NCBI GenBank assembly: GCA_025359805.1
Contig: JANYDU010000029.1
Location: forward strand, 14,341 to 78,340
Origin: Bacteroidota bacterium
Lineage (GTDB): Bacteria; Bacteroidota; Bacteroidia; UKL13-3
Length of the DNA: 64,000 bases
Direction: 5' to 3'
A program made the position numbers and the translations under genes. This document shows positions 1 to 64,000 of the stretch, in pieces. Within the stretch, counting starts at the first letter, position 1. The number at the start of each line of letters is the position of its first letter. The notes below the pieces were generated by a model. The model was not told where the DNA came from. It worked only from the letters and a program-made list of their open reading frames with translations, and made no database searches.

Positions 1-508
1 TATCATTAAAAGTTATTTTCAAACCTTTACCAATCACACGAACTGTTTCACACCAGTCGCGATTGTATTTTCTTTTTACGGTTTTGTCTTTCAACCAAAA
101 CCTTGCACTCCAAGAAGAATCAGTTCCAAGAGTTAGACCGAGCAAAGGCAAACCTGTTGTTGCAAAAACGGCAGGAGATATTCTTGTTTCAGCAGTAACA
201 TCATCTCTACTCATTCCCTGCCAACCTTCGGAAGGATGTGAATGAAGAAAACCAATTCCTTGTTTTCTTTCAGTAGCTATTCTCAAAACTCTTTCAAAAT
301 ATTCAGGCATGAAACCAACATTTCCGTGAACTTCCCTTTCACCATCAAGAGGGAAAATAACTTCGCTTAAAATTCCTGTAAATCTTTTACTGCCGCTACT
401 TGGAACATAAGTAGCAAAACATAAATCTTCATCACCATCCTCGCGAATCAGGTGATTGAATAATTGCTGATGAATTTCATCATTCATTACAACACTAAAT
501 TTTTTCAT
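1..508 (-). CDS. JAB/MPN+ (JAMM) metallopeptidase domain protein, N-terminal 169 aa only; the gene runs off the left edge (by family precedent possibly fused to an E1/ThiF-like domain)
   Basis: ATG at 508 overlaps the E2 stop (TAATG). Translation MKKFSVVMNDEIH...DEDLCF...GFLHSHPSEGWQGMSRDD carries the E...HxH...S..D JAMM signature (codons 200-244). It has no stop in the window, so it is missing from the ORF track. Confidence 0.7.
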   Translation of the reverse strand, partial: MKKFSVVMNDEIHQQLFNHLIREDGDEDLCFATYVPSSGSKRFTGILSEVIFPLDGEREVHGNVGFMPEYFERVLRIATERKQGIGFLHSHPSEGWQGMSRDDVTAETRISPAVFATTGLPLLGLTLGTDSSWSARFWLKDKTVKRKYNRDWCETVRVIGKGLKITFND

Positions 509-858
509 TACAATTTTGCTAATAGATTTTTGATGTGTGCGAAATAGGTTTTTACTTTTCTATCAGTTCTATTCCAGTCAGGAAAAGGTCTGCTCCAATA
601 CCTCCATTCGCCACCAAAGGGGCTTGCATGAATGTTATTCGGAGGTTCAACCCAATCCTGAACTCCAATAGATTTGAAATGTGGTCCAGGCGGGCAACTC
701 ATTGGGAAATCGTTTTGAACTTCAAAACCAATTTGTATTTTCTTTCCAATGTTCCGACCAACTGGAATTTCGTATTCAAACGAAACTTTCAAAGCATCTG
801 GCTCTTGGGTAGTAAACCCAAGAACCTTTAGCTCTGCGATAAAATCTGACTTTGCCAT
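508..858 (-). CDS. Minimal prokaryotic E2/UBC-like protein (116 aa)
   Basis: Starts 11 nt after the Ubl gene stop and overlaps the JAB gene start. UBC-like layout: N-terminal helix, beta-meander, FPMSCPPGPHF (like the E2 YPxxPP flap), NNIH (HPN-like) and a C-terminal helix. The context (multiubiquitin + JAB) is typical of prokaryotic E2 families. Confidence 0.55.
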   Translation of the reverse strand: MAKSDFIAELKVLGFTTQEPDALKVSFEYEIPVGRNIGKKIQIGFEVQNDFPMSCPPGPHFKSIGVQDWVEPPNNIHASPFGGEWRYWSRPFPDWNRTDRKVKTYFAHIKNLLAKL

Positions 859-869
859 AAGTGAAAGAT

Positions 870-1433
870 TTAGGAAACTGGTGTTTCACCACGAAATACA
901 CTTACAAACTTCAGTGCGGGACACTTCATTTTTATTGGAGTGGTTGGAGTATCTTTGTACGATGTTTGGCTACCATCATGATTGATTTGAACCAAATAAT
1001 AATCTGCCACTGGAGTAATCCCTGCCAACTCCAAAATTTGATTTGGAGTCAGTTCTTTTTGGTCAGTGGTTTCAGGTTCATCATCTACGGTATAATAAAA
1101 CACTTCGGGAGGTTTCGTTACAAAATGCTCAATCCCTTCCTTTGCTAAGTCAACCTTTTCATTTAGGTCAATCTTCTCAAAATCGCAATGCTTTAGCTTC
1201 TGATAAAGTGTGTGACACTCAACAGGAGTTTTACATGCTTTTTCAAGAATCTCTCTTCCAGTAACTATGTGATGGTCAAAAACGAAATAATCGTTATCAA
1301 CTTTCACTTTATACCTTTTACCTACAGAAGGTTTTTTGTCCAACTTGGTGTAAGCTTCCAAGTCAATTACCTCACCTACACCCTGTGCATCGGAGGTTTC
1401 ATTGTTTTGATTTTTGTTTTTGTCGTTTGACAT
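870..1433 (-). CDS. Tandem beta-grasp 'multiubiquitin'-type ubiquitin-like protein (187 aa, two Ubl repeats)
   Basis: Two ~70-aa repeats share a pattern: KRYKVKVDNDYFVFDHHIVTGREILEKA...IDLNEKVDLAKEGIEHFVTKP and FYYTVDDEPETTDQKELTPNQILELAGITPVADYYLVQ. This resembles the Multiubiquitin domain as I recall it. Confidence 0.65.
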   Translation of the reverse strand: MSNDKNKNQNNETSDAQGVGEVIDLEAYTKLDKKPSVGKRYKVKVDNDYFVFDHHIVTGREILEKACKTPVECHTLYQKLKHCDFEKIDLNEKVDLAKEGIEHFVTKPPEVFYYTVDDEPETTDQKELTPNQILELAGITPVADYYLVQINHDGSQTSYKDTPTTPIKMKCPALKFVSVFRGETPVS

Positions 1434-1653
1434 TTTATTTAAAATTTAAAAATTGTTTCCCCCAATTTTTACTGAAAAAATGCAGGAGGTTAGCAAGTTT
1501 CCAGAGCCGTTGTATTTTAATTGGAGGTTTTCCGAAAGGTGATAAGCCATCGCTTGAATTTACATAACTCAAAACCCTTTTCATCCAATTAACAACTGCA
1601 ATAGAAAACTGGATTTATTTTTTTAATGTCTATCTCTTATCTCATTTATTGTT

Positions 1654-1878
1654 TTAGCCCTTCGGTGGGTAATCATCATTTCCATAGGAATCCTTATCTC
1701 TAATTTGTCCGTTAGGTCTATGAATAACTACTTCCGATTGTTGATTAATTGCAATCTCACGGGCAATCTTAATTGCCTCTGATTGTGTTTCTACAACCTT
1801 TGTTACCTTGTCATTTTTTTCTCCTTTCACAGCCCATTGTTTGCCGTGCGGAACTACATGTTGATTCTTTTTGCTCAT
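1654..1878 (-). CDS. DUF2188 family small protein
   Basis: HVVPHGKQWAVKGE...TQSEAIKIAREIA...VVIHRPNGQIRDKDSYGNDDYPPKG matches the DUF2188 pattern. I start it at ATG 1878 (MSKKNQ) rather than the track's 1935, because a -7 box at 1901-1908 would lie inside the longer ORF. Confidence 0.7.
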   Translation of the reverse strand: MSKKNQHVVPHGKQWAVKGEKNDKVTKVVETQSEAIKIAREIAINQQSEVVIHRPNGQIRDKDSYGNDDYPPKG

Positions 1879-1900
1879 TGGTATATTTTTTAATTCGATG

Positions 1901-1908
1901 CAAATATA
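1901..1908 (-). promoter_or_regulatory. Bacteroidota-type -7 box (TATATTTG on the minus strand) upstream of the DUF2188/Ubl genes
   Basis: Exact TAnnTTTG match 22 nt upstream of ATG 1878. The nearest well-separated TTTG is 24 nt upstream, which is longer than the usual spacing. Confidence 0.35.
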
Positions 1909-1910
1909 AA

Positions 1911-1946
1911 GCAAAAATCTAAATATATCAAGCAAATCTAAATATA
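1911..1946. promoter_or_regulatory. Direct repeat GCAAA(AA)TCTAAATATA x2 in the divergent promoter region (candidate operator of the XRE regulator)
   Basis: Copies at 1911-1927 and 1932-1946 start 21 bp apart (two helical turns). They lie between the divergent DUF2188 and XRE genes. The -7 box at 1901-1908 is a third, truncated copy. Confidence 0.35.
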
Positions 1947-1967
1947 AATATCAACAATTTAGCAAAG

Positions 1968-1998
1968 TTTGTTTTTATGAGCATAATTCATACCTTTG
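1968..1998 (+). promoter_or_regulatory. Bacteroidota-type promoter of the XRE/ImmA pair (-33 TTTG, -7 TACCTTTG)
   Basis: TTTG at 1968-1971, a 19-nt spacer and TAccTTTG at 1991-1998, 25 nt before ATG 2023. This argues against the track's TTG start at 1996. Confidence 0.45.
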
Positions 1999-2022
1999 CC
2001 ACATGGTAAAAATCTCATTTCA

Positions 2023-2361
2023 ATGAAATCATTAGGCAAAACCTTAAAGGATTCAAGAGAGTTAATTCCTTTAACACTCAGGCAAGTTGAAGAAGCAACT
2101 GGAATTTCAAACGCTTATTTAAGTCAGCTTGAAAATGATAAAATCAAAAAGCCATCAGCGAATGTTCTCTACAAACTTGCAAGTATATACAACATAGAGC
2201 TTGATAGTTTACTGGTTGCTTCTGGAATAATAGAAAAGCAATCACCGAAAAAAAGCAAGTTGCTAAACACGATTGCATTATCTGCAGAAACAATGACAAG
2301 CGAAGAGGAGCAAGCATTGTTGGATTATCTTCGTTTTTTACGCCATAAGAAAAATGCTTGA
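2023..2361 (+). CDS. XRE-family helix-turn-helix transcriptional regulator (CapH-like architecture, ~112 aa)
   Basis: LTLRQVEEATGISNAYLSQLENDKIKKPSANVLYKLASIYNIELDSLL is a canonical Cro/C1-type HTH. A short C-terminal helical tail follows. The gene overlaps the downstream peptidase gene by 8 nt. Confidence 0.8.
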   Translation: MKSLGKTLKDSRELIPLTLRQVEEATGISNAYLSQLENDKIKKPSANVLYKLASIYNIELDSLLVASGIIEKQSPKKSKLLNTIALSAETMTSEEEQALLDYLRFLRHKKNA

Positions 2362-3253
2362 ACTACATTCCAAAAATGACATTGAAAAAATTTCTATTGA
2401 AATTTTAAGAGGCAGCAACAGTTTTGATGTTTTTCCAACCCCTATTGACCAAATTGTTTCTTATGCTGAACTTGTAGTTCGTAACGACATCGATGTTTCT
2501 AAAATTCATAACGACTATTTCTCAAAAGCAAGTGATGCACTAAGAAGAGCATTAACTAAAGTAAGAGGAGTATTAGATAGAAAAGAAAGGACAATTTATT
2601 TAGACTTGTCACAGGGTAAACCCAAACAAGGTTTTGTAAAACTCCATGAAGTAGGACATGATGTTTTGCCATGGCAAAAAAATGTTCATGACATATTAGA
2701 TGACGATGATGATTCATTGCATACTGACACTCACGAAGAATTTGAAGCAGAAGCGAATTATTTTGCATCTGCAACTCTTTTTCAACATGACAGATTTGTA
2801 ACAGAACTAAACAAACTAAGTTTGGGTATTGAATCTCCAATGCAACTTGCCAAAATTTTTGGAGCTTCCGTTCATGCTACATTAAGAAGATATATTGAAT
2901 GTTCTAAAAACAGATGTGCTTTAATTGTATTAGAAAATATAACTCCTAAAGGAATCCAACCAAAATGTTTTCTGCGAGACAAATTTCAATCTGATAAGTT
3001 TACCAAGACATTTGGGGATATCAATATTCCATTAGAATTGGGTTACACATGGGCTTTTGTTCAAGATTATTATCATAAGAGAAAATTTAAAAAGGACGGT
3101 TCAATAACTCTCTCAACCAATAATGGAGAAGCTGACTTTGTATATCACTTCTTCAATAATGGCTATAATGCCTTTGTTTTCTTATTCCCAATTGGGGAGA
3201 AGAAAAGTTCAAGAACGAAGATTATCATTACTGATAAGAGTTTTCAGCTATAA
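2354..3253 (+). CDS. ImmA/IrrE-family zinc metallopeptidase with a C-terminal extension (CapP-like architecture, 299 aa)
   Basis: HEVGH (HEXXH) at 2645-2659 is followed by EFEAEANYFASATLF, the ImmA/IrrE (DUF955) third-ligand motif. A ~150-aa C-terminal domain follows. The gene is translationally coupled to the XRE gene. Confidence 0.75.
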   Translation: MLELHSKNDIEKISIEILRGSNSFDVFPTPIDQIVSYAELVVRNDIDVSKIHNDYFSKASDALRRALTKVRGVLDRKERTIYLDLSQGKPKQGFVKLHEVGHDVLPWQKNVHDILDDDDDSLHTDTHEEFEAEANYFASATLFQHDRFVTELNKLSLGIESPMQLAKIFGASVHATLRRYIECSKNRCALIVLENITPKGIQPKCFLRDKFQSDKFTKTFGDINIPLELGYTWAFVQDYYHKRKFKKDGSITLSTNNGEADFVYHFFNNGYNAFVFLFPIGEKKSSRTKIIITDKSFQL

Positions 3254-3283
3254 TATTCATTTCCAACATTTGCCAGCAACCTT

Positions 3284-3349
3284 TATTTGCTGTCCTTTGT
3301 TTGACTTCAAACATTTGACACTTTTATCTATTTGATGTCTTTTGTTTGA
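3284..3349. promoter_or_regulatory. Imperfect 21-bp direct repeat TATTTG(C/A)TGTC(C/T)TTTGTTTGA x2, period 45 bp, upstream of abiEi (candidate autoregulatory operator)
   Basis: Copies at 3284-3304 and 3329-3349 match at 19/21 positions. Each is preceded by AACATTTG(C/A)C (3265, 3310), so the whole ~45-bp unit is duplicated. Confidence 0.3.
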
Positions 3350-3355
3350 TTATCT

Positions 3356-4135
3356 TTGCAATCTCAAATAAACAAGACCGTGGCAAAAGATTTCATAATA
3401 GAACGACTAAAAAAGGAATTCAAAGGAAGAGAAGCATTTTCCAGAGAAGAACTATTTGACTTCTACCGACATTTTGAACCTGAGTTGAAAGAGACAACTT
3501 TCAGATGGAGAATTTATCATCTCAAAAACAAACAGGTAATCACTACAATTTCAAGGGGGCTTTTTACGCTTTCATTCAAGCCAGTTTTTAAACCCGATGT
3601 TGAAGATGCTGAAAGAAAAATATTTTCAAAAATTGAAAAGCAATTTCCCACTCTAAAACTCTGCATTTGGTCAACCAAAATTGCCAACGAGTTTATGTTA
3701 CACATTCCTGGAAAATTCATCACAATTTTACAAGTTGAAAAAGAAGCAATAGAACCCGTTTACAGTTTTCTTAAAGACCAAAATTTTCGAAATGTTTTTT
3801 TTCAGCCAGAAGAAAAAGAAATTGAACGCTACATTTATGAAACCGAAACGGCAATAATATTACAACCTTTAGTTTCAAAATCTCCTACTCAAAAAGTAAA
3901 AAAGGTTGCGTCAACAACCCTTGAAAAGTTGATAGTAGATTTTTATTGCGACAAAAAACTTTTCGCTGCTTTTCAGGGAAGCGAATTTGTTCACATCATC
4001 AACAACGCATACAAAAGATATTCAATTGATTTCACCAAACTTTTTCACTATGCAAAAAGAAGAAGGAAAGAAACTGAACTTGTAGAATTTTTTTCAGATA
4101 AAACAGATATTCCAAATAGTATATTGAATGATTGA
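3356..4135 (+). CDS. AbiEi-like (type IV TA antitoxin / transcriptional regulator family) protein
   Basis: Sits immediately upstream of an AbiEii-type nucleotidyltransferase and overlaps it by 8 nt. The N-terminal winged-helix-like region is ...FSREELFDFY...TFRWRIYHLKNKQVITTISRGLFTL. The start is uncertain: TTG at 3356, no early in-frame ATG, and a TAtcTTTG box overlapping 3351-3358. Confidence 0.5.
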   Translation: MQSQINKTVAKDFIIERLKKEFKGREAFSREELFDFYRHFEPELKETTFRWRIYHLKNKQVITTISRGLFTLSFKPVFKPDVEDAERKIFSKIEKQFPTLKLCIWSTKIANEFMLHIPGKFITILQVEKEAIEPVYSFLKDQNFRNVFFQPEEKEIERYIYETETAIILQPLVSKSPTQKVKKVASTTLEKLIVDFYCDKKLFAAFQGSEFVHIINNAYKRYSIDFTKLFHYAKRRRKETELVEFFSDKTDIPNSILND

Positions 4136-5249
4136 CATTAAATCACTTTCGGCAGAATGGATTGCTGAGAAAAGAAATAAATACAGTAAAGACCCTAACT
4201 TAATGGAAAGCATGATTTATGCTTTGTATCTGTTAGAGCAGTTACAGTTAACAGGACTGGATTTTATTTTCAAAGGTGGAACAAGCTTGATTCTACTGAT
4301 GGAAGAACCTAAAAGGTTTTCAGTTGATATTGATATTATCATAAGCCCAAAAATTAGTCGTGAGGAGTTGGAAAAATATCTTTCAAAGATTGCTGATACA
4401 AGTGCATTCATAAGACTGGAATTGGACGAAAAGAGAAGTTACAATGGTGATATTCCTAAAGCACATTACAAATTTATTTATAACTCAAACTTTCCTAACA
4501 GAAATAAAGAGGGAAAAGTAATTTCTAATCCAGAAAGAGAAATTTTACTTGATATTCTTTTTGCAGACAATCATTATCCAACAGTTATTGAAAGAGCCTT
4601 AGAAACAGAATGGCTGTTACAAATTGACAAACCAGTAATTGTTAGAACTCCTGACATAAATTCAATTACAGGCGACAAGCTCACTGCATTTGCACCAAAT
4701 ACGACAGGTGTTCCTTACAACATGGAGAAGGAAAAGGAAATAATGAAGCAGCTATTTGATATTGGTTGCTTGTTTCATTTACTAACCGATATGGAAGTAT
4801 TCAAAAAATCTTTTACTGAATCAGCTAAAGGAGAAATCGCTTACCGACCAGAAAGGAAAATTGAATCAATAGAGCAAGTTCTAAGAGACACTATTGAAAC
4901 GGGACTGCTAATCGCAAGAAAGGACATCCTTAAAACAGATGATGAAAAAGCTAAGTATGGAGAAATAAATTTAGGCATCAATCAATTCAGACACTTTGTT
5001 TTCCTAGGCAGGTTTGACATTTTAGAAGCACAGGTAGCCAGTGCAAAAGCCGCTTATTTAGCAGCAATTGTTTTGACAGACCGCAAGGAAGTATTAATGA
5101 AGTTCAGCAAAGAAATTCCGTTGGCAGACTACTTAATAACAAATCCTGACTACAATTACTTGAACAAGAGATTAAAATTTGTGGCAGAGGGAGAAGCACT
5201 TTTTTATTGGTATCACACAATCAAATTACTTTATCCAACTAATGAATAA
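4128..5249 (+). CDS. AbiEii/AbiGii-family nucleotidyltransferase toxin (DUF1814)
   Basis: FIFKGGTSLILLMEEPKRFSVDIDIII is the GG(T/S)..(R)FS.D(I/L)D nucleotidyltransferase signature of AbiEii. The size (373 aa) and the pairing with an AbiEi-like gene fit the family. Confidence 0.8.
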   Translation: MIDIKSLSAEWIAEKRNKYSKDPNLMESMIYALYLLEQLQLTGLDFIFKGGTSLILLMEEPKRFSVDIDIIISPKISREELEKYLSKIADTSAFIRLELDEKRSYNGDIPKAHYKFIYNSNFPNRNKEGKVISNPEREILLDILFADNHYPTVIERALETEWLLQIDKPVIVRTPDINSITGDKLTAFAPNTTGVPYNMEKEKEIMKQLFDIGCLFHLLTDMEVFKKSFTESAKGEIAYRPERKIESIEQVLRDTIETGLLIARKDILKTDDEKAKYGEINLGINQFRHFVFLGRFDILEAQVASAKAAYLAAIVLTDRKEVLMKFSKEIPLADYLITNPDYNYLNKRLKFVAEGEALFYWYHTIKLLYPTNE

Positions 5250-5288
5250 GAAGGCCACCACACAAAAAAATACACCCTTCCTTTTTTT
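5250..5288 (+). terminator. Weak intrinsic terminator after abiEii
   Basis: GAAGG (5250-5254) pairs with CCTTC (5276-5280) and is followed by a T7 run (5282-5288). The 21-nt loop is large, so this is tentative. Confidence 0.3.
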
Positions 5289-5337
5289 ACAAATTTATTT
5301 TTCCCACCGCACGGGTTTAGTGGGCAATCGGACGGAC

Positions 5338-5513
5338 GGTGCTTCGAATGTAAATTGCTTCGGACAAAGTGTGTTCGGACTTGAAATACTTGCGCTTCGG
5401 GAGAAAAGAACGGCATCAGCTAACAGCACCTACAAAAAATTGGCGGTTCAGTGGTTAAATGAAGCTTTGTGCTTCGTATCAAGTTCAGTGGTGGCAGACA
5501 GTTTAGTGCTTCG
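5338..5513 (+). repeat. Cluster of short direct repeats: (G)TGCTTCG-type motif x6 and GTTCAGTGGT x2 in a non-coding stretch
   Basis: GTGCTTCG at 5339, 5469 and 5506; TGCTTCG at 5356; variants GTGTTCGG at 5371 and GCGCTTCGG at 5392. TTCGGAC x2 at 5359 and 5374. (G/A)GTTCAGTGGT at 5445-5455 and 5482-5492. Confidence 0.8.
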
Positions 5514-5743
5514 AAATCGCCAACTTCTTGTAGCTGCAAACCGTTAAAACGAACATTCTTTACTACAATAGAAGACAAGACCAATGAACTCTATCTGGTT
5601 GAAGTTGCTGAAGACAATGGCGTTTCATTGACAACTCACTTCGTTTATCAGGTTTACGGAAAAACAAATGGAATTAAACTGCCACTAACACGCTGCTGCT
5701 GCTATGGCCGTTTTTATTTTAAAATTTAACCCAATCAAAAAAC

Positions 5744-5772
5744 TATTTCATCGCTTTAATAATATCTACAAA
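5744..5772. repeat. 29-bp exact copy of the tpiA 3' end (att-like core), followed by a decayed tpiA-like relic to ~5807
   Basis: TATTTCATCGCTTTAATAATATCTACAAA is identical to 6520-6548. Its reverse complement still encodes FVDIIKAMK*. The flanking 5773-5807 aligns imperfectly with 6549-6596 (gattgc; tgctcc-tcaatatc). Confidence 0.9.
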
Positions 5773-5828
5773 GCTGTGCGATTGCTTAACTATTGCTCCT
5801 CAATATCAGTGTTATTGTTAATTTACCG

Positions 5829-5844
5829 ATACTTGCACAAGTAT
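5829..5844. promoter_or_regulatory. 16-bp palindrome ATACTTGCACAAGTAT upstream of the MNT/HEPN pair (candidate operator)
   Basis: Perfect 7+7 inverted repeat with a 2-bp centre, 28 nt before ATG 5872. Confidence 0.35.
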
Positions 5845-5871
5845 TCTTAAAATCATAGTTTCGTTTACGAT

Positions 5872-6174
5872 ATGCAAAGCATCATTGAAAATAATATTGA
5901 TAAAATAAAAGCATTATGCACAAGCTATAATGTGAAATCATTATTTGCTTTTGGCTCGGTATGCAGTGATAGATTTAACGACCAAAGTGATATTGATTTA
6001 TTGATTGCTTTTAACACAATGGATTATGGAGATTATGCCGATTCTTACTTTGCTCTTGCTGATAAATTTGAAGAATTATTTAAACGACCTGTTGATTTAA
6101 TAACAGATAAATCATTATCAAATCCATATTTTATTGATTCATTAAATAGAACAAAAACCTTGATTTATGAATAG
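5872..6174 (+). CDS. Minimal nucleotidyltransferase (MNT/MntA-like antitoxin)
   Basis: LFAFGSVCSDRFNDQSDIDLLI carries the GS...(R)...DxD pol-beta nucleotidyltransferase motif. It is 100 aa and overlaps the HEPN gene by 8 nt. Confidence 0.8.
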   Translation: MQSIIENNIDKIKALCTSYNVKSLFAFGSVCSDRFNDQSDIDLLIAFNTMDYGDYADSYFALADKFEELFKRPVDLITDKSLSNPYFIDSLNRTKTLIYE

Positions 6175-6499
6175 TGAAATTCAAAAGTTTTTATTTGACA
6201 TTAAGGTATCAATTGACTCCATCGAAACTTATCTTGGGGGCAAGAGAGATTTTAACATATACAAAGCGAATAAAATGCTTAGAAGAGCCGTTGAACGTGA
6301 ATTTGAGATTATTGGTGAAGCATTAAATCATATTGAAAAAGTTGATTCGGGTGTTGAAATTTCCAGTAAAAAACAAATTATCGGAATGCGAAACAGAGTA
6401 ATTCATGGTTATGATAAAATTGATGATGAAATAGTTTGGGGAACAATAGTTAGACATTTGCCAGTTCTTAAAATTGAGATTTCAAAACTGATTCAATAA
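6167..6499 (+). CDS. HEPN-domain (DUF86, HepT-like) toxin
   Basis: RNRVIHGY is the Rx4-6H HEPN motif. The 110-aa helical protein is paired with an MNT gene. Confidence 0.8.
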   Translation: MNSEIQKFLFDIKVSIDSIETYLGGKRDFNIYKANKMLRRAVEREFEIIGEALNHIEKVDSGVEISSKKQIIGMRNRVIHGYDKIDDEIVWGTIVRHLPVLKIEISKLIQ

Positions 6500-6518
6500 A
6501 TCAACCCAAATATTTCTT

Positions 6519-7283
6519 TTATTTCATCGCTTTAATAATATCTACAAAACTTCTTGATTGCAATGCTGCTCCACCTACTAATGCTCCATCAATATCGGGT
6601 GCCGAAAATAACTCAACAGCATTATCTGCTTTTACACTTCCACCATATTGAATGGTTAAATGATTTGCAACATCAACACCATACTTTTCTCTTACCAAAT
6701 TTCTAATATACGCATGCACTTCTTGCGCTTGCGCTGTGCTAGCAGTTTTACCGGTTCCTATTGCCCAAACAGGCTCATAAGCAATTACTATATTTGAAAA
6801 TTGTTCTTTAGTTAAATGAAATAACCCTTCGCTCACTTGCGCATGTAATACCTCAAAATGTTTGTTGGCTTCACGTTCTTCTAAAGTTTCGCCACAGCAA
6901 TAAATAGCTGTTAAATTATTAGCTAAAACAGCATCTACTTTTTTAGCCAACCAATCATTGTGTTCGTTAAAATATTGTCTGCGTTCGCTATGTCCAATAA
7001 TAATATATTTGGCACCACAACTTGCAATCATTGCTGCACTTACTTCTCCTGTGTATGCGCCACTCGCATGGTTGCTGCAGTTTTGCGCACCCACTTGTAT
7101 ATTTGATATTTCGGCCACCATTCGGCTAATGGCATTAATATGTGTGAAAGGAGGAATGATAACAACTTCTGCGCTTCCATTATATTCGTCCTTAACCATG
7201 TTGCTTAATTCTGAAACCAAAGCCATTCCTTCATCAAAGGTTTTGTTCATTTTCCAGTTTCCGGCTATTATTTTTTTTCTCAT
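6519..7283 (-). CDS. tpiA: Triosephosphate isomerase
   Basis: MRKKIIAGNWKMN, IIGHSERR and AYEPVWAIGTGKTA are canonical TIM motifs; 254 aa. Confidence 0.95.
   Translation of the reverse strand: MRKKIIAGNWKMNKTFDEGMALVSELSNMVKDEYNGSAEVVIIPPFTHINAISRMVAEISNIQVGAQNCSNHASGAYTGEVSAAMIASCGAKYIIIGHSERRQYFNEHNDWLAKKVDAVLANNLTAIYCCGETLEEREANKHFEVLHAQVSEGLFHLTKEQFSNIVIAYEPVWAIGTGKTASTAQAQEVHAYIRNLVREKYGVDVANHLTIQYGGSVKADNAVELFSAPDIDGALVGGAALQSRSFVDIIKAMK
6520..6548. repeat. Second copy of the 29-bp repeat, inside the functional tpiA 3' end
   Basis: Identical to 5744-5772. It covers the last 9 codons of tpiA and two bases of its stop codon. Confidence 0.9.
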
Positions 7284-7390
7284 GTTTAAAAGATTAAAAG
7301 TTTACAAACTTGATAGTTACAAGGTTGAAAGATTAAAAGAATGCTATGATATTTTATAAATTTTCATCATCATATTTTCTCATCCACACA

Positions 7391-8584
7391 TCAAACCGGC
7401 TTTTCCCAAAAACGATATTTGGCTGATTGATCATACACAGCTTTTAAAATCTCCTTATCAATATCAGTAAAAGGAACGTTCCTTCTTGCATAAACGGCTT
7501 CGGCAGTTTTATAAAATTTATTGAGTACAAATGTTTCGAAGCCTTGTGCACCACCCCACGCAAACGATGGAATAAAGTTACGAGGAAATCCTGAACCAAA
7601 GATATTTGCTCCAACCCCCACAACAGTGCCTGTATTAAACATGGTATTAATGCCACACTTTGAATGATCTGCCATCATCAATCCACAAAAAGTTAATCCT
7701 GTTTTTTCAAAACGTTCTGTTTTGTAACTCCAAAGTTTAACCTCATCGTAAGTGTTTTTTAAATTTGAACTATTGGTATCAGCACCCAAATTACACCACT
7801 CTCCAATTACAGCGTTTCCTAAAAATCCATCATGACCTTTATTTGAATAGCCTAAAAATACCACGTTACTCACTTCTCCACCAACTTTACAATACGGACC
7901 AACAGTTGTTGCCCCATAAATTTTTGCGTCCATTTTTAAACCCGCATGCTCGCACAAAGCAAACGGTCCACGTATTTTACATCCTTCCATTACCTCCGCA
8001 TCTTTGCCAATATAAATTTTACCTGTTAATGCATTTAGTATAGAGAATTCAACTTTTGCTCCTTCTTCAATAAAAATATTTTCAGGATTTAAAAATTGAT
8101 TGGTTGACGAAATGGGTTGAGATTTTTTTCCTTTGGTTAGTAATTCAAAATCTTCTTCAATGGCTTGTGCATTCTTAGAAAAAATATCATAGGGATGAGT
8201 AATTTTTAAGATATTCTCTGCTGATGTTTCTATCTTTTTAGCAGAAATATTTTCTTCAGAAAATGTTACAACATCACTTACCCTTGCAGCTATTAATAGG
8301 TTTCCTTTTACAATGGTTTCTCCTACTTTTAAATGAGCAATTTCGTTTACCAGTTGAACATTTGGGCAAACAGTTCCATTAATAAAAATATTATCGTTGG
8401 TGGTTAGTAAAGGAAATTTTTTCTGTAAATAATCTTGAGTAAAATAAGATAAAGAAGTATTTAAATACTTCGACCATTTTTGGGCAATGGTTAAAATGCC
8501 TATACGAATTTCTGCCGAAGGCCTTGTAAAAGTAAAAGGCAGCAGATTAACACGATCGTTGCTATCAAAAAGTATATAATTCAT
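7391..8584 (-). CDS. GlmU-like putative sugar nucleotidyltransferase / left-handed beta-helix acyltransferase
   Basis: Hexapeptide-repeat C-terminal half (...IGKDAEVMEGCKIRGP...IYGATTVGPYCKVGGEVSN...). I start it at ATG 8584 (MNYILFD), because 8585-8635 contains the rpmE terminator hairpin. Confidence 0.65.
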   Translation of the reverse strand: MNYILFDSNDRVNLLPFTFTRPSAEIRIGILTIAQKWSKYLNTSLSYFTQDYLQKKFPLLTTNDNIFINGTVCPNVQLVNEIAHLKVGETIVKGNLLIAARVSDVVTFSEENISAKKIETSAENILKITHPYDIFSKNAQAIEEDFELLTKGKKSQPISSTNQFLNPENIFIEEGAKVEFSILNALTGKIYIGKDAEVMEGCKIRGPFALCEHAGLKMDAKIYGATTVGPYCKVGGEVSNVVFLGYSNKGHDGFLGNAVIGEWCNLGADTNSSNLKNTYDEVKLWSYKTERFEKTGLTFCGLMMADHSKCGINTMFNTGTVVGVGANIFGSGFPRNFIPSFAWGGAQGFETFVLNKFYKTAEAVYARRNVPFTDIDKEILKAVYDQSAKYRFWEKPV

Positions 8585-8592
8585 CTCGCGTA

Positions 8593-8626
8593 TAAAAAAA
8601 TAAAGCTCTTCAAAACGAAGAGCTTT
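8593..8626 (-). terminator. Rho-independent terminator of rpmE
   Basis: 10-bp stem AAAGCTCTTC (8602-8611) / GAAGAGCTTT (8617-8626) with a 5-nt loop, followed on the minus strand by a T7 run (8594-8600). Confidence 0.6.
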
Positions 8627-8644
8627 ACCATGCAAATATGTACG

Positions 8645-8896
8645 TTATTTTTTTTGTGCGTATCTCTTTTTAAATTTATCAATTCTACCGGCTGTATCCA
8701 CCAACATGTGTTGTCCGGTAAAGAATGGATGAGACTTATTTGAAATCTCTAATTTGTATAAAGGATACTCGTTTCCGTCTTCCCACTTTGTTGTTTCTTT
8801 AGTTTCTACAGCCGAACGGGTCATAAAAGTATAATCGTTTGACATATCTTTAAACACTACTAATCTATAGGTTTTTGGATGAATTTCTGGTTTCAT
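8645..8896 (-). CDS. rpmE: 50S ribosomal protein L31, type B (no Cys zinc ribbon)
   Basis: [17 protein letters not shown]...HPFFTG...[14 protein letters not shown]; 83 aa with no cysteines. Confidence 0.9.
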
Positions 8897-8918
8897 AATT
8901 AGATAAAATTTGGGAGGG

Positions 8919-8949
8919 CAAAACTAAACCTTTTTCAATTAAATGCAAA
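8919..8949 (-). promoter_or_regulatory. Consensus Bacteroidota promoter of rpmE (-33 TTTG, 19-nt spacer, -7 TAGTTTTG)
   Basis: On the minus strand: TTTG (8946-8949), 19 nt, then TAGTTTTG (8919-8926), about 22 nt before ATG 8896. Confidence 0.5.
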
Positions 8950-9069
8950 TCATTCGTGAAAAATTTAACTGTCAGCTTATTAAGCCCGATAAAAATCCCT
9001 TTTTGGGAAATAGCGATAAGTGTAATAATTTGCCACTCACAAAAAGGCTTAATACCATTGTGTAAATAT

Positions 9070-9573
9070 ATGTTACAACAAACACAAATTTTAGATGACG
9101 CGCAGGTTAAACAAATTTTAAAGCGTATGGCTTATCAAATTTATGAAAATAATTTTGGCGAAAAAGATCTCATCATAGCTGGAATAGAAGGACGAGGCTC
9201 GAGCATAGCAGAATTACTTTTTGAAGAGTTGTCTAAAATTTGCAAAATAAAATTACATTTATTAGAGATTCACTTAAATAAAAAAAATCCTACTGGAGGA
9301 AGTGTTTTATTGAGCGATGAAAAAATAAATATTGCGGATAAAAATGTAGTTGTTGTTGACGATGTATTAAACACTGGAAAAACTTTGGTGTATGGTTTAA
9401 CTCCTTTCATCAGAAACAAAGCCAAGCAAATTAGAGTAGCTGTTTTGGTAGATCGCAATCATAAAAACTTTCCTATAAGTGCCGATTTTATTGGAATTTC
9501 ACTCTCCACAACTTTACAAGAACATATTACCGTATTGATTGAAAAGAAAAAAGTGAATGTATATTTGAGTTGA
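9070..9573 (+). CDS. Phosphoribosyltransferase family protein (PyrR-like)
   Basis: VVVVDDVLNTGKT is a PRPP-binding loop and MLQQTQILDDAQVKQILKRMAYQIYE is a PyrR-like N-terminus. I prefer ATG 9070 over the track's 8956, because the upstream 38 residues look non-coding. Confidence 0.6.
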   Translation: MLQQTQILDDAQVKQILKRMAYQIYENNFGEKDLIIAGIEGRGSSIAELLFEELSKICKIKLHLLEIHLNKKNPTGGSVLLSDEKINIADKNVVVVDDVLNTGKTLVYGLTPFIRNKAKQIRVAVLVDRNHKNFPISADFIGISLSTTLQEHITVLIEKKKVNVYLS

Positions 9574-9577
9574 AAAA

Positions 9578-12500
9578 TTAAAAGCTCCTTCCCACTCCAA
9601 TCATCCATCTATAATTTAAGTTTTTACCATCTTCATAGGGTGCGTTGCTCAAATACAATGGCATATCAAAACGAATGGTTAATGGTTTAATATCATCTAA
9701 TACACCCCATTTTTTTATGGTAAGTGCAAAGCCTGCACCAGCACTTGCAAGTAAGCCTGTATTCAGTGCTGTAAAAGATGTTGGCGTAATCGTTTCCGAT
9801 ATCATTGGTTTATTGCTTTTTAAAATACCTCCATCAAAAAATAAATAACTATCCATATGAAAATATTTTAGGAATCCTTTTGCTGGAATGGGAATAAATT
9901 TATCATAATCTAATTCAAAATTAATGGCTGCTCCAGTATTTCCTTTATATAAAAAATATTGATTGTTATTGGCATCATTTACCGGCATTAAATAGCCTGC
10001 ATATCCTCTAATATTTAATCCTCCTCCTTGTTGAAAATGATTTGTATTTGCGCCATAAGTAAATAATTGTTGAGGAATAATTCCTGCCGAGCGTGCAAAT
10101 TTATTATCAGCCATTTCCTCTGGATTTGCTCCTGCTAAATACAATTGTGATTCGGGTGCTGCATTACTCCCTGTCATGTATTGCGCAAATACTCTCGATT
10201 TTAATTCGAGCTTTGAAATATTATTATTTTGTACCGCATTAACGTAAACTGTTGCATAATCAAAATCAGAATAAATAGCTGAAGTGCGCATACCTAATAA
10301 AATTTTTCCTGAGCCTAAATTGCCTTTGTAATTTTTTTCTACTTCAAGATTTAAGGTATTGTTCCATTGATCATGAGAGGAAATGTTTGGATAGAAATTA
10401 AACGTTGGATAATAAGCAGGTAAATAATACAATTGAACCCTTCTCATGCTTTTTGCAAATACCCTGAATGTAGTATTGTGATGTGTTTTTTCGATTCCAA
10501 TTTTATTCATCAGTAACCCATCCAACAAACGTGATTGAACAAATACATCTGCAAATTTCCCAACTCGTGTTTGATAGGATGCACTATAATGAACAGGGTA
10601 AATAGGCGCATTATTTTTATAAATACTATCTACATAATTATTTCCTAAACCTGTATTGTACCATGCAGTAACTTTAAACACATGTTTTTGGTTCATGTAG
10701 TTTCCGTTAAAATGCAAGCCCACTTTTACGCCATCATAATTATTATACCACACATCTGGCCTCCATTTTAGGATATAATGTTTTCGGTCTAAAGGATTTT
10801 TTATTTGGTGATCAAACGTAAAAAGTGTTGGACATTTTAAACTATTATTTAGTTGGTTGATATCCGCTAAACGGTAGGTTGGATCGATGATTACGTTTTC
10901 GATTTTGCTATTTTCTGGTAGCGTAATTTTTGCAGTATACGTTGGATTTAATATTCCCCACCCTTTCCAAACGGGTAAAATTTCAGCATCTGATTGCTTT
11001 GCGAAATAGGTATTTGGGATAATAAATTTATAAGAAGAATCTTTAGTTTTAACTGTAAAATCAAGAGGCATTTGCATATCACCAATACGCTCAAAATTGA
11101 TTTTATATTTGTTGTCTTTTAATCTTTCAACCTTCTCAACTTTGTAGTCAATACTTTTCGTTGTTTCAATCCATTGATCAAAAAACCAATTCAAATCAAC
11201 ATGCGTATAATTGATAATAGAGTTTCTAAAATCATCAAAATACGGATGGCAAATTTTCCATTGACTGAAATAATGTTGCATGGCTTTTAAAAACAAACTA
11301 TCCCCCAACACATATTGCAAATTATAAAGCATAGTTGCCGTTTTATAATATACATGTCCGTAGCCACCACCATGATTTAATGCTCCACCAAAATCATCGC
11401 TATGCGTATTTAATGTTGCATCATTTTGGTTGATGGCATCACGTATATAACCTAAATAAACGGTTTGATCCATAGTAGATAATGGTGTGTAATATTTGCC
11501 AACATATTCCCTACTTTTTTTGGTTGATACATCTCCAAAAAATTTAGTCATACTCCAATTGGTTAAAAATTGTGTGAAGCCTTCATCTAAACTTGCACGA
11601 TAGGTTTCGTTATTTCCTACCATTCCAAAAAACCAATTATGACCAACTTCATGTGCAAACAAACCATAATATCCTGGACTTAATCCTCCATCCAAAGTAA
11701 GCATCGGGTATTCCATTCCATCTCGTGCATCAGCCACAATCATTTTTGGATACGCATATGCACCAATATCTGTTGAGTAGGTTCCAATAATTTTTGAAGT
11801 GAAAGAAGAGGCATCTTGCCAACGGCTTGCGTGTGGCTCTTGTGCGAGGGATATGCAACTTACTTCATGTCCGTTTGAAAGCATAATTTTTGTTTCATCG
11901 ATTCTAAAAGTAGGATCCGCAACCCAAGCAAAATCATGCACATTTATGGCTTTAAATTTCCATGTTTTTGTAGTTCCATTTGCAATAATTATTTCGGAAG
12001 GTTTTTCGTTTAGAGGTTTATCTTTAAAATTTTTAATATCCAATTTTGAGCGAAGTTCTTCTGGCAAAACTTCTGTTCTATTTTGTAAAACTCCTGTGGC
12101 ATCCATCACGTAGTTATTTGGGAAAGTAAGTTCCACATCATAGCTACCAAAATCTCCATAAAATTCTTTTCCTAAATGCTGGTCGGTTTCCCAACCAAAT
12201 TTTCTATCATACACACAAATACGCGGATACCAATGCACACCATCGTATTGTTTATTTCCCCAAGAATCTTTAAATGTTTTCATTCTCCTGCGTTGATCTC
12301 CGCCTGCATCAAAATACGTTTTGAATTTTATCTTAAGAGTTATGGAGTTATTTGGAAGCAGGGGATTTTCAAGTTGTACTTTCATAATGGTATTATCGAT
12401 GAATAGAATCTTGCCTTCAATTCCTGAAAATGTATTGATAAAATCATCTTGAATTCCTGATGAATTTGGTTTGCCTGAACGGTGTTCTTCACGCGTATAA

Positions 12501-12895
12501 ACTTTATCATTACACTTAAGAATAGATACGCCAAGAATTTCAGTTCCTTTTCCATCCGCTTCATACTTTCCAAATTTTTGTTTGAAATGATTGGCTAAGT
12601 TTAATTGTTCCAAATACGCACCTTTTATAAATGCGTTTTGATATAAATGAAAATATACAAATGAGAGTGTATCGGGCGAATTATTATAGTAAGTGAGTTC
12701 TTCCTCTCCATCAACAATATCTGTTTTATCATCAACAGAAGCTTTTATTTTATAAGCTACATCTTGCTGCCAATAACCTTCAAAAGGTTTGCGATTTTTC
12801 CAGTAAAAAGGATTGGAAGCAGAACGATATTCATTTTCCTGCGCAGATAATTGTATGATGAAAAGGAATGATAGAAAAAGTAAGGTGTTTCTCAT
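9578..12895 (-). CDS. Secreted M1-family (gluzincin) metallopeptidase fused to a C-terminal Omp85-like beta-barrel (1105 aa)
   Basis: Signal peptide MRNTLLFLSFLFIIQLSAQ. HEVGHNWF...LDEGFTQF (HEXXH+E) lies at ~11580-11660. The C-terminal ~400 aa are beta-rich, with GGGLNIRGY (~10001-10027) and a terminal aromatic residue (...VGRSF). Confidence 0.75.
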   Translation of the reverse strand: MRNTLLFLSFLFIIQLSAQENEYRSASNPFYWKNRKPFEGYWQQDVAYKIKASVDDKTDIVDGEEELTYYNNSPDTLSFVYFHLYQNAFIKGAYLEQLNLANHFKQKFGKYEADGKGTEILGVSILKCNDKVYTREEHRSGKPNSSGIQDDFINTFSGIEGKILFIDNTIMKVQLENPLLPNNSITLKIKFKTYFDAGGDQRRRMKTFKDSWGNKQYDGVHWYPRICVYDRKFGWETDQHLGKEFYGDFGSYDVELTFPNNYVMDATGVLQNRTEVLPEELRSKLDIKNFKDKPLNEKPSEIIIANGTTKTWKFKAINVHDFAWVADPTFRIDETKIMLSNGHEVSCISLAQEPHASRWQDASSFTSKIIGTYSTDIGAYAYPKMIVADARDGMEYPMLTLDGGLSPGYYGLFAHEVGHNWFFGMVGNNETYRASLDEGFTQFLTNWSMTKFFGDVSTKKSREYVGKYYTPLSTMDQTVYLGYIRDAINQNDATLNTHSDDFGGALNHGGGYGHVYYKTATMLYNLQYVLGDSLFLKAMQHYFSQWKICHPYFDDFRNSIINYTHVDLNWFFDQWIETTKSIDYKVEKVERLKDNKYKINFERIGDMQMPLDFTVKTKDSSYKFIIPNTYFAKQSDAEILPVWKGWGILNPTYTAKITLPENSKIENVIIDPTYRLADINQLNNSLKCPTLFTFDHQIKNPLDRKHYILKWRPDVWYNNYDGVKVGLHFNGNYMNQKHVFKVTAWYNTGLGNNYVDSIYKNNAPIYPVHYSASYQTRVGKFADVFVQSRLLDGLLMNKIGIEKTHHNTTFRVFAKSMRRVQLYYLPAYYPTFNFYPNISSHDQWNNTLNLEVEKNYKGNLGSGKILLGMRTSAIYSDFDYATVYVNAVQNNNISKLELKSRVFAQYMTGSNAAPESQLYLAGANPEEMADNKFARSAGIIPQQLFTYGANTNHFQQGGGLNIRGYAGYLMPVNDANNNQYFLYKGNTGAAINFELDYDKFIPIPAKGFLKYFHMDSYLFFDGGILKSNKPMISETITPTSFTALNTGLLASAGAGFALTIKKWGVLDDIKPLTIRFDMPLYLSNAPYEDGKNLNYRWMIGVGRSF

Positions 12896-13063
12896 ATACC
12901 AACAAAGTAAAACAAGAGATGCTTAATAGCAAAAAAATAATTAGCCACACCAACCAATCATCCATAATAAATAATGAATTTGATTTTACTTTGATATTTT
13001 TTTTCAATTAATATAATCTGCGAAATCTGTGGCTAAAATTGCCTCCTCATTTTGTATCAGATA

Positions 13064-13666
13064 CTAATTATCATTCACATAAAATTTCCCCCAAGCCAAT
13101 AAATCTCCACCAATAGTTACCATAGCAAAATAATATAAGTTGGCATACAAACCATCTCTGTAAAACACAATTGAATTGCCTTGAAAAGGAAGTGTTTTTT
13201 TTACCAACTGCCCATTATGATCAAAAATATACATGCTAACTGGGTTGTTGCTTGGATTATTAAAAATAATTTTGCAAGGCTGATCATTAAAAGGATTTGG
13301 ATATAGTAAATATTTTTTTGGATTTCCTGTTGATGTGCTGATGATTTGTGAATAACCATAAACACCCAAATTTAATCGGTAATAGTTATTTGTTGATGAA
13401 GATGGCGTTGTATGATCCCATTGATAAGTAAGTATAGAAGAGCTTGCCCCACAAACTCCAGGATAAGTGTATATAGAGCTAAATGAAAATGAATCTGTTG
13501 ACCATTCTACTGTAACAGAACTACAGCTAAAACCAGGGTTAATGCTCCATTGCAAATTCACATCACCATTTCCTGGAAAAGCAATAAATGAGTTTAATGC
13601 ACTGCTTTGTGAAAAGCTGCTAAATGAAACGAAGACTAAAATAGTTGTAAAAAATTTTCTCACCAA
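13064..13666 (-). CDS. Secreted protein with a T9SS (Por) C-terminal sorting domain
   Basis: Signal peptide MVRKFFTTILVFVSFSSFSQ. The C-terminal LLYPNPFNDQ...VSMYIFDHNGQLVKK... is typical of T9SS CTDs. Confidence 0.65.
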   Translation of the reverse strand: MVRKFFTTILVFVSFSSFSQSSALNSFIAFPGNGDVNLQWSINPGFSCSSVTVEWSTDSFSFSSIYTYPGVCGASSSILTYQWDHTTPSSSTNNYYRLNLGVYGYSQIISTSTGNPKKYLLYPNPFNDQPCKIIFNNPSNNPVSMYIFDHNGQLVKKTLPFQGNSIVFYRDGLYANLYYFAMVTIGGDLLAWGKFYVNDN

Positions 13667-13832
13667 ACAAATTTATACTTTGATATTTGTAATCGTATTA
13701 AAAAAATAATATCAATTCGAAAAAATTGAGAATTAGATACAATTTAAACTAACTGATTTGTGCTGACTAAAATCATTGATAATTTTATCAATTGGTATAA
13801 ATTTGCTGCCTGTCCATAAAAGAATTTAGCGT

Positions 13833-14759
13833 ATGGAAAGAAATAACTATTTGGTTTTAGCATACTATTATTACACCACCATAAATAACCCAACTGAGTT
13901 TACTGCTCAGCATCTCAAATATTGCAAAAATATTGGCTTAAGAGGGCGCATTTATATCGCTCCAGAAGGTATAAACGGTACTGTTAGCGGAACCAGTGAA
14001 GTTTGTGAACAATACATGAACGAGTTAAAATCAGACTCTCGTTTTAGTGGAGTTGAATTTAAAATAGATGAGTTTGATGGGCATGCATTTAACAGGATGC
14101 ATGTGCGAGAAAAAACAGAAATTGTTCATTCGGGTTTGCGCAATCCAAATGAAATTGATCCCACAAAAGAAACTGGAAAACATTTGAGAGGTGAGGAGTT
14201 CTTAGCATTTAAAGATGAAGAAGATGTGGTGATTTTAGATGTGAGATCAAATTACGAAACACGTTTAGGAAGATTTAAAAATGCTGTAACACTTGATATC
14301 GAAAACTTCAGAGAATTTCCTCAAAAAATTGCTGAATTAGAAAAATATAAAGATAAAAAAATAGTAACTGTTTGTACAGGTGGAATTAAATGTGAGAAAG
14401 CCTCAGCTTTATTAATTAAAGAAGGATTTAAAGATGTGTATCAATTACACAATGGAATTATTGGCTACGCAAAAGATACAGGAGGAAAAGATTTTGACGG
14501 AATGTTATATGTGTTTGACGGAAGGGTTTCGGTTCCAGTTAATACCGTAAATCCAACCAATATAGCAGAATGTATTAAATGCAAATCCACTACACACCGA
14601 AGTTTAAACTGTGCAAATGTGGAATGTAATGAACAATTTAATATGTGTGAAAGTTGCGCTGAAGAAATGGAAGGAGCTTGCAGCGAAGCCTGCAAAGTAG
14701 CTCCAGGAAAGCGCGAATACAATGGTACTGGGTATTATACAAGACCATCTATAGATTAG
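13833..14759 (+). CDS. trhO: Rhodanese-domain tRNA uridine(34) hydroxylase (UPF0176/YceA family)
   Basis: YIAPEGINGTVSG, the rhodanese active-site loop CTGGIKCEKA and a Cys-rich C-terminal tail. Confidence 0.8.
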   Translation: MERNNYLVLAYYYYTTINNPTEFTAQHLKYCKNIGLRGRIYIAPEGINGTVSGTSEVCEQYMNELKSDSRFSGVEFKIDEFDGHAFNRMHVREKTEIVHSGLRNPNEIDPTKETGKHLRGEEFLAFKDEEDVVILDVRSNYETRLGRFKNAVTLDIENFREFPQKIAELEKYKDKKIVTVCTGGIKCEKASALLIKEGFKDVYQLHNGIIGYAKDTGGKDFDGMLYVFDGRVSVPVNTVNPTNIAECIKCKSTTHRSLNCANVECNEQFNMCESCAEEMEGACSEACKVAPGKREYNGTGYYTRPSID

Positions 14760-14857
14760 TTTCAAAAAAAGTGTGTACGCATTTTGCCATTATCCAATTA
14801 CATTTTGAGTTCTGAAGTTGTAGGTCTATTTTCGGTTTGTTTAATAGTAGCTAAATA

Positions 14858-15799
14858 ATGATGCAATCCAATTCAAAAATATATATAGCTGGTCATAAAG
14901 GAATGGTAGGTTCTGCTATGCAACGCAAATTAATTAAAGAAGGATTTATTAATATTATAGTTCGTACTTCTTCTGAACTTGATTTAACAAACCAACAAGC
15001 TGTTGCTAATTTTTTTGCCGAAGAAAAACCTGAATATGTTTTTTTAGCAGCCGCAAAAGTTGGTGGTATTGTTGCTAATAATACTTATCGTGCCGATTTT
15101 ATTTATCAGAATTTGATGATGGAATCAAACATCATTCATCAGTGTTATTTAAATGGTGTAAAAAAAATGATGTTCTTTGGTTCATCATGTATATATCCCA
15201 AAATGGCTCCTCAACCATTAAAAGAGGAATCGCTGTTAACGGGTTTATTAGAACCCACAAATGAACCTTATGCCATTGCAAAAATTGCTGGAATTAAACT
15301 CTGTGAAAGCTATCGTGATCAATATGCTTGTAATTTTATTTCAGTAATGCCAACCAACTTATATGGATATGGCGATAATTATCATCCTCAACATTCACAT
15401 GTTTTACCTGCATTAATAAAGAGAATTCACGAAGCCAAAGAATCAAATGCACCCTATATTGAAGTATGGGGAACAGGAACTCCGTTAAGAGAATTTTTAT
15501 TTGTTGATGATTTAGCTGGCGCATGTTTTTTATTGATGCAAGAATATAATGAAAAACTATTTGTGAACGTAGGGTATGGTGAAGATTTATCGATAAGAGA
15601 GTTGGTTGATAAAATTAAAAGAATAGTTGGTTATGATGGTGAAATAAAATTTGATACCACAAAACCAGATGGAACTCCAAGAAAATTGATGGATGTTTCC
15701 AAAATAAAAAACTTAGGTTGGAGTCCTCAAATAAAGTTAGAACAAGGAATAAAATTAGCTTACGAAGATTTTTTAAACGGTCATTATAGAAATTCGTAA
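14858..15799 (+). CDS. fcl: GDP-L-fucose synthase
   Basis: [13 protein letters not shown] Rossmann motif, GSSCIYP and [10 protein letters not shown] (YxxxK); 313 aa with end-to-end family resemblance. Confidence 0.9.
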
Positions 15800-15826
15800 T
15801 TGTGTTAGAAACCAATTGCACAAAAA

Positions 15827-15857
15827 AAATCCACCTCAATTTGAAGTGGATTTTTTT
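15827..15857. terminator. Bidirectional intrinsic terminator between convergent fcl and actF
   Basis: AAATCCAC (15827-15834) pairs with GTGGATTT (15846-15853). An A-run lies on one side and a T-run on the other. Confidence 0.6.
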
Positions 15858-15878
15858 ATACATATATTTTTATCTGTA

Positions 15879-17186
15879 CTAAACTCCAGTATCATGCAAT
15901 GCACTTTCCATAATATATGGATGTTTTGTAGGATACAAATTAGCTTTTGTTAAAGCATTCAGTACAACAAATAAAAATGCTCCAGCAAATAAAGCAAGGA
16001 AACCAATTTCCATGATACCAACTCCTTGTGCAGGTGTATTGATAATACCAGTTGGATTGTGGTCTGTAATTTCTCCAGCAATATTCATTGCTCCTGGCAT
16101 TACCATCAAATACACATCATTCCAATGTCCAATTAACATACATGTTCCTACAAATACACCAATAGTTTTATTACGTTTATAACCTCTCTTCATAAATAAG
16201 AAAAATGGTATTATGAAGTTCATAAATAAATTAAAATAGAAGTAAAATTTATAGCTTCCAAATAATCTTTCTTTGTAGTAAGCAACTTCTTCAGGAATAT
16301 TTGCATACCACATTAACAAGAATTGAGCAACCCACATATACGTCCAAAACACACTAAAGGCGAACATAAATTTACCTAAATCTTGTTGATGTTCATCTGT
16401 TACAATACTCAAATATCCGTTTGAACGCAAATACCATGTTAGTAAATACATAATGGTAATGGCACTTACCCAACCTGTTGCAAAATTATAAATAGTAAAA
16501 ATTGTGGAATACCAATGTGCATCAATACTCATCATCATATCCCATGCGAACATGGAAAATGTAAATCCAAATATGAGTACGAATGCAGCAGAAAGACGGT
16601 ATGATTTATCAAAGAAGGTGGTATCCATTAAACCTGTTGAAAGGTTATCTTCACTAGTTGAATATTTTCTAATTTGAGTAGCACACCAAATCCAAAATCC
16701 CATAAAAATAATAATACGTGCAAAGAAGAAAGGCTTATTTAAATACCAAGTTTTTTTAGCCAATAAGGTATCTGTTTCCATCACACCAGGATGTGCCCAA
16801 TGATATAAAGTAGTTAAACCAATTGCAGTAACAATGAGTAACACAATTGCACCAATTGGCATAAATGTACTCATAGCTTCTGGTATTCTTCTGATCGCCA
16901 CATACCAACCTGCATTAGCTAATTGACTAATAGCAATAAATACCGCAGCACAAGTAGCTATGATAAAAAAGAAATATCCATTAACTAAAATATTGGCGAA
17001 TAATCTTTTAAAAATTAAGTGATGATTTTGTTCGGCCGAAAAACCTTCTACTTCTGGATGATAAGTAAAATAGCCTATCATAGCAAGCAATAAACCTAAA
17101 CCCATTAAGATAAAAGTAAACCTCTTAGCTTTATCGGTAAAAATGAATTTTTCTTCTCTGATTTGAACTTCTGTATGATGTCCCAT
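15879..17186 (-). CDS. actF: Alternative complex III subunit ActF (NrfD-like polytopic membrane protein)
   Basis: Last gene of the act cluster, ~435 aa and multi-TM. I start it at ATG 17186 (MGHHTEV), because the track's 17261 start overlaps actE. Confidence 0.75.
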   Translation of the reverse strand: MGHHTEVQIREEKFIFTDKAKRFTFILMGLGLLLAMIGYFTYHPEVEGFSAEQNHHLIFKRLFANILVNGYFFFIIATCAAVFIAISQLANAGWYVAIRRIPEAMSTFMPIGAIVLLIVTAIGLTTLYHWAHPGVMETDTLLAKKTWYLNKPFFFARIIIFMGFWIWCATQIRKYSTSEDNLSTGLMDTTFFDKSYRLSAAFVLIFGFTFSMFAWDMMMSIDAHWYSTIFTIYNFATGWVSAITIMYLLTWYLRSNGYLSIVTDEHQQDLGKFMFAFSVFWTYMWVAQFLLMWYANIPEEVAYYKERLFGSYKFYFYFNLFMNFIIPFFLFMKRGYKRNKTIGVFVGTCMLIGHWNDVYLMVMPGAMNIAGEITDHNPTGIINTPAQGVGIMEIGFLALFAGAFLFVVLNALTKANLYPTKHPYIMESALHDTGV

Positions 17187-17217
17187 TGAATTAAATATTT
17201 GCTTTATAATGAGTAAA

Positions 17218-17841
17218 TTATTTTTGAGCTGTAGCATTCTCAGCCATAGCTGGGGCAGCAACAGGAGCGCCTTTAAGTGTATTTACAAAATGAATCACTT
17301 GCCAAATTTGGTGAGGACTCAAAACGGTTCCATAAGCACCCATCAAATTTTTTCCATACTTAATTGAGTAAAACATTTTTCCTTCGGGCGTAGTTTTTAT
17401 ACGATCCGAATCGTATGATGGTGGTGGTGGATATTTTCCATCAACAACAATGGTTCCATCAGCTTTTCCATTTTCACCATGACAAGGAGTACAGTTGATA
17501 TTGTATAAACGTTTTCCTTCTGCTAAATTATAAGGAGTTGCTTCAAGAGGATTTTTTAATGAAGCAGCAGCCTCATACCCTTCTGTAGTTTTTGGCAAAT
17601 CATAACTTGCATAATCCATTTGCCCACGTGCAATTGTTCCTTTAACACCTAAACGCATATTCATGCCGTGAGGGTTAATGGTATTGGGTTTATCAGCAAG
17701 CTGAGTCATTGGCTCGTAAGCAAATGAAACATACATGTTTGGTGCATATTCATTTCCTGGATCTTCACCACCTGCTCCACAAGAACTTATTAATAAAGAA
17801 CTTGATGCTAAAATTATAAATGTATGAATATATTTTTTCAT
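17218..17841 (-). CDS. actE: Alternative complex III subunit ActE (monohaem cytochrome c lipoprotein)
   Basis: Lipobox LLISSCG and a single CTPCH haem-binding motif. Positioned between actD and actF. Confidence 0.75.
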   Translation of the reverse strand: MKKYIHTFIILASSSLLISSCGAGGEDPGNEYAPNMYVSFAYEPMTQLADKPNTINPHGMNMRLGVKGTIARGQMDYASYDLPKTTEGYEAAASLKNPLEATPYNLAEGKRLYNINCTPCHGENGKADGTIVVDGKYPPPPSYDSDRIKTTPEGKMFYSIKYGKNLMGAYGTVLSPHQIWQVIHFVNTLKGAPVAAPAMAENATAQK

Positions 17842-18371
17842 ATCTCGTAAATCCTTTCTCTTACTTCTATTGCTCCACCCGAAACAAAAACTTGCTCAAG
17901 TGCTTTAATATCTGTTTTACCATTAATATTTACTGCAATCACAAACAAATCATCTGTAACTCGTAAATCAATAACATCTGTATTTCTTCCCCAAAACATT
18001 TTGTTTACAATAAAAAAACAGGTAACCATTCCAAATGCGGTGAATAAAATACCCAATTCAAAAGTGATTGGAATATAAGTTGGAATATGAAGTGATGGCT
18101 TACCACCGATATTCATTTGCCAATCAAAATATGATGCATAAATCATTAAAGTTAATGCTGATGCAACGCCCAACATGGCAAAGCAGAAAGCGGCTATAGA
18201 AAGTCTCGAACGTTTTACTTTAAGTATTCGATCTAAACCATGAACAGCAAATGGTGTATACACATCTTGCACATCATAACCTCCATTAACTAATTGCTCA
18301 GTTACATCTAAAGTTTTATCGGGATTATCATAAACCCCAAGTAGCATTTTATTATTATCCATGAATTGCAT
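17838..18371 (-). CDS. actD: Alternative complex III subunit ActD (DUF3341-type membrane protein)
   Basis: LLGVYDNPDKTLDVTEQLVNGGYDVQDVYTPFAVHGLD followed by two TM helices. Overlaps actC and actE. Confidence 0.75.
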   Translation of the reverse strand: MQFMDNNKMLLGVYDNPDKTLDVTEQLVNGGYDVQDVYTPFAVHGLDRILKVKRSRLSIAAFCFAMLGVASALTLMIYASYFDWQMNIGGKPSLHIPTYIPITFELGILFTAFGMVTCFFIVNKMFWGRNTDVIDLRVTDDLFVIAVNINGKTDIKALEQVFVSGGAIEVRERIYEI

Positions 18372-19767
18372 CTCCTTTCTTCACGCCTTCTGTTGCATGT
18401 GCGTGTGAATGATCTTCGTGACTATGAGTTGGAATGATTGATTTAATTTCAGCCATATTAATAGTAGGCAAGTATCGAACGAATAAGAAATATAAGGTAA
18501 AAAATAACCCAAATGAACCAATCAAAATAGCAAACTCCGTAATAGTTGGAGTGTACATTGTCCAACTTGATGGTAAGAAATCTCTGTGTAATGAAGTTAC
18601 GATAATTACAAAACGTTCAAACCACATTCCAATGTTTACTATTATTGATAACATAAAAATAAACCAAGGAGTAGAGCGAGCCCATTTAAACCAAAATACT
18701 TGAGGCGCAATTAAGTTACAACTCATCATTGTCCAATATGCCCACCAGTATGGTCCTGTTGCACGATTGATAAATGCATATTGTTCGTATTCAACACCTG
18801 AATAAGCGGCTACAAAAAATTCAGTAATATAAGCCAAACCTACCATTGTACCTGTTAACATTACCACTCTACACATCGCATCTAAGTGACCTGTTGTGAT
18901 GTATTCTTCTTGTTTTAAAACCACACGCCCAACAACTAAAAGTGTTAGCACCATTCCAAATCCTGAAAAAATTGCGCCCGCAACAAAGTAGGGAGGAAAA
19001 ATTGTTGTATGCCATCCTGGTACTAATGATGTAGCAAAATCCATAGATACAATAGAGTGAACAGATAATACGAGTGGGGTAGAAATACCCGCCAATATCA
19101 AACTAATCATTTCATATCGGTGCCAAGTTCTTGTTGACCCATTCCATCCCATTGAAAAAAAGTTGTATGAAAATTTACGGATTTTTGTTGTTGCTCTATC
19201 TCTAATTGTAGCTATATCGGGAATTAAACCTACATACCAAAATACCAATGAAACAGAGAAGTAAGTTGAAATTGCAAATACGTCCCAAACAAGCGGTGAG
19301 TTAAAGTTAACCCATAATGACCCAAATGCGTTTGGTAATGGAATTGGCCAATAAGCCACCCACGGACGCCCCATGTGAGAAAGGATAAATGATGCAGCAC
19401 AAATTACCGCAAAAATTGTCATCGCTTCTGCAGAGCGGTTAATACTCATACGCCATTTTTGACGGAACAATAAAAGCACTGCAGAAATTAATGTACCAGC
19501 ATGACCAATACCTACCCAGAACACGAAGTTGGTAATATCAAAAGCCCACCCTACTGTTTTATTTAAACCCCAAGCCCCAATACCAACTAACATGGTATAA
19601 GTTGTGGCGTAAATCCAAATGGCAAGAACGATTGCGGAAAGCGTGAAGCCTATCCACCATCCTGTTGATGCCTTGTTTTCGAGTGGTCTGCAAATGTCAC
19701 TTGAAACATCTGAGTATGTTTTTCCACCGAGTATTAGTTTTTCTCTTATTGGAGATTCGTACGACAT
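18355..19767 (-). CDS. actC: Alternative complex III subunit ActC (NrfD/PsrC-like quinol-interacting membrane subunit)
   Basis: 470-aa polytopic protein of NrfD type located after actB. Has a His-rich C-terminal tail. Confidence 0.85.
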   Translation of the reverse strand: MSYESPIREKLILGGKTYSDVSSDICRPLENKASTGWWIGFTLSAIVLAIWIYATTYTMLVGIGAWGLNKTVGWAFDITNFVFWVGIGHAGTLISAVLLLFRQKWRMSINRSAEAMTIFAVICAASFILSHMGRPWVAYWPIPLPNAFGSLWVNFNSPLVWDVFAISTYFSVSLVFWYVGLIPDIATIRDRATTKIRKFSYNFFSMGWNGSTRTWHRYEMISLILAGISTPLVLSVHSIVSMDFATSLVPGWHTTIFPPYFVAGAIFSGFGMVLTLLVVGRVVLKQEEYITTGHLDAMCRVVMLTGTMVGLAYITEFFVAAYSGVEYEQYAFINRATGPYWWAYWTMMSCNLIAPQVFWFKWARSTPWFIFMLSIIVNIGMWFERFVIIVTSLHRDFLPSSWTMYTPTITEFAILIGSFGLFFTLYFLFVRYLPTINMAEIKSIIPTHSHEDHSHAHATEGVKKGDAIHG

Positions 19768-19798
19768 GTTTTATTTCCTTTTTCTTGGTTAACTAATA

Positions 19799-22700
19799 TT
19801 ATGAATGATGTTCAGTTTCCATGTGAGCATTTTCTTCTTCATGTTTTTCTTCATGTTTATGCTCTTCGTGATGACCGTGTTTTTTAGGTTTTGATTCACC
19901 TGCAATTACTTCTTCTGTATTTCTGATTTTTGTTAAATAAGTAACTGCCGGTTGAACATTGTATTCTTCCAACATCACATAACTTCTATCATTATTAAAT
20001 AGTTTAGAAATTTCGCTGTTCGCATCATTCATATCACCAAATACAATTGCATTGGAAGGACATGATTGCTGACAGGCAGTTTTAATATCTCCATCTTTTA
20101 CAATTCTACTTTCTAATTTCGCTTTCAATTTTCCTGCTTGAATACGTTGAACACAGAATGAACATTTTTCCATTACTCCGCGTGAACGAACCGTAACATC
20201 AGGATTGATAACCATACGACCTAAATCGTTGTTGAAGTTAAAATCAAACTTGTCGTTTTCACGATATTTAAACCAGTTAAAACGCCTAACTTTATATGGG
20301 CAGTTATTCGCACAATAGCGAGTTCCTACACAACGGTTATAAGCCATGTGGTTTAACCCCTCAGAGCTATGCACTGTTGCTAATACTGGGCAAACAGTTT
20401 CGCAAGGCGCATGCCCACATTGCTGGCACATTACTGGTTGAAATATCACTTTTACATTTTCAAAATCAGTTCCGTTTGCAGCGTTATTGTATTCTTTTTC
20501 TTTGGTTGATTTTTTACCGTCTTTATCTTTAAAGCTATAGTAACGATCAATACGAATCCAGTGCATTTCACGACTATTCAACACTTCTTTTCTTCCTACA
20601 ACAGGAACATTATTTTCTGCATTACAACTAACCACACATGAGCCACAACCTGTACAAGCATTCATGTCAATTGCCATTCCCCATTTATGTCCTTTGCTAT
20701 CACGTTCAGCCCATAATGAAATGATATGTGCATGTTCGTTATTACCTGCTTGTGGATCTTTGATGTATTCTTTTAATGAGGCTTCTCTAATTAACGAACG
20801 CCCTTCAATGGTATGATGTGTTTGTGTTTGTGGTAATTCATAATCATCGCCTGTTTTATCAACCTTAACATCTGCCGATACGTAATTAAAAGTTGTTCCA
20901 GTAAATGATGCCAAAGGATAAACATTTTTACCTACGTATTTTGCAACTTTACCAGTTGATCTTCCATAACCTAAAGCTATAGAAATGGTATTATTTGCTT
21001 GGCCGGGTTGAACCAAAACAGGAACATTTTCTACCATTCCGTTTTTAGTTGCAATCTTTATCACATCACCATCTTTTAAATTAAATTTATCAGCAGTAAC
21101 TTTTCCGATAGTAGCATAATTATCCCAACAAACTTTTGAAATTGGATCGGGTAATTCTTGCAACCAAGGATTGTTTGCATGTGTTCCATCTCCTAAACCA
21201 ACTTTGCTGTATAATGATAATTCAACTTTATCTTTTGATGATGTATATGCTGCATAAGCAGGGTTAACTGCTTCAGTTGGAAGTGCAGACATATTGTATG
21301 TACTTGCAGTTTTTGCAGGAGCAACATAAAATCCATCGTGCAAACTTGTATTCCAAGCGGTTTCAAAAATAACAGCACCTGAAAGAATAGTTGATTTCCA
21401 ATTGTTTTGAATGAATGTATAATAGTCAGTTGAAATATCAGCCCATTTTAAAAAACTATCTTGAGCTTGACGTGTATTAAAAACAGGAGAAATAGTTGGT
21501 TGTGATAACCCAAAATATCCAACTTTAGGTTCTGCATCATTCCATGATTCTAAGTAATGATGAGCAGGTGCGTGGAATTTGCAAAGCACTCCAGTTTCAT
21601 CTAACGATTCAGAAGTGGAAACCGTTAACGCCACTTTCTTTAATCCATCTTCAAATTTCTTTGCATTATAATAACTATATGCAGGATTTGAATTGAAGAA
21701 AATAACTGCGTCAATAGAACCATTGTTCATTTCAGAAACGAATGATTCAAACGCTGCGTCATCAGCTTGATGTTGGTTCGAATAATTATCTAAATCAATA
21801 GTTGTACCTATGTTACCAAGTAAACTATTAATTGCATTAACCAATAATTGATTGTCTAAATTGTTCGAACCTGAAACAACAAGTGAATGTCCTTTTGCTG
21901 CCCATAATTCTTTTGCAGAGTTCTCAATCATATTAACGGCAAACTCAACATTTTGAGCGCCACTCAATACAGGTGCTCCCGCAAGTGATGCAATTTTATT
22001 ATATAAACTGATAAGAGCAACTCCTTCAGCACTTGGCTTAATTGGAATACGTACATCAGCATTTGAACCTGTTAATGAAAGGTTAGATTCAAATTGATAA
22101 TGACGGCTCATTTCTGTTCTGTCATTATTTACTTTACGATTGGTAACCCATTGTTTTGTGTACTCAACAGGTGAGATCCAAGTTCCTAAAAAATCAGCAC
22201 CAAAACTCACAATCACTTTTGCATGATCAAAACGATAGCCAGGAATTACCGCTTTGCCAAAAGCCTTTTTGTTGGCTTCAATCATTGCAGCATTTGAAAC
22301 TGCTTCGTAAGAAATGTGTTTTGTTGATGGATATTTACTTGTAAAACCGGCAATAACTTTTTTTGTTGAAGGACTATTAACGGTTCCTGAAACGATGCGA
22401 ATATTTTTTGATTGAACTAAAGCGTCTTTCACTTTTGCATCAAGCGTATTCCAGTCTAAATCTTTTCCTTCTGCTTTTGGTCCACGTAATCTTTCATTAT
22501 CATACAAACCTAATAAACTTGCATGACCGCTTGCACAAACACCACCTTTAAACAAAGGCGACTCTTCGTTACCTTCAATTTTAATAGGACGACCTTCACG
22601 CGTTTTAACCAATATAGAACAACCTGCCGAGCAAGCTCCACAAGTAGTTGCATAAAAGTTTGGAACTCCTGGTGTAATATTCTCAGGTTTTACTACATAA

Positions 22701-22933
22701 GGAATTACATTTTTTACCGGAGCTTTGTTACAAGCTGCCAATGCTACTGCCGAAATACTAAAACCAAAGTACTTTAAAAAATCACGTCTGTTAGATGACA
22801 ATTCACCATCTTGCTCAGTAAGCACTTCTTCTAAAGGAATTCCTTCGCTGAATTCGTTCTTTTTGTTTTGTAGGAATTTAGGGTCGTTATTTAACTCTTC
22901 TAAACCTTTCCAATATTTGTTTTTATTTTCCAT
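19799..22933 (-). CDS. actB: Alternative complex III subunit ActB (Tat-exported molybdopterin-oxidoreductase-like + 4Fe-4S ferredoxin-like fusion)
   Basis: Tat motif NRRDFLKYFG. Fe-S cysteine clusters CTGCGSCVVSC, CQQCGHAPCETVCP, CVGTRYCANNCP and CSFCVQR. 1044 aa. Confidence 0.85.
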   Translation of the reverse strand: MENKNKYWKGLEELNNDPKFLQNKKNEFSEGIPLEEVLTEQDGELSSNRRDFLKYFGFSISAVALAACNKAPVKNVIPYVVKPENITPGVPNFYATTCGACSAGCSILVKTREGRPIKIEGNEESPLFKGGVCASGHASLLGLYDNERLRGPKAEGKDLDWNTLDAKVKDALVQSKNIRIVSGTVNSPSTKKVIAGFTSKYPSTKHISYEAVSNAAMIEANKKAFGKAVIPGYRFDHAKVIVSFGADFLGTWISPVEYTKQWVTNRKVNNDRTEMSRHYQFESNLSLTGSNADVRIPIKPSAEGVALISLYNKIASLAGAPVLSGAQNVEFAVNMIENSAKELWAAKGHSLVVSGSNNLDNQLLVNAINSLLGNIGTTIDLDNYSNQHQADDAAFESFVSEMNNGSIDAVIFFNSNPAYSYYNAKKFEDGLKKVALTVSTSESLDETGVLCKFHAPAHHYLESWNDAEPKVGYFGLSQPTISPVFNTRQAQDSFLKWADISTDYYTFIQNNWKSTILSGAVIFETAWNTSLHDGFYVAPAKTASTYNMSALPTEAVNPAYAAYTSSKDKVELSLYSKVGLGDGTHANNPWLQELPDPISKVCWDNYATIGKVTADKFNLKDGDVIKIATKNGMVENVPVLVQPGQANNTISIALGYGRSTGKVAKYVGKNVYPLASFTGTTFNYVSADVKVDKTGDDYELPQTQTHHTIEGRSLIREASLKEYIKDPQAGNNEHAHIISLWAERDSKGHKWGMAIDMNACTGCGSCVVSCNAENNVPVVGRKEVLNSREMHWIRIDRYYSFKDKDGKKSTKEKEYNNAANGTDFENVKVIFQPVMCQQCGHAPCETVCPVLATVHSSEGLNHMAYNRCVGTRYCANNCPYKVRRFNWFKYRENDKFDFNFNNDLGRMVINPDVTVRSRGVMEKCSFCVQRIQAGKLKAKLESRIVKDGDIKTACQQSCPSNAIVFGDMNDANSEISKLFNNDRSYVMLEEYNVQPAVTYLTKIRNTEEVIAGESKPKKHGHHEEHKHEEKHEEENAHMETEHHS

Positions 22934-22974
22934 TGAATATGTATTGGATAAAAACTCTAATTAATTTTTATTGA

Positions 22975-24243
22975 TTAATAATGACATTTGCCACATTCCA
23001 AACCACCATTTTGCGCCACCGTAACAAATGGTTTACCATCTTTCTTCATTTCACCATGGAGTTTTTCGTAGTAATCATTATTAGCAACATCTACTTTAGC
23101 TTCTCTGTGGCAATTGATACACCATCCCATTTGTAAACTACGTTGTTGTGAAACCACCTTCATTGTTTCAACTGGACCATGACAAGCTTGGCATTCTACT
23201 TTTCCTATTTTTACGTGTTGAGCGTGATTGAAATAAGCATGATCAGGTAGGTTATGAATACGAATCCATTTAATAGGCTTTTGATTGGTACCATAAGTTC
23301 TGGTTTCAGGATTCCAATCAACAGCGGCATATATTTTTTTAATTTCTGGAGAAATCTCTCCATTGTATTTTTCTTTGGCGGTAACATGCGCATGGCAGTT
23401 CATACAAGTGCTTGCCGATGGAACAGTTGCTTGTTTACTTTTATCAGCACCTGAGTGACAGTATTGACAATTGATTTTATATTTTCCTGCATGTAATTCG
23501 TGAGAGTAATTAATAGGCTGGGTTGGCATGTATCCTTTCTGAACACCCACTTCTTTATTCGCATAATCAAAACCAATAAGTCCTAATACAACAGTAAACA
23601 CAAGCATTACAGCAATAGTTCCTACAACGGGATGCTTTTTAAATAATTTATAACTGATGCTATTTTTATAATTCGCTGCTTTTTCTTTAGCCTCTTCAAT
23701 AGCTTCTTGAGGAAATTTTTGGTTATATAAATCTTCAACTGTTCCTTTTATCTTGAATAAAACAAAAACAATAATAAACAAGATAAGAGCCATTACACTT
23801 AAGGCTATAAATGTGGTATTACTGTAAAAGCCATCTTGTGATTTAGCAGCAGATACGGAACCATTTGTTGCACCAGAAACCGATGCAGTTTGAGGTGCGG
23901 GACCACCACTTTTTACATACTCTAAAATTGATTTAATTTGAACATCTGTTAATGCCTCAAACGATGTCATTACCGATTGGTTATTATCGTTGTAAACTTT
24001 TACAGCTTCTGCATCTCCAGATTTAACCATGGCTTGCGAGTTTTTAACCCATTTAATTGTCCATGCTTCGTTGTGACGTTTGTCAACATCTTTTAGCGCA
24101 GGACCAACAATTTTTTCATTGATGGCATGGCATGATGTACAGTTTGCATTAAATAATTTTTCGCCTTCGGCAACATCAGCAAACGCAAGGTTAACTGATA
24201 GTACGAGGAATGAAAGAAGTGAACTTAGTCTAAAAATTCTCAT
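22975..24243 (-). CDS. actA: Alternative complex III subunit ActA (multihaem cytochrome c; six CxxCH)
   Basis: CTSCH in an N-terminal class-I-like domain, a TM helix, then CQYCH, CMNCH, CQACH, CINCH and CGKCH. Confidence 0.85.
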   Translation of the reverse strand: MRIFRLSSLLSFLVLSVNLAFADVAEGEKLFNANCTSCHAINEKIVGPALKDVDKRHNEAWTIKWVKNSQAMVKSGDAEAVKVYNDNNQSVMTSFEALTDVQIKSILEYVKSGGPAPQTASVSGATNGSVSAAKSQDGFYSNTTFIALSVMALILFIIVFVLFKIKGTVEDLYNQKFPQEAIEEAKEKAANYKNSISYKLFKKHPVVGTIAVMLVFTVVLGLIGFDYANKEVGVQKGYMPTQPINYSHELHAGKYKINCQYCHSGADKSKQATVPSASTCMNCHAHVTAKEKYNGEISPEIKKIYAAVDWNPETRTYGTNQKPIKWIRIHNLPDHAYFNHAQHVKIGKVECQACHGPVETMKVVSQQRSLQMGWCINCHREAKVDVANNDYYEKLHGEMKKDGKPFVTVAQNGGLECGKCHY

Positions 24244-24322
24244 TGTAACAATCTGATTGTTCAGTTATTAAGTAAGGGCTGAGACCTTAGTGCTGTGCCG
24301 TTTCAGCCTTTATTAGCACGGG

Positions 24323-24330
24323 CAAATATA
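24323..24330 (-). promoter_or_regulatory. -7 box TATATTTG (minus strand) upstream of actA
   Basis: Exact TAnnTTTG about 80 nt upstream of ATG 24243. No well-spaced -33 TTTG was seen. Confidence 0.35.
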
Positions 24331-24469
24331 TTCACATTTATGTAAAATAAATACGTGTTAATAAAAAATATAATTTAGACATTTTCTAAACAAAGAAAAG
24401 GCTTACAAAACTTTATTTTAAGATTAGAAAATAAACAATTGGAAAATATTAAAATAAAAATGTGAGCAA

Positions 24470-26440
24470 TTAGTTCATCACACCTTGTTTAATAATGTCG
24501 AGGGAAGAAACTTTTTGAACTTTGTCAAGGGATTCATAAATAGAGTTTTTGCTCACATATTCAGGAACAATTTTTTTCATTGTTAATACAACGTCCAAAT
24601 CATTTTGTTCTTGTGTAATGTTTAAAAGCGTATCTATTTTATGTGATACAATACTAAAATCATAGGTTCTAACCTGACCAATCATAATTTTGGGATGATA
24701 GGTAGGAAGCGTGTTTTCTTGGTCAGCTAAAAGCTCTTCTTCAATTTTTTCTCCAGGTCTTAACCCAGTAAATACAATTTGAATGTCTTGTCCAAGGGTT
24801 AATCCCGAGAGTTGAATCATTTTTTTTGCGAGATCAATAATCTTTGTAGACTTACCCATATCAAAAATGTATATTTCTCCACCTTTTCCCATATTTCCTG
24901 CTTCAAGCACCAGTTGACAAGCCTCGGGAATAGTCATAAAATACCTGGTAATATCTGGATGGGTAACAGTTATTGGTCCGCCATCTTCAATTTGTTTTCT
25001 AAACCTTGGAATCACAGAGCCGCTTGACCCCAAAACATTTCCAAATCTAGTAGTAATAAATTTTGTTTTTCCAGAACCGTCACTTGCGATTTTATTATTG
25101 AGAGATTGAACATAAATTTCGGCAATACGCTTTGATGCCCCCATAACATTCGTAGGGTTTACGGCTTTATCTGTTGATACCATTACAAATTTATCAGTTC
25201 CGTGCATCATTGCCATGTTTGCAATTACTTTCGTTCCGCCAACGTTTACCCTCACGGCTTCGCACGGATTGTCTTCCATTAAAGGCACATGTTTGTATGC
25301 GGCAGCATGGTAAACAATATTTGGTTTGTAGGTACTAAATACTTTATTCATCCTATTGATATCACAGATATCACCAACTATAATTTCTACAAATGTGGAG
25401 TGTGCTATTTTATGATTTTCATTTAAGTAAGCATCCAATTCATACAATCTCACTTCTGATTTATCAACCAAAATTAATTTACTAGGATTAAATTCAATGA
25501 GCTGTTTAACAATTTCCGACCCAATTGATCCTGCGGCACCAGTTACGATAACTGTTTTACCTTTTATTTGATTAGCAACAGCCACCTTATCCAAAACAAT
25601 TGTATCACGTTCTATTAAATCTTCGATACGCACATTTTTAATTTGATTATAGCTCAACTCACCATTAATCCAACGCTCAACTGGAGGAACATTTCTAACT
25701 TTAACATTTAAAGCAAGGCACAATTCAATAATTTCTTGTTTACGAGATTTAGATAAATTTTGAACAGATATAATAAGTTCTTTAACATTAAATTTTCTAA
25801 TGATATTCTCAAAATCTTTAACACCATTATATATGGTTATGCCATCAACATAATTTTTTGATTTACGATTATCATCATCAAAAAATGCAACAACTTTAAT
25901 TTCTCCATTGCGATGTTGTTCTAGTTTTCTTTTTGTAATTAATCCAGCTTCACCTGCTCCAAATATAGCAAACGGGATAGCCTCTGAAGAATCGGTTCGA
26001 TTAATTTGCATATAAAGCACTTTGGTAGCAAACCGAAAAGCACTCATTAAAAATGTACAACCAAAATAATCAATAATAATAATAGAGATGGGAATAAAAA
26101 CTTGTTCATCACCATGCATTTTTGTGTAAACAATATTAATAAGCCCAATAAAAAATGTACTAAACGTAATGGTATATAAAACTCTAATAGCATCTTGCAA
26201 ACTGGTGTGACGAATAATACCTGCATATATTCTAAAGTATATCATAAATGCAAAACGCACAATAACTACAATAGGAAGGGCGTAAAAAATTTCGAAATGA
26301 ACGGCCTCATCTATAAAAAAATTGAAGCGCAACAACGTAGCAAAAACAAATGAAAATGCACAAATAAGTATGTCAATAGATAAAACTACCCATCTTGGTA
26401 TTTTACTGGTTTGGGGAAAGTAAGAGCGTAAAAACTCCAT
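24470..26440 (-). CDS. Membrane-anchored CapD/PglF/WbpM-type nucleotide-sugar 4,6-dehydratase
   Basis: Four N-terminal TM helices, two Rossmann regions (FGAGEAG; VTGAAGSIGSE) and ...VMVSTDKAVNPTNVMGASKRIAE. I start it at ATG 26440 (MEFLRSY). Confidence 0.85.
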   Translation of the reverse strand: MEFLRSYFPQTSKIPRWVVLSIDILICAFSFVFATLLRFNFFIDEAVHFEIFYALPIVVIVRFAFMIYFRIYAGIIRHTSLQDAIRVLYTITFSTFFIGLINIVYTKMHGDEQVFIPISIIIIDYFGCTFLMSAFRFATKVLYMQINRTDSSEAIPFAIFGAGEAGLITKRKLEQHRNGEIKVVAFFDDDNRKSKNYVDGITIYNGVKDFENIIRKFNVKELIISVQNLSKSRKQEIIELCLALNVKVRNVPPVERWINGELSYNQIKNVRIEDLIERDTIVLDKVAVANQIKGKTVIVTGAAGSIGSEIVKQLIEFNPSKLILVDKSEVRLYELDAYLNENHKIAHSTFVEIIVGDICDINRMNKVFSTYKPNIVYHAAAYKHVPLMEDNPCEAVRVNVGGTKVIANMAMMHGTDKFVMVSTDKAVNPTNVMGASKRIAEIYVQSLNNKIASDGSGKTKFITTRFGNVLGSSGSVIPRFRKQIEDGGPITVTHPDITRYFMTIPEACQLVLEAGNMGKGGEIYIFDMGKSTKIIDLAKKMIQLSGLTLGQDIQIVFTGLRPGEKIEEELLADQENTLPTYHPKIMIGQVRTYDFSIVSHKIDTLLNITQEQNDLDVVLTMKKIVPEYVSKNSIYESLDKVQKVSSLDIIKQGVMN

Positions 26441-26463
26441 TTTATTTTTTTGAAATGTGAGCA

Positions 26464-26471
26464 CAAATATA
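26464..26471 (-). promoter_or_regulatory. -7 box TATATTTG (minus strand) upstream of the CapD-like gene
   Basis: Exact TAnnTTTG 23 nt upstream of ATG 26440. It overlaps the track's alternative start, which argues against that start. Confidence 0.35.
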
Positions 26472-26647
26472 AAAAAATATCAACAAAACATACGTAATGT
26501 TATTGGGCTAAGATTTTTTGAATGATCTTGAAATTACAACCGAATAATTTAAACCCCGATTTTTATACGTAAATTCAGGGCTAAATTAATTGATATTATT
26601 TTTTTGTGACCATCGATTATTAAAGTTAAGTCGATTACTCTTATCCA

Positions 26648-26687
26648 TAAAAAAAGGAACAAGAAATAAATCCTGTTCCTTTTTTTA
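26648..26687 (-). terminator. Intrinsic terminator after the aminotransferase gene (hairpin flanked by A/T runs on both sides)
   Basis: AGGAACA (26655-26661) pairs with TGTTCCT (26674-26680), with an A7 run before and a T7 run after. Confidence 0.5.
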
Positions 26688-26712
26688 TTTTTAATACAAT
26701 GTGCCGTAAACT

Positions 26713-27936
26713 TTACAATGCTGTTAGTGCTATAATTTCTTTAACGGAGTTAATAACTGCATCCAAAACTGTTTGTATGTTTTCATTTGTGAGATCGACA
26801 TAAACCGGCAATGAAATTTCGTTTTGATATTGAGCAATGGTATTTGGATAATTATTGATATCGTAGCCCTTGCCAATATAAAAACTCATCATTGGTACAG
26901 GAATAAAATGTACATTAACCGATACTTGTTTCTCAAAAATTTTGGCTATAATTTGATCTCGTTGTTGTTCTGTTGCATCTTTTATTCTCAACGCAAACAA
27001 ATGATAAGACGTTTCTTTTTTATCATTTTGGTATTCGGGAATGATTGCCCAATTATATTTTGAAAGTGCAATGGAGTATGCATCAAAAATTTCTTTCCTT
27101 CTTTTTAATGATTCACTATCATAACGTGATAATTCAACCAAACCAATAGATGCCATAATATCGGTCATATTCATTTTATATCCAGCTTCCACAATATCAT
27201 ATTTCCAATTTCCAGGAATAGTTTTAGCAAGTGCATCTTTATTTTGCCCGTGAAGCGTTTTTATACATAAATGTTTATACACTTCTTCATTATTAAATGG
27301 TTCGGGTAAATTTAATGCTATAGCACCTCCTTCGGCAGTTGTTAAATTTTTTACAGCATGAAATGAAAACACTGAAACATCAGTTAGAGCGCCTGTTTTT
27401 TTACCATTATAATTAGCGCCAAAAGAATGGGCAGCATCACTTAAAATTAATATTCTCCCAAGTGTTTTTTGAATATCAGTATTAGCAGTAAATTTTGATT
27501 TAATTTCAGGAAAATTTACAATTGAGTTAAGCTCATCGTAGTTACAAGGGTAACCGGCAAAATCAACTGGCATAATAACTTTTGTATTGGAAGTGATTGC
27601 TTTTCTAACTTCATTTTCATCAATATTAAAATCATCACCAATATCTACAAAAACTGGTTTGGCACCGCAATGCATAATTACATTTGCTGTGGCACTATAG
27701 GTATAGGCCGGCAAAATTACTTCATCTCCTTCTTTTACTCCAAACCAACGCAACATTATTTCCAAACCAGCAGTTGCAGAATTTAAACATAGTGTTGATT
27801 GATGACCACAATATGCAGTAATTTTTTTCTCAAAAAGTTTCGTTTTTGGTCCTGTTGTTATCCATCCCGATTTGAGGGTATCAATAACTTCATCAATAAT
27901 TTTTTGATCAATATGTGGTGGTGAAAATGGCAGCAT
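26713..27936 (-). CDS. DegT/DnrJ/EryC1/StrS-family PLP-dependent sugar aminotransferase (PglE/WbpE-like)
   Basis: ...LSDAAHSFGA... and FSFHAVKNLT (PLP lysine); 407 aa with a typical N-terminus (DTLKSGWITTGPKT). Confidence 0.85.
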   Translation of the reverse strand: MLPFSPPHIDQKIIDEVIDTLKSGWITTGPKTKLFEKKITAYCGHQSTLCLNSATAGLEIMLRWFGVKEGDEVILPAYTYSATANVIMHCGAKPVFVDIGDDFNIDENEVRKAITSNTKVIMPVDFAGYPCNYDELNSIVNFPEIKSKFTANTDIQKTLGRILILSDAAHSFGANYNGKKTGALTDVSVFSFHAVKNLTTAEGGAIALNLPEPFNNEEVYKHLCIKTLHGQNKDALAKTIPGNWKYDIVEAGYKMNMTDIMASIGLVELSRYDSESLKRRKEIFDAYSIALSKYNWAIIPEYQNDKKETSYHLFALRIKDATEQQRDQIIAKIFEKQVSVNVHFIPVPMMSFYIGKGYDINNYPNTIAQYQNEISLPVYVDLTNENIQTVLDAVINSVKEIIALTAL

Positions 27937-27967
27937 ATCTATTAACTATTTAGTTGTTGTTTTTAAA

Positions 27968-28927
27968 TTATTGAGGCTTTATAAAAACCCCTTCTTGTTT
28001 ACAAATATGAATAATCTCTTTGTAATAACCCCATAGTTCTGGTTTAATAAGCATATTTTCTGGATGAAACAATATAGCAACGGAACCTCCGTATTGCTTT
28101 GCTTTTTTTAATGTTTCTTTAAATTTAGAAAGTACAATTTCACTCTTTTGAAAGAAAAAAGCATTATCTGAAATGATGGTGGGAACTACGTTTATATTTA
28201 ATACTTTTTGAGCACTAAAATTAATACTTTTATAATTTCTTGGAATTCCGTTTTTAAATCCAACTTCACGAGCATCAGCAATTGAGAAATCAACATCAAC
28301 ATTATTTTCATCCAATTCATTCCAAAGTGTTAGCGGGTTGAATTGTAAGAAATGACTCCGATGATAGGCTATTTTTTTACCTACAATCTTTTGTAAAATA
28401 TCTAACTGACGGCCGATATTAAAACTACTTTGAGAGTGCAATCCAATATCAGATTGATGCTTTTGTAAAATGGCAATAAGCTTCTTAAAAAAATGATTAT
28501 TTATAGTATATCTGATATCAAACCTGCGTAAGCTATGTGATGAAGAGTTTGCTCCTAGCATAAAAATACTTTTTATGTTTTGCTCTTTTTCAAAAGCAAT
28601 TAGTCGTTCCATATTTTTTAAATAAATTTCACCCTCAAATAATTTTGAAAAACCAATCCAATCATTTCGAAGAGATATTGTTTTAACAATTGAATAGAAG
28701 TGAAAGGGATAAATCCAGTCAATATCATGAGTAAAAAAAACGGTTACTGATTCGTCACTTTTAATTGATAAAATTTCATTCGATAATTTTTTATCCAACA
28801 ACATGGCATGCGAAAGTTGTTTTGCTTCATGATAAGAAAGTGTATTAACAGAAAAACTTTGCTGAATAAGATGCAGCAAAGTTTTTTCGTTAATTGAATC
28901 TATTAAATTTACAGGTGTTAATTTCAA
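27968..28927 (-). CDS. Unassigned protein, possibly of polysaccharide-deacetylase-like fold
   Basis: Weak motifs FFTHDIDW, GLHSQSS, YHRSHFLQF and AILFHPENM loosely recall CE4/NodB-like metal sites. No confident family. Confidence 0.25.
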   Translation of the reverse strand: MKLTPVNLIDSINEKTLLHLIQQSFSVNTLSYHEAKQLSHAMLLDKKLSNEILSIKSDESVTVFFTHDIDWIYPFHFYSIVKTISLRNDWIGFSKLFEGEIYLKNMERLIAFEKEQNIKSIFMLGANSSSHSLRRFDIRYTINNHFFKKLIAILQKHQSDIGLHSQSSFNIGRQLDILQKIVGKKIAYHRSHFLQFNPLTLWNELDENNVDVDFSIADAREVGFKNGIPRNYKSINFSAQKVLNINVVPTIISDNAFFFQKSEIVLSKFKETLKKAKQYGGSVAILFHPENMLIKPELWGYYKEIIHICKQEGVFIKPQ

Positions 28928-29952
28928 CCTTTCGGACTTTTCTTTAATGCATAAATTCGTTCAATAATATCAACAACTTTTAGCCCCTCTAAAGCATTAG
29001 TAGTGATAGTTGCCCGTCCTTTTAAAACATCAACCACGTTCTCAATAATATAATGATGATTGGCAGCACTTCCTTTGTATGGACCATAATCATTGGGAGG
29101 GTTTGTAGGTTTCAATTCGGGCATCATATAATCTTTGATATGGCAATATTCAACCTTATCCATGTATTGGCCACCCACTTTTACAGTTCCATTTTCTGCA
29201 ATGATTGTCATGCTACTTTCTAAGTTTTTATCCCAAACAGATGTAGAAAAGTTTAATGCACCCATTCCACCATTTGTGAAGCGAAAATTTACATAACCTG
29301 AGTCTTCAAAATCTGTTAATGATGAATGATTATAGTCTGCAAATTTTGCATCCACCTCCTCAATATCACCAAATACCCAATACATTAAATCAATAAAATG
29401 GCTGAATTGTGTGAATAATGTTCCACCGTCTAACTCTTTTGAACCATGCCAATTTCCCTTTTTATAATATCTATTATCTCTGTTCCAATAACAATTTACT
29501 TGAACCATATAAATATCTCCAAGGGTTCCGTCAGTTACCACTTTTTTCAACCACTCTGACGGAGGAGAATATCTATTTTGCATCACGCAAAAAACGTGTT
29601 TACTATGATGAAGTGCTTTGTAGATAACTTGTTCGCAATCTTTTTTAGTAAGCCCCATTGGTTTTTCAATTACCACATGATGTCCGGTTTCAATTGCTTG
29701 AAGCGATTGACTTGCGTGTAATCCATTTGGGGTAGCAATATTCATTACATCACATTTAGATGAAGATGATAAGTATTCGTCAAACGATTTATAAATGTGT
29801 GTACCTCCAAAAAGTTCTTTAAGATTAGGATGTTTTGTTTCATCACTTTCTATTAAAGCTGTGAGTTCTGCCTCATCATTTCTCTTAATCATTTCTGAAT
29901 GGCGCTTGCCTATGTGTCCACAACCAAGTATTGCGAATTTTATTTTAGTCAT
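28924..29952 (-). CDS. Gfo/Idh/MocA-family NAD-dependent sugar oxidoreductase (WbpB-like)
   Basis: KFAILGCGHIGKRHSEMI Rossmann N-terminus and HVVIEKPMGLT; 342 aa. Confidence 0.8.
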   Translation of the reverse strand: MTKIKFAILGCGHIGKRHSEMIKRNDEAELTALIESDETKHPNLKELFGGTHIYKSFDEYLSSSSKCDVMNIATPNGLHASQSLQAIETGHHVVIEKPMGLTKKDCEQVIYKALHHSKHVFCVMQNRYSPPSEWLKKVVTDGTLGDIYMVQVNCYWNRDNRYYKKGNWHGSKELDGGTLFTQFSHFIDLMYWVFGDIEEVDAKFADYNHSSLTDFEDSGYVNFRFTNGGMGALNFSTSVWDKNLESSMTIIAENGTVKVGGQYMDKVEYCHIKDYMMPELKPTNPPNDYGPYKGSAANHHYIIENVVDVLKGRATITTNALEGLKVVDIIERIYALKKSPKG

Positions 29953-30012
29953 TAAGTATAATTTATTTTTTATAGAGTTGAATTACGTATAAAGTTAGTA
30001 TTAATTCACTTT

Positions 30013-30981
30013 TCATTTTTTCAGACTTAGGACACCTAAAATAAATCCCAAACCGTATGATAAATGCAAAATAAAAAAGATAAAAAATGAATTTATTTTT
30101 ATGCTAATCTTATTCTCATTTTTAAATGCAAAAAAAAGATTTAATATTATGTAAACTAAGAATGGAAACAGTAATAACCAATTCAATAAAAAGTCAATAT
30201 TAAATAACCTAGATAGCAAAATAATAAAAAAATAGATACTAAAAAAGGAGGGAACCAAATGTCTTATTCGTACCGATTTTTTATTGTTTTTTAGAACTAA
30301 TGGTTTATAAAATCCATATTGAAAATATTGTTTGATAAATGAAAAAAAATTATCTCTTACTAAATATTTAGTAGTAAGTTCAGGCACCATCAATATCTTA
30401 AATCCAAGTTCATTTAATCGGTAGTGAAAATCATCATCTTGATTACGAATTAAATCAGTTGAAAATAATCCCGCTTTTTCAAATACCATTTTTTTATATA
30501 CTGGAAATGGGACAGTTTCAACATATTGTTTTTCAGTTGTTGTTCTAAAACTTGTATTACCAACTCCAAAAACACAACTCATGCAATAAGCAATAGCTTT
30601 TGAAAGATTAGACTTTCCAATATGTTTAATAGGTCCTCCAACAACATCACAATCTTCATTTTTTAAATACCACAAAGCCGTTTCAATATAATTTGGTGGG
30701 TACAAAGTATGTGCACCCAATAAAGCAATATAATTTCCCGTTGAAATTTTAAAAGCACTATTGAATGCGCTACTCACATATTTTTCAGAATTGTGAAGAA
30801 GAATTACACTCGAGTCTTTTTGAGATAATAAGGAAATTATTTTAATACTCTCGTCCGTTGATCCTCCATCACAAAAAATAATTTCTTTTGAAATATTATC
30901 ATTTATCGAAATGGTATTGTAAATATTGGTGATGTTGTTTTCTTCGTTTAAAATTGGAATGATAATACTCACTTCAATCAT
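30013..30981 (-). CDS. GT2-family glycosyltransferase with a C-terminal membrane region
   Basis: VSIIIPILNEENNI...CDGGSTDES... (GT-A DxD region), with TM helices at the C-terminus. Confidence 0.8.
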   Translation of the reverse strand: MIEVSIIIPILNEENNITNIYNTISINDNISKEIIFCDGGSTDESIKIISLLSQKDSSVILLHNSEKYVSSAFNSAFKISTGNYIALLGAHTLYPPNYIETALWYLKNEDCDVVGGPIKHIGKSNLSKAIAYCMSCVFGVGNTSFRTTTEKQYVETVPFPVYKKMVFEKAGLFSTDLIRNQDDDFHYRLNELGFKILMVPELTTKYLVRDNFFSFIKQYFQYGFYKPLVLKNNKKSVRIRHLVPSFFSIYFFIILLSRLFNIDFLLNWLLLFPFLVYIILNLFFAFKNENKISIKINSFFIFFILHLSYGLGFILGVLSLKK

Positions 30982-31652
30982 AACGATCCAGAGTGATTAT
31001 GATATAATCTTATTATTTGATAAGCCTCAGCATAATTGAAACCAGCCTCCATTCCACGGTATTGAGCTAATGTTTCTATTCCTTTGAATGAATACGGGTA
31101 TGGAAATTCTCTTATTTCGTTTACATAAAATGAAAATGCTTCTAATTTTTTTGAAATCGTTTCTGTAATATCAACATAATATTGAGCCTTAAAAGAATTG
31201 CCATTCCAACTACTTGTATTGGCTATTTCCATTCCTAAAATAGAAATTGGTTTGCTTTTGGGCCTGCCAATTATTTTTGCAGCTTCATTAATTATCCTAT
31301 GATCTCTGTTTAAATCAGAATCGGTATGTGTGATAATAAAATCAGGATTCTTCGCTAAAGAAAATGCCTTATTTGAAATTTCGGCAATGGTATACTTATC
31401 AAAATATTGATCTTCTAAATGAAGGTATTGAATATCATCTATATGATAATATTTACAGGCTTTTTCAAATCCATTCAAATTGTTAATTCCTTCTTTACGG
31501 GCTTTAATATGTCCATCTGATGCCAGTATAATTTGTATATGATGCCCTTTTTGTTTTAACAATGGAATCAATCCTCCTACTCCAAGTGTTTCATCATCAG
31601 CGTGTGCAATAAATAGTAGTATATTCATATTTTTAGTAGACATCATTATCAC
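30978..31652 (-). CDS. PIG-L/LmbE-family N-acetyl-sugar deacetylase
   Basis: ILLFIAHADDETLGVGG (the PDD(E/D) zinc motif) and HTDSDLNRDHR. Confidence 0.8.
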   Translation of the reverse strand: MIMMSTKNMNILLFIAHADDETLGVGGLIPLLKQKGHHIQIILASDGHIKARKEGINNLNGFEKACKYYHIDDIQYLHLEDQYFDKYTIAEISNKAFSLAKNPDFIITHTDSDLNRDHRIINEAAKIIGRPKSKPISILGMEIANTSSWNGNSFKAQYYVDITETISKKLEAFSFYVNEIREFPYPYSFKGIETLAQYRGMEAGFNYAEAYQIIRLYHNHSGSL

Positions 31653-32625
31653 CTAACATAATTTGCCAATTGCTAAGTTCCTTTTTAATTTCAGTATTGG
31701 CATAAATAATACAATAATTGGAGTCACCCATTTGCTTATAGTTTTTTTCAATAAATAATTTGTAAACCAAAGATTCTTCCTGACAAAAACTCCAAGTATT
31801 AATTAAATCTGAATGAATTCCTATAGCGTAATTTTCAATAGCATATAGAATCATATTTAATTGATCTAATTCATGATAAGCATATTCAACAATGTGAACC
31901 TTATTTAATTTAGTTATTTCATCTAAATACGTTTTTATAACAGCGTATCCTTTTACTATATTATTCGTTTTTAAGACAACAAATTGATATTTATTTTTGG
32001 GGTTATTAGCATAGCGCCATTGTAAAAACAAATAATTTTTTTGCAGATTAAAATTGGAGTGCTTATTAAATAAACTAAAATCATAATTTTCAAGTTCACT
32101 TATATTTTCGGTCACATAAGCATCCGTTTTTTTTTGTATAAAATCAGCTTTCCTTTTTTCGATAAAGAATAAGTTGGACATTACCTGCCAACCCACTTTA
32201 AGATGACCTTTTATTGCACTTTCGTTAGGAATTCCTAATGCTATTTCATTCAATAATATAGAATTTTTTAAAGCATATTCTCCAATTTGAGTAAACAACC
32301 CCATACCAGTGTATGAAGGACTCGTCATCACATTACAACATAAATATCCATGAATAGAAGTGTTATTAAAATTTAACATAAAAGGACTTAGCGTATAGGA
32401 AGCCGCAATTTCATTATTTTCAAAATTTCTTACTGTATATATATTATTCTTACCATAAGGGTTATCTATATTTGACCATTTAAACCACTTTTCCGATATG
32501 TATGATCTATTACCAAAACAATCAGAATAAAGTTTCAAATATTCTTCACAGAAGGATGCTGAATCAATTGAATCTTCTTTTTGAAAAATGAATGTTTTGT
32601 CTTTTATAGAAAGATGTTGAGGCAT
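31633..32625 (-). CDS. Putative double-GNAT (FemAB-like fold) acyl/aminoacyl transferase
   Basis: CCNVMTSPSYTGMGLFTQIGEYAL looks like a GNAT acyl-CoA loop. The 330-aa length and the ...IMLGDNDVY C-terminus resemble two-lobed GNAT proteins. The assignment is tentative. Confidence 0.4.
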   Translation of the reverse strand: MPQHLSIKDKTFIFQKEDSIDSASFCEEYLKLYSDCFGNRSYISEKWFKWSNIDNPYGKNNIYTVRNFENNEIAASYTLSPFMLNFNNTSIHGYLCCNVMTSPSYTGMGLFTQIGEYALKNSILLNEIALGIPNESAIKGHLKVGWQVMSNLFFIEKRKADFIQKKTDAYVTENISELENYDFSLFNKHSNFNLQKNYLFLQWRYANNPKNKYQFVVLKTNNIVKGYAVIKTYLDEITKLNKVHIVEYAYHELDQLNMILYAIENYAIGIHSDLINTWSFCQEESLVYKLFIEKNYKQMGDSNYCIIYANTEIKKELSNWQIMLGDNDVY

Positions 32626-32627
32626 AA

Positions 32628-33233
32628 TTATCTTTTGAAATTAAAGGTTTTTGCAATTGTAAAAAATATAATTTTTAAATCTGAAAAAAAATTTGCCCTT
32701 GTGAAATAAGATAAATTCGCTGCTATTTTTTGTGGCATTATTTCTTCGATATAAATACGATCTGAATCTTTTTTGTTGGCATGTAATATTTTGTCTTCAA
32801 TGTCAATAAATTTAATACAGGCAAAATCTGTTACTCCTGGTTTAAAATTTAGCACTTTCCTTTGTTGCTCATTATAGAAGTCAACATATTTTCGTACTTC
32901 GGGTCTGGGTCCAACAAAACTCATTTCACCTTTAAGAATATTGAAAAACTGTGGAAGCTCATCTAGTCTAAATTTGCGAAGTACCCCACCAACAGAAGTT
33001 ATTCTAGGATCATTATCACCAAATGAAAGTAGCCCCAACTTATCAGCATTCACGTTCATCGTTCTAAATTTTATAATAGTAAAATCTAAATTATTTTTCC
33101 CTACACGTTTTTGCATATATAATACAGGTCCTTTTGAAGTAAGTTTTATGACGATACCTATAATAAATAAGATAGGCAAAGTAATAAGAATACCTAGTGA
33201 ACTCATAATAACATCAAATAGCCTCTTTGTCAT
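32628..33233 (-). CDS. Small monotopic phosphoglycosyl transferase (PglC/WbaP C-terminal type; initiating sugar transferase)
   Basis: KRLFDVIMSSLGILITLPILFIIGIVIKL..., FIIKFRTM and DELPQFFNILKGEMSFVGPRP. Confidence 0.9.
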   Translation of the reverse strand: MTKRLFDVIMSSLGILITLPILFIIGIVIKLTSKGPVLYMQKRVGKNNLDFTIIKFRTMNVNADKLGLLSFGDNDPRITSVGGVLRKFRLDELPQFFNILKGEMSFVGPRPEVRKYVDFYNEQQRKVLNFKPGVTDFACIKFIDIEDKILHANKKDSDRIYIEEIMPQKIAANLSYFTRANFFSDLKIIFFTIAKTFNFKR

Positions 33234-34459
33234 TTAAACACTTGTTTACAAAACTCCGTAAAGTCAAACGCTATTTTTTTTCTATCAAAATTTTTCTTAA
33301 CATATTGTTCACCATTTTCGCCCAGTTGCTTTGTAAGATGAGGGTCATTATATAAAAGAAGAATTTTTTCGGTCAATTCCTTTGCATTTTCTGGCTCAAA
33401 ATATACACCACAGTTTCCATTATCAATAAATAACTCTTTTGCCTCACCATCTACTCCAAGTAATATTGGTTTTTTAAATGCAAGCGCTTCGAAAATTTTT
33501 GAAGGAATAGCCCCTAAAAAATGATCAATTTTTTTTAATGGTACTATGGAAACATTTGATGCGTTTATAATGCTTAACATTTTTTCTCTTGGGGTATTTG
33601 GTAGGAAGAAGACATTGCTGAGAGATAGATCATTTTTCATTTTAACTAGTCGTTCTTTTTCTGGACCATCGCCTACTAAAACAAATTTGATATGAACAAA
33701 ACTCTTAATCATATCAGCCGATTCAAGAATGGTATGCAATGCTTGAGCAAATCCAATTACGCCTCCGTAAACAATAAGAAAATCATCGTCAGAAAAGTTA
33801 TTTTCAGTTCGCCATTTTTTTTGAATTTCGAGGTTTTGGATGAAAGAGTAGTCCACGCCATTTTTTAACCAAAATACTTTTTCAGGAGATTTATGTTTTG
33901 ATAACTCCGCCACAATTCCTTGTGTTTGACCTGTTAGTAAATGTGAACAATCATATATCCACTTTTCAAGTTTATAAAGAATTTTTAATGCTTTTCGATT
34001 AGTGAGTAACCCAACTTTCTCTACACTTTCGGGCCATAAATCTGAAACATTAAATACCAATTTAGCCCTTTTAATTTTTGAGATAAAAACTGCTGTGATT
34101 CCTAAAAAAAGAGGAGGAGATTCACAAATAAATATATCATTTTTTTTTACATGAGTTAAACAAACAAGAATTGAAGTGAAACAAAATGAAAGATAATTTA
34201 ATAACCTAATAAACTTTGACGAACTATATTTTGTGAATAGCCAAACTCTTCTAACAGGAATATTATTTATTTTTTCATTTAAGTAGAGTTTGTTTTTATA
34301 CCCATCAAAAATTTTCATTTTAGGGTAATTAGGCATCGCAGTAATTATACTTACTGGGTATCCTAGTTGTTGGATATTTTCTGCTAAACTTGAAAGTCTA
34401 TTTTGAGGAGCTCCTGTTTCTGGCAAATAATATTGAGTTAGAATTATAAACCTCATCAT
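33230..34459 (-). CDS. GT4-family glycosyltransferase (WbuB-like)
   Basis: N-terminal FIILTQYYLPETGAPQNR and C-terminal ...PSKIFEALAFKKPILLGVDGEAKEL (EX7E region). Confidence 0.8.
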   Translation of the reverse strand: MMRFIILTQYYLPETGAPQNRLSSLAENIQQLGYPVSIITAMPNYPKMKIFDGYKNKLYLNEKINNIPVRRVWLFTKYSSSKFIRLLNYLSFCFTSILVCLTHVKKNDIFICESPPLFLGITAVFISKIKRAKLVFNVSDLWPESVEKVGLLTNRKALKILYKLEKWIYDCSHLLTGQTQGIVAELSKHKSPEKVFWLKNGVDYSFIQNLEIQKKWRTENNFSDDDFLIVYGGVIGFAQALHTILESADMIKSFVHIKFVLVGDGPEKERLVKMKNDLSLSNVFFLPNTPREKMLSIINASNVSIVPLKKIDHFLGAIPSKIFEALAFKKPILLGVDGEAKELFIDNGNCGVYFEPENAKELTEKILLLYNDPHLTKQLGENGEQYVKKNFDRKKIAFDFTEFCKQVFK

Positions 34460-35532
34460 TTTAGTAATACGTTACAAATATTATTGGATGCTTTTCCGTT
34501 GCCGTATAGGTCAATTTTTTCCGGAAAAATGGTGTCAATTAATTTTTGTGTTGTAGAGATTATTAATTCTTTGTTTGTGCCAACTATAAAATTATAGTGA
34601 TTTTGAACTAATTCAATCCACTCGGTTTGTTCTCTAATTGTTACACAGTATTTACCAAAAATAAATGCTTCTTTTTGCAAACCTCCGCTATCGCTAATTA
34701 TAAGATTTGAGCAAGAAATCAATTGAATCATATCAAAATAACCAACAGGATCAATAACAGTAAAATTAACTTTCACCCCTGATTGTTTAATAATATTTTT
34801 AGTTCTTGGATGAAGAGGAACAACAACTTGTATTTGATTGTTAACCTGATTTAATGCTTCAATGATATTGTTTAAATTATCTTCATTATCTGTATTTTCA
34901 GCCCTATGTATAGTTGCTAAAATATAGTCTCCTTTATTAAGCTTTAACTTATCAATAATATCCGATAGCTCTTCAGATTTTTTAGAGTAAAATAAAGCAG
35001 TATCTTCCATCACATCTCCGGTTTTTATAATCTCACAATCGAATTGATCAAACCCTTCCTTCTTCAAATTATTTACTGCCGTATCGGTAGGGCAAAATAA
35101 ATAGTCACTAATTCTGTCCGTCAGAATTCTATTAATCTCTTCAGGCATTTGCATATTAAAACTTCTCAATCCCGCCTCTACATGTGCAACTTTTATATGT
35201 AATTTTTTTGCTGCAAGCGCTCCCGCTATCGTTGAGTTCGTGTCACCATAAATTAAAACTATATCGGGTTTCTCATCTACAATTATTTTCTCAATTCCTT
35301 CAAGCATTTGACCTGTCATTGCCCCATGAGACAAACCATTTATATTGAGGTTATAATTAGGTTTAGGGATTTCCATTTCTCTAAAAAATATTTCCGACAT
35401 GTTCTCGTCAAAATGCTGACCAGTATGAATAATGATTTCATTTAGTTGAGCATGTTTTGCTATTTCTCTTGAGAGAGCTGCCGCCTTAATAAATTGAGGC
35501 CTAGCTCCAACAATTGTCATAATTTTTTTCAT
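34456..35532 (-). CDS. UDP-N-acetylglucosamine 2-epimerase (non-hydrolysing, WecB/FnlC-like)
   Basis: IMTIVGARPQFIKAAALSREI, HTGQHFDENMS, HVEAGLRS and DSGGLQKEA. Confidence 0.85.
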   Translation of the reverse strand: MKKIMTIVGARPQFIKAAALSREIAKHAQLNEIIIHTGQHFDENMSEIFFREMEIPKPNYNLNINGLSHGAMTGQMLEGIEKIIVDEKPDIVLIYGDTNSTIAGALAAKKLHIKVAHVEAGLRSFNMQMPEEINRILTDRISDYLFCPTDTAVNNLKKEGFDQFDCEIIKTGDVMEDTALFYSKKSEELSDIIDKLKLNKGDYILATIHRAENTDNEDNLNNIIEALNQVNNQIQVVVPLHPRTKNIIKQSGVKVNFTVIDPVGYFDMIQLISCSNLIISDSGGLQKEAFIFGKYCVTIREQTEWIELVQNHYNFIVGTNKELIISTTQKLIDTIFPEKIDLYGNGKASNNICNVLLK

Positions 35533-36128
35533 TTTAATTCTTTGAAATAATAAATGCCATTGATGGTTTCAAGTTTGTTCCATCCAATCTTTTCGTAAAA
35601 GGATTGAGCTCTTATATTTTCCTTTAAAACCGATAGTCTCACAAAATTAGCATCCAAATTTTTTGCTATTTTTTCAAACTCGATAACCAATTCTTTGGCA
35701 GTTCCTTGTCCTTTATTTTTTTCAGAAACTGCAATCCCAACCAAAGATATTCCAAAACCTTTTTCACGCACCAAAGGCTGATTTTTCATTCCTGATAAAC
35801 CCATAATACTTTTAGTTCTTTTTAAAATATTATCGATGAGTTTTTTATTTAAAAAATATGTCGGATTTTTTAGCAATCCAATCAATCCGTAAATCCATAA
35901 TGCACGATTCATTGATTTTTCATACCCGATGGGAGCACCAATAACGTAACCTGTGATACCTTCTCCATCGTAAGTTAATAAAGCAATATTATTGGTTCTG
36001 ATAAACCATCTAAACACTTCTCTAAGGTATACTTTACCCGCCAAAATGTTTAATGATTCTTTAAATGATTCAATATGCAAATCAACTAATACATCTATAT
36101 CGTTTTCTGTTATATTACGAATTGGCAC
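35529..36128 (-). CDS. GNAT-family N-acetyltransferase
   Basis: ...GIAVSEKNKGQGTAKELV... (Q/RxxGxG/A acetyl-CoA loop); 199 aa. Confidence 0.7.
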   Translation of the reverse strand: MPIRNITENDIDVLVDLHIESFKESLNILAGKVYLREVFRWFIRTNNIALLTYDGEGITGYVIGAPIGYEKSMNRALWIYGLIGLLKNPTYFLNKKLIDNILKRTKSIMGLSGMKNQPLVREKGFGISLVGIAVSEKNKGQGTAKELVIEFEKIAKNLDANFVRLSVLKENIRAQSFYEKIGWNKLETINGIYYFKELK

Positions 36129-37248
36129 TTGCGAATATTTTTTTATAAATAGTTAGTAGTTGTTTGATTATCTTTTGGTAATTTTTGTAATCAGTATATT
36201 TTTTAGGCGGTAATTGTATGATGTGTTCAAATTCAGCATCCGATAACCCTAATTTTTTCTTCACAAAAATCATATCTTGTTTCAGCATATCTTCAGAAGG
36301 ATATTCTGGTTTTGAAATTTCTACAATAGCTTCCTCTCTTGATATTTCCCCTGCACAAACTAATGTTGAAAGGTGCGCTCTTCTTTTATCAATTTTAAAT
36401 TTTTTAGGCAGTATAAACCCTTGGAAAAATCTTGTATAAACCGATTCATAATGCTTACCACCATAATAAACCCAACCCAACTCATCTATTAGAATCCGCA
36501 TCGCTTCTTTTTTAGAATAGGGTATGTAATCCAATAAATTTACTTTCTTAACTCTTTTTAATGCGATGTAATAAAATAAATGAAGAGGCGAAAGCATCGG
36601 AAAAGATTTAATCCTTTTTGATCCAAATTGCTTTTGAACATCTTTTAGATAAGCTGTATCAATATGTCCCTGAGCCCAACTTCTAGGAAGAATACCTTCA
36701 GTTCGGGCATTTGTGCCACTTATTATGTATTTGATATTATATTTAACTGAAACCCTATATAATATGCCCCAAATCGCATGATCGGTAGGCACCTCACCAT
36801 CAGGAGTAGATGCTTTTAAAAATGATAACTGAATATCTTTAAACTCTTCCCAATCCAACACTTCGGTATGTAATTCAATATCCAGTTTTTTTAGAATTTT
36901 TTCAATATTTGAAACAGCTAATTCAGAGTTCCAACCATTATCCATATGAACAGCCAAAGGTCTTAATCCAAGTATTTTTTTAGCATAATAAGCAGTATAA
37001 GTACTATCCACTCCTCCACTTACTCCAATGATGCAATCATATTCATTATTTTTTCCTGCATGTTTTATTTGCGCAATAATTTTTTCTAATAAAATTGGAG
37101 CATCCTTATCAGAAGGAATTCTGGTTTGAACAAAATCAGTATATTTTTTCACATAATTACTTACGCCATCTTCATCAAAAACAATATCAGGATCTGCAGT
37201 TGTATCCATAATTGTTTTTGTACATATCCTGTAATTTTCTTTTTCCAT
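36115..37248 (-). CDS. N-acetyl sugar amidotransferase (PP-loop ATP pyrophosphatase; WbpG/PseA/LfnA-like), copy 1
   Basis: GVSGGVDSTY PP-loop with family-typical flanks (DEDGVSNY...; LAVHMDNGWNSE). Translationally coupled to HisF/HisH-like genes. Confidence 0.8.
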   Translation of the reverse strand: MEKENYRICTKTIMDTTADPDIVFDEDGVSNYVKKYTDFVQTRIPSDKDAPILLEKIIAQIKHAGKNNEYDCIIGVSGGVDSTYTAYYAKKILGLRPLAVHMDNGWNSELAVSNIEKILKKLDIELHTEVLDWEEFKDIQLSFLKASTPDGEVPTDHAIWGILYRVSVKYNIKYIISGTNARTEGILPRSWAQGHIDTAYLKDVQKQFGSKRIKSFPMLSPLHLFYYIALKRVKKVNLLDYIPYSKKEAMRILIDELGWVYYGGKHYESVYTRFFQGFILPKKFKIDKRRAHLSTLVCAGEISREEAIVEISKPEYPSEDMLKQDMIFVKKKLGLSDAEFEHIIQLPPKKYTDYKNYQKIIKQLLTIYKKIFASANS

Positions 37249-38009
37249 TATTTTTTTATCAAGTTTATTTCTTCAGGTGAAGGATAGCTAATTAGCACCG
37301 CTCTGTGTTTTCCATGAAACACAAAAAAACTTCCAGCAGCTGTTGCTGAAACATTTGTATTGTTGTAAAGATTTTTAATATCATTCAAATCCTTACAACC
37401 ACCCGCTGCAATTAAAGGAATTTTTATACTGCTACTAATTTTTTTTATCAACTCCATATCATAACCAAGCATTGTTCCATCTCTATCAATATTATTAATC
37501 ATAATTTCCCCAACCCCATTTTCTTCTAATTTTTTTATATAATCAATAGGGTCGCTAAAGATGATTTTTTTATCAGCGTGACTGTGTAAAATATATTTAC
37601 CCCAAATGTTTTTTTTTACATCAACAGAAGCAACAAGAGTTGACGTAGCAAATTCTCTAACTGCTTCCTTTAAAAAATCAGATGAATGAATAAAAGCAGA
37701 ATTGATGATTACTTTTTCGACTCCTAACTTTAATACTTTTTCAATTTGATTCAGAGAATTAATTCCTCCACCATAAGACAATGGCATAAAACATTCTGTT
37801 GCAATTTCTTGAATGAGATTGTAGTTAATTTCTTTATTTTGTTTTGATGAATTAATATCTAACAAAATAATCTCATCACATTGTTTTTCATTAAATATTT
37901 TTAACGCATTTAGAGGATCTCCAACATACTTCGGATCCTTAAACCTAACAGTCTTATATAATCCTGAGTTTTGCAAAAGTAATATAGGAATAACACGAGC
38001 TCTATTCAT
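37248..38009 (-). CDS. HisF-like cyclase subunit (AglZ/HisF2/WbuZ type), copy 1
   Basis: RVIPILLLQNSGLYKTVRFKDPKYVGDPLNALKIFNEKQCDEIILLDI; TIM-barrel HisF pattern. Confidence 0.85.
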   Translation of the reverse strand: MNRARVIPILLLQNSGLYKTVRFKDPKYVGDPLNALKIFNEKQCDEIILLDINSSKQNKEINYNLIQEIATECFMPLSYGGGINSLNQIEKVLKLGVEKVIINSAFIHSSDFLKEAVREFATSTLVASVDVKKNIWGKYILHSHADKKIIFSDPIDYIKKLEENGVGEIMINNIDRDGTMLGYDMELIKKISSSIKIPLIAAGGCKDLNDIKNLYNNTNVSATAAGSFFVFHGKHRAVLISYPSPEEINLIKK

Positions 38010-38620
38010 TAAATGCTTATAAAATTTTTTAGTAAAGTCATTCCAAATTGATGGCTTTTTTCAGGATGAAATTGCACGCCATAAATATTATTTTTATTAA
38101 AGGATGCAGAAAAATCATCTCCATATTTGCAACTTGATGTGGATAGATTTTTGTCACTAAAACTTAAATGATATTTGTGAACAAAATAAAACCTTGGAGG
38201 GTTTTCGGGCATATTGCTAAATAATGAATGAGTTTCATAATTTGATAAATTATTCCAACCCATATGCGGCACTTTTAAGGAAGCATCTTCGATTTTAAAA
38301 TGAACTACTTTCCCATTTACCCAACTTAGTCCTTTTTCTGTACCTTCTTCACTTTCGTTTAACATTAATTGTGCGCCTAAACAAATTCCCAATATTGGTA
38401 TTTTACGAATACAAACAACCTCATTAAGAGCCTCAGTTAACCCAGATGATTTTAAGTTTCTCATTCCAACATCAAAAGTTCCAACTCCAGGAAGAATTAA
38501 TTTTGTTGCAGAAATTATTTTCTCTCTATCAGAAGTAATAATTGCTTCCTCACCAATTCTTCTCAACATATTTTGAAGAGAACCTAAATTACCGAGTCCA
38601 TAATCAATAATTGTAATCAT
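38009..38620 (-). CDS. HisH-like glutamine amidotransferase subunit (WbuY type), copy 1
   Basis: IIDYGLGNLGSLQNML, LPGVGTF, GICLGAQLM (catalytic Cys) and GVQFHPEKS. Confidence 0.85.
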   Translation of the reverse strand: MITIIDYGLGNLGSLQNMLRRIGEEAIITSDREKIISATKLILPGVGTFDVGMRNLKSSGLTEALNEVVCIRKIPILGICLGAQLMLNESEEGTEKGLSWVNGKVVHFKIEDASLKVPHMGWNNLSNYETHSLFSNMPENPPRFYFVHKYHLSFSDKNLSTSSCKYGDDFSASFNKNNIYGVQFHPEKSHQFGMTLLKNFISI

Positions 38621-39672
38621 ACAGAAATTAAATTATGGTATATAGAAATTAATTTAGCTTGAATTGTTTCTTCAGAAATTTCAGAGGCAAATATTCGTCC
38701 ATTACTTCTTTTTTGTGAATTCAATATTTTTAACACCAATTGAGCCATTTCATTTTCATTCCAGTTTTTAGATGTGGATGAATTTTCAACATTCACAAGC
38801 CTTTCAACTGCATCCCCTGAAGGTGCAGAAACGACAGGTAAATTACAACATATTGCTTCTTTAATAGAATTATTTGACCCCTCATGAAGTGAAGTATTAA
38901 TAAGAACATCGGCACCATTATAGTAGTAAATTAAGTCTTCATGAGAAACCTTACTTAATATTTTTAATTCGCATTCTGGAATCTCTTTTTTAGTAATATT
39001 ATATATTTTTTCTGCAAGAGGTTTATTTTTCATATACTGCCCCTCTGAGTAAAAAAAAAGTATAACAGGATTTTTTGTATCCCAACCTATTTTTTTTCTT
39101 GAAATCGTCTTATCTATTTCATAAAATTTATTTAAGTTCACTCCATTTGGTAATACTACTGTTTTGTTTTTACTTATTTTCCAAAGTCTATTTTTCATAT
39201 CCTGACTCTTAGTAATAATTCCACTTGATATTATCGCGGCAATTTGCGTCACAAAACCTGAAATTCTCCCATTCCAAGTTTTCTTCAAATTTTTATCATA
39301 ACTTCCTAATAAATCAGAACCACATAATGACATTAATACTGGAACTGGACTAGCAAGGTTAACAGTTAGTCCCAAAATATTTCCCCAAAGCACATGGACA
39401 AGATTAATTTTTTCTCTTTCAACGATTTGTCTTAAATAAAAACTAAGCCTAAGAATTTTAATAGGATTTTTGAAATTTCGGGTGTATCCATAATGTATAT
39501 TAATTCCTGCATTGATAAGACTTTGCATTTGTGAATCGGCATTTATTATTTCTTTTTTACTATAGTAATAATAAAGTCCATCTTCAAGACATAATCTATA
39601 TAGATATCTTTCATCATCTTCAGGCTTATCTTTTAACAAGGGGGTTCCTACATGTACCATTAAAATTTTCAT
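38617..39672 (-). CDS. GT4-family glycosyltransferase
   Basis: ...NTSLHEGSNNSIKEAICCNLPVVSAPSGD... (EX7E-type motif); 351 aa. Confidence 0.7.
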   Translation of the reverse strand: MKILMVHVGTPLLKDKPEDDERYLYRLCLEDGLYYYYSKKEIINADSQMQSLINAGINIHYGYTRNFKNPIKILRLSFYLRQIVEREKINLVHVLWGNILGLTVNLASPVPVLMSLCGSDLLGSYDKNLKKTWNGRISGFVTQIAAIISSGIITKSQDMKNRLWKISKNKTVVLPNGVNLNKFYEIDKTISRKKIGWDTKNPVILFFYSEGQYMKNKPLAEKIYNITKKEIPECELKILSKVSHEDLIYYYNGADVLINTSLHEGSNNSIKEAICCNLPVVSAPSGDAVERLVNVENSSTSKNWNENEMAQLVLKILNSQKRSNGRIFASEISEETIQAKLISIYHNLISV

Positions 39673-39709
39673 ATACTATGCTTTATTGTTTTTAAATGAC
39701 ATAAAAATA

Positions 39710-41581
39710 TTAAACCATATATTGTTTATACCATAAAGCTAAATTAAAACATCTCCATAATTCCATCCCATGATTAGCCTTTTTAGAATCATGTTCTTTA
39801 ATTTTGTGATTAAGCATTTGATAATTAAAAAGACCAGAATTTACAATGGATTGGTCATTAAGTACTTCCTTCATCATTTTATTTAACCCTGTTCTAAGCC
39901 AAATATCACAAGGAACTCCAAATCCTCTTTTGGGAGCATCTAATATTGTATCAGGAACAATACCTCTTAATGCTTTTTTAAGCAAATATTTTTTTTCTCC
40001 GTTTTTCAATTTCATTTTACCTGATAAACTCATCACATAATCGGCCAATTCATAATCAAGAAATGGGACTCTAACTTCAATGCTATTTGCCATTGTTGAT
40101 TTGTCGACTTTCTCTAAATAATCATTTGGTAATATTGTTTTCAAATCAACCCAATGTAAATATTGAAGTTTATCTTTTACATTTTTATAATCTGAGATTG
40201 ACTTTAATGCTTCAAATGGATCATGTTTTTTGCACTCTTCTTGAATTGATTTGGAAAGACAACTTATGGGCTTATTGTAATGAGTGGCTCCTGTTATTAT
40301 CAAGCCTACCTGTTCTGCCAAATCTCTTTCACTCATCGAATTTGATATCCTTTTGAATTTTTGAAAGGTTTCATTGCCCAAATTCAACTGTCCTAAAGTG
40401 TATTTGAAGAATAGGGCAGGCAGAAAATAATTTGATGAATTATTCATGAGATTATAATATCTGTATCCTCCAAAAAGTTCGTCCCCACCGTCTCCTTGTA
40501 AAACAACTTTTATATCTTTTTTTAATGTTTTAGTAAGTAGATATAAAGGAATATTTGCAGCATCAGCAAATGGTTCATCATGATGGTAAGCTAAAAGGCT
40601 TACCACATCTTCTAGATTTTTAGATGAGACCATTACTTCATGATGGAGGGTATTATTTTTTTCAGCAATAATTTTAGCCATTGCCAACTCACTATTTCCA
40701 TGTCTGTTAAAATCAAATTCAACTGAATAAGAATGCAATTGTTTGCTGTAATGTTTTGCAGCGAAACTTGTTATTGCTGAAGAATCAATTCCCCCACTTA
40801 AAAAAACCGAAACAGGTACGTCACTCACGAGTTGGCGTTCTACAGCTTTTTCAAGTAAAATCCTTATGTTATTTACTGCCTCATCTTCACTTACAATTAA
40901 TGTTTTATTAAAATCAATATTCCAATATTGATGTTTTGATAGTTGATTGTTTTTGATGTGAATATATTCACCTGGGGCCACTTTTTCAACGCTGCTGTAT
41001 ATGGTATTTGTTCCCATCGGACTTACAAACCACATATACTCATACAAGCTCTGATAATTCATAGATTTATCCACTTCACCAGATGCCAAAATGGCTTTTA
41101 TTTCAGATGAGAAAATGATAGAAGATTCTGTTTGTTGGTAGTATAAAGGTTTTACACCAAATCGATCTCTAACTATAATCATTTCATCTAGGATAGAATC
41201 ATAAATACTAAACGCAAAAATTCCATTTAATTTTTCAAATGCTTTTATTCCCCATTTTTTATAGGCAACTAAAATGACTTCCGTATCAGAGCGAGTTTTG
41301 AAATGAAATCCTTCGGCAATTAATTGTTTCTTTAAATCAATGAAATTATAAATTTCACCATTGAAAATGATACTCAAGTTTTCATAAACCATAGGCTGAT
41401 TAGCATCTGCACTTAGGTCAATAATACTTAATCTATTATGAGCCAATCCCACCTTTTCATTTGTAAACACCCCTTGATAATCTGGTCCACGATGCGCAAT
41501 TTTATCACTCATCTTTTTCAAGACTTCTTGATTCAATGACGAGTCAGATTTAAATAAATAGTATCCTGTTATTCCGCACAT
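39710..41581 (-). CDS. Asparagine synthase (glutamine-hydrolysing)-like amidotransferase, copy 1 (WbpS-like)
   Basis: MCGITGY (Ntn Cys2), HRGPD and the SGGIDSS PP-loop; 623 aa. Confidence 0.85.
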   Translation of the reverse strand: MCGITGYYLFKSDSSLNQEVLKKMSDKIAHRGPDYQGVFTNEKVGLAHNRLSIIDLSADANQPMVYENLSIIFNGEIYNFIDLKKQLIAEGFHFKTRSDTEVILVAYKKWGIKAFEKLNGIFAFSIYDSILDEMIIVRDRFGVKPLYYQQTESSIIFSSEIKAILASGEVDKSMNYQSLYEYMWFVSPMGTNTIYSSVEKVAPGEYIHIKNNQLSKHQYWNIDFNKTLIVSEDEAVNNIRILLEKAVERQLVSDVPVSVFLSGGIDSSAITSFAAKHYSKQLHSYSVEFDFNRHGNSELAMAKIIAEKNNTLHHEVMVSSKNLEDVVSLLAYHHDEPFADAANIPLYLLTKTLKKDIKVVLQGDGGDELFGGYRYYNLMNNSSNYFLPALFFKYTLGQLNLGNETFQKFKRISNSMSERDLAEQVGLIITGATHYNKPISCLSKSIQEECKKHDPFEALKSISDYKNVKDKLQYLHWVDLKTILPNDYLEKVDKSTMANSIEVRVPFLDYELADYVMSLSGKMKLKNGEKKYLLKKALRGIVPDTILDAPKRGFGVPCDIWLRTGLNKMMKEVLNDQSIVNSGLFNYQMLNHKIKEHDSKKANHGMELWRCFNLALWYKQYMV

Positions 41582-42657
41582 ATTTTTTTGTAAACGTTTA
41601 AAGTAGTATCAACAAATTTATCTAAACCAAAATGTAATTCAGCGTACATTCTAGCATCTTTACCCAGTTTTATTATAGTTTCAGGATTTTGAACAAGAAA
41701 TAAATATTTATCTATAATGGATTCTACATCACCACAATTAATCAAATATCCATTTTTTGCATCTTCAATTAAATATTCAGTATCTCCTGAATTTGTAGTA
41801 ATGATTGCTTTTCCACAACACATAGCTTCCATAATTACATTTGGGAATCCTTCAAAATCAGAAGTATGCAGAAAAATAGATTTATCGGATAAAAACTTAC
41901 TGATATTATCTGTGTCACCACAAAAAATAAATTGATCAGATAATTGATATGCATTCACTTTATCAATTAATGAATTTAAAAGATCTCCTTTCCCTGCATG
42001 ATAGTGAATAATGTCTATCCCTTTTTTCTTTATTTCATAAATAACCTGAATTAATAAATCAATTCGTTTTTCATTTGCCAACCTACCAATAGATGCAGAT
42101 TTGATTAAGGTATTTTGACTAATATAATGCGGAAAGAAATTTTCTAAAGCAATCCCATTTGTTACAATAATTGTGTTTTTTTTTATCCACTTCGACAATA
42201 ACGGGACATTAAATTGCTCGAGAAATTTGTAATTATTAGCTATTTTTTTTTTGGGAAAACATATGGATAAAAAAGTAATTAGGTTTCCTGAATTTATTTT
42301 GTGCAAAAAGAGTCTATTCCTAATACCCCCTACCCCTTTTGTTTTAGAGAATAAAGTGATTAGTCCAGCAAAAAAATTAACATAAAAGGTAAAGGAATGA
42401 AGAATGATTGGTTGAAATTTTTTTATCCCCTTTCTAGAAATACGAATTTTGTCATATAAAGACTGATTTGTCATAAATGAAATTACATCTATGTTTAGTT
42501 GAGTTAACTTATCAAGGTAAGCGGTGTTACTAACTTCATTGTTCCATATGATAACTAGAATCTCATGCCCTTTTTTTTTTAGTTCAGTAACTAAATATAC
42601 AAGTTGTCTTTCCTGACCACCATTACCTAAATCTCCTATAATATATGCAAGTTTCAT
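41569..42657 (-). CDS. GT4-family glycosyltransferase
   Basis: ...HTSDFEGFPNVIMEAMCCGKAIITTNSGD... Confidence 0.75.
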   Translation of the reverse strand: MKLAYIIGDLGNGGQERQLVYLVTELKKKGHEILVIIWNNEVSNTAYLDKLTQLNIDVISFMTNQSLYDKIRISRKGIKKFQPIILHSFTFYVNFFAGLITLFSKTKGVGGIRNRLFLHKINSGNLITFLSICFPKKKIANNYKFLEQFNVPLLSKWIKKNTIIVTNGIALENFFPHYISQNTLIKSASIGRLANEKRIDLLIQVIYEIKKKGIDIIHYHAGKGDLLNSLIDKVNAYQLSDQFIFCGDTDNISKFLSDKSIFLHTSDFEGFPNVIMEAMCCGKAIITTNSGDTEYLIEDAKNGYLINCGDVESIIDKYLFLVQNPETIIKLGKDARMYAELHFGLDKFVDTTLNVYKKICAE

Positions 42658-43622
42658 TTAGTATGGTTTGTATACCAATTGTAAAATTTACTAAGTCCTT
42701 CTTCAAGTGATGTATTTGGATTGTAGTTTAATAACTCTTTAGCCTTGGTAATATCTGCATAAGTAATCTCAACATCTCCTTGCTGTTTTGCTGAGTATAT
42801 AATGTTTTTCTTTTTACCTAAAACCGAATACAAAGTTTCAACAAGATGGGAAAGTTTTATTGGAGTATGATTTCCCAAATTAATAATTTCATATACATTC
42901 TCGTGATTTTCTAAATAGTTTATTGATGAAATAAACCCAGAAATAGTATCTTCAATAAAAGTGTAATCTCGAGAAGTTTCACCGTCACCATAAATAGTTA
43001 CCGATTTGTCATTCATAATAAGTGATGTAAATTTTCTGATTGCCAAATCTGGTCTTTGCCTCGGTCCATATACAGTAAACAATCGTAAGTTTAATATATT
43101 AATATCATATAGATGATGATAAGAATAGTTCATCAGTTCGCATGCTTTTTTAGTAAATGCATATGGAGAAATTGGATAATCTACAATATCATTTTCACTA
43201 AAGGGGATTTTGATATTATTTCCATATACCGAAGATGAGGAAGCAAATACAAGATTTTTTTTATGTTTTTGTATACGTATCATCTCAAGTACGTTGTTAG
43301 TACCAGTAATATTAAAATCAATATATGAAGCTGGATCTTTTAGTGAAGGCAATACACCAGCTTTAGCCGCCAAATGAATAAAGGTATCTATCTGGTGGTT
43401 AGAAGAAATTCTTAACATTGATTCCAAATCACGGATATCACTTTCATAAAAAGTAAAATTAGGATTTTGGATAAGCTCTTCAAGATTTTTTAATTTAATT
43501 TCTTTTTCATAAAATGAATCAAAATTATCAATTCCAATTACACTAGCCCCCATTAACAATAATTTCTCGGATAAGTGAGAACCAATAAATCCAGCGACAC
43601 CAGTTACTAAGTATTTTTTCAT
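42654..43622 (-). CDS. NAD-dependent epimerase (UDP-glucuronate/UDP-GlcNAcA 4-epimerase-like extended SDR)
   Basis: VTGVAGFIGSHL, ASSSSVYG and PYAFTKKACE (YxxxK). Confidence 0.8.
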   Translation of the reverse strand: MKKYLVTGVAGFIGSHLSEKLLLMGASVIGIDNFDSFYEKEIKLKNLEELIQNPNFTFYESDIRDLESMLRISSNHQIDTFIHLAAKAGVLPSLKDPASYIDFNITGTNNVLEMIRIQKHKKNLVFASSSSVYGNNIKIPFSENDIVDYPISPYAFTKKACELMNYSYHHLYDINILNLRLFTVYGPRQRPDLAIRKFTSLIMNDKSVTIYGDGETSRDYTFIEDTISGFISSINYLENHENVYEIINLGNHTPIKLSHLVETLYSVLGKKKNIIYSAKQQGDVEITYADITKAKELLNYNPNTSLEEGLSKFYNWYTNHTK

Positions 43623-43660
43623 AGTCTAATTTTATTTTTTTTAACAATAATTATATTTAA

Positions 43661-45556
43661 TCATAACCACTTTTCTTTCCACATTTGAAAAACAAGTATT
43701 AGCCATATTCTATTAAAGGAATCATTATGACCATTTAAATATCTCTCTTTTATTTCCTTAACATATTCGGGAGAAAGTATTCCATCTGCTCTAATTTTTG
43801 CATCATCAGTATAGTGAATCAATATTTCTTTCAAATCATTTCTTAACCAATCAATAATAGGAACACCAAATCCCTGTTTGGGTCTGTTTAACATTTTTTC
43901 AGGTATATATTTATGAACTACCTGTTTAAGCAAATACTTTTGAATATTATTTTTATATTTTAAATCCCCTTTTAATTGTGCTGTAAATTCTATAATTCGA
44001 TGATCAAGCAGTGGTTCCCTGCCTTCGATACTATTTGCCATTCCAGCCCGATCAACTTTAGCTAAAATATCATCGACCATATATGTTTTATAATCAATCG
44101 CTAATAATGTATTTATCCAATCACTGTTATGATTAGGTAGTTGATTGTAATATTCTTCAATAATATCATTATGCTTATTTTTTTTTGTTAAAAGATATTG
44201 AATTTCGTAATCATAAAAATAACCCGGATCCAATTTTTGAAGATGAGAAAGTTTTTTATTTAAGGTTTGATTAATCCATTGAAATTTATGTTCAGTATTA
44301 CTAAATATATTTTTTATCGGGGATTTAAATAAAATGTAATTTAACGGATGTCCAAACATTTTTAAACCTCTTGGAATATTATTAAATAGCTCGTAAATTG
44401 ACGTGTTTGAAAAATATTTATTATATCCTGCAAATGTTTCGTCTCCAGCATCCGCAGATAGTGCTACTTTTATATATTTACTTGCAAACTTACTTACCAA
44501 ATATGTAGGGATAGACGAAGTATCTCCAAATGGCTCATCATAAATTTCGGGTAATAAAGGAATTATTTCTTTACCGTCTTGAGCTGAACAATAAAGTTCA
44601 TGATGATCAGTTCCAAGATATAATGCAGTTTCTTTTGCAAAAACGGCTTCATTATATTTACTATCCTCAAAACCTATAGTAAACGTTTTAAGTCTTTGTG
44701 AATTATTTTTTTGCAAAATTGCAGCAACAGCTGTACTATCATAACCTCCACTCAAAAATACACCTACAGGCACATCTGAAATCATTCGATATTGGAAAGA
44801 ACTAATTAGTAAATTTTCAATATGATCAACAGCATCTGCTTCATCGATTTTGATTTTGGGCTTTGAATAATAGTCAAATACATCCCAATATTTAACTGTT
44901 TCAATTAGTTTTGAGTTGATATCAAGAACTAAATAATGTCCAGGTAATAATTTGTGAGTATTGCTAAATATAGTTTGTGGTGCTGGTATATATCCAAATT
45001 TAAAAAATTGAGACAGTCCATCCTCATCAATTTTCTTTTCAAAAGCAGGATGAGCCATTAATGCCTTCAACTCTGACCCAAAAAGAAATAAATCATTATT
45101 AAAGTAATAATAGAATGGTTTCACTCCAGCGCGATCTCTTGCAAAAACTAATTGTTTTTTTATGTGGTCATAAATACAAAAGGCAAACATTCCAATAAAT
45201 TTATTGACACATGAAATGCCCCATTCTAAATAAGATATTAAAACAACTTCTGTATCAGAATTAGTTTTAAACTGATGCCCCAACAACAAAAGTTCTTTCT
45301 TTAATTCTAGGTAGTTATATATTTCACCATTAAAAACAATACAAAATTCATTAACAAATAATGGTTGATTTGCATTGAGTGTTAGGTCTATTATTGACAA
45401 TCGCCTATGTCCTAAACCCATATCTGAATGTAATATATTTTGATAATAATATCCACCACCATCAGGACCTCTATGGTTTAAGGTATCAGTCATTTTTATC
45501 AAAATATCTTTGTTGCTTTTGTTTCCAAAATCACAGAATCCAGCTATCCCACACAT
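43661..45556 (-). CDS. Asparagine synthase (glutamine-hydrolysing)-like amidotransferase, copy 2
   Basis: MCGIAGF, HRGPD and SGGYDST; 631 aa. Confidence 0.85.
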   Translation of the reverse strand: MCGIAGFCDFGNKSNKDILIKMTDTLNHRGPDGGGYYYQNILHSDMGLGHRRLSIIDLTLNANQPLFVNEFCIVFNGEIYNYLELKKELLLLGHQFKTNSDTEVVLISYLEWGISCVNKFIGMFAFCIYDHIKKQLVFARDRAGVKPFYYYFNNDLFLFGSELKALMAHPAFEKKIDEDGLSQFFKFGYIPAPQTIFSNTHKLLPGHYLVLDINSKLIETVKYWDVFDYYSKPKIKIDEADAVDHIENLLISSFQYRMISDVPVGVFLSGGYDSTAVAAILQKNNSQRLKTFTIGFEDSKYNEAVFAKETALYLGTDHHELYCSAQDGKEIIPLLPEIYDEPFGDTSSIPTYLVSKFASKYIKVALSADAGDETFAGYNKYFSNTSIYELFNNIPRGLKMFGHPLNYILFKSPIKNIFSNTEHKFQWINQTLNKKLSHLQKLDPGYFYDYEIQYLLTKKNKHNDIIEEYYNQLPNHNSDWINTLLAIDYKTYMVDDILAKVDRAGMANSIEGREPLLDHRIIEFTAQLKGDLKYKNNIQKYLLKQVVHKYIPEKMLNRPKQGFGVPIIDWLRNDLKEILIHYTDDAKIRADGILSPEYVKEIKERYLNGHNDSFNRIWLILVFQMWKEKWL

Positions 45557-45634
45557 ATATCGGTTTCGTTTTTAATGATTAATATTACTTTAGAGAATAT
45601 TAATCTAATTTTTTTTACTTGTAAAAAGATTGGA

Positions 45635-46891
45635 TTAATTGACATACTTTTTTGTTTTGATATTTATCGAAATCGTATAGATATAAAAAGAAAATGCGCT
45701 CACAATTGTATAATAATATCTTTCATATAGCATTTCATGTTTTATTCCAGCAATCAATAAACTTAAAATAGATACAATAAAAATTAAACAGAGACTCTTT
45801 TCTTCTGAAGATAGACTACGATATATCATAAAATATTTATAAAATGGATATGACGTATATAGTATGAAAAAAGCTAACCCTATATATCCCATGGAAAACA
45901 GAATTTCGTATATTGTGTTGTGCATACTTTTCCTTGTTTCAAAAAATGATTCAGAATAAGCCTGAAAAGTAGCAATTCCTTGTCCAAATAATGGATATCT
46001 TAAAATTGATTTTTCAGCAGCATTGAGAATCTCAATTCGGATTAAATTTGAACTATCCTCATCTATATTTTCAAATCTTTCCAAAATAATTTCTATGAAA
46101 TAAGAAATATCAAACACATAGAAGGCTCCGAATAATAAGATAGAAATGGTTAATAATTTTTGAAAAAAATTAATCTTAGCAATGACTAAATAATATGCAA
46201 AAAACAAGGTCATTAGAAGGAAACCAGTTCGAGATTTTGTTATAATTTCAGCACCAACTATTAAAAATAGAATACCAATGTATTTTTTGTCTACTTTCTC
46301 ATTCGAAAAATAGACAAAGTATGTTATTAAATATAATCCAATTGAAGATAAAGCTGCAAATCCATTGTTCCCAAGTAGCTGGCTATTAACTCGATTATCA
46401 ATAGAATCTGCTAAATCTGGATTATAGTTAGGAAGATTCTTCCCCCCAGTTATTCCAATAATTATATAATCTATACTTATTGTAACAATTGCTGATATAA
46501 TCATCACTAACAATAGTCTAATATCATCTTTTGATTTGAGTGCATTAAAAAGAAGGATTATAGAAATTAGCATAGTAAAAAAACTTAACGCAAAACTTTT
46601 TTCAGCTAAAATAGAAGGCGCATATAAAAAACTAATTAAACATAATATAAAGAATAATAGAATTGGTATTTGAAAAGGTTTGAAAGCAAATTGCTCGAGA
46701 ATAAAATATGATACAAGAGAAATACCTAAAATAACTACAGAAGGTGAGATTGGCAGAAAACTAGTATCAATTAAATTAATTGTACAGCTGGAAAACAGCA
46801 TGGTGTAATTGAGAATACTGTATTTAAAAGATCTTAAACTGATAACCATATGTGATGCAATAAAAATCCACATAATCGGAATCCCAATCAA
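45635..46891 (-). CDS. O-antigen polymerase/ligase-family (Wzy-like) polytopic membrane protein
   Basis: About 10-12 TM helices with a central loop (...ITKSRTGFLLMTLFF...). The family call rests on topology and context. Confidence 0.6.
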   Translation of the reverse strand: MIGIPIMWIFIASHMVISLRSFKYSILNYTMLFSSCTINLIDTSFLPISPSVVILGISLVSYFILEQFAFKPFQIPILLFFILCLISFLYAPSILAEKSFALSFFTMLISIILLFNALKSKDDIRLLLVMIISAIVTISIDYIIIGITGGKNLPNYNPDLADSIDNRVNSQLLGNNGFAALSSIGLYLITYFVYFSNEKVDKKYIGILFLIVGAEIITKSRTGFLLMTLFFAYYLVIAKINFFQKLLTISILLFGAFYVFDISYFIEIILERFENIDEDSSNLIRIEILNAAEKSILRYPLFGQGIATFQAYSESFFETRKSMHNTIYEILFSMGYIGLAFFILYTSYPFYKYFMIYRSLSSEEKSLCLIFIVSILSLLIAGIKHEMLYERYYYTIVSAFSFYIYTISINIKTKKYVN

Positions 46892-47057
46892 CCCATTTTG
46901 AAATGTATTATTATTTATTACTAATATTAATCCTAATACAAAATTTGTAATGTAGATATTTCTATATAATTTTTCCAGTTGTGTAAAGTTTTAAAAAGCT
47001 ATTTTAATTATAATTATTAGATGATTAGTTTCTATTTCAAAAGTCTTATTGATAAAT

Positions 47058-48173
47058 TTAATTCAAAAAAACATTCTGAAATTCAGAGATATTTTTTTCT
47101 ATTGAGTATGAGCCTTGCTTAATAACTCTATAGGCATTTTCTGAAAGTTCAAGCCTTCTTGATGAATCTCTAAGCAATAAAATAAGCTGCATAGATAATG
47201 TTTCTAAATCTTCAGCATTAAACAATAATCCATTTTTGTTATGCTCAATTATTTCAGGTACCCCCCCCACATTAGACGCTATACATGCGCAGTGATTAAT
47301 CATCGCTTCCAATATGGCGTTCGGAAAGCTTTCTAATCTCGAAGGCAAAACAAAAATGTCCATTACACTAGTATAATAGCCCCCATTAGTAATATTGCCA
47401 GTAAAAGTAATCTTTTCTGATAGCGAAAAATCTGTAACCAATTTTTCTAAAAATGGTCTTTGTTCACCTTCACCTACAATAATTAATCTAGCATTAGGAA
47501 ATTCAAATACTATTTTACTGAAAGCAGTAATAATAATATCCATCCCTTTTTCAAAACCAAGCCTTCCTAAACTACCAATTATGATATTATCTTTATCCCA
47601 AACTCCATATTTTCCAGTTAATTCTTCTAAAAGGTCGACTTTAGATTTTAGGGAAGGGAGATATTCTTCAATGGGATTATAAATAACTAACGTTCTTTTC
47701 TTTTTAAAAAAGGGAACATGATTTAATGCCATCACTTTAGAATTTGCAATAATTTTATTAGCAAAAGCGTAAACAAAGTATAATACAATTTTCCATTTTA
47801 AACTATGATGTGGATATAATCCCCTTCTGCTAACAATATGTTTTAACTTAAAATTAAAAAACAGAAAACGTAATACGGTTATCGGAGTTCCTGTTTCAAT
47901 GCAAGTAGTGTAAGCAATGGTTATCTTATTTTCTTTTATGTATTTATTTAAGAATAAAACGGAGTTCTTAAAATCTCTTGGAACATACATAATATGTACG
48001 TCTGCAGGAATTTTATTATCGCCAAAATTACAAGTAATATCCCCCTCTAATAACCATAAATGTATATCGAATCTTCTTCTATCTAAACCTGTAATAAGCT
48101 GGTAAACATGTTTCTCTGTTCCACCTGCATGAAGAGTACCCACAGCAATTAAAATATTCACCTTGTTATCCAT
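47058..48173 (-). CDS. GT4-family glycosyltransferase
   Basis: ...LPSRLESFPNAILEAMINHCACIASNVGGVPEII... Confidence 0.8.
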   Translation of the reverse strand: MDNKVNILIAVGTLHAGGTEKHVYQLITGLDRRRFDIHLWLLEGDITCNFGDNKIPADVHIMYVPRDFKNSVLFLNKYIKENKITIAYTTCIETGTPITVLRFLFFNFKLKHIVSRRGLYPHHSLKWKIVLYFVYAFANKIIANSKVMALNHVPFFKKKRTLVIYNPIEEYLPSLKSKVDLLEELTGKYGVWDKDNIIIGSLGRLGFEKGMDIIITAFSKIVFEFPNARLIIVGEGEQRPFLEKLVTDFSLSEKITFTGNITNGGYYTSVMDIFVLPSRLESFPNAILEAMINHCACIASNVGGVPEIIEHNKNGLLFNAEDLETLSMQLILLLRDSSRRLELSENAYRVIKQGSYSIEKNISEFQNVFLN

Positions 48174-48176
48174 CTA

Positions 48177-49352
48177 CTAAAATGATTTATCCATAGTATC
48201 TGCAATAACCCATTCATATAGATTCTTTGCTTGGCTACTTGCGCTTCTTTTTTGCGCTTCTTCAATTGCCATTTGAACAACTTCTTTTTGAATTGTTTCA
48301 TTTTCGGACAAAAACTTAATCTGATTTGCCAGGTTAATTTCATCTTCTTCAGAAACTACCATTCCCCAGCCATCTTTTTTGGCTGAAATAGAATGAAAAC
48401 TATTTTCAGGACTATATACAAGAATAGGGCGACCAGTAATAAAATAGGTGAGTAGTTTATTTGAAAAAACTGTTTTTACCTCACTTAATGAACAATTTTT
48501 AAATGATAATGGAGCGATTAGTATGGTTGATTTTTTTATACAACTTCTCATTTCTTGAGTTGAAACAAGCTTAATCTCAATCTTAGAAGTATCAAATCCC
48601 ATCTTATTTAAATTGTCTAAAGGAATATCATTAATCGGATACCACGTTAACTTATACTGATCTGGCAAATACGTTATTGCTCTAGAAATTGTTTTTAATG
48701 CATCACGATTCATCGCAGAGCTATCTGATCCAACAAATGCAACTTCCACTATACTAGAATTAACTATATTGTATTTTAGACCAACTAAATCTTCATCAGG
48801 TATGGGGTGCAGCAATAAATCTGTTTCAATTCCATATTTTAATTTATAATGTTCCTGTTGTTTAGAAGTGCAGCATATAACCCTTTTTGAATGTTTCAAG
48901 ATTTCGCCTTCCCATTTTGTTGCAAATTTTGCTCTATCATTTTCTGTGTTTTCTTCCCACAAGTCATGCATATAGGCGTAAAATGGAATATTTAATTTTC
49001 TTGCAACTTTGTATGATGCAACAAACATTACTTCGTGTGGGTAGTTTCCAAAAATTATATCCGGTTTTATTTTCTTTACTAGAAAGAATAAGTACCAATA
49101 GTAGAACCAAAAGAAGTATAAGTGAAAATTAGATAAAATAGAAAAAAAATAGTTGCGTGGAAAACGGATGTACTTAGTTTCACAGGGTGGTTTAAAACTA
49201 TGATCAAATTTTGTGAATGTAGTTCCTCCGATTGCAAACATATTACCTCTGTATTTCGAAAAAATATTATTTACCAATACAGCACTTGCATCCAAAAGAG
49301 GAGGAAAGCTATTTGATATAATCAATAATTTAGGTTGAGAATTTTTAGTCAA
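48177..49352 (-). CDS. Probable GT-B fold glycosyltransferase (divergent)
   Basis: N-terminal LLIISNSFPP and a C-terminal Rossmann-like ...NKLLTYFITGRPILVYSPENS... There is no clean EX7E motif. Confidence 0.5.
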   Translation of the reverse strand: MTKNSQPKLLIISNSFPPLLDASAVLVNNIFSKYRGNMFAIGGTTFTKFDHSFKPPCETKYIRFPRNYFFSILSNFHLYFFWFYYWYLFFLVKKIKPDIIFGNYPHEVMFVASYKVARKLNIPFYAYMHDLWEENTENDRAKFATKWEGEILKHSKRVICCTSKQQEHYKLKYGIETDLLLHPIPDEDLVGLKYNIVNSSIVEVAFVGSDSSAMNRDALKTISRAITYLPDQYKLTWYPINDIPLDNLNKMGFDTSKIEIKLVSTQEMRSCIKKSTILIAPLSFKNCSLSEVKTVFSNKLLTYFITGRPILVYSPENSFHSISAKKDGWGMVVSEEDEINLANQIKFLSENETIQKEVVQMAIEEAQKRSASSQAKNLYEWVIADTMDKSF

Positions 49353-49956
49353 TTTTAAATGTATTTATAAATTCATCTATATTCTTACTATTAAGCAAGT
49401 GAATATTCATTTTAATCTTTTCAATATCCCATTCCCACCATTTAATTTTTAATAGGTGATTAATTTTATCCTCTGAGAACCTAAGTCTTAAAACTTTATT
49501 GGGAACACCAGCAACAATTGCATAAGGAGGAACATCTTTAGTAACAACAGTGCACGCTGAGATGATTGCACCAGTGCCAATGGAAACACCCGAAAGGATA
49601 GTAACTCCAGTTCCTATCCATACATCATGACCTATAAAAACTTCTCCATTTGAAGTGGGCATTCCATCATAAGGAATATCAACACCTATAAAATCTCTTA
49701 TAGGGTATGTTGATACCCAATTCGTAGGATGAATTCCACCAGTAATTATCCTAACATTTTTGCTAATCGAACAAAAACTTCCAATCGTTACTTTCCGTTC
49801 ACTGTTTTTGTAAACATCAATAATTGGCTTGCCATATGTATAACGACCAACTTCCAACAAACCTGAATTTATCAGTTTAAAATAATTAATACGTATTGGT
49901 ATTTCCAAAACACTGAGAATAAATTCAGAGATGGTTTCTTTAATTTTTTGAATCAT
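49345..49956 (-). CDS. Hexapeptide-repeat O-acetyltransferase (CatB/xenobiotic acetyltransferase-like)
   Basis: ...FIGHDVWIGTGVTILSGVSIGTGAIISACTVVTKDVPPYAIVAGVPNKVLRLRF... Confidence 0.8.
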   Translation of the reverse strand: MIQKIKETISEFILSVLEIPIRINYFKLINSGLLEVGRYTYGKPIIDVYKNSERKVTIGSFCSISKNVRIITGGIHPTNWVSTYPIRDFIGVDIPYDGMPTSNGEVFIGHDVWIGTGVTILSGVSIGTGAIISACTVVTKDVPPYAIVAGVPNKVLRLRFSEDKINHLLKIKWWEWDIEKIKMNIHLLNSKNIDEFINTFKID

Positions 49957-50893
49957 TTACACTTACAACAAACATTGAAATCACACAGTTTATTTCTGTG
50001 GTTAAAGATATTTCAGCATTTTTTTGAGTATTTATTCCATAAGAACTCAATTTATTTGTACTGATATAAAACTCGTTAGTATTGATTGGTTGTTCCGATT
50101 TGATATTTAGTATTATTGATCTTTGAACAGATTTATAAAAGACACTTTGAGTTAATGTTGCAACATCAACAATCCTTTTATAATCATTAGAAACAAAATT
50201 GAGAATATCAAAACGCTTATCCATATTTTCTGCAACCGTTTCCGTATAATAACTCAATTGCTCAAGACTAATAAAATTTCTGTTTTGATTACCTGATGAT
50301 AACAGAGTGATTGTACCTTTTTCAATAGCCTCTTTTATAAAACATCCAGGAACTAATGTCCATCTATCAATTTGTGAGGATAGAAATCTTCCGTAAATAT
50401 TAGAAGGACGAACTACTACTGTTTTTAATCCAAATTTACGGCTGTACATTTCTACATACATTTCTCCAAATAAATGATTCATCGCATAATCATTCTCAGA
50501 TTTTACAGGAGTTTGTTCATCATAACTGCCAACTAATTCAGTTCCGTAAACTTGTAATGTTGAATAGAAAATAAATTTTGGAATTTTATTATTTACAGCC
50601 AGCTTTAACGCGTTTACTGTTCCTGTTGTTGATAGTTCGATTCCGTTAGAAAAATTTTTTGAAACAATGTCATTTGATGCTGCAAGATGAATAATCACAT
50701 CTGCATCAATAGATAATTTTTCAAAATCAGATGATAAAACATCCGCTTCGATAAACTCTGCACCGTTTAATACTTCTTTTATTTCAGGTAAAAATTTACG
50801 TGAAGATGCAATGACTTGGTGGCCATTTTTTAGCAGATAATTACATAAATAACTACCTATAAATCCATTTGCTCCTGTTATGAAAAATTTCAT
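49940..50893 (-). CDS. Extended-SDR NAD(P)-dependent epimerase/reductase with an atypical YxxxH at the catalytic position
   Basis: ITGANGFIGSYL, YSTLQVYG and DYAMNHLFGE (codons 50474-50488), where YxxxK is expected. Confidence 0.7.
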   Translation of the reverse strand: MKFFITGANGFIGSYLCNYLLKNGHQVIASSRKFLPEIKEVLNGAEFIEADVLSSDFEKLSIDADVIIHLAASNDIVSKNFSNGIELSTTGTVNALKLAVNNKIPKFIFYSTLQVYGTELVGSYDEQTPVKSENDYAMNHLFGEMYVEMYSRKFGLKTVVVRPSNIYGRFLSSQIDRWTLVPGCFIKEAIEKGTITLLSSGNQNRNFISLEQLSYYTETVAENMDKRFDILNFVSNDYKRIVDVATLTQSVFYKSVQRSIILNIKSEQPINTNEFYISTNKLSSYGINTQKNAEISLTTEINCVISMFVVSVNDSKN

Positions 50894-51438
50894 ACGTTAC
50901 AGTGATAAGCAATATCGAAATCAGGATGATTTTTATCTTTATCAGAAATAATAACAGGCTCAATTGGCCATTCAATTCCTATTTTCGGATCGTTCCATCG
51001 CATTCCTCGTTCATGTTCTGGAGCGTAAAATTCTGTTACTAAATAAAGGGCTTCTGTATCTTCTTCCAAAGTAAGAAAAGCATGTCCGAAACCTTTTGGA
51101 ACAAACATCATGGTTCTGTTTTCTGCTGATAATGTTGCACCAAACCATTTTAAAAAAGTTGGAGAGTTAGGTCTTAAATCTACAATCACATCATACAAAG
51201 AACCTTTGATACAGCGCACAATTTTTGTCTCAGCTTTAGGAGCAAGTTGATAATGTATTCCTCGAAGTGTTCCTTTGTCTTTGCTTAATGAATTATTTAT
51301 TTGCACAACATTTTTATCAAGCCCTAATTTATCAAATTCATTTACACAGAAAAACCGAGCAAAAAAACCTCTCTCGTCCTCCCGTTTTTCAAGGTCAATA
51401 GTATAGGCATCTGCCAATGGAGTTGGATTAAATTTCAT
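50890..51438 (-). CDS. NDP-4-keto-6-deoxyhexose 3,5-epimerase family (RfbC-like cupin)
   Basis: ...REDERGFFARFF..., LRGIHYQ, KIVRCIKGSLYDVIVDLR and VPKGFGHAF. Confidence 0.85.
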   Translation of the reverse strand: MKFNPTPLADAYTIDLEKREDERGFFARFFCVNEFDKLGLDKNVVQINNSLSKDKGTLRGIHYQLAPKAETKIVRCIKGSLYDVIVDLRPNSPTFLKWFGATLSAENRTMMFVPKGFGHAFLTLEEDTEALYLVTEFYAPEHERGMRWNDPKIGIEWPIEPVIISDKDKNHPDFDIAYHCNV

Positions 51439-51441
51439 ATA

Positions 51442-52485
51442 TTATTTCCAATTTAAGTTTAAGTCGAGTTGATTGTTTTCTAAATAAGTATTTAACACAT
51501 TCAATCTCATTAATGATGAATTTCTAAAATCAATATTATTAAAATGAATAGACGAAAGTCCATTTTTTAATTCTTCAATTGTTTTATTGATATCGTATTC
51601 GGGAGTAAGCCCTTTTGCTAAAGAGGTAAATAAATCGAAGTTAACTCGATAAGAGCGTTTATCCGGTGGGGCATCTTGATTAACGCTTACCGTAATATCT
51701 GTAAAATGTTTTTGAACATGTTCTGCCAACTCTTTAACAGTATAATTCCAAGTATTACTTCCAGTATTACATATCAAAAAATTTCCTCCATTATTTGCAT
51801 CTCTTGTAATTGCCCAATTAATTGCTCTTGCCATATCTTTAACATTAATGAGCGGACGCCATGGAGTTCCATCACTCAAGATGCTAATTTTTTTTGATGA
51901 CATAGCAGATGCCACAAAATCATTGAGTACAAGATCCAACCTTAATCTATCGCTTATACCACATGCAGTTGCAAAACGTAAACAAGTAATGATTGTATTT
52001 TCTGAATTAAGTTTACTTAATCCTTCTTCCGTTTTAACTTTTGATTTTGCATAAGCAGTAAGCGGATTCAATTCTGAAGTTTCTGTTTTTGCAGCATCAC
52101 CTGCAGCACCATAAACGCTGCAACTCGATGCAAATACAAAATGCTTTACTCCTTTATTAATTGCTTTTTGTGCAATATCCACACTCGAACTATAATTTAC
52201 ATCAAGCGTAACTTGTTCAAATTTATTTCCTATTGGATCATTTGAAATAGCGGCTAAATGAATTACAGAATCAAATCCGTTTAAAATGTTTTCATCGAAG
52301 TTTCTTACATCACCATAATATTGCGCATCTAAAACTCTTTCTGGTGCAAAATTATTCGTAGTTATACATTGTTGAAAATAACCTAAATCATAACCTGCAA
52401 TAAATGCTTGCGGATATTGTGTTCTTAGATATTTTGAAAGCCAAGCTCCAACATATCCTAAATTTCCTGTAATTAATATTTTCAT
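51442..52485 (-). CDS. Extended-SDR NAD-dependent epimerase/dehydratase family protein (epimerase-like active site)
   Basis: ITGNLGYVGAWL, ASSCSVYG (no TDE dehydratase dyad) and AYAKSKVKTE. Confidence 0.75.
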   Translation of the reverse strand: MKILITGNLGYVGAWLSKYLRTQYPQAFIAGYDLGYFQQCITTNNFAPERVLDAQYYGDVRNFDENILNGFDSVIHLAAISNDPIGNKFEQVTLDVNYSSSVDIAQKAINKGVKHFVFASSCSVYGAAGDAAKTETSELNPLTAYAKSKVKTEEGLSKLNSENTIITCLRFATACGISDRLRLDLVLNDFVASAMSSKKISILSDGTPWRPLINVKDMARAINWAITRDANNGGNFLICNTGSNTWNYTVKELAEHVQKHFTDITVSVNQDAPPDKRSYRVNFDLFTSLAKGLTPEYDINKTIEELKNGLSSIHFNNIDFRNSSLMRLNVLNTYLENNQLDLNLNWK

Positions 52486-52514
52486 TTTTGTGTTTAATAA
52501 ATTTACTTAACTAT

Positions 52515-53294
52515 TTATTTCCATAATTTCCATTTCGCTTTTCCCGAATCCCACATTTGTTCTAATTCTGTTTTATCTCTCAACGCATCCATGCATTTCC
52601 AAAAGCCATGATATTTGTATGAAACTAATTCACTATCCTTAGTTAAATTATGAAGAGGAGAATCTTCCCACATTACATCATCCATATTTTCATTTAGGTA
52701 TTTAAATACCTCGGGTTGAAGTATAAAAAAACCTCCATTAATCCAATGTCCATCACCTTTTGGTTTCTCCATAAAATGATTTACCACATTGTTCTCATCG
52801 GTCATTATAGCACCAAATTTTCCTTCAGGAAGAATGGAGGTAACAGTTGCAATTTTACCATGTTTATTGTGAAACTCTAGTAACTCACCTAAGTTTACAT
52901 CACAAAGACCATCTCCATAAGTAAGCATAAATGGTTCATTGCCTATATGTTGTTGTACTCTCTTTAAACGACCAGCCGTTTTTGTATTTAGCCCTGTTTC
53001 AACTAATGTAATATTAAATGATTCGGCATTACTTTGATGAATGGTTGTTTTGTTGTTTTTTAAATCAATAGTTACATCCGCATTGTGCATGTAATAATTC
53101 ATAAAATACTCTTTAATCACGTACCCTTTATATCCAAGGCAAATGATAAAATCAGTAAATCCATGAGCTTCATAAATTTTCATGATATGCCACAAAATGG
53201 GCTTGCCTCCAATTTCAATCATAGGCTTAGGTTTTAAATGAGACTCTTCGGAAATTCTAGTTCCAAATCCTCCAGCAAAAATGACTACTTTCAT
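52515..53294 (-). CDS. rfbF: Glucose-1-phosphate cytidylyltransferase
   Basis: MKVVIFAGGFGTRISEESHLKPKPMIEIGGKPILWHIMKIYEAHGF... with near end-to-end family resemblance; 259 aa. Confidence 0.9.
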   Translation of the reverse strand: MKVVIFAGGFGTRISEESHLKPKPMIEIGGKPILWHIMKIYEAHGFTDFIICLGYKGYVIKEYFMNYYMHNADVTIDLKNNKTTIHQSNAESFNITLVETGLNTKTAGRLKRVQQHIGNEPFMLTYGDGLCDVNLGELLEFHNKHGKIATVTSILPEGKFGAIMTDENNVVNHFMEKPKGDGHWINGGFFILQPEVFKYLNENMDDVMWEDSPLHNLTKDSELVSYKYHGFWKCMDALRDKTELEQMWDSGKAKWKLWK

Positions 53295-53303
53295 TTGTTA
53301 ATT

Positions 53304-54701
53304 TTATTGAGAGATTATTTTAAAAATTTTTTCGGCAGATTCTTGACCCCAATATTTACAATAACTGTTAATATATGATTCCGTATTTATATCCATAATT
53401 TTTATATCCATAGTATTTATTTCATCCTTTATAGATTCTATAAGTTGTGCTGTTGTATTTGCTAATTTACACCCTGCAAACTTGTGTAATTCTTCACCTA
53501 TCCCTAACGGAAATGATATTCCTTCTGGATTAAAAATAATTACTTTTTTGTGATGAATTAATGCGTCAAATGCCATTGTACTATTATGAGAAACAAATAA
53601 ATTATACCTACTAAATAGTTCTTCATTTGAAATATTTTTTGATGAAAAAATTGTTAACTGAGGAAATTTATGTTTAACAGCAGAATAATCATCTTCATTC
53701 TCACTAGGATGTATTTTTATTGCCATTTCAATAGTCGAATCCATTTTTTGAAGCTCAAAAACTGCTTCAGCAAATTTATCCGCCAACATTATTTTCTCAT
53801 TTATTTCAATAGGATTTGTAATCAAAGTGATAAGCCTATTTTGAGAAGCAATAAATTTAGGTTGTGCCTCCAATTTTGGTCTTTCAAACTTAGGATTTCC
53901 TACTATTAAAAGTCTGCTTTTATCCACACCATGTTTGCTAAATTGTTTAAACTGTTTATCTCCCCAACACAACATATAATCTGCCAATAAAGGTATAAAA
54001 TCTGCTTCAGGATCTGTTGAACCATGAATAAAAGTATACGTTCTGATGCCTTTAATTTTTGCCCCTATGATTAACGCTGAGTTTAACATCTGTCTGTCGT
54101 GATCAGTTAAAACAATTTTAGGTTTAACTTGAGATAAAAGCTTTTCAAACTTGAACAAATGTTGCGTTTGAAGAGTGAGTATTATTTTTAGATGTAGAAA
54201 TAATTTTTTATCTACATTATACTTAGATTTCAACTCTTCCTTTAACTGTTCAAATTTGCTAAACGTTGCTTTGAATTCATATCTCCATTTTATTAATTCT
54301 AATAAATTAAGACGAGAAAGAGAATAAAAATTAGTATCAAGATCATCTTCAAATTGATGCCCATTTCTACTTACAAAAAGAATGTTTTTTTTAGTGATGT
54401 ATCTTAATAGCGGAATAAAAAAACCAGTAAGTTTTGATGTATTACCTGTATAATTAAATATATAATCAACCTCAGAATATTGTGGGTCTTTATGGATTGA
54501 TATTATGGGTCTTAAAAATAATTTTAAGTATTGAATACAAAGTAATTTATAGTTAGAAGAATACTCATTAAAATAAAAATTTGGATATAAAAAATTGGCA
54601 AATAATCCTCCAAGCTTCACTCCTTTATATTCAAGTTTATTTAGAGTATCTTCAAATTGAAGTAACTCTTCCCAACTATATTTTATATGTTTCGTGCTCA
54701 A
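53304..54701 (-). CDS. Unassigned 465-aa protein; C-terminal half resembles GT-B / capsule-synthesis or glycerophosphotransferase-type transferases
   Basis: ...CWGDKQFKQF...VGNPKFE..., IKIHPSE and FVSHNSTMAFDALIHHKKVIIFNPEG. This is only a weak, recall-based resemblance. Confidence 0.3.
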   Translation of the reverse strand: MSTKHIKYSWEELLQFEDTLNKLEYKGVKLGGLFANFLYPNFYFNEYSSNYKLLCIQYLKLFLRPIISIHKDPQYSEVDYIFNYTGNTSKLTGFFIPLLRYITKKNILFVSRNGHQFEDDLDTNFYSLSRLNLLELIKWRYEFKATFSKFEQLKEELKSKYNVDKKLFLHLKIILTLQTQHLFKFEKLLSQVKPKIVLTDHDRQMLNSALIIGAKIKGIRTYTFIHGSTDPEADFIPLLADYMLCWGDKQFKQFSKHGVDKSRLLIVGNPKFERPKLEAQPKFIASQNRLITLITNPIEINEKIMLADKFAEAVFELQKMDSTIEMAIKIHPSENEDDYSAVKHKFPQLTIFSSKNISNEELFSRYNLFVSHNSTMAFDALIHHKKVIIFNPEGISFPLGIGEELHKFAGCKLANTTAQLIESIKDEINTMDIKIMDINTESYINSYCKYWGQESAEKIFKIISQ

Positions 54702-54704
54702 TTA

Positions 54705-55934
54705 TTATTTATCATCAGCTCCTGTAAGCGCTACATTATGGCGAAGTTTCCATTCTCCACTTTCTTTTGTCCATAAATGTGGTGAACGAAATTGATCACA
54801 TAGTTCATGGAAACGTTCTGGTTTCATTCCGATATAATCCATTATTTCATTAAAATATCTATCTGGAAATTCACCATCAAATTTATTTACTAAAGCTACC
54901 GCTTCTTCACGAGTTAAATGTTTATTTCGTACTTCTTGGGAGGCATCATAAGTAGCTCTTCCAATACCAAATTTGATATATGTTGTATAGTAGTGTAAGT
55001 CATCAATCTTATCATCAATGCTGTTATATTTACTATATGTACCTTGAGTTCTGAATGGACGTGCTTTGAAACCAGTATGTTCTACAGCATAATAATAAGA
55101 TTCTTGAGGAATCCATTTAATATAATATCCCAAATAATGAACTTGAATATCTGATTTTGCCAATTCGTTTACATCAGCAGGAAGAAAGGTACTTAAATCC
55201 TGATTATTCAATTGGTATTTTTCTTTCAACTCTTTTATTGAAACTCCTCCAAGATAAATATCATCCATGTTGTTGATGGCATAGTATGATTTATCTCTCA
55301 ATGATGATGCATTATCTGCAATTGGATTTCCGTATTCAGCTTCATTTTCGCCATAAAAAATAAGAGGAATTCCGTACTTCAAAGCTAACTTAGGTGCAAG
55401 ATTTTTTTGACCCAACATAAACGTTTGAAATGGATGCATTAAATTTTCGATTGATAATTTTGTAAGTAGATTCATCACCTTTCCGTTTGGAGTGAATGTA
55501 ACATTATCAAACCCACTATTAATCCAGTTTTTCCAGTTTTTGTACCCGTAATCTGTATATAAAATTGGAGGCCATGTAATGGTCAAAGGATTCATCCCAT
55601 ATTTATATTTTAATATATGCGCTTGCATAGCACTATCCTTTCCACCACTTCCAGGAACCATGCAATCATAAGAGCCATCTTTACTTCTATATTTATCTAA
55701 CAATTGAAGTAACTCCTCTTCTCTTTTTTGCCAATCTATTTTTTCTTTTTGATCAGCATTTCTACACGCATCGCAAACACCTTCTTCATCAAAATTGAGT
55801 GTTTTCTTTTTGGTATTGATGCTATGTTTAAATTCAATTTCTGATGCTGGTCTTTGATTTGACATTACGCATCTTTTGCAAAACTTCACTTCACTTGGAA
55901 GTCCATATTTTGCTTCTAATTGTTGAGTACTCAT
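54705..55934 (-). CDS. N-acetyl sugar amidotransferase (PP-loop; PseA/PtmG/WbpG-like), copy 2
   Basis: Zn-ribbon-like FCKRCVMSNQRP...EEGVCDACRN and the PP-loop VPGSGGKDS. Confidence 0.85.
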   Translation of the reverse strand: MSTQQLEAKYGLPSEVKFCKRCVMSNQRPASEIEFKHSINTKKKTLNFDEEGVCDACRNADQKEKIDWQKREEELLQLLDKYRSKDGSYDCMVPGSGGKDSAMQAHILKYKYGMNPLTITWPPILYTDYGYKNWKNWINSGFDNVTFTPNGKVMNLLTKLSIENLMHPFQTFMLGQKNLAPKLALKYGIPLIFYGENEAEYGNPIADNASSLRDKSYYAINNMDDIYLGGVSIKELKEKYQLNNQDLSTFLPADVNELAKSDIQVHYLGYYIKWIPQESYYYAVEHTGFKARPFRTQGTYSKYNSIDDKIDDLHYYTTYIKFGIGRATYDASQEVRNKHLTREEAVALVNKFDGEFPDRYFNEIMDYIGMKPERFHELCDQFRSPHLWTKESGEWKLRHNVALTGADDK

Positions 55935-55940
55935 ATATAT

Positions 55941-56585
55941 TTATTTTATAATTGTTTTTGCCCAGTTTTCGTAAATTTTCAAACCTAACTCACCACTTTT
56001 TTCAGGATGAAATTGGAAGCCTGTTAGATTGTCTTTTATTACCGCAGACGCATATTTAATATCAGCATATTCTGTATAAGTTAAGATATGATTATCATTT
56101 TCAGGTTTTGCATAAAATGAGTGAACAAAGTGCATATAGCTTTTTTTAGGAATATTTTTTAATGCCGAATTACTCCAAATTTCATCCGTGTTTTCACTAA
56201 TTTGATTCCATTGAATTTGCGGAACTTTTACAATACTATTTTGTGTATCATGTGAAGGAAATTTTAGAATTTTTCCTTTGATAAAATTTAAGCCTTCATT
56301 AGATCCAAATTCTTCACTATCAGTAAACATCAATTGCATCCCCAAACAAATGCCTAAAAATGGTTTCCCTGTTTTAACAAATTCTTTTATAGGCGCAACG
56401 AGTTCTGATTTTTTTAAATAATTCATCGCATCTCCAAATGCGCCAACTCCTGGTAATATCATTGCATCAGCATTTTTTATTTCAGTTAGATTGGATGTTA
56501 TTTTAGTATCAAGCCCAACATGCAAACAAGCTTGGTTAATGCTGAATAAATTTCCTAACCCGTAATCTACAATTGCTACTTTCAT
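55941..56585 (-). CDS. HisH-like glutamine amidotransferase subunit, copy 2
   Basis: IVDYGLGNLFSINQA, LPGVGAFG, GICLGMQLM and GFQFHPEKS. Confidence 0.85.
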   Translation of the reverse strand: MKVAIVDYGLGNLFSINQACLHVGLDTKITSNLTEIKNADAMILPGVGAFGDAMNYLKKSELVAPIKEFVKTGKPFLGICLGMQLMFTDSEEFGSNEGLNFIKGKILKFPSHDTQNSIVKVPQIQWNQISENTDEIWSNSALKNIPKKSYMHFVHSFYAKPENDNHILTYTEYADIKYASAVIKDNLTGFQFHPEKSGELGLKIYENWAKTIIK

Positions 56586-56592
56586 TTATATT

Positions 56593-57447
56593 TTATTTTA
56601 TAGGTCTACAAGAAATTCCGCTCTCAAGAAGTTGTTCTTTTACTTCTTCAATACTCGAAGGCTTAATAATTCCAAAATTTCTTCCACTTTTCAAAAAGGC
56701 AGTATTCCCTTCTTCTTTGGAATCGCCATTATTTGAAAATTGTTCTGCCACGTGGTAATGAAAAATAGATGCGATAGCCAATGCATCTGCATGACCAATT
56801 GTAATTGCTTCTTTTACATTATTAATATTTGAAGCTCCTCCATGCGCAATAACAGGAATACCAACTGCATCAGCAATTTTTTTAATCAATTCAAAATCAT
56901 AACCTTCACCGGTTCCTTCTCTATCTACAGAGGTAATTACAATTTCACCAGCTCCAAGTTCTTCTACTTTTTGCGCCCAACTTACCACTTCAATTCCAGT
57001 TTCTTCGCGTCCGTTATCAATAAACGCGAAATACCTACCATCTGGTTGTTTTATGGCTTCAATTGCAACAACAATAGTTGATGATCCAAATTTTAAAGAT
57101 GCTTCTTTTATAAAATTTGGATTGCGAATAACAGCCGTGTTCAAAGATACCTTATCAGCACCTGCGCGTAATACCTGTTTAATGTCGTCTATACTTCTTA
57201 GTCCACCACCAACAGTTAGTGGTATAAAAATATTTTTAGCGGTACGTGAAATGATTTCATGCAAACTATTTCTTTCATACAAACTTGCCACTACATCTTG
57301 AAAAATGAGCTCATCGGCACCATGCTCATAATAATATTTTGCAAAGTCTTCTGGCTTACCAAGCACTCTTAGTCCTTCTAAATGAATTCCTTTTACAAGG
57401 TTGGGACCTTTAATATCAAGTCGGGGAATTATTCTAACGTTTTTCAT
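56593..57447 (-). CDS. HisF-like cyclase subunit, copy 2
   Basis: RIIPRLDIKGPNLVKGIHLEGLRVLGKP..., PLTVGGGLRS and ITSVDREGTGEGYD. Confidence 0.85.
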   Translation of the reverse strand: MKNVRIIPRLDIKGPNLVKGIHLEGLRVLGKPEDFAKYYYEHGADELIFQDVVASLYERNSLHEIISRTAKNIFIPLTVGGGLRSIDDIKQVLRAGADKVSLNTAVIRNPNFIKEASLKFGSSTIVVAIEAIKQPDGRYFAFIDNGREETGIEVVSWAQKVEELGAGEIVITSVDREGTGEGYDFELIKKIADAVGIPVIAHGGASNINNVKEAITIGHADALAIASIFHYHVAEQFSNNGDSKEEGNTAFLKSGRNFGIIKPSSIEEVKEQLLESGISCRPIK

Positions 57448-57449
57448 TT

Positions 57450-58190
57450 TTATATTGCTGTCCAGCCTCCATCAACCATTAAGTTATGTCCTGTTATATA
57501 TGCAGCCTCATCCGAAAGTAAAAATGCAACAGGTGCTGCAATATCAATTGGTAATCCCATTCTTCTCATAGGAACTTTTTTCTCATAATTAGAAACAAAT
57601 TGTTGTGTTTGATTATCAAAAATACCGCCTGGGGAAACACAATTTACTCTTACTCCAAATGGCCCAAAATAAGAGGCCAAATATCTGCTAAAATTTACGA
57701 CTCCGCCTTTTATGGCTGAGTAAGCTGCAGGCATTGTCATTTCTGTTCCATCATACACAGTAAAGTCTGGTCCTACAGTTCCATATACAGATGATATATT
57801 TACAATGCTTCCACTTTTTTGTTCTTTCATTATTTTCAAAACCTGCTGACAAAAACTGAATACACTATTCATTTGCATATCCACATTTTTTTTCCATGAT
57901 TCAAACGGAATATCTTCAAATTTTTTACCCCAATCATTTGTTCTAGGGTAGGCATTATTTACTAACCCATCTATTCTCCCAAATTTTGAAATGATTTTTT
58001 CAATAGTTTCTTTTATTGATGCTTCGCTTGTAATATCACAATTAATGAGTCCATTCTCTAAATCATCAACTATATTTATTTCGGCATTGATACAAATAGC
58101 TCCATCATTTTTTATTTGTTCGACAATTGTTTTGCCTATCAAACCACTTCCCCCTGTAACAATAATAATTTTATTTTCTAATCTTTTCAT
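57450..58190 (-). CDS. Classical SDR oxidoreductase (PtmA-like, nonulosonic-acid cluster associated)
   Basis: IIVTGGSGLIGKTI, NISSVYG and AYSAIKGGV (YxxxK). Confidence 0.75.
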   Translation of the reverse strand: MKRLENKIIIVTGGSGLIGKTIVEQIKNDGAICINAEINIVDDLENGLINCDITSEASIKETIEKIISKFGRIDGLVNNAYPRTNDWGKKFEDIPFESWKKNVDMQMNSVFSFCQQVLKIMKEQKSGSIVNISSVYGTVGPDFTVYDGTEMTMPAAYSAIKGGVVNFSRYLASYFGPFGVRVNCVSPGGIFDNQTQQFVSNYEKKVPMRRMGLPIDIAAPVAFLLSDEAAYITGHNLMVDGGWTAI

Positions 58191-59104
58191 GCAAGTGCAA
58201 TCTTTAAAACATCAACAGCCTCTATAAAATCATTCATGGGTTGTTGGTTATTTTTTATTTGATTGATAAAATAATTCATTTGATGGATATAGGTATCTTT
58301 TACATCATAAGGTTGTTCAAAAAGAATTTTATTTTCATTTAAATTACTCACTTTACAGTTCAATAAATTTGCTTGAATAGTTTCTTTTTCCGTAACAATT
58401 TCAATTTCTCTTTTAGCGTCTTTGCGAAAATAGTTTAATATGATGTTTGCACTAAATGTTTTATAAAGTAAATGGTAAGAAGCAAAATCAACAGCATCAA
58501 TATTTAAAGATGAAACATTTCTTTTTACTGATTTTGTTTCCATTGGATTTCCAAATAGCCAAGTGCAATAATCTAATTCATGAATTAAATCTAAATGCAC
58601 ACCACCACCCATATCTAAGTTTGCACTATATATTTTTCTGAAATCTTTTCCTGGTCTCCAATCTGGTAAATAAGAACCGCAATAAATATTCACTTCGTTG
58701 ATAATGTATGTATTTGATGATACATAATTTTTAAGAAATTGAATAGCTGGATGAAATCTCAAGTTACATGCTACGTATGTGATAGTTTTATTTTTTTGAA
58801 TCTCTTGAATTATTTTTTCACTATTTATCAATTCACTCAAAACTGGCTTTTCTATAAATAATGGGCAACCCATTTCAAGCGTTTTTAATATCGTATCTTC
58901 ATGTAATTGTGTTGGATTTGATATGATAACAAAATCGGGGTTTACATTTAATTCATTTAGATTAAAAATATTTTTTACACCGTGTTCACTTTCTACATTT
59001 TTGGATGATCGTAATGCGTAAATTTTGCTATCAGGAAGTATTTTGTGAATAGCAATAATATGCTTTCTGGCAATTGAACCTAAACCAACAATTAGAATAT
59101 TCAA
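58187..59104 (-). CDS. Gfo/Idh/MocA-family oxidoreductase (PtmF-like)
   Basis: MNILIVGLGSIARKHI and CPLFIEKPV. The position between the cytidylyltransferase and SDR genes resembles the C. jejuni ptm cluster. Confidence 0.7.
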   Translation of the reverse strand: MNILIVGLGSIARKHIIAIHKILPDSKIYALRSSKNVESEHGVKNIFNLNELNVNPDFVIISNPTQLHEDTILKTLEMGCPLFIEKPVLSELINSEKIIQEIQKNKTITYVACNLRFHPAIQFLKNYVSSNTYIINEVNIYCGSYLPDWRPGKDFRKIYSANLDMGGGVHLDLIHELDYCTWLFGNPMETKSVKRNVSSLNIDAVDFASYHLLYKTFSANIILNYFRKDAKREIEIVTEKETIQANLLNCKVSNLNENKILFEQPYDVKDTYIHQMNYFINQIKNNQQPMNDFIEAVDVLKIALA

Positions 59105-59817
59105 AGCTGAAAGTTTAATTTATTATTAGTCATTAAGTAATCCATAAACTCAAAATCGATAAGATGATCTAAATCAAAACAAAGATGAGGCATCACATAA
59201 ATTAAAGACCTTTCAGTAATCGTTTTTGCATTTCCACTTTCAAAAAAAACTCGTCTGTAGAAATAAAATGAAGCATTCAAATCATATACATTAGGCGCTG
59301 ATTGGCGTGTTACAAATTCTCCTTTTTTAATCAATCCAAAATACCCATTTGGTTGTTGTTCAACCATATTAAAATAAGGATTTCGGTTGGAAGGATTTAC
59401 AGAGAATAAATTCAATGCATTTGAATCATTCTTTATCAAATCAAATGCTGAATCTAAATCTTCAAATGTTCGAAGTGGAGAGGTAATATCAAGATCTAAA
59501 ATGTAATCATACTTCTTGTTTCTATTATTCTCTTCAAAAAAAAGCAGATCGGCAATGGTTTCAATTTTTCCTGCAACATCGGTGGCAAGCATTTCAGGTC
59601 GTGTATAATTTGTATTCAAACCAAACTGAACTGCAACATTTTTTATTTCTTCATCGTCTGTAGATAATGCAATATCTGCTTGGTATTTTTCAGCAAATCT
59701 TTTAGCTACGTCAATAGAAATAGAAATTAATGGACGACCATTTAATGGTCTTATATTTTTACCAGGAATACCTTTTGATCCACCACGACCGCATAAAGTA
59801 ATTAACAAAGAAGTCAA
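59101..59817 (-). CDS. Acylneuraminate cytidylyltransferase family (CMP-nonulosonic acid synthetase; LegF/PtmB/NeuA-like)
   Basis: ITLCGRGGSKGIPGKNIRPLNGRPLISISID and LDITSPLR. Confidence 0.8.
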   Translation of the reverse strand: MTSLLITLCGRGGSKGIPGKNIRPLNGRPLISISIDVAKRFAEKYQADIALSTDDEEIKNVAVQFGLNTNYTRPEMLATDVAGKIETIADLLFFEENNRNKKYDYILDLDITSPLRTFEDLDSAFDLIKNDSNALNLFSVNPSNRNPYFNMVEQQPNGYFGLIKKGEFVTRQSAPNVYDLNASFYFYRRVFFESGNAKTITERSLIYVMPHLCFDLDHLIDFEFMDYLMTNNKLNFQL

Positions 59818-60773
59818 TTTTTTAAAATTAATTTATTGATATCAGATTGAACAATTTTTGTAAATTTTTTAGCCCCTTCAATATTTAAATGACTTACGTC
59901 TTTAAAATCAGAAATAGAAAATCGAGAATCGTTTGAATAATTTAAAAAATAAATATTTTGATTATCTGTTGTACTCTTTATTAATAAATTATACCTTTCA
60001 ACCACATCTTTCGGATAAAAACTTAACGTATTAGCCAATCCAGGAGTCATTAGCCAAAAAAGCTTAATATTATTTTGTTTGCAGAACGTTGCACTCTTTT
60101 CAAAATAATCAACCAAAATAGGATTCGTTTTATAATCATATTTTATTGAATCTAATGGATTGGCAATACTGTTTGATATGTATTGACCATTTGCTTTAAT
60201 ATACATGTCATTTATTCCTTGTTCCTCTTTAATTGTTTTAACTGTTCCTTCATAAAAAGGCATCAAAGTATTTGTAAAATAAATACTCATATATCTATTG
60301 AAATAATCATTAAGATAATTCTTGAAGGCTATCGGATGCTTCAATGGTGATGGGAAATAATCTAAAAAATATTGTTTATCAAAATAAGGCAAATACAAAT
60401 TATTTCTTTCATCTAAAAACCAAGCAAAATGAAAATATTCTACCCCTATAATAGCATATTTAAATTCTTTGTTATTTGATTTTAAAAATTTCAATTTGTA
60501 ATAACATTGGTTGTAACTATCACCCGAAAAAGAGAAATTATATGAAGGTATTTTTAAATAATCAGGATCAATTGCTGCATGTGTTCGTGAGCTTCCTAAT
60601 ATAACAAGATCATACTTTCTATTTATTGCATTTGAGAAACTTTCTTTCATCATTTGATCTGAACTTTGTCCCATTATTTTACCAATCATGTATGGAGAAA
60701 GTTTTAGATACGTAAAACAGATACCAAAAATAATTAGGAATAGAATGATGATTTTAAAGTAGAACCTCAACAT
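59814..60773 (-). CDS. Membrane-anchored partner of the MBOAT acyltransferase (DltD/AlgJ/DUF1574-like role inferred)
   Basis: N-terminal TM helix, DLVILGSSRTHAAIDP and ...DVSHLNIEGAKKFT (SGNH-like end motifs). Sits immediately downstream of the MBOAT gene. Confidence 0.4.
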   Translation of the reverse strand: MLRFYFKIIILFLIIFGICFTYLKLSPYMIGKIMGQSSDQMMKESFSNAINRKYDLVILGSSRTHAAIDPDYLKIPSYNFSFSGDSYNQCYYKLKFLKSNNKEFKYAIIGVEYFHFAWFLDERNNLYLPYFDKQYFLDYFPSPLKHPIAFKNYLNDYFNRYMSIYFTNTLMPFYEGTVKTIKEEQGINDMYIKANGQYISNSIANPLDSIKYDYKTNPILVDYFEKSATFCKQNNIKLFWLMTPGLANTLSFYPKDVVERYNLLIKSTTDNQNIYFLNYSNDSRFSISDFKDVSHLNIEGAKKFTKIVQSDINKLILKN

Positions 60774-60779
60774 AAATTT

Positions 60780-62246
60780 TTAAAACTGAAAATAGATAAA
60801 ATCTTGAGAACCATATTTACCAAAGAAAATAATTAATAACAAACCAACTACATATCCCGACCATTTAATGAAAGTTGGCAAATCACTCACATAGGCTTGA
60901 AAATTTCCCGAGCGTTGTTTTAAATGAACCATTTCTAAAAGCAGAATAGCTATTACTGCAAGCGAAAATTCATAAATAGTATTATCTAAATATAAAATAT
61001 GTTTTCTTTCTTGTGTAAATACATTTAAAACATTTGTGATACCAGTAATTGAATTTTTAAGGATATAAAAAGCATCTGAAATATTTGTTGCTCTAAAAAA
61101 TACCCATCCAATACATACCAACGTAAATGTACAAATCACTCTAACAAATTTGCCTAAAAAAGACTCTTTGGGTAAGTGAAAATATATTAGAAGCGAGTTC
61201 CAATTATCTTTTGTTTGTGCGCCAATAATTAAAAATATTCCGTGCAATGCCCCCCAAGCCACAAATGTCCAATTAGCACCATGCCAAAAACCACTAATTA
61301 AAAACGTGATAAATAAATTATAAAAATTTCGCCATTTAGAAACTCTATTTCCACCCATTGAAATATAAACATAATCTTTAAACCATGTAGAAAGTGATAT
61401 ATGCCACCTACGCCAAAATTCAGAAATAGATTTTGAGTAGTATGGACGATTGAAATTAAGCATTAAATTAAATCCCATTACTCTTGCCGAGCCAATTGCT
61501 ATATCAGAATATCCAGAGAAGTCACAATAGATTTGATATGCAAAAAATATTGTTGCAATCATTAACGATATACCTTCAAATTGTGTTGGAGAATTATAAA
61601 CCTGATTAACAAATACTGATAACCTGTCTGCTATAACTACTTTTTTAAATAACCCCCAAGCCATTAATTTTAATCCACTAATAATTCGTGGTCCGTCTAA
61701 ATTATGCTTTTCATAAAACTGATGTAAAAGGTTTTGAGGTCGTTCAATTGGACCAGCAACAAGTTGAGGATAAAACATTACATAGAGAGAATAAATACCA
61801 AAATGTTTTTCTGCTTTTTGATTGCCTCTGTATACTTCAATAACATAGCTCAAACTTTGAAACGTATGAAAAGAAAGTCCAATTGGAAGAATAATTTTTA
61901 ATGTATTGATTGAATAATTCCAACCCAAAAATTTTGAAAGGTTTTCGAAATTGGTATTAAAAAAATTATAATATTTAAATACGAAGAGAATTAAACAAGT
62001 ACTAACGATACTTATAATTAAATATATTTTTCGCTTTTTTCCTGTAGAGTTTTCAATCCAAATTCCTGCAAAATAATCAACTACAATGGTAAGAATTAAA
62101 ATGAAAATGTATTTAGGAATAAACGCCATATAAAAGATACAACTTGCCGAAAGCAATAATTGCCATCTGTATTTATGTGGAAATACAAAATATAATATTG
62201 TAATTAAAGGAAAGAAAAGAAAAAACTCGAAAGAGTTAAATAGCAT
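60780..62246 (-). CDS. MBOAT-family membrane O-acyltransferase (AlgI/DltB-like)
   Basis: MLFNSFEFFLFFPL..., FWRRWHISLSTWFKDYVYI and GFWHGANW (catalytic His region). Confidence 0.85.
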   Translation of the reverse strand: MLFNSFEFFLFFPLITILYFVFPHKYRWQLLLSASCIFYMAFIPKYIFILILTIVVDYFAGIWIENSTGKKRKIYLIISIVSTCLILFVFKYYNFFNTNFENLSKFLGWNYSINTLKIILPIGLSFHTFQSLSYVIEVYRGNQKAEKHFGIYSLYVMFYPQLVAGPIERPQNLLHQFYEKHNLDGPRIISGLKLMAWGLFKKVVIADRLSVFVNQVYNSPTQFEGISLMIATIFFAYQIYCDFSGYSDIAIGSARVMGFNLMLNFNRPYYSKSISEFWRRWHISLSTWFKDYVYISMGGNRVSKWRNFYNLFITFLISGFWHGANWTFVAWGALHGIFLIIGAQTKDNWNSLLIYFHLPKESFLGKFVRVICTFTLVCIGWVFFRATNISDAFYILKNSITGITNVLNVFTQERKHILYLDNTIYEFSLAVIAILLLEMVHLKQRSGNFQAYVSDLPTFIKWSGYVVGLLLIIFFGKYGSQDFIYFQF

Positions 62247-62249
62247 TGG

Positions 62250-63302
62250 TTAAAATTTTATGTGTTTAATATCTTCTTGAGCCTTTTTAAAATCATCTGG
62301 TTTTCCAATATCCAACCAATATCCTAAAATTGGAAACGAGCTTACTTTTTTATCCATTTTTATAAGCATTTCAATTAAATCAGTAGCATTAAAAAAACTA
62401 TTTTTAGGGATTAAATTTACCACATCTCTTTTTATTAAATAAATGCCCGCATTCGAATAATAAGTATAGTTGGGTTTTTCTTTTAATGAAATTACTTTTT
62501 CATGATCTGTTTCCAAAACTGCATAAGGAATACTAACTGTATATGGAATTGTTGCGATACACATTTCTGCGTCATTACTTTCAAACTCTCGATAAAACTC
62601 TTCTAAATCAACATTAGTAAGTAGGTCTGAATTCATAACCAAAATAGTATCGTGATAAAATTGTTTGATTAGTGAAAGACTTCCAATTGTTCCAAGTGGT
62701 TCCTCTTCATGCACATAACTAATATGAATATTTTTATCGCTTCCATCATTAAAATGATTTTGAATATGATGAGCCATATGCCTAACTGAAATATGAATAT
62801 GATCAATACCATAGTCTATAAATCGATCCACATTATGCTCAATAATAGGCTTATCACCAACTTTAAGCATAGGCTTAGGAACATGGTCTGTGAGAGGTCT
62901 CAGTCTTTCACCTTTTCCTCCTGCCATCATCACTGCATCAATTGGAAGAATAGATCTCTTCTGAACAAAGTCAGCAATTCTGATTAACTTAAAATCATCA
63001 TCAACAACTGGTAATAACTTAACCGCTCTTTTTCTGAGTTCATCTAAATCGGCAACACTATATTGATTTCTTTTTAAATAAATGAAATCCTTGTTCATGA
63101 ATTTTGAAGTATTATCTTTTAAATTCAATCCTTTTAAAAAACCTCTTCTAATATCCCCATCTGTTAAAACACCTTTTACTATTTCATTTTCATTCAACAC
63201 AAATAACATCAAAATCCCATCTCCACTTAATGCATTTAGTTTTTCTAATGCTTCAGTTATTTGCTGACTTTCCAATATAATATGTTTTTCAAAATTCTTC
63301 AT
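62250..63302 (-). CDS. CBS-domain + sugar-phosphate nucleotidyltransferase (PtmE-like, GlcN-1-P guanylyltransferase-type)
   Basis: CBS region ...VKGVLTDGDIRRGF..., then MMAGGKGERLRPLTDHVPKPMLKVGDKPIIEH. Confidence 0.8.
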   Translation of the reverse strand: MKNFEKHIILESQQITEALEKLNALSGDGILMLFVLNENEIVKGVLTDGDIRRGFLKGLNLKDNTSKFMNKDFIYLKRNQYSVADLDELRKRAVKLLPVVDDDFKLIRIADFVQKRSILPIDAVMMAGGKGERLRPLTDHVPKPMLKVGDKPIIEHNVDRFIDYGIDHIHISVRHMAHHIQNHFNDGSDKNIHISYVHEEEPLGTIGSLSLIKQFYHDTILVMNSDLLTNVDLEEFYREFESNDAEMCIATIPYTVSIPYAVLETDHEKVISLKEKPNYTYYSNAGIYLIKRDVVNLIPKNSFFNATDLIEMLIKMDKKVSSFPILGYWLDIGKPDDFKKAQEDIKHIKF

Positions 63303-64000
63303 GCCGATAATTTGATGGTTTGAATTATTTTTTCAGAAGTAACCCCTTCTCCATAAATAGGAATAGACGAAGGTAATTTTATAGTTGAAAAATGTTGAAT
63401 TGCTTTTGCTATTTGATGATGTTCTATGCTACAATTTAAAATATTTTCTGTTACTATTCTTCCTGTTTGACGCTCTCCTAAATTAATCACATATTTTGGG
63501 AAATAACTAGCCTCCACAAACCCACTTGATGTGTTTCCTAACATAAAAGAACAATGTTTCATGCAACTCAAATAACCTATCGTACCAAATGATTCAACCC
63601 CAAAAGCATCTGTATGATTATCAATAAATGTATTTAATTTTTCTCTAATCATATTTCCCATGGTATCCATATTTGGCATGGTAATAATGAGTTGATAATT
63701 TTTTATTTCACTTAATGCAGCAATGATTTCAGTGATATATAGTTCGTTTTTATCATACGATACGGTTTCAGAATGAAAAGTAATGAGAATACTTGGTTTC
63801 GATAAGTCAATATGAAATTTATTGTTAAACTCTTCGATGGAAAGAAGAGGAAGAGTTTTCAAATTCTCAATACTTAATGCGCCAACATTGTACACATTTT
63901 TATCATTCCCCTTTAATTCAATTACTCTGTTTTTATATATTTCGGTGGTTGTGAAATGATACATTGACATGTGGGTAATGGCATGTCTAAAAGCATCATC
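63299..64000 (-). CDS. Hydrolysing UDP/GDP-N-acetyl-sugar 2-epimerase (NeuC/LegG-like), C-terminal part; the gene continues beyond the right edge
   Basis: The reading frame stays open upstream of the track's Met (DDAFRHAITHMSMYHF...). ...GNTSSGFVEASYF...INLGERQTGR... is typical of NeuC. Confidence 0.75.
   Translation of the reverse strand, partial: DDAFRHAITHMSMYHFTTTEIYKNRVIELKGNDKNVYNVGALSIENLKTLPLLSIEEFNNKFHIDLSKPSILITFHSETVSYDKNELYITEIIAALSEIKNYQLIITMPNMDTMGNMIREKLNTFIDNHTDAFGVESFGTIGYLSCMKHCSFMLGNTSSGFVEASYFPKYVINLGERQTGRIVTENILNCSIEHHQIAKAIQHFSTIKLPSSIPIYGEGVTSEKIIQTIKLSA

Follow-up and report, generated by a model that had tools for sequence, protein, structure and literature searches.

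Near the start of a 64-kb stretch of DNA, referred to here as the window, two overlapping genes for an HTH protein and an HEXXH peptidase are transcribed away from a small operon encoding a DUF2188 protein, a ubiquitin-like protein (Ubl), an E2-like protein and a JAB-domain protein. This arrangement raises the question of which genes the pair controls, through which DNA site and in response to which signal. An earlier note on this DNA had read the pair as a CapH/CapP-like switch acting on the Ubl genes through a 21-bp-phased operator repeat. With good probability, the pair is a CapH/CapP-type two-gene switch of a Bacteroidota-wide lineage, controlling the divergent DUF2188/Ubl/E2/JAB-E1 unit. 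The interpretation of the earlier note is largely right, and it is not new.

Identity of the regulator pair

The two regulator genes were found as previously described, with products of 112 and 299 aa and all of the listed features present in the sequence (Table 1). Their reading frames share 8 nt (ATGCTTGA), and an overlap of 4 or 8 nt recurs in 36 of 74 homologous loci. Translation of the HTH gene from the ATG at 2023 (MKSLGK...) gives the N-terminus that is conserved across 70+ homologues, and this codon lies downstream of the predicted plus-strand -7 box. The protein matches the Pfam families HTH_3 (5.8e-11) and HTH_19 (1.4e-9), giving it the XRE-type N-terminal domain of CapH, and the PADLOC capH profile aligns to residues 2-109 over profile positions 5-101 of 103 (8.2e-10). 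Its best match in the PDB is an ICEBs1-type Xre regulator (7t8i, 5.9e-6), with 7t5u (2.4e-5) and DdrO also being matched. In a single-sequence AF2 model, a linker at residues 68-76 is followed by helices at 77-88 and 93-111 (pLDDT ~77-83), and the C-terminal motif LLDYLKFLR is conserved.

In the peptidase, HEVGH occupies residues 98-102 and EAEANYFA residues 131-138, with H98, E99, H102, E131 and E133 invariant in 24 homologues, so that both the HExxH motif and the downstream glutamate are present. Peptidase_M78 is matched in Pfam (4.4e-8), the PADLOC capP profile covers the N-terminal half only (1.2e-18), and the best PDB match of the family profile is CapP itself (7t5t, 5.2e-7). The AF2 model shows an alpha/beta domain at residues 150-288 (pLDDT ~73-94, mostly >90) and is poor for residues 1-143 (pLDDT <50 in the N-terminal half). 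Foldseek places PprI/IrrE structures at the top of the matches to this model (8sln, 3dte, 8slm and 3dti; probability 1.0, E 3.6e-4 to 1.5e-3), the first being PprI with ssDNA (3.6e-4), while CapP 7t5t ranks seventh (probability 1.0), interleaved with phytochrome GAF domains. The TM-scores are low (0.32-0.37) because the N-terminal half is badly modelled. Together, the model and these matches give the peptidase the linker and C-terminal GAF domain of CapP. The loop between HEVGH and E131 has a length similar to that of the cysteine-switch loop and contains no cysteine, the position of Thauera Cys113 aligning to Ile; since only about one in three CBASS CapPs has this loop, it is optional. A CapH/CapP-like identity of the pair is supported by sequence, predicted fold and gene order alike.

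Table 1. Genes and predicted regulatory elements of the locus, in window coordinates.
Feature	Position	Strand	Remarks
JAB-E1 fusion, BubCD homologue	1-508	-	N-terminal 169 codons; gene runs off window start
E2-like protein	508-858	-	116 aa; Prok-E2_E family by transitive homology
Ubiquitin-like protein (Multi_ubiq)	870-1433	-	187 aa; PF14452 1e-17
DUF2188 protein	1654-1878	-	74 aa; first gene of divergent transcription unit
Predicted -7 box of DUF2188/Ubl promoter	1901-1908	-	TATATTTG; Bacteroidota -7 consensus TAnnTTTG
Conserved box O1, predicted main operator	1916-1935	+	AATCTAAATATATCAAGCAA; 20 bp, perfect consensus match
Partial second direct copy	1935-1954	+	AATCTAAATATAAATATCAA; contains second repeat of earlier note
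Degenerate inverted partner O2	1965-1984	-	49 bp from O1 start to start, the family modal distance
Predicted -7 box of HTH/peptidase promoter	1991-1998	+	TACCTTTG
capH-like repressor gene	2023-2361	+	112 aa; XRE-type HTH, then two predicted C-terminal helices
capP-like Zn peptidase gene	2354-3253	+	299 aa; M78 HEVGH domain, linker, GAF-like C-terminal domain
Terminator-like hairpin	3274-3292	+	closes regulator unit before abiE
Predicted -7 box of abiEi	3351-3358

The divergent Ubl operon

The reported divergence from the DUF2188 and Ubl genes is confirmed. The DUF2188 start codon lies, as its reverse complement, at 1876-1878, leaving a control region of 144 bp (1879-2022) before the HTH gene. 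The DUF2188 protein is matched by PF09954 (4e-24) and by PADLOC PDC-S16 (2.5e-37), and the Ubl protein has its PDB matches among bacterial multi-ubiquitin/BilA proteins (8u38 and 9d5b, ~5e-7). What had been described as a JAB gene does encode a JAB part, with a JAMM-like motif (HSHPSEGWQGMSRDD) read straight from the sequence, and proves to be a JAB-E1 fusion homologous to BubCD. The full product, of 479 aa on the identical contig L001, matches ThiF (3.5e-31), and among solved structures it is closest to Citrobacter BubCD (9ea4, E=1e-19, residues 6-328), both domains being covered.

Pfam and PADLOC searches with the JAB fragment and the 116-aa E2 returned no match, and both identities came through homologues and the PDB. 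Homologues of the E2 at 50-56% identity (E ~1e-31 to 1e-35) carry PF14462, Prok-E2_E. Comparison of the E2 profile with PDB sequences found nothing, DUF6791, the Type II neighbour, was not matched in a profile-profile comparison (probability 0.4, E 0.16), and BLASTP against the BubAB fusion of locus L043 was not significant. Ubl and E2 are separate reading frames with an 11-nt gap, so the window has no BubAB-type fusion; fused Ubl-E2 forms occur in L043, L046 and L058. A Multi_ubiq Ubl, a family-E E2 (BubB) and a JAB-E1 fusion (BubCD, Type I) are features that the operon has in common with the Bub systems.

Every Bub operon has been said to have BubE (PMC11601596). The window ends inside JAB-E1, and the operon closes without BubE (DUF6527/PF20137) in L007, L019 and L031, three other loci of this operon type with this regulator lineage. 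BubE is also absent after JAB-E1 in L084-L090, relatives whose E2 is 91%, 86% or 54% identical. Contig L001 stops 28 bp beyond the JAB-E1 stop codon. Other Ubl operons with this regulator do carry BubE.

Conservation of the linkage

Among 71 species-representative homologous loci with enough upstream DNA, the pair is divergent from a Multi_ubiq/E1(/BubE) operon in 53, which bears out the proposed association with Ubl genes. DUF2188 stands between pair and operon in 11 of the 53; it is absent from the other 42, where the Ubl gene abuts the operator and promoter directly. In those sampled of the remaining 18 loci, a CBASS, 6a or Bil-like operon takes the divergent position. The pair has the adjacency of CapH/CapP, upstream of a defence-type operon that is read from the other strand. 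A peptidase of 85% identity (P0002) adjoins DUF2188, Multi_ubiq, DUF6791, ThiF and BubE genes, without abiE. The pairing with Ubl genes, which had been offered as an inference, was correct and has already been published: CapH/CapP-like pairs adjoin DUF2188 and 6e Ubl operons (Lau et al., 2022), and CapH and CapP occur together at 168 of 544 Bub operons, or 31% (PMC11601596). The locus is therefore an ordinary new example.

Two other assignments of the pair were considered and rejected. Regulation of the downstream abiEi/abiEii genes would be suggested by position, since abiEi begins 127 bp past the peptidase stop codon on the same strand; however, apart from the window's own contig L001 and the 87%-identical L004, no locus has abiE after the pair (0 of the other 79). 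The hairpin and the separate -7 box listed in Table 1 also intervene, and no operator box was found near abiE by the matrix scan described below, all of which makes this assignment extremely improbable. AbiEi is itself an autorepressor in type IV AbiE systems. The linkage of the pair is thus supported as being to the Ubl operon, not to abiE, as the earlier note had assumed.

The second assignment would make the pair an ImmR/ImmA-type immunity module of an integrated element or prophage, controlling excision or lysis, with the Ubl genes as mere neighbours. An HTH protein with an M78 peptidase is an architecture common to ImmR/ImmA, and the closest solved structure of the HTH protein is of the ICEBs1 type; yet neither integrase nor phage structural genes occur in the first 9 kb, the housekeeping gene tpiA comes next (6519-7283), and the divergent partners over the 71 loci are Ubl, CBASS, 6a or Bil-like defence operons. 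No tRNA or tmRNA genes were found in 1-12000 and no Rfam families in 1-9000, so that no RNA element or tRNA-linked island edge is seen. Such a module is accordingly regarded as highly improbable.

Predicted operator and promoters of the control region

A scan for sigma-70-type promoters performed about as on shuffled sequence (7 found vs 8.3 expected), and the Bacteroidota pattern TAnnTTTG was used instead. On the minus strand, GCAAATATAAA (1900-1910) contains CAAATATA (1901-1908), the reverse complement of this pattern, and in 57 of 60 homologous loci CAAAnnTA sits 2-8 bp to the left of a conserved 20-bp box. Another candidate -7 box for the minus strand occurs at 1933-1940. On the plus strand, a -7 box lies between operator and ATG in 56 of the 60 loci. 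The conserved box takes in the spacer of the minus-strand promoter together with its -33 TTG (CAA 1929-1931 when read on the plus strand), and lies 7 bp from the -7 box of that promoter.

A matrix with an information content of 24 bits was built for this box from 70 homologous upstream regions. Scanning both strands of the window gave the box at 1916-1935 as the best site (29.9 bits), the adjacent 1935-1954 as the second (11.8 bits) and 9.9 bits as the next score elsewhere. Sites of >=15 bits number 91 in 12.6 kb of DNA upstream of HTH genes and 6 in 1.29 Mb of flanking DNA, an enrichment of ~1500-fold per base. The box also precedes CBASS, 6a and SMODS operons where these have this regulator lineage. 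Where the same Ubl/E2/JAB-E1 operon is paired with another CapP lineage, the box is missing and an unrelated nested palindrome is found instead. By sequence comparison, the box thus tracks the regulator and not the cargo, and the recognition helix of the HTH protein (ISNAYLSQLENDKIKKPS) is almost invariant among homologues. This comparison of 70 related genomes pins the 20-bp box as the likely DNA operator. In one locus, L044, the recognition helix reads ISTAYLSQ and the boxes read GCCTAAAT. Weak inverted repeats near the DUF2188 start (I1, I3 and I4) were set aside, as they are not conserved in relatives.

The family also has an inverted copy of the box. In 28 of 60 relatives it scores >=10 bits, in 20 of these at +49 to +54 bp, downstream of the box and over the HTH promoter. 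The corresponding site in the window overlaps the -33 TTTG (1967-1970) of that promoter and scores <0 bits.

The operator had previously been described as direct GCAAA..TCTAAATATA repeats, two or three in ~21-bp (two-turn) phase, which would themselves be the binding units. The repeat itself is present, GCAAAAATCTAAATATA at 1911-1927 and GCAAATCTAAATATA at 1932-1946, and the 21 bp between their starts result solely from a 2-nt indel; what repeats exactly is a 13-mer (AAATCTAAATATA, 1915-1927 and 1934-1946) at a spacing of 19 bp, not 21. When the 144-bp region was simulated 20,000 times under a first-order Markov model, 174 runs contained an exact direct repeat of >=13 nt (p ~0.009), which makes the 13-mer alone just modestly unusual, and the comparative signal of the box is far stronger than these repeat statistics. 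The second copy falls within the second-best matrix match of the window, and a second CTAAA ~19 nt downstream is kept in ~11 close relatives; in most of the family, however, this direct copy is missing, and 28 of 60 loci have the inverted copy. The box reads as a perfect palindrome (TTGCTTGATATATCAAGCAA) in L063 and L065, suggesting a dimer on a single 20-bp site. The truncated third copy was correctly recognised as a -7 box, fitting the consensus at 1901-1908, but it is conserved as a promoter element (CAAAGATA / CAAAGGTA / CAAATATA) and not as an operator copy. Phased direct repeats as the binding units thus seem rather doubtful, and the single 20-bp box is preferred.

A further alternative concerns the extent of the controlled unit. 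The pair could control only itself and DUF2188, with the Ubl, E2 and JAB-E1 genes using their own promoter in the 220-bp non-coding gap (1434-1653) between DUF2188 and Multi_ubiq. DUF2188 behaves as a mobile accessory, occurring in varied positions or with non-Ubl cargo (L012, L019, L028 and L074), and DUF2188 operons have been listed as CapH/CapP cargo in their own right (Lau et al., 2022). Against a separate promoter, pattern, hairpin and matrix scans of the gap found no TAnnTTTG -7 box, terminator-like hairpin or operator box, the Ubl gene lies directly at the operator and promoter in the 42 of 53 Ubl-linked loci without DUF2188, and the layout of DUF2188, gap and Ubl is kept in an 85%-identical relative with a different Bub subtype. 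A promoter of their own for the Ubl genes is therefore considered unlikely by a wide measure, and control of the whole divergent unit is favoured. With 220 bp between the two genes, co-transcription of DUF2188 and Ubl is a prediction.

Proposed mechanism

It has been reported that CapH binds a conserved promoter site, causing repression, and that CapP activated by ssDNA cuts the C-terminal domain of CapH; this activation of cleavage by ssDNA or DNA damage is known for E. coli CapH/CapP. In the mechanism proposed here, the HTH protein of the window would oligomerise through its two C-terminal helices and bind the 20-bp box. Since the box fills the spacer and -33 region of the minus-strand promoter, such binding would shut off DUF2188 and the Ubl conjugation genes. 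The weak inverted partner, which overlies the -33 of the HTH/peptidase promoter, may provide autoregulation; this is doubtful here given its score below 0 bits. Upon a stress signal, the HEVGH peptidase would cut the repressor in its C-terminal domain, at a site expected in helix 77-88, binding would be lost and the operon would be expressed. The signal would most likely be ssDNA arising from DNA damage or phage replication, as for CapP and IrrE, and it may also differ from ssDNA; the damage-inducible step is proposed by analogy only.

Significance

The locus adds a Bacteroidota example to the published rule that stress-triggered CapH/CapP switches gate bacterial Ubl and other defence operons, and leaves the current picture unchanged. 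The practical gain is a precise, testable 20-bp predicted operator that overlies the spacer and -33 in a promoter of the Bacteroidota type. A broader reading, advanced tentatively and with somewhat less than even confidence, is that capP, capH, the 20-bp operator and the bidirectional promoter form a portable, self-contained switch placed on at least five Bacteroidota cargo types, which in the window would drive an undescribed BubE-less Bub variant. The cargo types concerned are Bub Type I, Bub Type II, CBASS, 6a and an unconfirmed Bil-like operon, and the variant has separate Ubl and E2 genes plus DUF2188. If this reading is true, several cassettes in one cell would fire together through a shared operator, since operator and recognition helix are nearly invariant across cargos. 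Among the cultured carriers of the cassette are Niabella aurantiaca DSM 17617 (L018) and Marinoscillum luteum KCTC 23939 (L031), both with the layout seen here, and Flavisolibacter nicotianae X7X. Conditions for induction of the Ubl operon could be sought in such strains, the missing step toward what these pathways modify.

Comparison with known systems

The closest likeness is to CapH/CapP of the E. coli MS115-1 and Thauera sp. K11 CBASS systems (Lau et al., 2022). Shared with these are a ~110-aa XRE-HTH repressor, whose C-terminal domain is predicted here to consist of two helices, an HExxH M78 peptidase that ends in a GAF-like domain (299 aa here vs 291 residues in the Thauera CapP chain 7t5t), adjacent genes with capH beside a divergent defence operon, and a conserved ~20-bp site in the common promoter region; the regulator lineage of the window is also found at CBASS, 6a and 6e operons. 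The lineage is nonetheless distant, as seen in the partial capP match and the lack of the cysteine-switch residue. Its promoters are of the Bacteroidota type (-33 TTG / -7 TAnnTTTG), and its box overlaps the -33 and spacer instead of being placed upstream of a -35.

With Bub (6E/DUF6527; PMC11601596), the operon shares a multi-beta-grasp Ubl, a family-E E2 and a JAB-E1 akin to Citrobacter BubCD. It differs in that Ubl and E2 are separate genes instead of a BubAB fusion, that the closest relatives of its three-gene operon lack BubE/DUF6527, and that a DUF2188 gene precedes it. The DdrO/IrrE (PprI) system of Deinococcus has an HTH repressor cleaved by an M78-GAF peptidase upon DNA damage, and supplies the best fold matches of the peptidase model; its genes are unlinked and serve a chromosomal repair regulon, whereas the two genes studied here overlap and adjoin a single defence-type operon. 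ImmR/ImmA, known from ICEBs1 and phage phi105, also places an HTH repressor and an M78 anti-repressor peptidase in one operon; its trigger is linked to damage, and its type includes 7t8i, the best PDB match of the HTH protein. In contrast to that system, no mobile-element genes are controlled here, and the partners of the family are defence operons.

Gene Organization and Identity of the Regulator Pair

Two gene sets are transcribed divergently in this region (see table), and the coordinates, gene lengths, motifs and 144-bp intergenic region described in the earlier note are all correct. The HTH and peptidase genes overlap by 8 nt (ATGCTTGA). The HTH protein matches the PADLOC capH model over almost its full length (8.2e-10), and the peptidase matches the capP model over the N-terminal half (1.2e-18). 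With a profile built from 24 peptidase homologues, the top PDB match is the Thauera CapP structure 7t5t (5.2e-7). AF2 models the peptidase with confidence over residues 150-288 only; in Foldseek searches with this model, PprI/IrrE structures come out on top (8sln, 3dte, 8slm, 3dti; E 3.6e-4 to 1.5e-3) and CapP 7t5t ranks seventh, with phytochrome GAF domains interleaved. CapP and IrrE have been described as having a peptidase/linker/GAF layout, to which the fold matches of the window peptidase correspond. The cysteine-switch residue of Thauera CapP, found in only a third of CapPs, is absent from the window peptidase. Among the PDB matches of the HTH protein are ICEBs1-type Xre, CapH-NTD (7t5u) and DdrO structures, and its single-sequence model comprises an HTH domain, a linker (residues 68-76) and two C-terminal helices, a predicted layout equivalent to that of CapH.

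Downstream of the pair, a direct repeat (TGTCCTTTGTTTGA / TGTCTTTTGTTTGA, spacing 45 bp) immediately precedes the abiEi -7 box, its copies being candidate AbiEi autorepressor sites. The interval between abiEii and MNT/HepT (5250-5871, approximately 620 bp) holds no convincing ORF, and neither a tRNA or tmRNA gene nor, at gathering score, an Rfam family was found there.

Features of the window region and of related loci (window positions unless a locus is named)
Feature	Position	Strand	Remarks
JAB-E1 gene	1-508	minus	cut by window start
116-aa protein	508-858	minus	
Multi_ubiq protein, 187 aa	870-1433	minus	PF14452, 1e-17
DUF2188 protein, 74 aa	1654-1878	minus	PF09954, 4e-24; PADLOC PDC-S16
CAAAnnTA motif	1901-1908		
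Exact repeat AAATCTAAATATA	1915-1927; 1934-1946		
Predicted operator box	1916-1935		
Inverted-copy position	1965-1984		
TACCTTTG	1991-1998		
XRE-type HTH protein, 112 aa	2023-2361	plus	HTH_3, 5.8e-11
Peptidase_M78 protein, 299 aa	2354-3253	plus	4.4e-8; HEVGH (residues 98-102), EAEANYFA (131-138)
Terminator-like hairpin	3274-3292		
Direct repeat upstream of abiEi	3291-3304; 3336-3349		
abiEi -7 box TATCTTTG	3351-3358		
abiEi/abiEii	3380-5249	plus	downstream of the pair
MNT/HepT pair	5872-6499	plus	downstream of abiE genes
DUF2188 gene at other loci	L012 6878-7102; L074 6826-7047; L019 5687-6019; L028 8965-9192		
Divergent regulator trio	L084 5480-7443		also L087, L088; canonical CapP (PADLOC 1.4e-66), 140-aa weak capH match (0.0035), 206-aa protein without family match

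Predicted Operator Box and Divergent Promoters

Alignment of the 170 bp that precede the HTH start codon at all loci revealed a 20-bp box, AATCTAAATATATCAAGCAA, carrying 24 bits of information and located 95-135 bp before the HTH ATG. The window site is a perfect match to the consensus (29.9 bits), and the runner-up across the whole 64 kb is the adjoining stretch 1935-1954 (11.8 bits). At all loci together, the 12.6 kb of upstream DNA contain 91 sites of at least 15 bits, versus only 6 in the other 1.29 Mb. A CAAAnnTA motif, which on the opposite strand reads as TAnnTTTG, the Bacteroidota -7 consensus, lies 2-8 bp from the box in 57 of 60 loci (7 bp in the window). Promoters of Bacteroides and Flavobacterium have a -7 TAnnTTTG and a -33 TTG approximately 19-20 bp upstream of it. 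Since the box sits at a fixed distance from the -7 box, its most conserved part (ATCAAGCAA) is predicted to hold the minus-strand promoter's -33 TTG, with the remainder filling the spacer. An inverted copy of at least 10 bits occurs downstream in 28/60 loci, in 20 of them at 49-54 bp (start to start), where it covers, in mirror image, the HTH promoter's -33 and spacer. In the window this copy, overlapping TTTG 1967-1970 upstream of TACCTTTG, has decayed to 10/20 matches. At L063 and L065 the box is a perfect palindrome, TTGCTTGATATATCAAGCAA, which suggests a dimer on one 20-bp site. Mucilaginibacter sp. SP1R1 (L072) has two further strong boxes (22-23 bits) that face each other at a distance of 32 bp. 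They are situated past the distal end of the Ubl operon, some 5.4 kb before the HTH start (offsets -5453 and -5421), and may mark another regulated promoter or what is left of a cassette.

The earlier note had proposed a 21-bp-phased direct repeat as the operator. An exact repeat does exist, but its spacing is 19 bp; 21 bp is the distance between GCAAA starts, the copies differing by a 2-nt indel. A repeat as strong was obtained in 174 of 20,000 Markov simulations, so that alone it is modestly unusual. Its first copy makes up the left half of the 20-bp box. The second is kept in about 11 close relatives only. The supposed third copy is indeed the -7 box, kept in relatives as CAAAGATA, CAAAGGTA or CAAATATA, and constitutes a promoter element rather than an operator copy. 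Adjacent sites could be bridged by a tetrameric repressor, but the family-wide pattern does not require one.

The recognition helix (ISNAYLSQLENDKIKKPS) is near-invariant across the HTH family, paralleling box conservation. Its sole change in a 74-sequence alignment is found at L044 (ISTAYLSQ, not ISNAYLSQ), where repeated GCCTAAAT units replace TCTAAAT in the 170 bp preceding the HTH start (5597); this single case may reflect protein-operator covariation.

Association With Defence Operons

A peptidase-profile scan, with one genome per species, returned 80 loci (43-87% identity), almost all from Bacteroidota, whose ORFs were annotated using the window proteins and those of a relative. Among the 71 loci with enough upstream DNA, 53 have the pair divergent from a Multi_ubiq / E2 / E1(/BubE) operon, and the pair therefore co-occurs with Ubl operons elsewhere; DUF2188 lies between the two in 11 of these 53. 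The other 18, as sampled, hold type II CBASS (DncV-like, ThiF+Prok-E2_B, Prok-JAB), a 6a-type E2-E1-JAB fusion, SMODS cyclases and a Bil-like set. This last assignment (L069) is tentative and comes from gene sizes and order: its putative Ubl and E1 have no Pfam match, DUF7665 alone being detected. The pair is not tied to the downstream abiE genes, which follow it in just two loci, the window's own contig (L001) and L004 (87% identical). Both comparisons, each named in the earlier note as able to refute it, thus favour its reading. Another peptidase (P0002), which shares 85% identity with that of the window, adjoins DUF2188 / Multi_ubiq / DUF6791 / ThiF / BubE and has an unrelated helicase downstream.

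As a floating accessory of the regulator cassette, DUF2188 occurs in several places: in the regulator-Ubl interval, at the operon's far end past BubE, downstream of the peptidase, or with non-Ubl (cyclase-like) cargo. The L004 contig (CAYQLE010000055.1, 2.1 kb) shares the DUF2188 / HTH / peptidase / abiEi order and is binned as 'Candidatus Saccharibacteria', probably wrongly, because all other relatives are Bacteroidota.

The same regulator lineage, with a near-identical recognition helix, keeps the same box (29.9 bits throughout) before CBASS, 6a (E2-E1-JAB fusion) or SMODS cargo at L017, L022, L023, L064, L078 and L083. Conversely, L084-L090 combine window-type cargo (Ubl 181 aa, E2 116 aa at 91% identity, JAB-E1 479 aa) with a different regulator set, the divergent trio listed in the table; their intergenic region lacks the 20-bp box and carries an unrelated nested palindrome, ATATGTTATC...TTTTTGCAGGT / ACCTGCAAAAA...GATAACATAT. 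Retention across cargos and absence with other regulators argue that the box goes with the HTH protein, which is what one expects of an operator, and the regulator-operator-promoter unit looks like a portable cassette common to several defence systems.

The Ubl Cargo Operon

The complete JAB-E1 protein, encoded on the window's contig (L001), is homologous to Citrobacter BubCD (9ea4, 1e-19, both domains). The 116-aa protein has no direct Pfam match and is 50-56% identical to proteins with PF14462 Prok-E2_E. Together, these relationships make the operon Bub Type I-like, although its Ubl and E2 genes are separate, unlike Type I. In all inspectable relatives of the subtype (L007, L019, L031, L084-L090), the operon ends after JAB-E1 and no BubE/DUF6527 gene was found there; the window is cut inside JAB-E1, so BubE may still be present at its own locus. 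All Bub operons have been reported to contain bubE (PMC11601596). The window-type operon, with separate Multi_ubiq, 116-aa family-E E2 and BubCD-like JAB-E1, may be an undescribed BubE-less subtype. Given that the 220-bp gap between the DUF2188 and Multi_ubiq genes contains no TAnnTTTG box, terminator-like hairpin or operator, co-transcription of DUF2188 and the Ubl genes would be the simplest reading.

Relation to Known CapH/CapP Systems

CapH has been shown to bind a conserved 22-bp site in the promoter and so repress CBASS, and to need its C-terminal oligomerisation domain; it is in this domain that CapP cuts CapH once ssDNA or DNA damage has activated the peptidase (Lau et al., 2022). For the window pair, we infer HTH binding, peptidase cleavage and an ssDNA signal. 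The earlier observation of a CapH/CapP-like pair divergent from a Ubl operon is borne out by PADLOC, structure matches and conserved linkage. Its interpretation finds support in the main points, once the operator model is corrected and the cargo is named more precisely. Three details were not found in the text of Lau et al. (2022) or of the Bub papers: the operator consensus, where it sits in divergent promoters of the Bacteroidota type, and a cargo with split genes and no BubE. Lau et al. (2022) describe CapH/CapP-like pairs that lie upstream of three kinds of operon and are transcribed away from them: DUF2188 operons, 6a systems, and 6e systems encoding multi-Ubl and E1 proteins. CapH+CapP was counted at 168 of 544 Bub operons in 2024 (PMC11601596), a point also made in the companion paper. 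As the regulator-Ubl association is already published, the interest of the locus is modest: its architecture was already known, and the window locus is a further member.

Follow-up and report, generated by a model that had tools for sequence, protein, structure and literature searches.

Toxin-antitoxin pairs are among the most mobile of prokaryotic genes, and the movement of such pairs without a transposase or integrase is poorly understood. The 3' end of a gene can serve as an insertion target; phage 21 and e14, for example, insert into the 3' end of E. coli icd and bring a replacement tail with them. In Shewanella oneidensis, the gene pair SO_3165/SO_3166, in work attributed to Yao et al. 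in 2020, reportedly constitutes a type VII HepT/MntA toxin-antitoxin. Insertion with long target duplication, as defined by Furuta et al. 2010 (PMC2853133), denotes an insert of less than 20 kb that contains a complete addictive module and is flanked by a duplication of more than 30 bp, made from the target and unique in the genome; an empty site between alignable flanks in a related genome, with other mobile elements having no part in the event, also belongs to the definition, and some of the repeats overlap gene 3' ends. Restriction-modification insertions of this kind have been described (Nobusato et al. 2000, Gene 259:99; PMC2853133), and no published account of such an insertion for toxin-antitoxin pairs was found in the literature searched. 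The locus presented here, from a Bacteroidota genome, has a small mntA-hepT cassette between tpiA and a broken copy of the tpiA tail. All positions refer to the window, i.e., the whole stretch of 64,000 nucleotides that was analysed, unless its contig, C23, is named.

The duplicated tpiA tail and the gene pair it brackets

The 29-mer TATTTCATCGCTTTAATAATATCTACAAA was found in two exact copies, at 5744-5772 and 6520-6548, both on the plus strand and with 0 mismatches. No further copy was detected in the window at up to 3 mismatches (0 of 100 shuffles matched), nor was a third copy present in the whole assembly at up to 5 substitutions (62 contigs, 2,465,589 bp), which confirmed the exact duplication of the tpiA 3' end reported in the preliminary description and established it as a unique pair in window and assembly alike. 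The tpiA gene (6519-7283, minus strand) is intact, encodes 254 amino acids and matches the Pfam TIM family with E=3e-98. The proximal copy (6520-6548, minus strand) comprises two bases of its TAA stop and its last nine codons; the distal copy (5744-5772, minus strand) is the exact end of a relic, the stop of which reads TAG when base 5743 is included.

Alignment revealed that more of the tpiA tail is duplicated than the 29-mer, which forms the intact end; the duplication extends over 5744-5807 in the relic and 6520-6596 in the gene (64 versus 77 nt). The inner arm of the relic (5773-5807, minus strand), which is broken in frame and has no start codon, differs from the matching tpiA coding sequence (6549-6596, minus strand) by nine substitutions and two deletions, of 1 nt and 12 nt, and the two sequences share TCAATATC at the end; the diverged, indel-bearing relic that had been noticed beside the distal copy is indeed there. 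The duplication is a mosaic, with 0 changes in 29 positions followed by 9 in 36 plus the two deletions (Fisher p=0.003), and the Poisson probability of zero changes in 29 nt at the rate of the inner arm is 7e-4. Because of this heterogeneity, uniform decay of a once-identical copy fits poorly. General sequence conservation does not explain the identity of the repeats, since among 29 relatives the 29 nt were found only in the tpiA of this genome; the corresponding tail of G003, a member of the same genus, differs at three positions. As to a known RNA target, an Rfam search of window positions 1-20000 returned no more than two matches, both at chance level (E of roughly 0.7-1, with scores far short of the gathering score), and the window has no tRNA genes.

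The insert between the repeats measures 0.71 kb and carries intact mntA and hepT only; Pfam recognised nothing but MntA and HepT, and the earlier statement that the bracketed DNA holds a toxin-antitoxin pair and no recombinase was borne out. The antitoxin gene mntA (5872-6174, plus strand) encodes a minimal nucleotidyltransferase of 100 amino acids (Polbeta/NTP_transf_2; PF18765 E=2e-12, PF01909 E=6e-11), and hepT (6167-6499, plus strand), which overlaps it by 8 nt, encodes a HEPN RNase toxin of 110 amino acids (HepT-like; PF01934 E=6e-21). Read from the translations, MntA has the motif FGSVCS...DIDLL, of the GS...DxD type, and HepT has RNRVIHGY, of the Rx4H type. An MNT protein with GS...DxD adjoining a HEPN protein with Rx4-6H is what characterises type VII HepT/MntA systems, and the pair is of this class; a toxic RNase that is neutralised by AMPylation is the predicted activity. 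Relatives of mntA, 70-90% identical, were found at 80 loci.

The cassette also has recognisable ends. On its left, a degenerate end motif, GTTATTGTTAATTT (5811-5824, plus strand), matches the consensus GTTRTAAC-CAATTG at 9 of 14 positions and is followed by a conserved promoter region (5831-5863, plus strand), where homology with the cassettes of G003 and of its congener G041 begins; this region includes a palindrome, ACTTGCACAAGT (5831-5842), and TAGTTTCG (5856-5863), a putative Bacteroidota -7 promoter box by its likeness to the TAnnTTTG consensus. On its right, hepT is trailed only by the stub ATCAAC (6500-6505, plus strand), a remnant of the right end motif (CAACTG-GTTAYAAC in the family); nothing else of the palindromic element is present, and no attC imperfect palindrome is found at the 3' end of this cassette. 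In the family, the two end motifs are complementary and covary (GTTGTAAC-CAATTG versus CAACTG-GTTACAAC), and in other Bacteroidota the relatives of the cassette stand in co-oriented arrays between palindromic attC-like elements of 100-300 nt with covarying ends of the AAC...GTT type. The left end motif lies 3 nt from the relic and the right stub 14 nt from the tpiA stop. It is to be noted that the cassette's own end motifs thus abut both repeats, which speaks against the cassette being what remains of a larger element with an integrase.

The tpiA-downstream gap, recombinases and related cassettes

In at least 11 family-level genomes or contigs, a conserved gene for a 1452-aa protein stands next after tpiA, at a distance of about 50-130 bp, whereas 7.8 kb separate the two at this locus, which indicates that DNA was inserted downstream of tpiA. 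This interval, from tpiA to the next conserved gene, is a true hotspot of variation. As had been supposed, the Ubl, CapH/CapP-like and AbiE genes form a separate block in the same gap; the block is 6.35 kb long and is flanked by a pair of 21-bp perfect inverted repeats, the right arm at 5282-5302 and the left arm outside the window at C23:13288-13308. After the AbiE pair lies an attC-like palindromic element (5417-5552, plus strand) that starts with CAGCTAACAG and ends with AACCGTTAAAA; it is one of a family of at least seven copies in the genome, stands 190 nt left of the relic, and marks the region downstream of tpiA as a decayed cassette array. The designation of tpiA as an integration hotspot holds for the variable gap but not for the tail as a recurrent att site, considering that 0 of 87 other tpiA loci had the tail repeated in the 9 kb downstream (best score 15, versus at least 29 here).

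No recombinase was found between the repeats or on C23:1-21000, and neither a recombinase nor a further repeat, one of which the idea of an att-like scar led one to expect on the left, occurs in that direction up to the start of the contig, a distance of 20 kb. The genes on C23:1-14400 encode a cytochrome c peroxidase, MbnP, malate dehydrogenase, CoA transferases, ClpS, PlsY and the 1452-aa protein. The entire assembly has only two tyrosine recombinases, both Xer-like, on contigs C17 and C43, and no serine recombinase. The C17 protein scored 222 bits against NF040815 ('site-specific tyrosine recombinase/integron integrase'; cut-off 220) and 197 bits against TIGR02249 (IntI; cut-off 265), the latter match being split in two; its gene, Xer/integron-integrase-like, has an attC-like cassette array at a distance of 5 kb. 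No IntI above the cut-off was found in five other genomes with the cassette. A recombinase on contig C172 of G043 was considered as a canonical integron integrase near related arrays and was rejected; it is paired with a 383-aa ORF that was judged, by its translation alone, to be a putative IS91-like transposase.

Related cassettes offered several comparisons. At the level of the genus, the loci L132 and L134 are free of the cassette, yet share 96-99% identity with the sequences that flank it in G003 and G041. In G041, the cassette adjoins a 41-nt relic of the tail of a 60-aa ORF, the outer 30 nt of which are identical to L134, with three mismatches in the 11 junction-proximal nt; the right side of this cassette is absent from that assembly, and the duplication there is presumed. 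In an isolate, Sunxiuqinia dokdonensis (L123), a 129-bp duplication flanks the cassette; the final 73 nt of a convergent CHU_C surface-protein gene are part of this duplication, which is also in two parts, an identical block of 55 nt and a diverged block of 75 nt. Flanking direct repeats scoring at least 22 were found in 15 of 61 related cassettes, the present one included, the 99th percentile of mismatched control pairs being 13. Since the same cassette family is flanked by the tails of different genes, the target-like arm is local DNA rather than a fixed attP. A dispersed, REP-like origin of the flanking repeats was rejected for the tpiA repeat and for G042, in which the copies are local; the flanking repeats of G043 do fit such an origin, with at least 43 copies in arrays. 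A candidate tpiA relic upstream of mntA in G003 was discarded, being a weak match (score 20, shuffle p=0.024) and one of several tests; mntA of the present genome (G000) and that of G003 are 86% identical in nucleotides. An exact scan of metagenome contigs for a 26-nt part of the 29-mer, aimed at same-species strains, gave no match, the closest metagenome relatives of tpiA being 83% identical, and no exact-protein match to tpiA, MntA, HepT, the glmU-like protein or DUF6577 is on record. The polarity of the event, an insertion as opposed to another rearrangement, is accordingly drawn from comparison at the genus and family levels, an empty site of the same species not having been found.

Possible routes of the cassette to the tpiA stop codon

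On balance, it was probably an insertion with long target duplication, needing no recombinase, that put the 0.71-kb mntA-hepT cassette at the tpiA stop codon. Entry of the cassette would have duplicated the last ~75 nt of tpiA, the 29 bp being the part left intact; the functional gene would have kept the complete tail, and the second tail, beyond the cassette, would be a dead relic. A circular or looped cassette with a non-identical tpiA tail may have paired with the resident tail and undergone a Campbell-type crossover inside the 29 identical bases, most likely performed by host homologous recombination, and the mosaic boundary would then be the crossover point between the two non-identical tails. 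Mosaic tails in three independent cases indeed point to recombination of non-identical copies and not to simple staggered-cut fill-in. The cassette itself may have come from an integron-like array, opened inside its palindromic attC-like site, which would subsequently have been largely lost, and the addictive pair could afterwards have stabilised the insertion. The two frame-breaking deletions in the relic arm would have to stem from decay at a later stage, unless the arm was a relic already in the donor. When the locus is set against the definition of Furuta et al., the insert is well under 20 kb with both genes of the module intact, and cassette-free loci exist at the family level and at the genus level (L132, L134); the duplication is unique in the genome, but its exact part, at 29 bp, is just under the 30-bp threshold, which only the diverged 64/77-nt alignment exceeds.

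Alternatively, a trans-acting tyrosine recombinase, for which the C17 enzyme is the candidate, might have integrated a cassette circle at the tpiA tail, which would have served it as an attachment or secondary site. On this view, the 29 bp would represent the segment of identity, the diverged arm would be that of attP, and the cassette would be a unit that can be mobilised in cis. A core of identity beside a diverged arm is the textbook att footprint, and this part of the site-specific integration proposed in the preliminary description stands; the complementary, covarying end motifs of the cassette, the arrays between attC-like elements in other Bacteroidota, the attC-like element 190 nt to the left and the C17 score above the NF040815 cut-off are all in keeping with it. 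We nevertheless consider this route unlikely. The 29-mer does not contain the GTTA/TAAC-type core seen in the sites of the cassette family, and nearly all of the cassette's attC-like site is lost, whereas secondary-site insertion by an integron retains the site and makes no duplication. The tail is not duplicated at any of the 87 other tpiA loci, related cassettes have duplicated the tails of different genes, the core has no third copy in the assembly, and the C17 enzyme, besides being encoded on another contig, falls under the integron-integrase cut-off (197 versus 265 bits).

A local rearrangement without any mobile intermediate would make the relic the old native tail of tpiA. It could have arisen from a donor cassette together with a foreign tpiA, through one homologous and one illegitimate join, or from a tandem duplication and a subsequent deletion; gene conversion at a later stage, or a recombination event that ended within the tail, would account for the identical 29 nt. 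Such a history would be consistent with the tpiA tree, which places this genome outside its genus while the adjacent glmU-like gene places it inside (support 95/94), with the first 16 nt of the relic arm, which by eye are nearer to the genus-type tail (11 of 16) than to the resident one (8 of 16), and with the mntA divergence from G003, which would suit long residence at the locus. However, the AU test left monophyly of tpiA in G000 and its genus unrejected (p=0.18), and horizontal transfer of tpiA as the source of the mosaic was dropped on the same non-significant result; the outer part of the relic arm is, also by eye, nearer to the resident tpiA (18 of 19 versus 17 of 19). A homologous plus an illegitimate join predicts inner identity and stop-proximal divergence, the opposite of what was observed. 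This course of events, which calls for extra steps and leaves unexplained the recurrence of the same geometry around related cassettes with other targets, appears quite improbable. The structure might also be an assembly artefact, two strain variants having been fused via shared tpiA-tail k-mers. The sequence comes from a metagenome-assembled genome with 62 contigs and 84.5% completeness, and since no independent contig, Logan contigs included, runs across both repeats (window 5448-8054), the junctions rest on a single metagenome-assembled contig. Logan contigs from two runs (SRR23617308, SRR20627849) do match the flanks at 99.96-100%, ending at C23:13297, 13381, 19788 and 22394; the relic runs 35 nt past the 29-mer and is frame-broken and indel-bearing, and so is no allele of a living tpiA; and the isolate genome L123 shows the same geometry. 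An artefact is therefore very improbable.

Comparison with described systems

Recombinase-free insertion with long target duplication, the reading favoured here, invites a broader one, according to which integron-type cassettes of Bacteroidota, at least MntA-HepT, have a second, recombinase-independent mode of spread, being excised, opened at the hairpin and, with a short tail of the adjacent gene that they have acquired or retained, homing into that gene's tail in other cells by host homologous recombination. We put this forward as a tentative and rather doubtful generalisation. Were it true, homing would leave an 'identical core plus diverged arm', and selfish toxin-antitoxin modules would use the tails of conserved housekeeping genes, tpiA for instance, as portable landing pads. 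The mechanism, if it holds, would account for the seeding of new hotspots beside essential genes by defence and addiction modules. The single locus is an ordinary example, and nothing is changed about tpiA or the toxin-antitoxin pair itself.

The genes indeed do not differ from SO_3165/SO_3166: both pairs have MNT and HepT-like Pfam domains, the GS...DxD and Rx4H motifs, and overlapping genes in the order antitoxin, then toxin, and the interest lies in how the pair reached tpiA. As at icd with phage 21 and e14, the target gene is intact and the displaced tail is diverged past an identical core; unlike there, no integrase is present in cis or nearby, the element measures only 0.7 kb, and reuse of the target was seen at 0 of 87 loci. 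In comparison with integron cassettes, among which its relatives lie in arrays with palindromic elements, this cassette has lost the palindromic site and lies between duplicated target sequences, a structure that integron recombination does not produce, and no IntI above the cut-off was found in the genomes tested; it belongs to an integron-like family, yet was inserted outside the integron system. A further likeness in arrangement is to the restriction-modification insertions, in which a small addictive module without a mobility gene is situated between direct repeats of the local target, tens to hundreds of bp long, genome-unique, specific to the site in sequence and sometimes placed over a gene 3' end, likewise the case here. 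It differs from them in that the cargo is a HepT/MntA pair drawn from an integron-like cassette family, with truncated cassette ends, and in that the repeats are mosaics of identical and diverged blocks, the exact block being 29 bp against a threshold of 30 bp.

The duplicated tpiA tail and its surroundings

The tpiA gene (6519-7283, minus strand; Pfam TIM, E=3e-98) ends in a 29-mer, TATTTCATCGCTTTAATAATATCTACAAA, which occupies 6520-6548 and recurs as an exact copy at 5744-5772. The proximal copy comprises the last nine tpiA codons and two bases of the stop codon. The distal copy runs on into degraded sequence (5773-5807), which can be aligned to 6549-6596 as far as a shared TCAATATC, with nine substitutions and deletions of 1 and 12 nt; the reading frame of this tpiA-tail relic is broken, it has no start, and its stop codon is TAG. 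The preliminary description, which had reported both the exact duplication and a diverged, indel-bearing relic, was thus correct on these points. A search for a third copy found none, either in the window at up to 3 mismatches (shuffles gave a match in 0/100) or in the whole 2.47-Mb assembly at up to 5 substitutions. When the tails of 29 relatives were compared, the 29 nt were found to be specific to this tpiA, a same-genus genome (G003) differing at three positions; the identity of the two copies is therefore not due to conservation.

The only genes between the repeats are mntA (5872-6174; Pfam Polbeta/NTP_transf_2, motif GS...DIDLL) and hepT (6167-6499; Pfam HepT-like, motif RNRVIHGY), which overlap by 8 nt, in agreement with the earlier view of the bracketed DNA as a toxin-antitoxin pair without a recombinase. 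Judged by its sequence, this is an intact type VII pair.

To the left of the relic, 190 nt without a convincing gene (5553-5743) separate it from an attC-like palindromic element (5417-5552). This stretch contains a protein-like open frame (...TTIEDKTNELYLVEVAEDNGVSLTTHFVYQVYGKTNGIKL...) that has no plausible start and may be the remnant of an earlier cassette, and it includes, at 5686-5716, a second CTAACAC...GTTTTTA pair. Also on this side are a DUF6577-AbiEii pair, an HTH and M78 peptidase pair, DUF2188, and an operon of multi-ubiquitin, E2-like and JAB-E1 genes, with the start of a conserved gene for a 1452-aa protein (C23:8663-13021) and plsY farther left, outside the window, which spans C23:14341-78340. 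The arms of a 21-bp perfect inverted repeat, AAAAATAAATTTGTAAAAAAA, lie at C23:13288-13308 (outside the window, in L001) and at window 5282-5302, just beyond both outward-facing gene ends of a 6.35-kb block (the Ubl operon, a CapH/CapP-like pair and AbiE); they could be terminal inverted repeats or a shared terminator-like sequence, and no target duplication was seen at this block. Logan contigs L234-L237 (SRR23617308, SRR20627849), 99.96-100% identical to C23, break at C23:13297 (within the left 21-mer arm), 13381, 19788 (within the attC-like element) and 22394.

Cassette relatives, end motifs and attC-like elements

Proteins 70-90% identical to this MntA are encoded at 80 loci, in other Bacteroidota and a few Desulfobacterota, and 71 of these also have a matching HepT; mntA-hepT is therefore a widely travelled module. 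Direct repeats scoring at least 22 flank the cassette in 15 of the 61 relatives with both flanks (the present cassette counted in), the 99th percentile for mismatched control pairs being 13. Most of these 15 are arrays, in which an element of 100-300 nt recurs ahead of every cassette; one such array (L059) adjoins valS. The 250-bp unit of L064 (genome G043), with a TAnnTTTG promoter box at its end, has at least 43 copies, in co-oriented arrays of 1-4 kb spacing on contigs C68, C29, C1, C3 and C146, each copy standing ahead of a different gene or gene pair. In a Prolixibacteraceae array (L089), the inter-cassette element upstream of the cassettes contains group II intron domain V-VI remnants (4366-4424 and 5876-5934; Rfam RF00029, 54-60 bits, over the gathering score), which recall group IIC introns, known to target attC sites. 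In the isolate genome of Sunxiuqinia dokdonensis DH1 (L123), a 129-bp stretch occurs on either side of the cassette; its right copy is made up of the final 73 nt of a convergent gene for a 666-aa CHU_C/T9SS protein and about 55 nt downstream. These repeats too are mosaic (55 nt identical, 75 nt about 75% identical), and the inserted unit has 75 nt of the palindromic element at its left end and a stub of 26 nt at its right end, resembling a circle cut open within that element.

Many relatives share a left motif, GTTGTAAC-CAATTG, about 60-75 nt ahead of the ATG, and a right motif, CAACTG-GTTACAAC, directly after the hepT stop. The two are reverse complements of each other and covary across loci (GTTGCAAC/GTTGCAAC, GTTATAAC/GTTATAAC, GTTGTAAC/GTTACAAC, GTTGTAGC/GCTACAAC); strict patterns occur on both sides at 6 of 62 loci, against a background of 1e-4 per window. 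Such a pattern would be expected of the two halves of an attC-like hairpin site. In our genome the left motif has degenerated (GTTATTGTTAATTT, 5811-5824), and the right one survives only as ATCAAC (6500-6505). It follows that the insert is no more than the cassette, leaving no room for a lost integrase, and that a clean reaction at the cassette's own site was not its route of entry.

No recombinase was found in the 20 kb left of the relic, the flank proposed for an integrase search. The assembly, 84.5% complete, encodes no serine recombinase and two tyrosine recombinases: a XerC/D-like enzyme adjoining hpf and tuf (contig C43), and a 345-aa enzyme (C17:49823-50860 = L216:324-1361) that just exceeds the cut-off of NF040815 ('site-specific tyrosine recombinase/integron integrase'; 222 bits, cut-off 220) but, at 197 bits, falls short of that of the integron-integrase model (265). 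Five kb downstream of the latter, and co-oriented with it, a run of small genes at the contig end is split by two attC-like elements (C17:55754-56838).

These belong to a family of about 130 nt that starts with (C/A)TAACAG and ends with AACCGTTA. Copies lie at window 5417-5552, C28:120-270 and 3435-3560, C17:55754-55893 and 56651-56712, C53:5005-5150 and C25:21469-21520, and elsewhere at L092:1330-1460 and L207:6295-6430. They have a covarying long-range stem (compensatory changes in 7/9 pairs), contain varying numbers of internal GTTCAGTGG / GTGCTYCG modules, share 86% identity across distant Bacteroidota, and gave no Rfam match; in the present genome they come after cassettes, in gene orientation. 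On C28, two of them flank three genes (319, 78 and 597 aa) that are defence-cassette-like by translation alone. The elements resemble attC sites that would serve an integron-like system in Bacteroidota.

The gap downstream of tpiA in related genomes

Comparison of the region downstream of tpiA in relatives, as the preliminary description had proposed, showed the order L31, glmU-like, tpiA, 1452-aa gene in at least 11 same-family genomes or contigs, with about 50-130 bp after tpiA. Here the distance is 7.8 kb. Other relatives have unrelated genes in this interval (in G003 those for LuxR and two T9SS proteins, in G013 those for surface proteins), which makes it a genuine hotspot of variation.

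The same cassette is present in three species of the genus, with differing junctions. The mntA of G003 (90% aa and 86% nt identity) lacks hepT and is followed on its right by a 60-aa ORF, a hairpin and tpiA. A cassette-free metagenome contig (L132), 96-99% identical to the G003 flanks, has the order tpiA, hairpin, 60-aa ORF, 101 bp, 1452-aa gene, and the two sequences diverge precisely from the ORF stop codon (TAA against TAG). A 5.6-kb block of G003 (L032:12368-17958) takes the place of the 101 bp (L132:6259-6359) and contains a LuxR-type regulator, two T9SS-tailed proteins and mntA, the absence of hepT leaving an orphan antitoxin. The cysteine-rich ORF (MKEKECIVCNK...CPQH...; L032:17958-18140, L132:6077-6259, L133:3661-3843, L134:4186-4368) is conserved between tpiA and the 1452-aa gene in genus relatives and has no Pfam match; it is absent from our genome and from other genera.

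The second congener, G041 (= G001), reads 1452-aa gene, 140 bp, tail of the 60-aa ORF (last 14 codons and stop), mntA promoter, mntA, hepT; its contig stops after hepT, so the right side of the cassette is absent from the assembly, and a full copy of the ORF is predicted there. In a cassette-free metagenome contig 98.6% identical to it (L134), the ORF is intact. The outer 30 nt of the G041 relic equal L134, whereas the 11 cassette-adjacent nt have 3 mismatches, far in excess of the 1.4% background.

Origin of the duplication

In the tpiA relic, 29 unchanged nt adjoin 25% divergence (Fisher p=0.003, Poisson 7e-4), which makes even decay of a once-identical relic unlikely. This mosaic would be predicted if a circular cassette carried a non-identical tpiA tail and a single crossover joined that tail to the resident one: the exchange point would become the identical block, and the foreign arm would come to lie next to the cassette. 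On balance, we lean towards a recombinase-free insertion of the toxin-antitoxin cassette with duplication of a gene tail, within a putative decayed integron-like array downstream of tpiA. The preliminary description had proposed site-specific integration into the tpiA end. Its geometry of identical core and diverged arm stands; neither a specialised integrase nor a fixed att site is supported, because there is no recombinase in the flank and no third copy, duplicated tails were seen at 0 of 87 other tpiA loci, and other tails were the targets in G041 and L123.

A Xer- or integron-like recombinase acting in trans is an improbable agent of the insertion: hairpin sites are clearly in use elsewhere in the cassette family, and attC-like elements and a candidate enzyme are at hand in this genome, but the 29-mer lacks the hairpin-site core and integron-type insertion gives no duplication. 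The relic could also be the old native tail left by allelic replacement of tpiA, as the discordant tpiA tree suggests; however, monophyly with the genus was not rejected (AU test, p=0.18), and replacement predicts a mosaic polarity opposite to that observed. Chimeric assembly is unlikely as well, because the relic is too broken to be an allele of a functional tpiA; no independent contig covers the junctions, however.

The literature searched contained no description of insertion with long target duplication for toxin-antitoxin pairs. For restriction-modification modules, 'insertion with long target duplication' has been described, with repeats that are long, variable and unique in the genome, that at times overlap gene 3' ends, and that come with no mobility gene (PMC2853133). 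It is to be noted that this is the closest documented class to the present cassette insertion.
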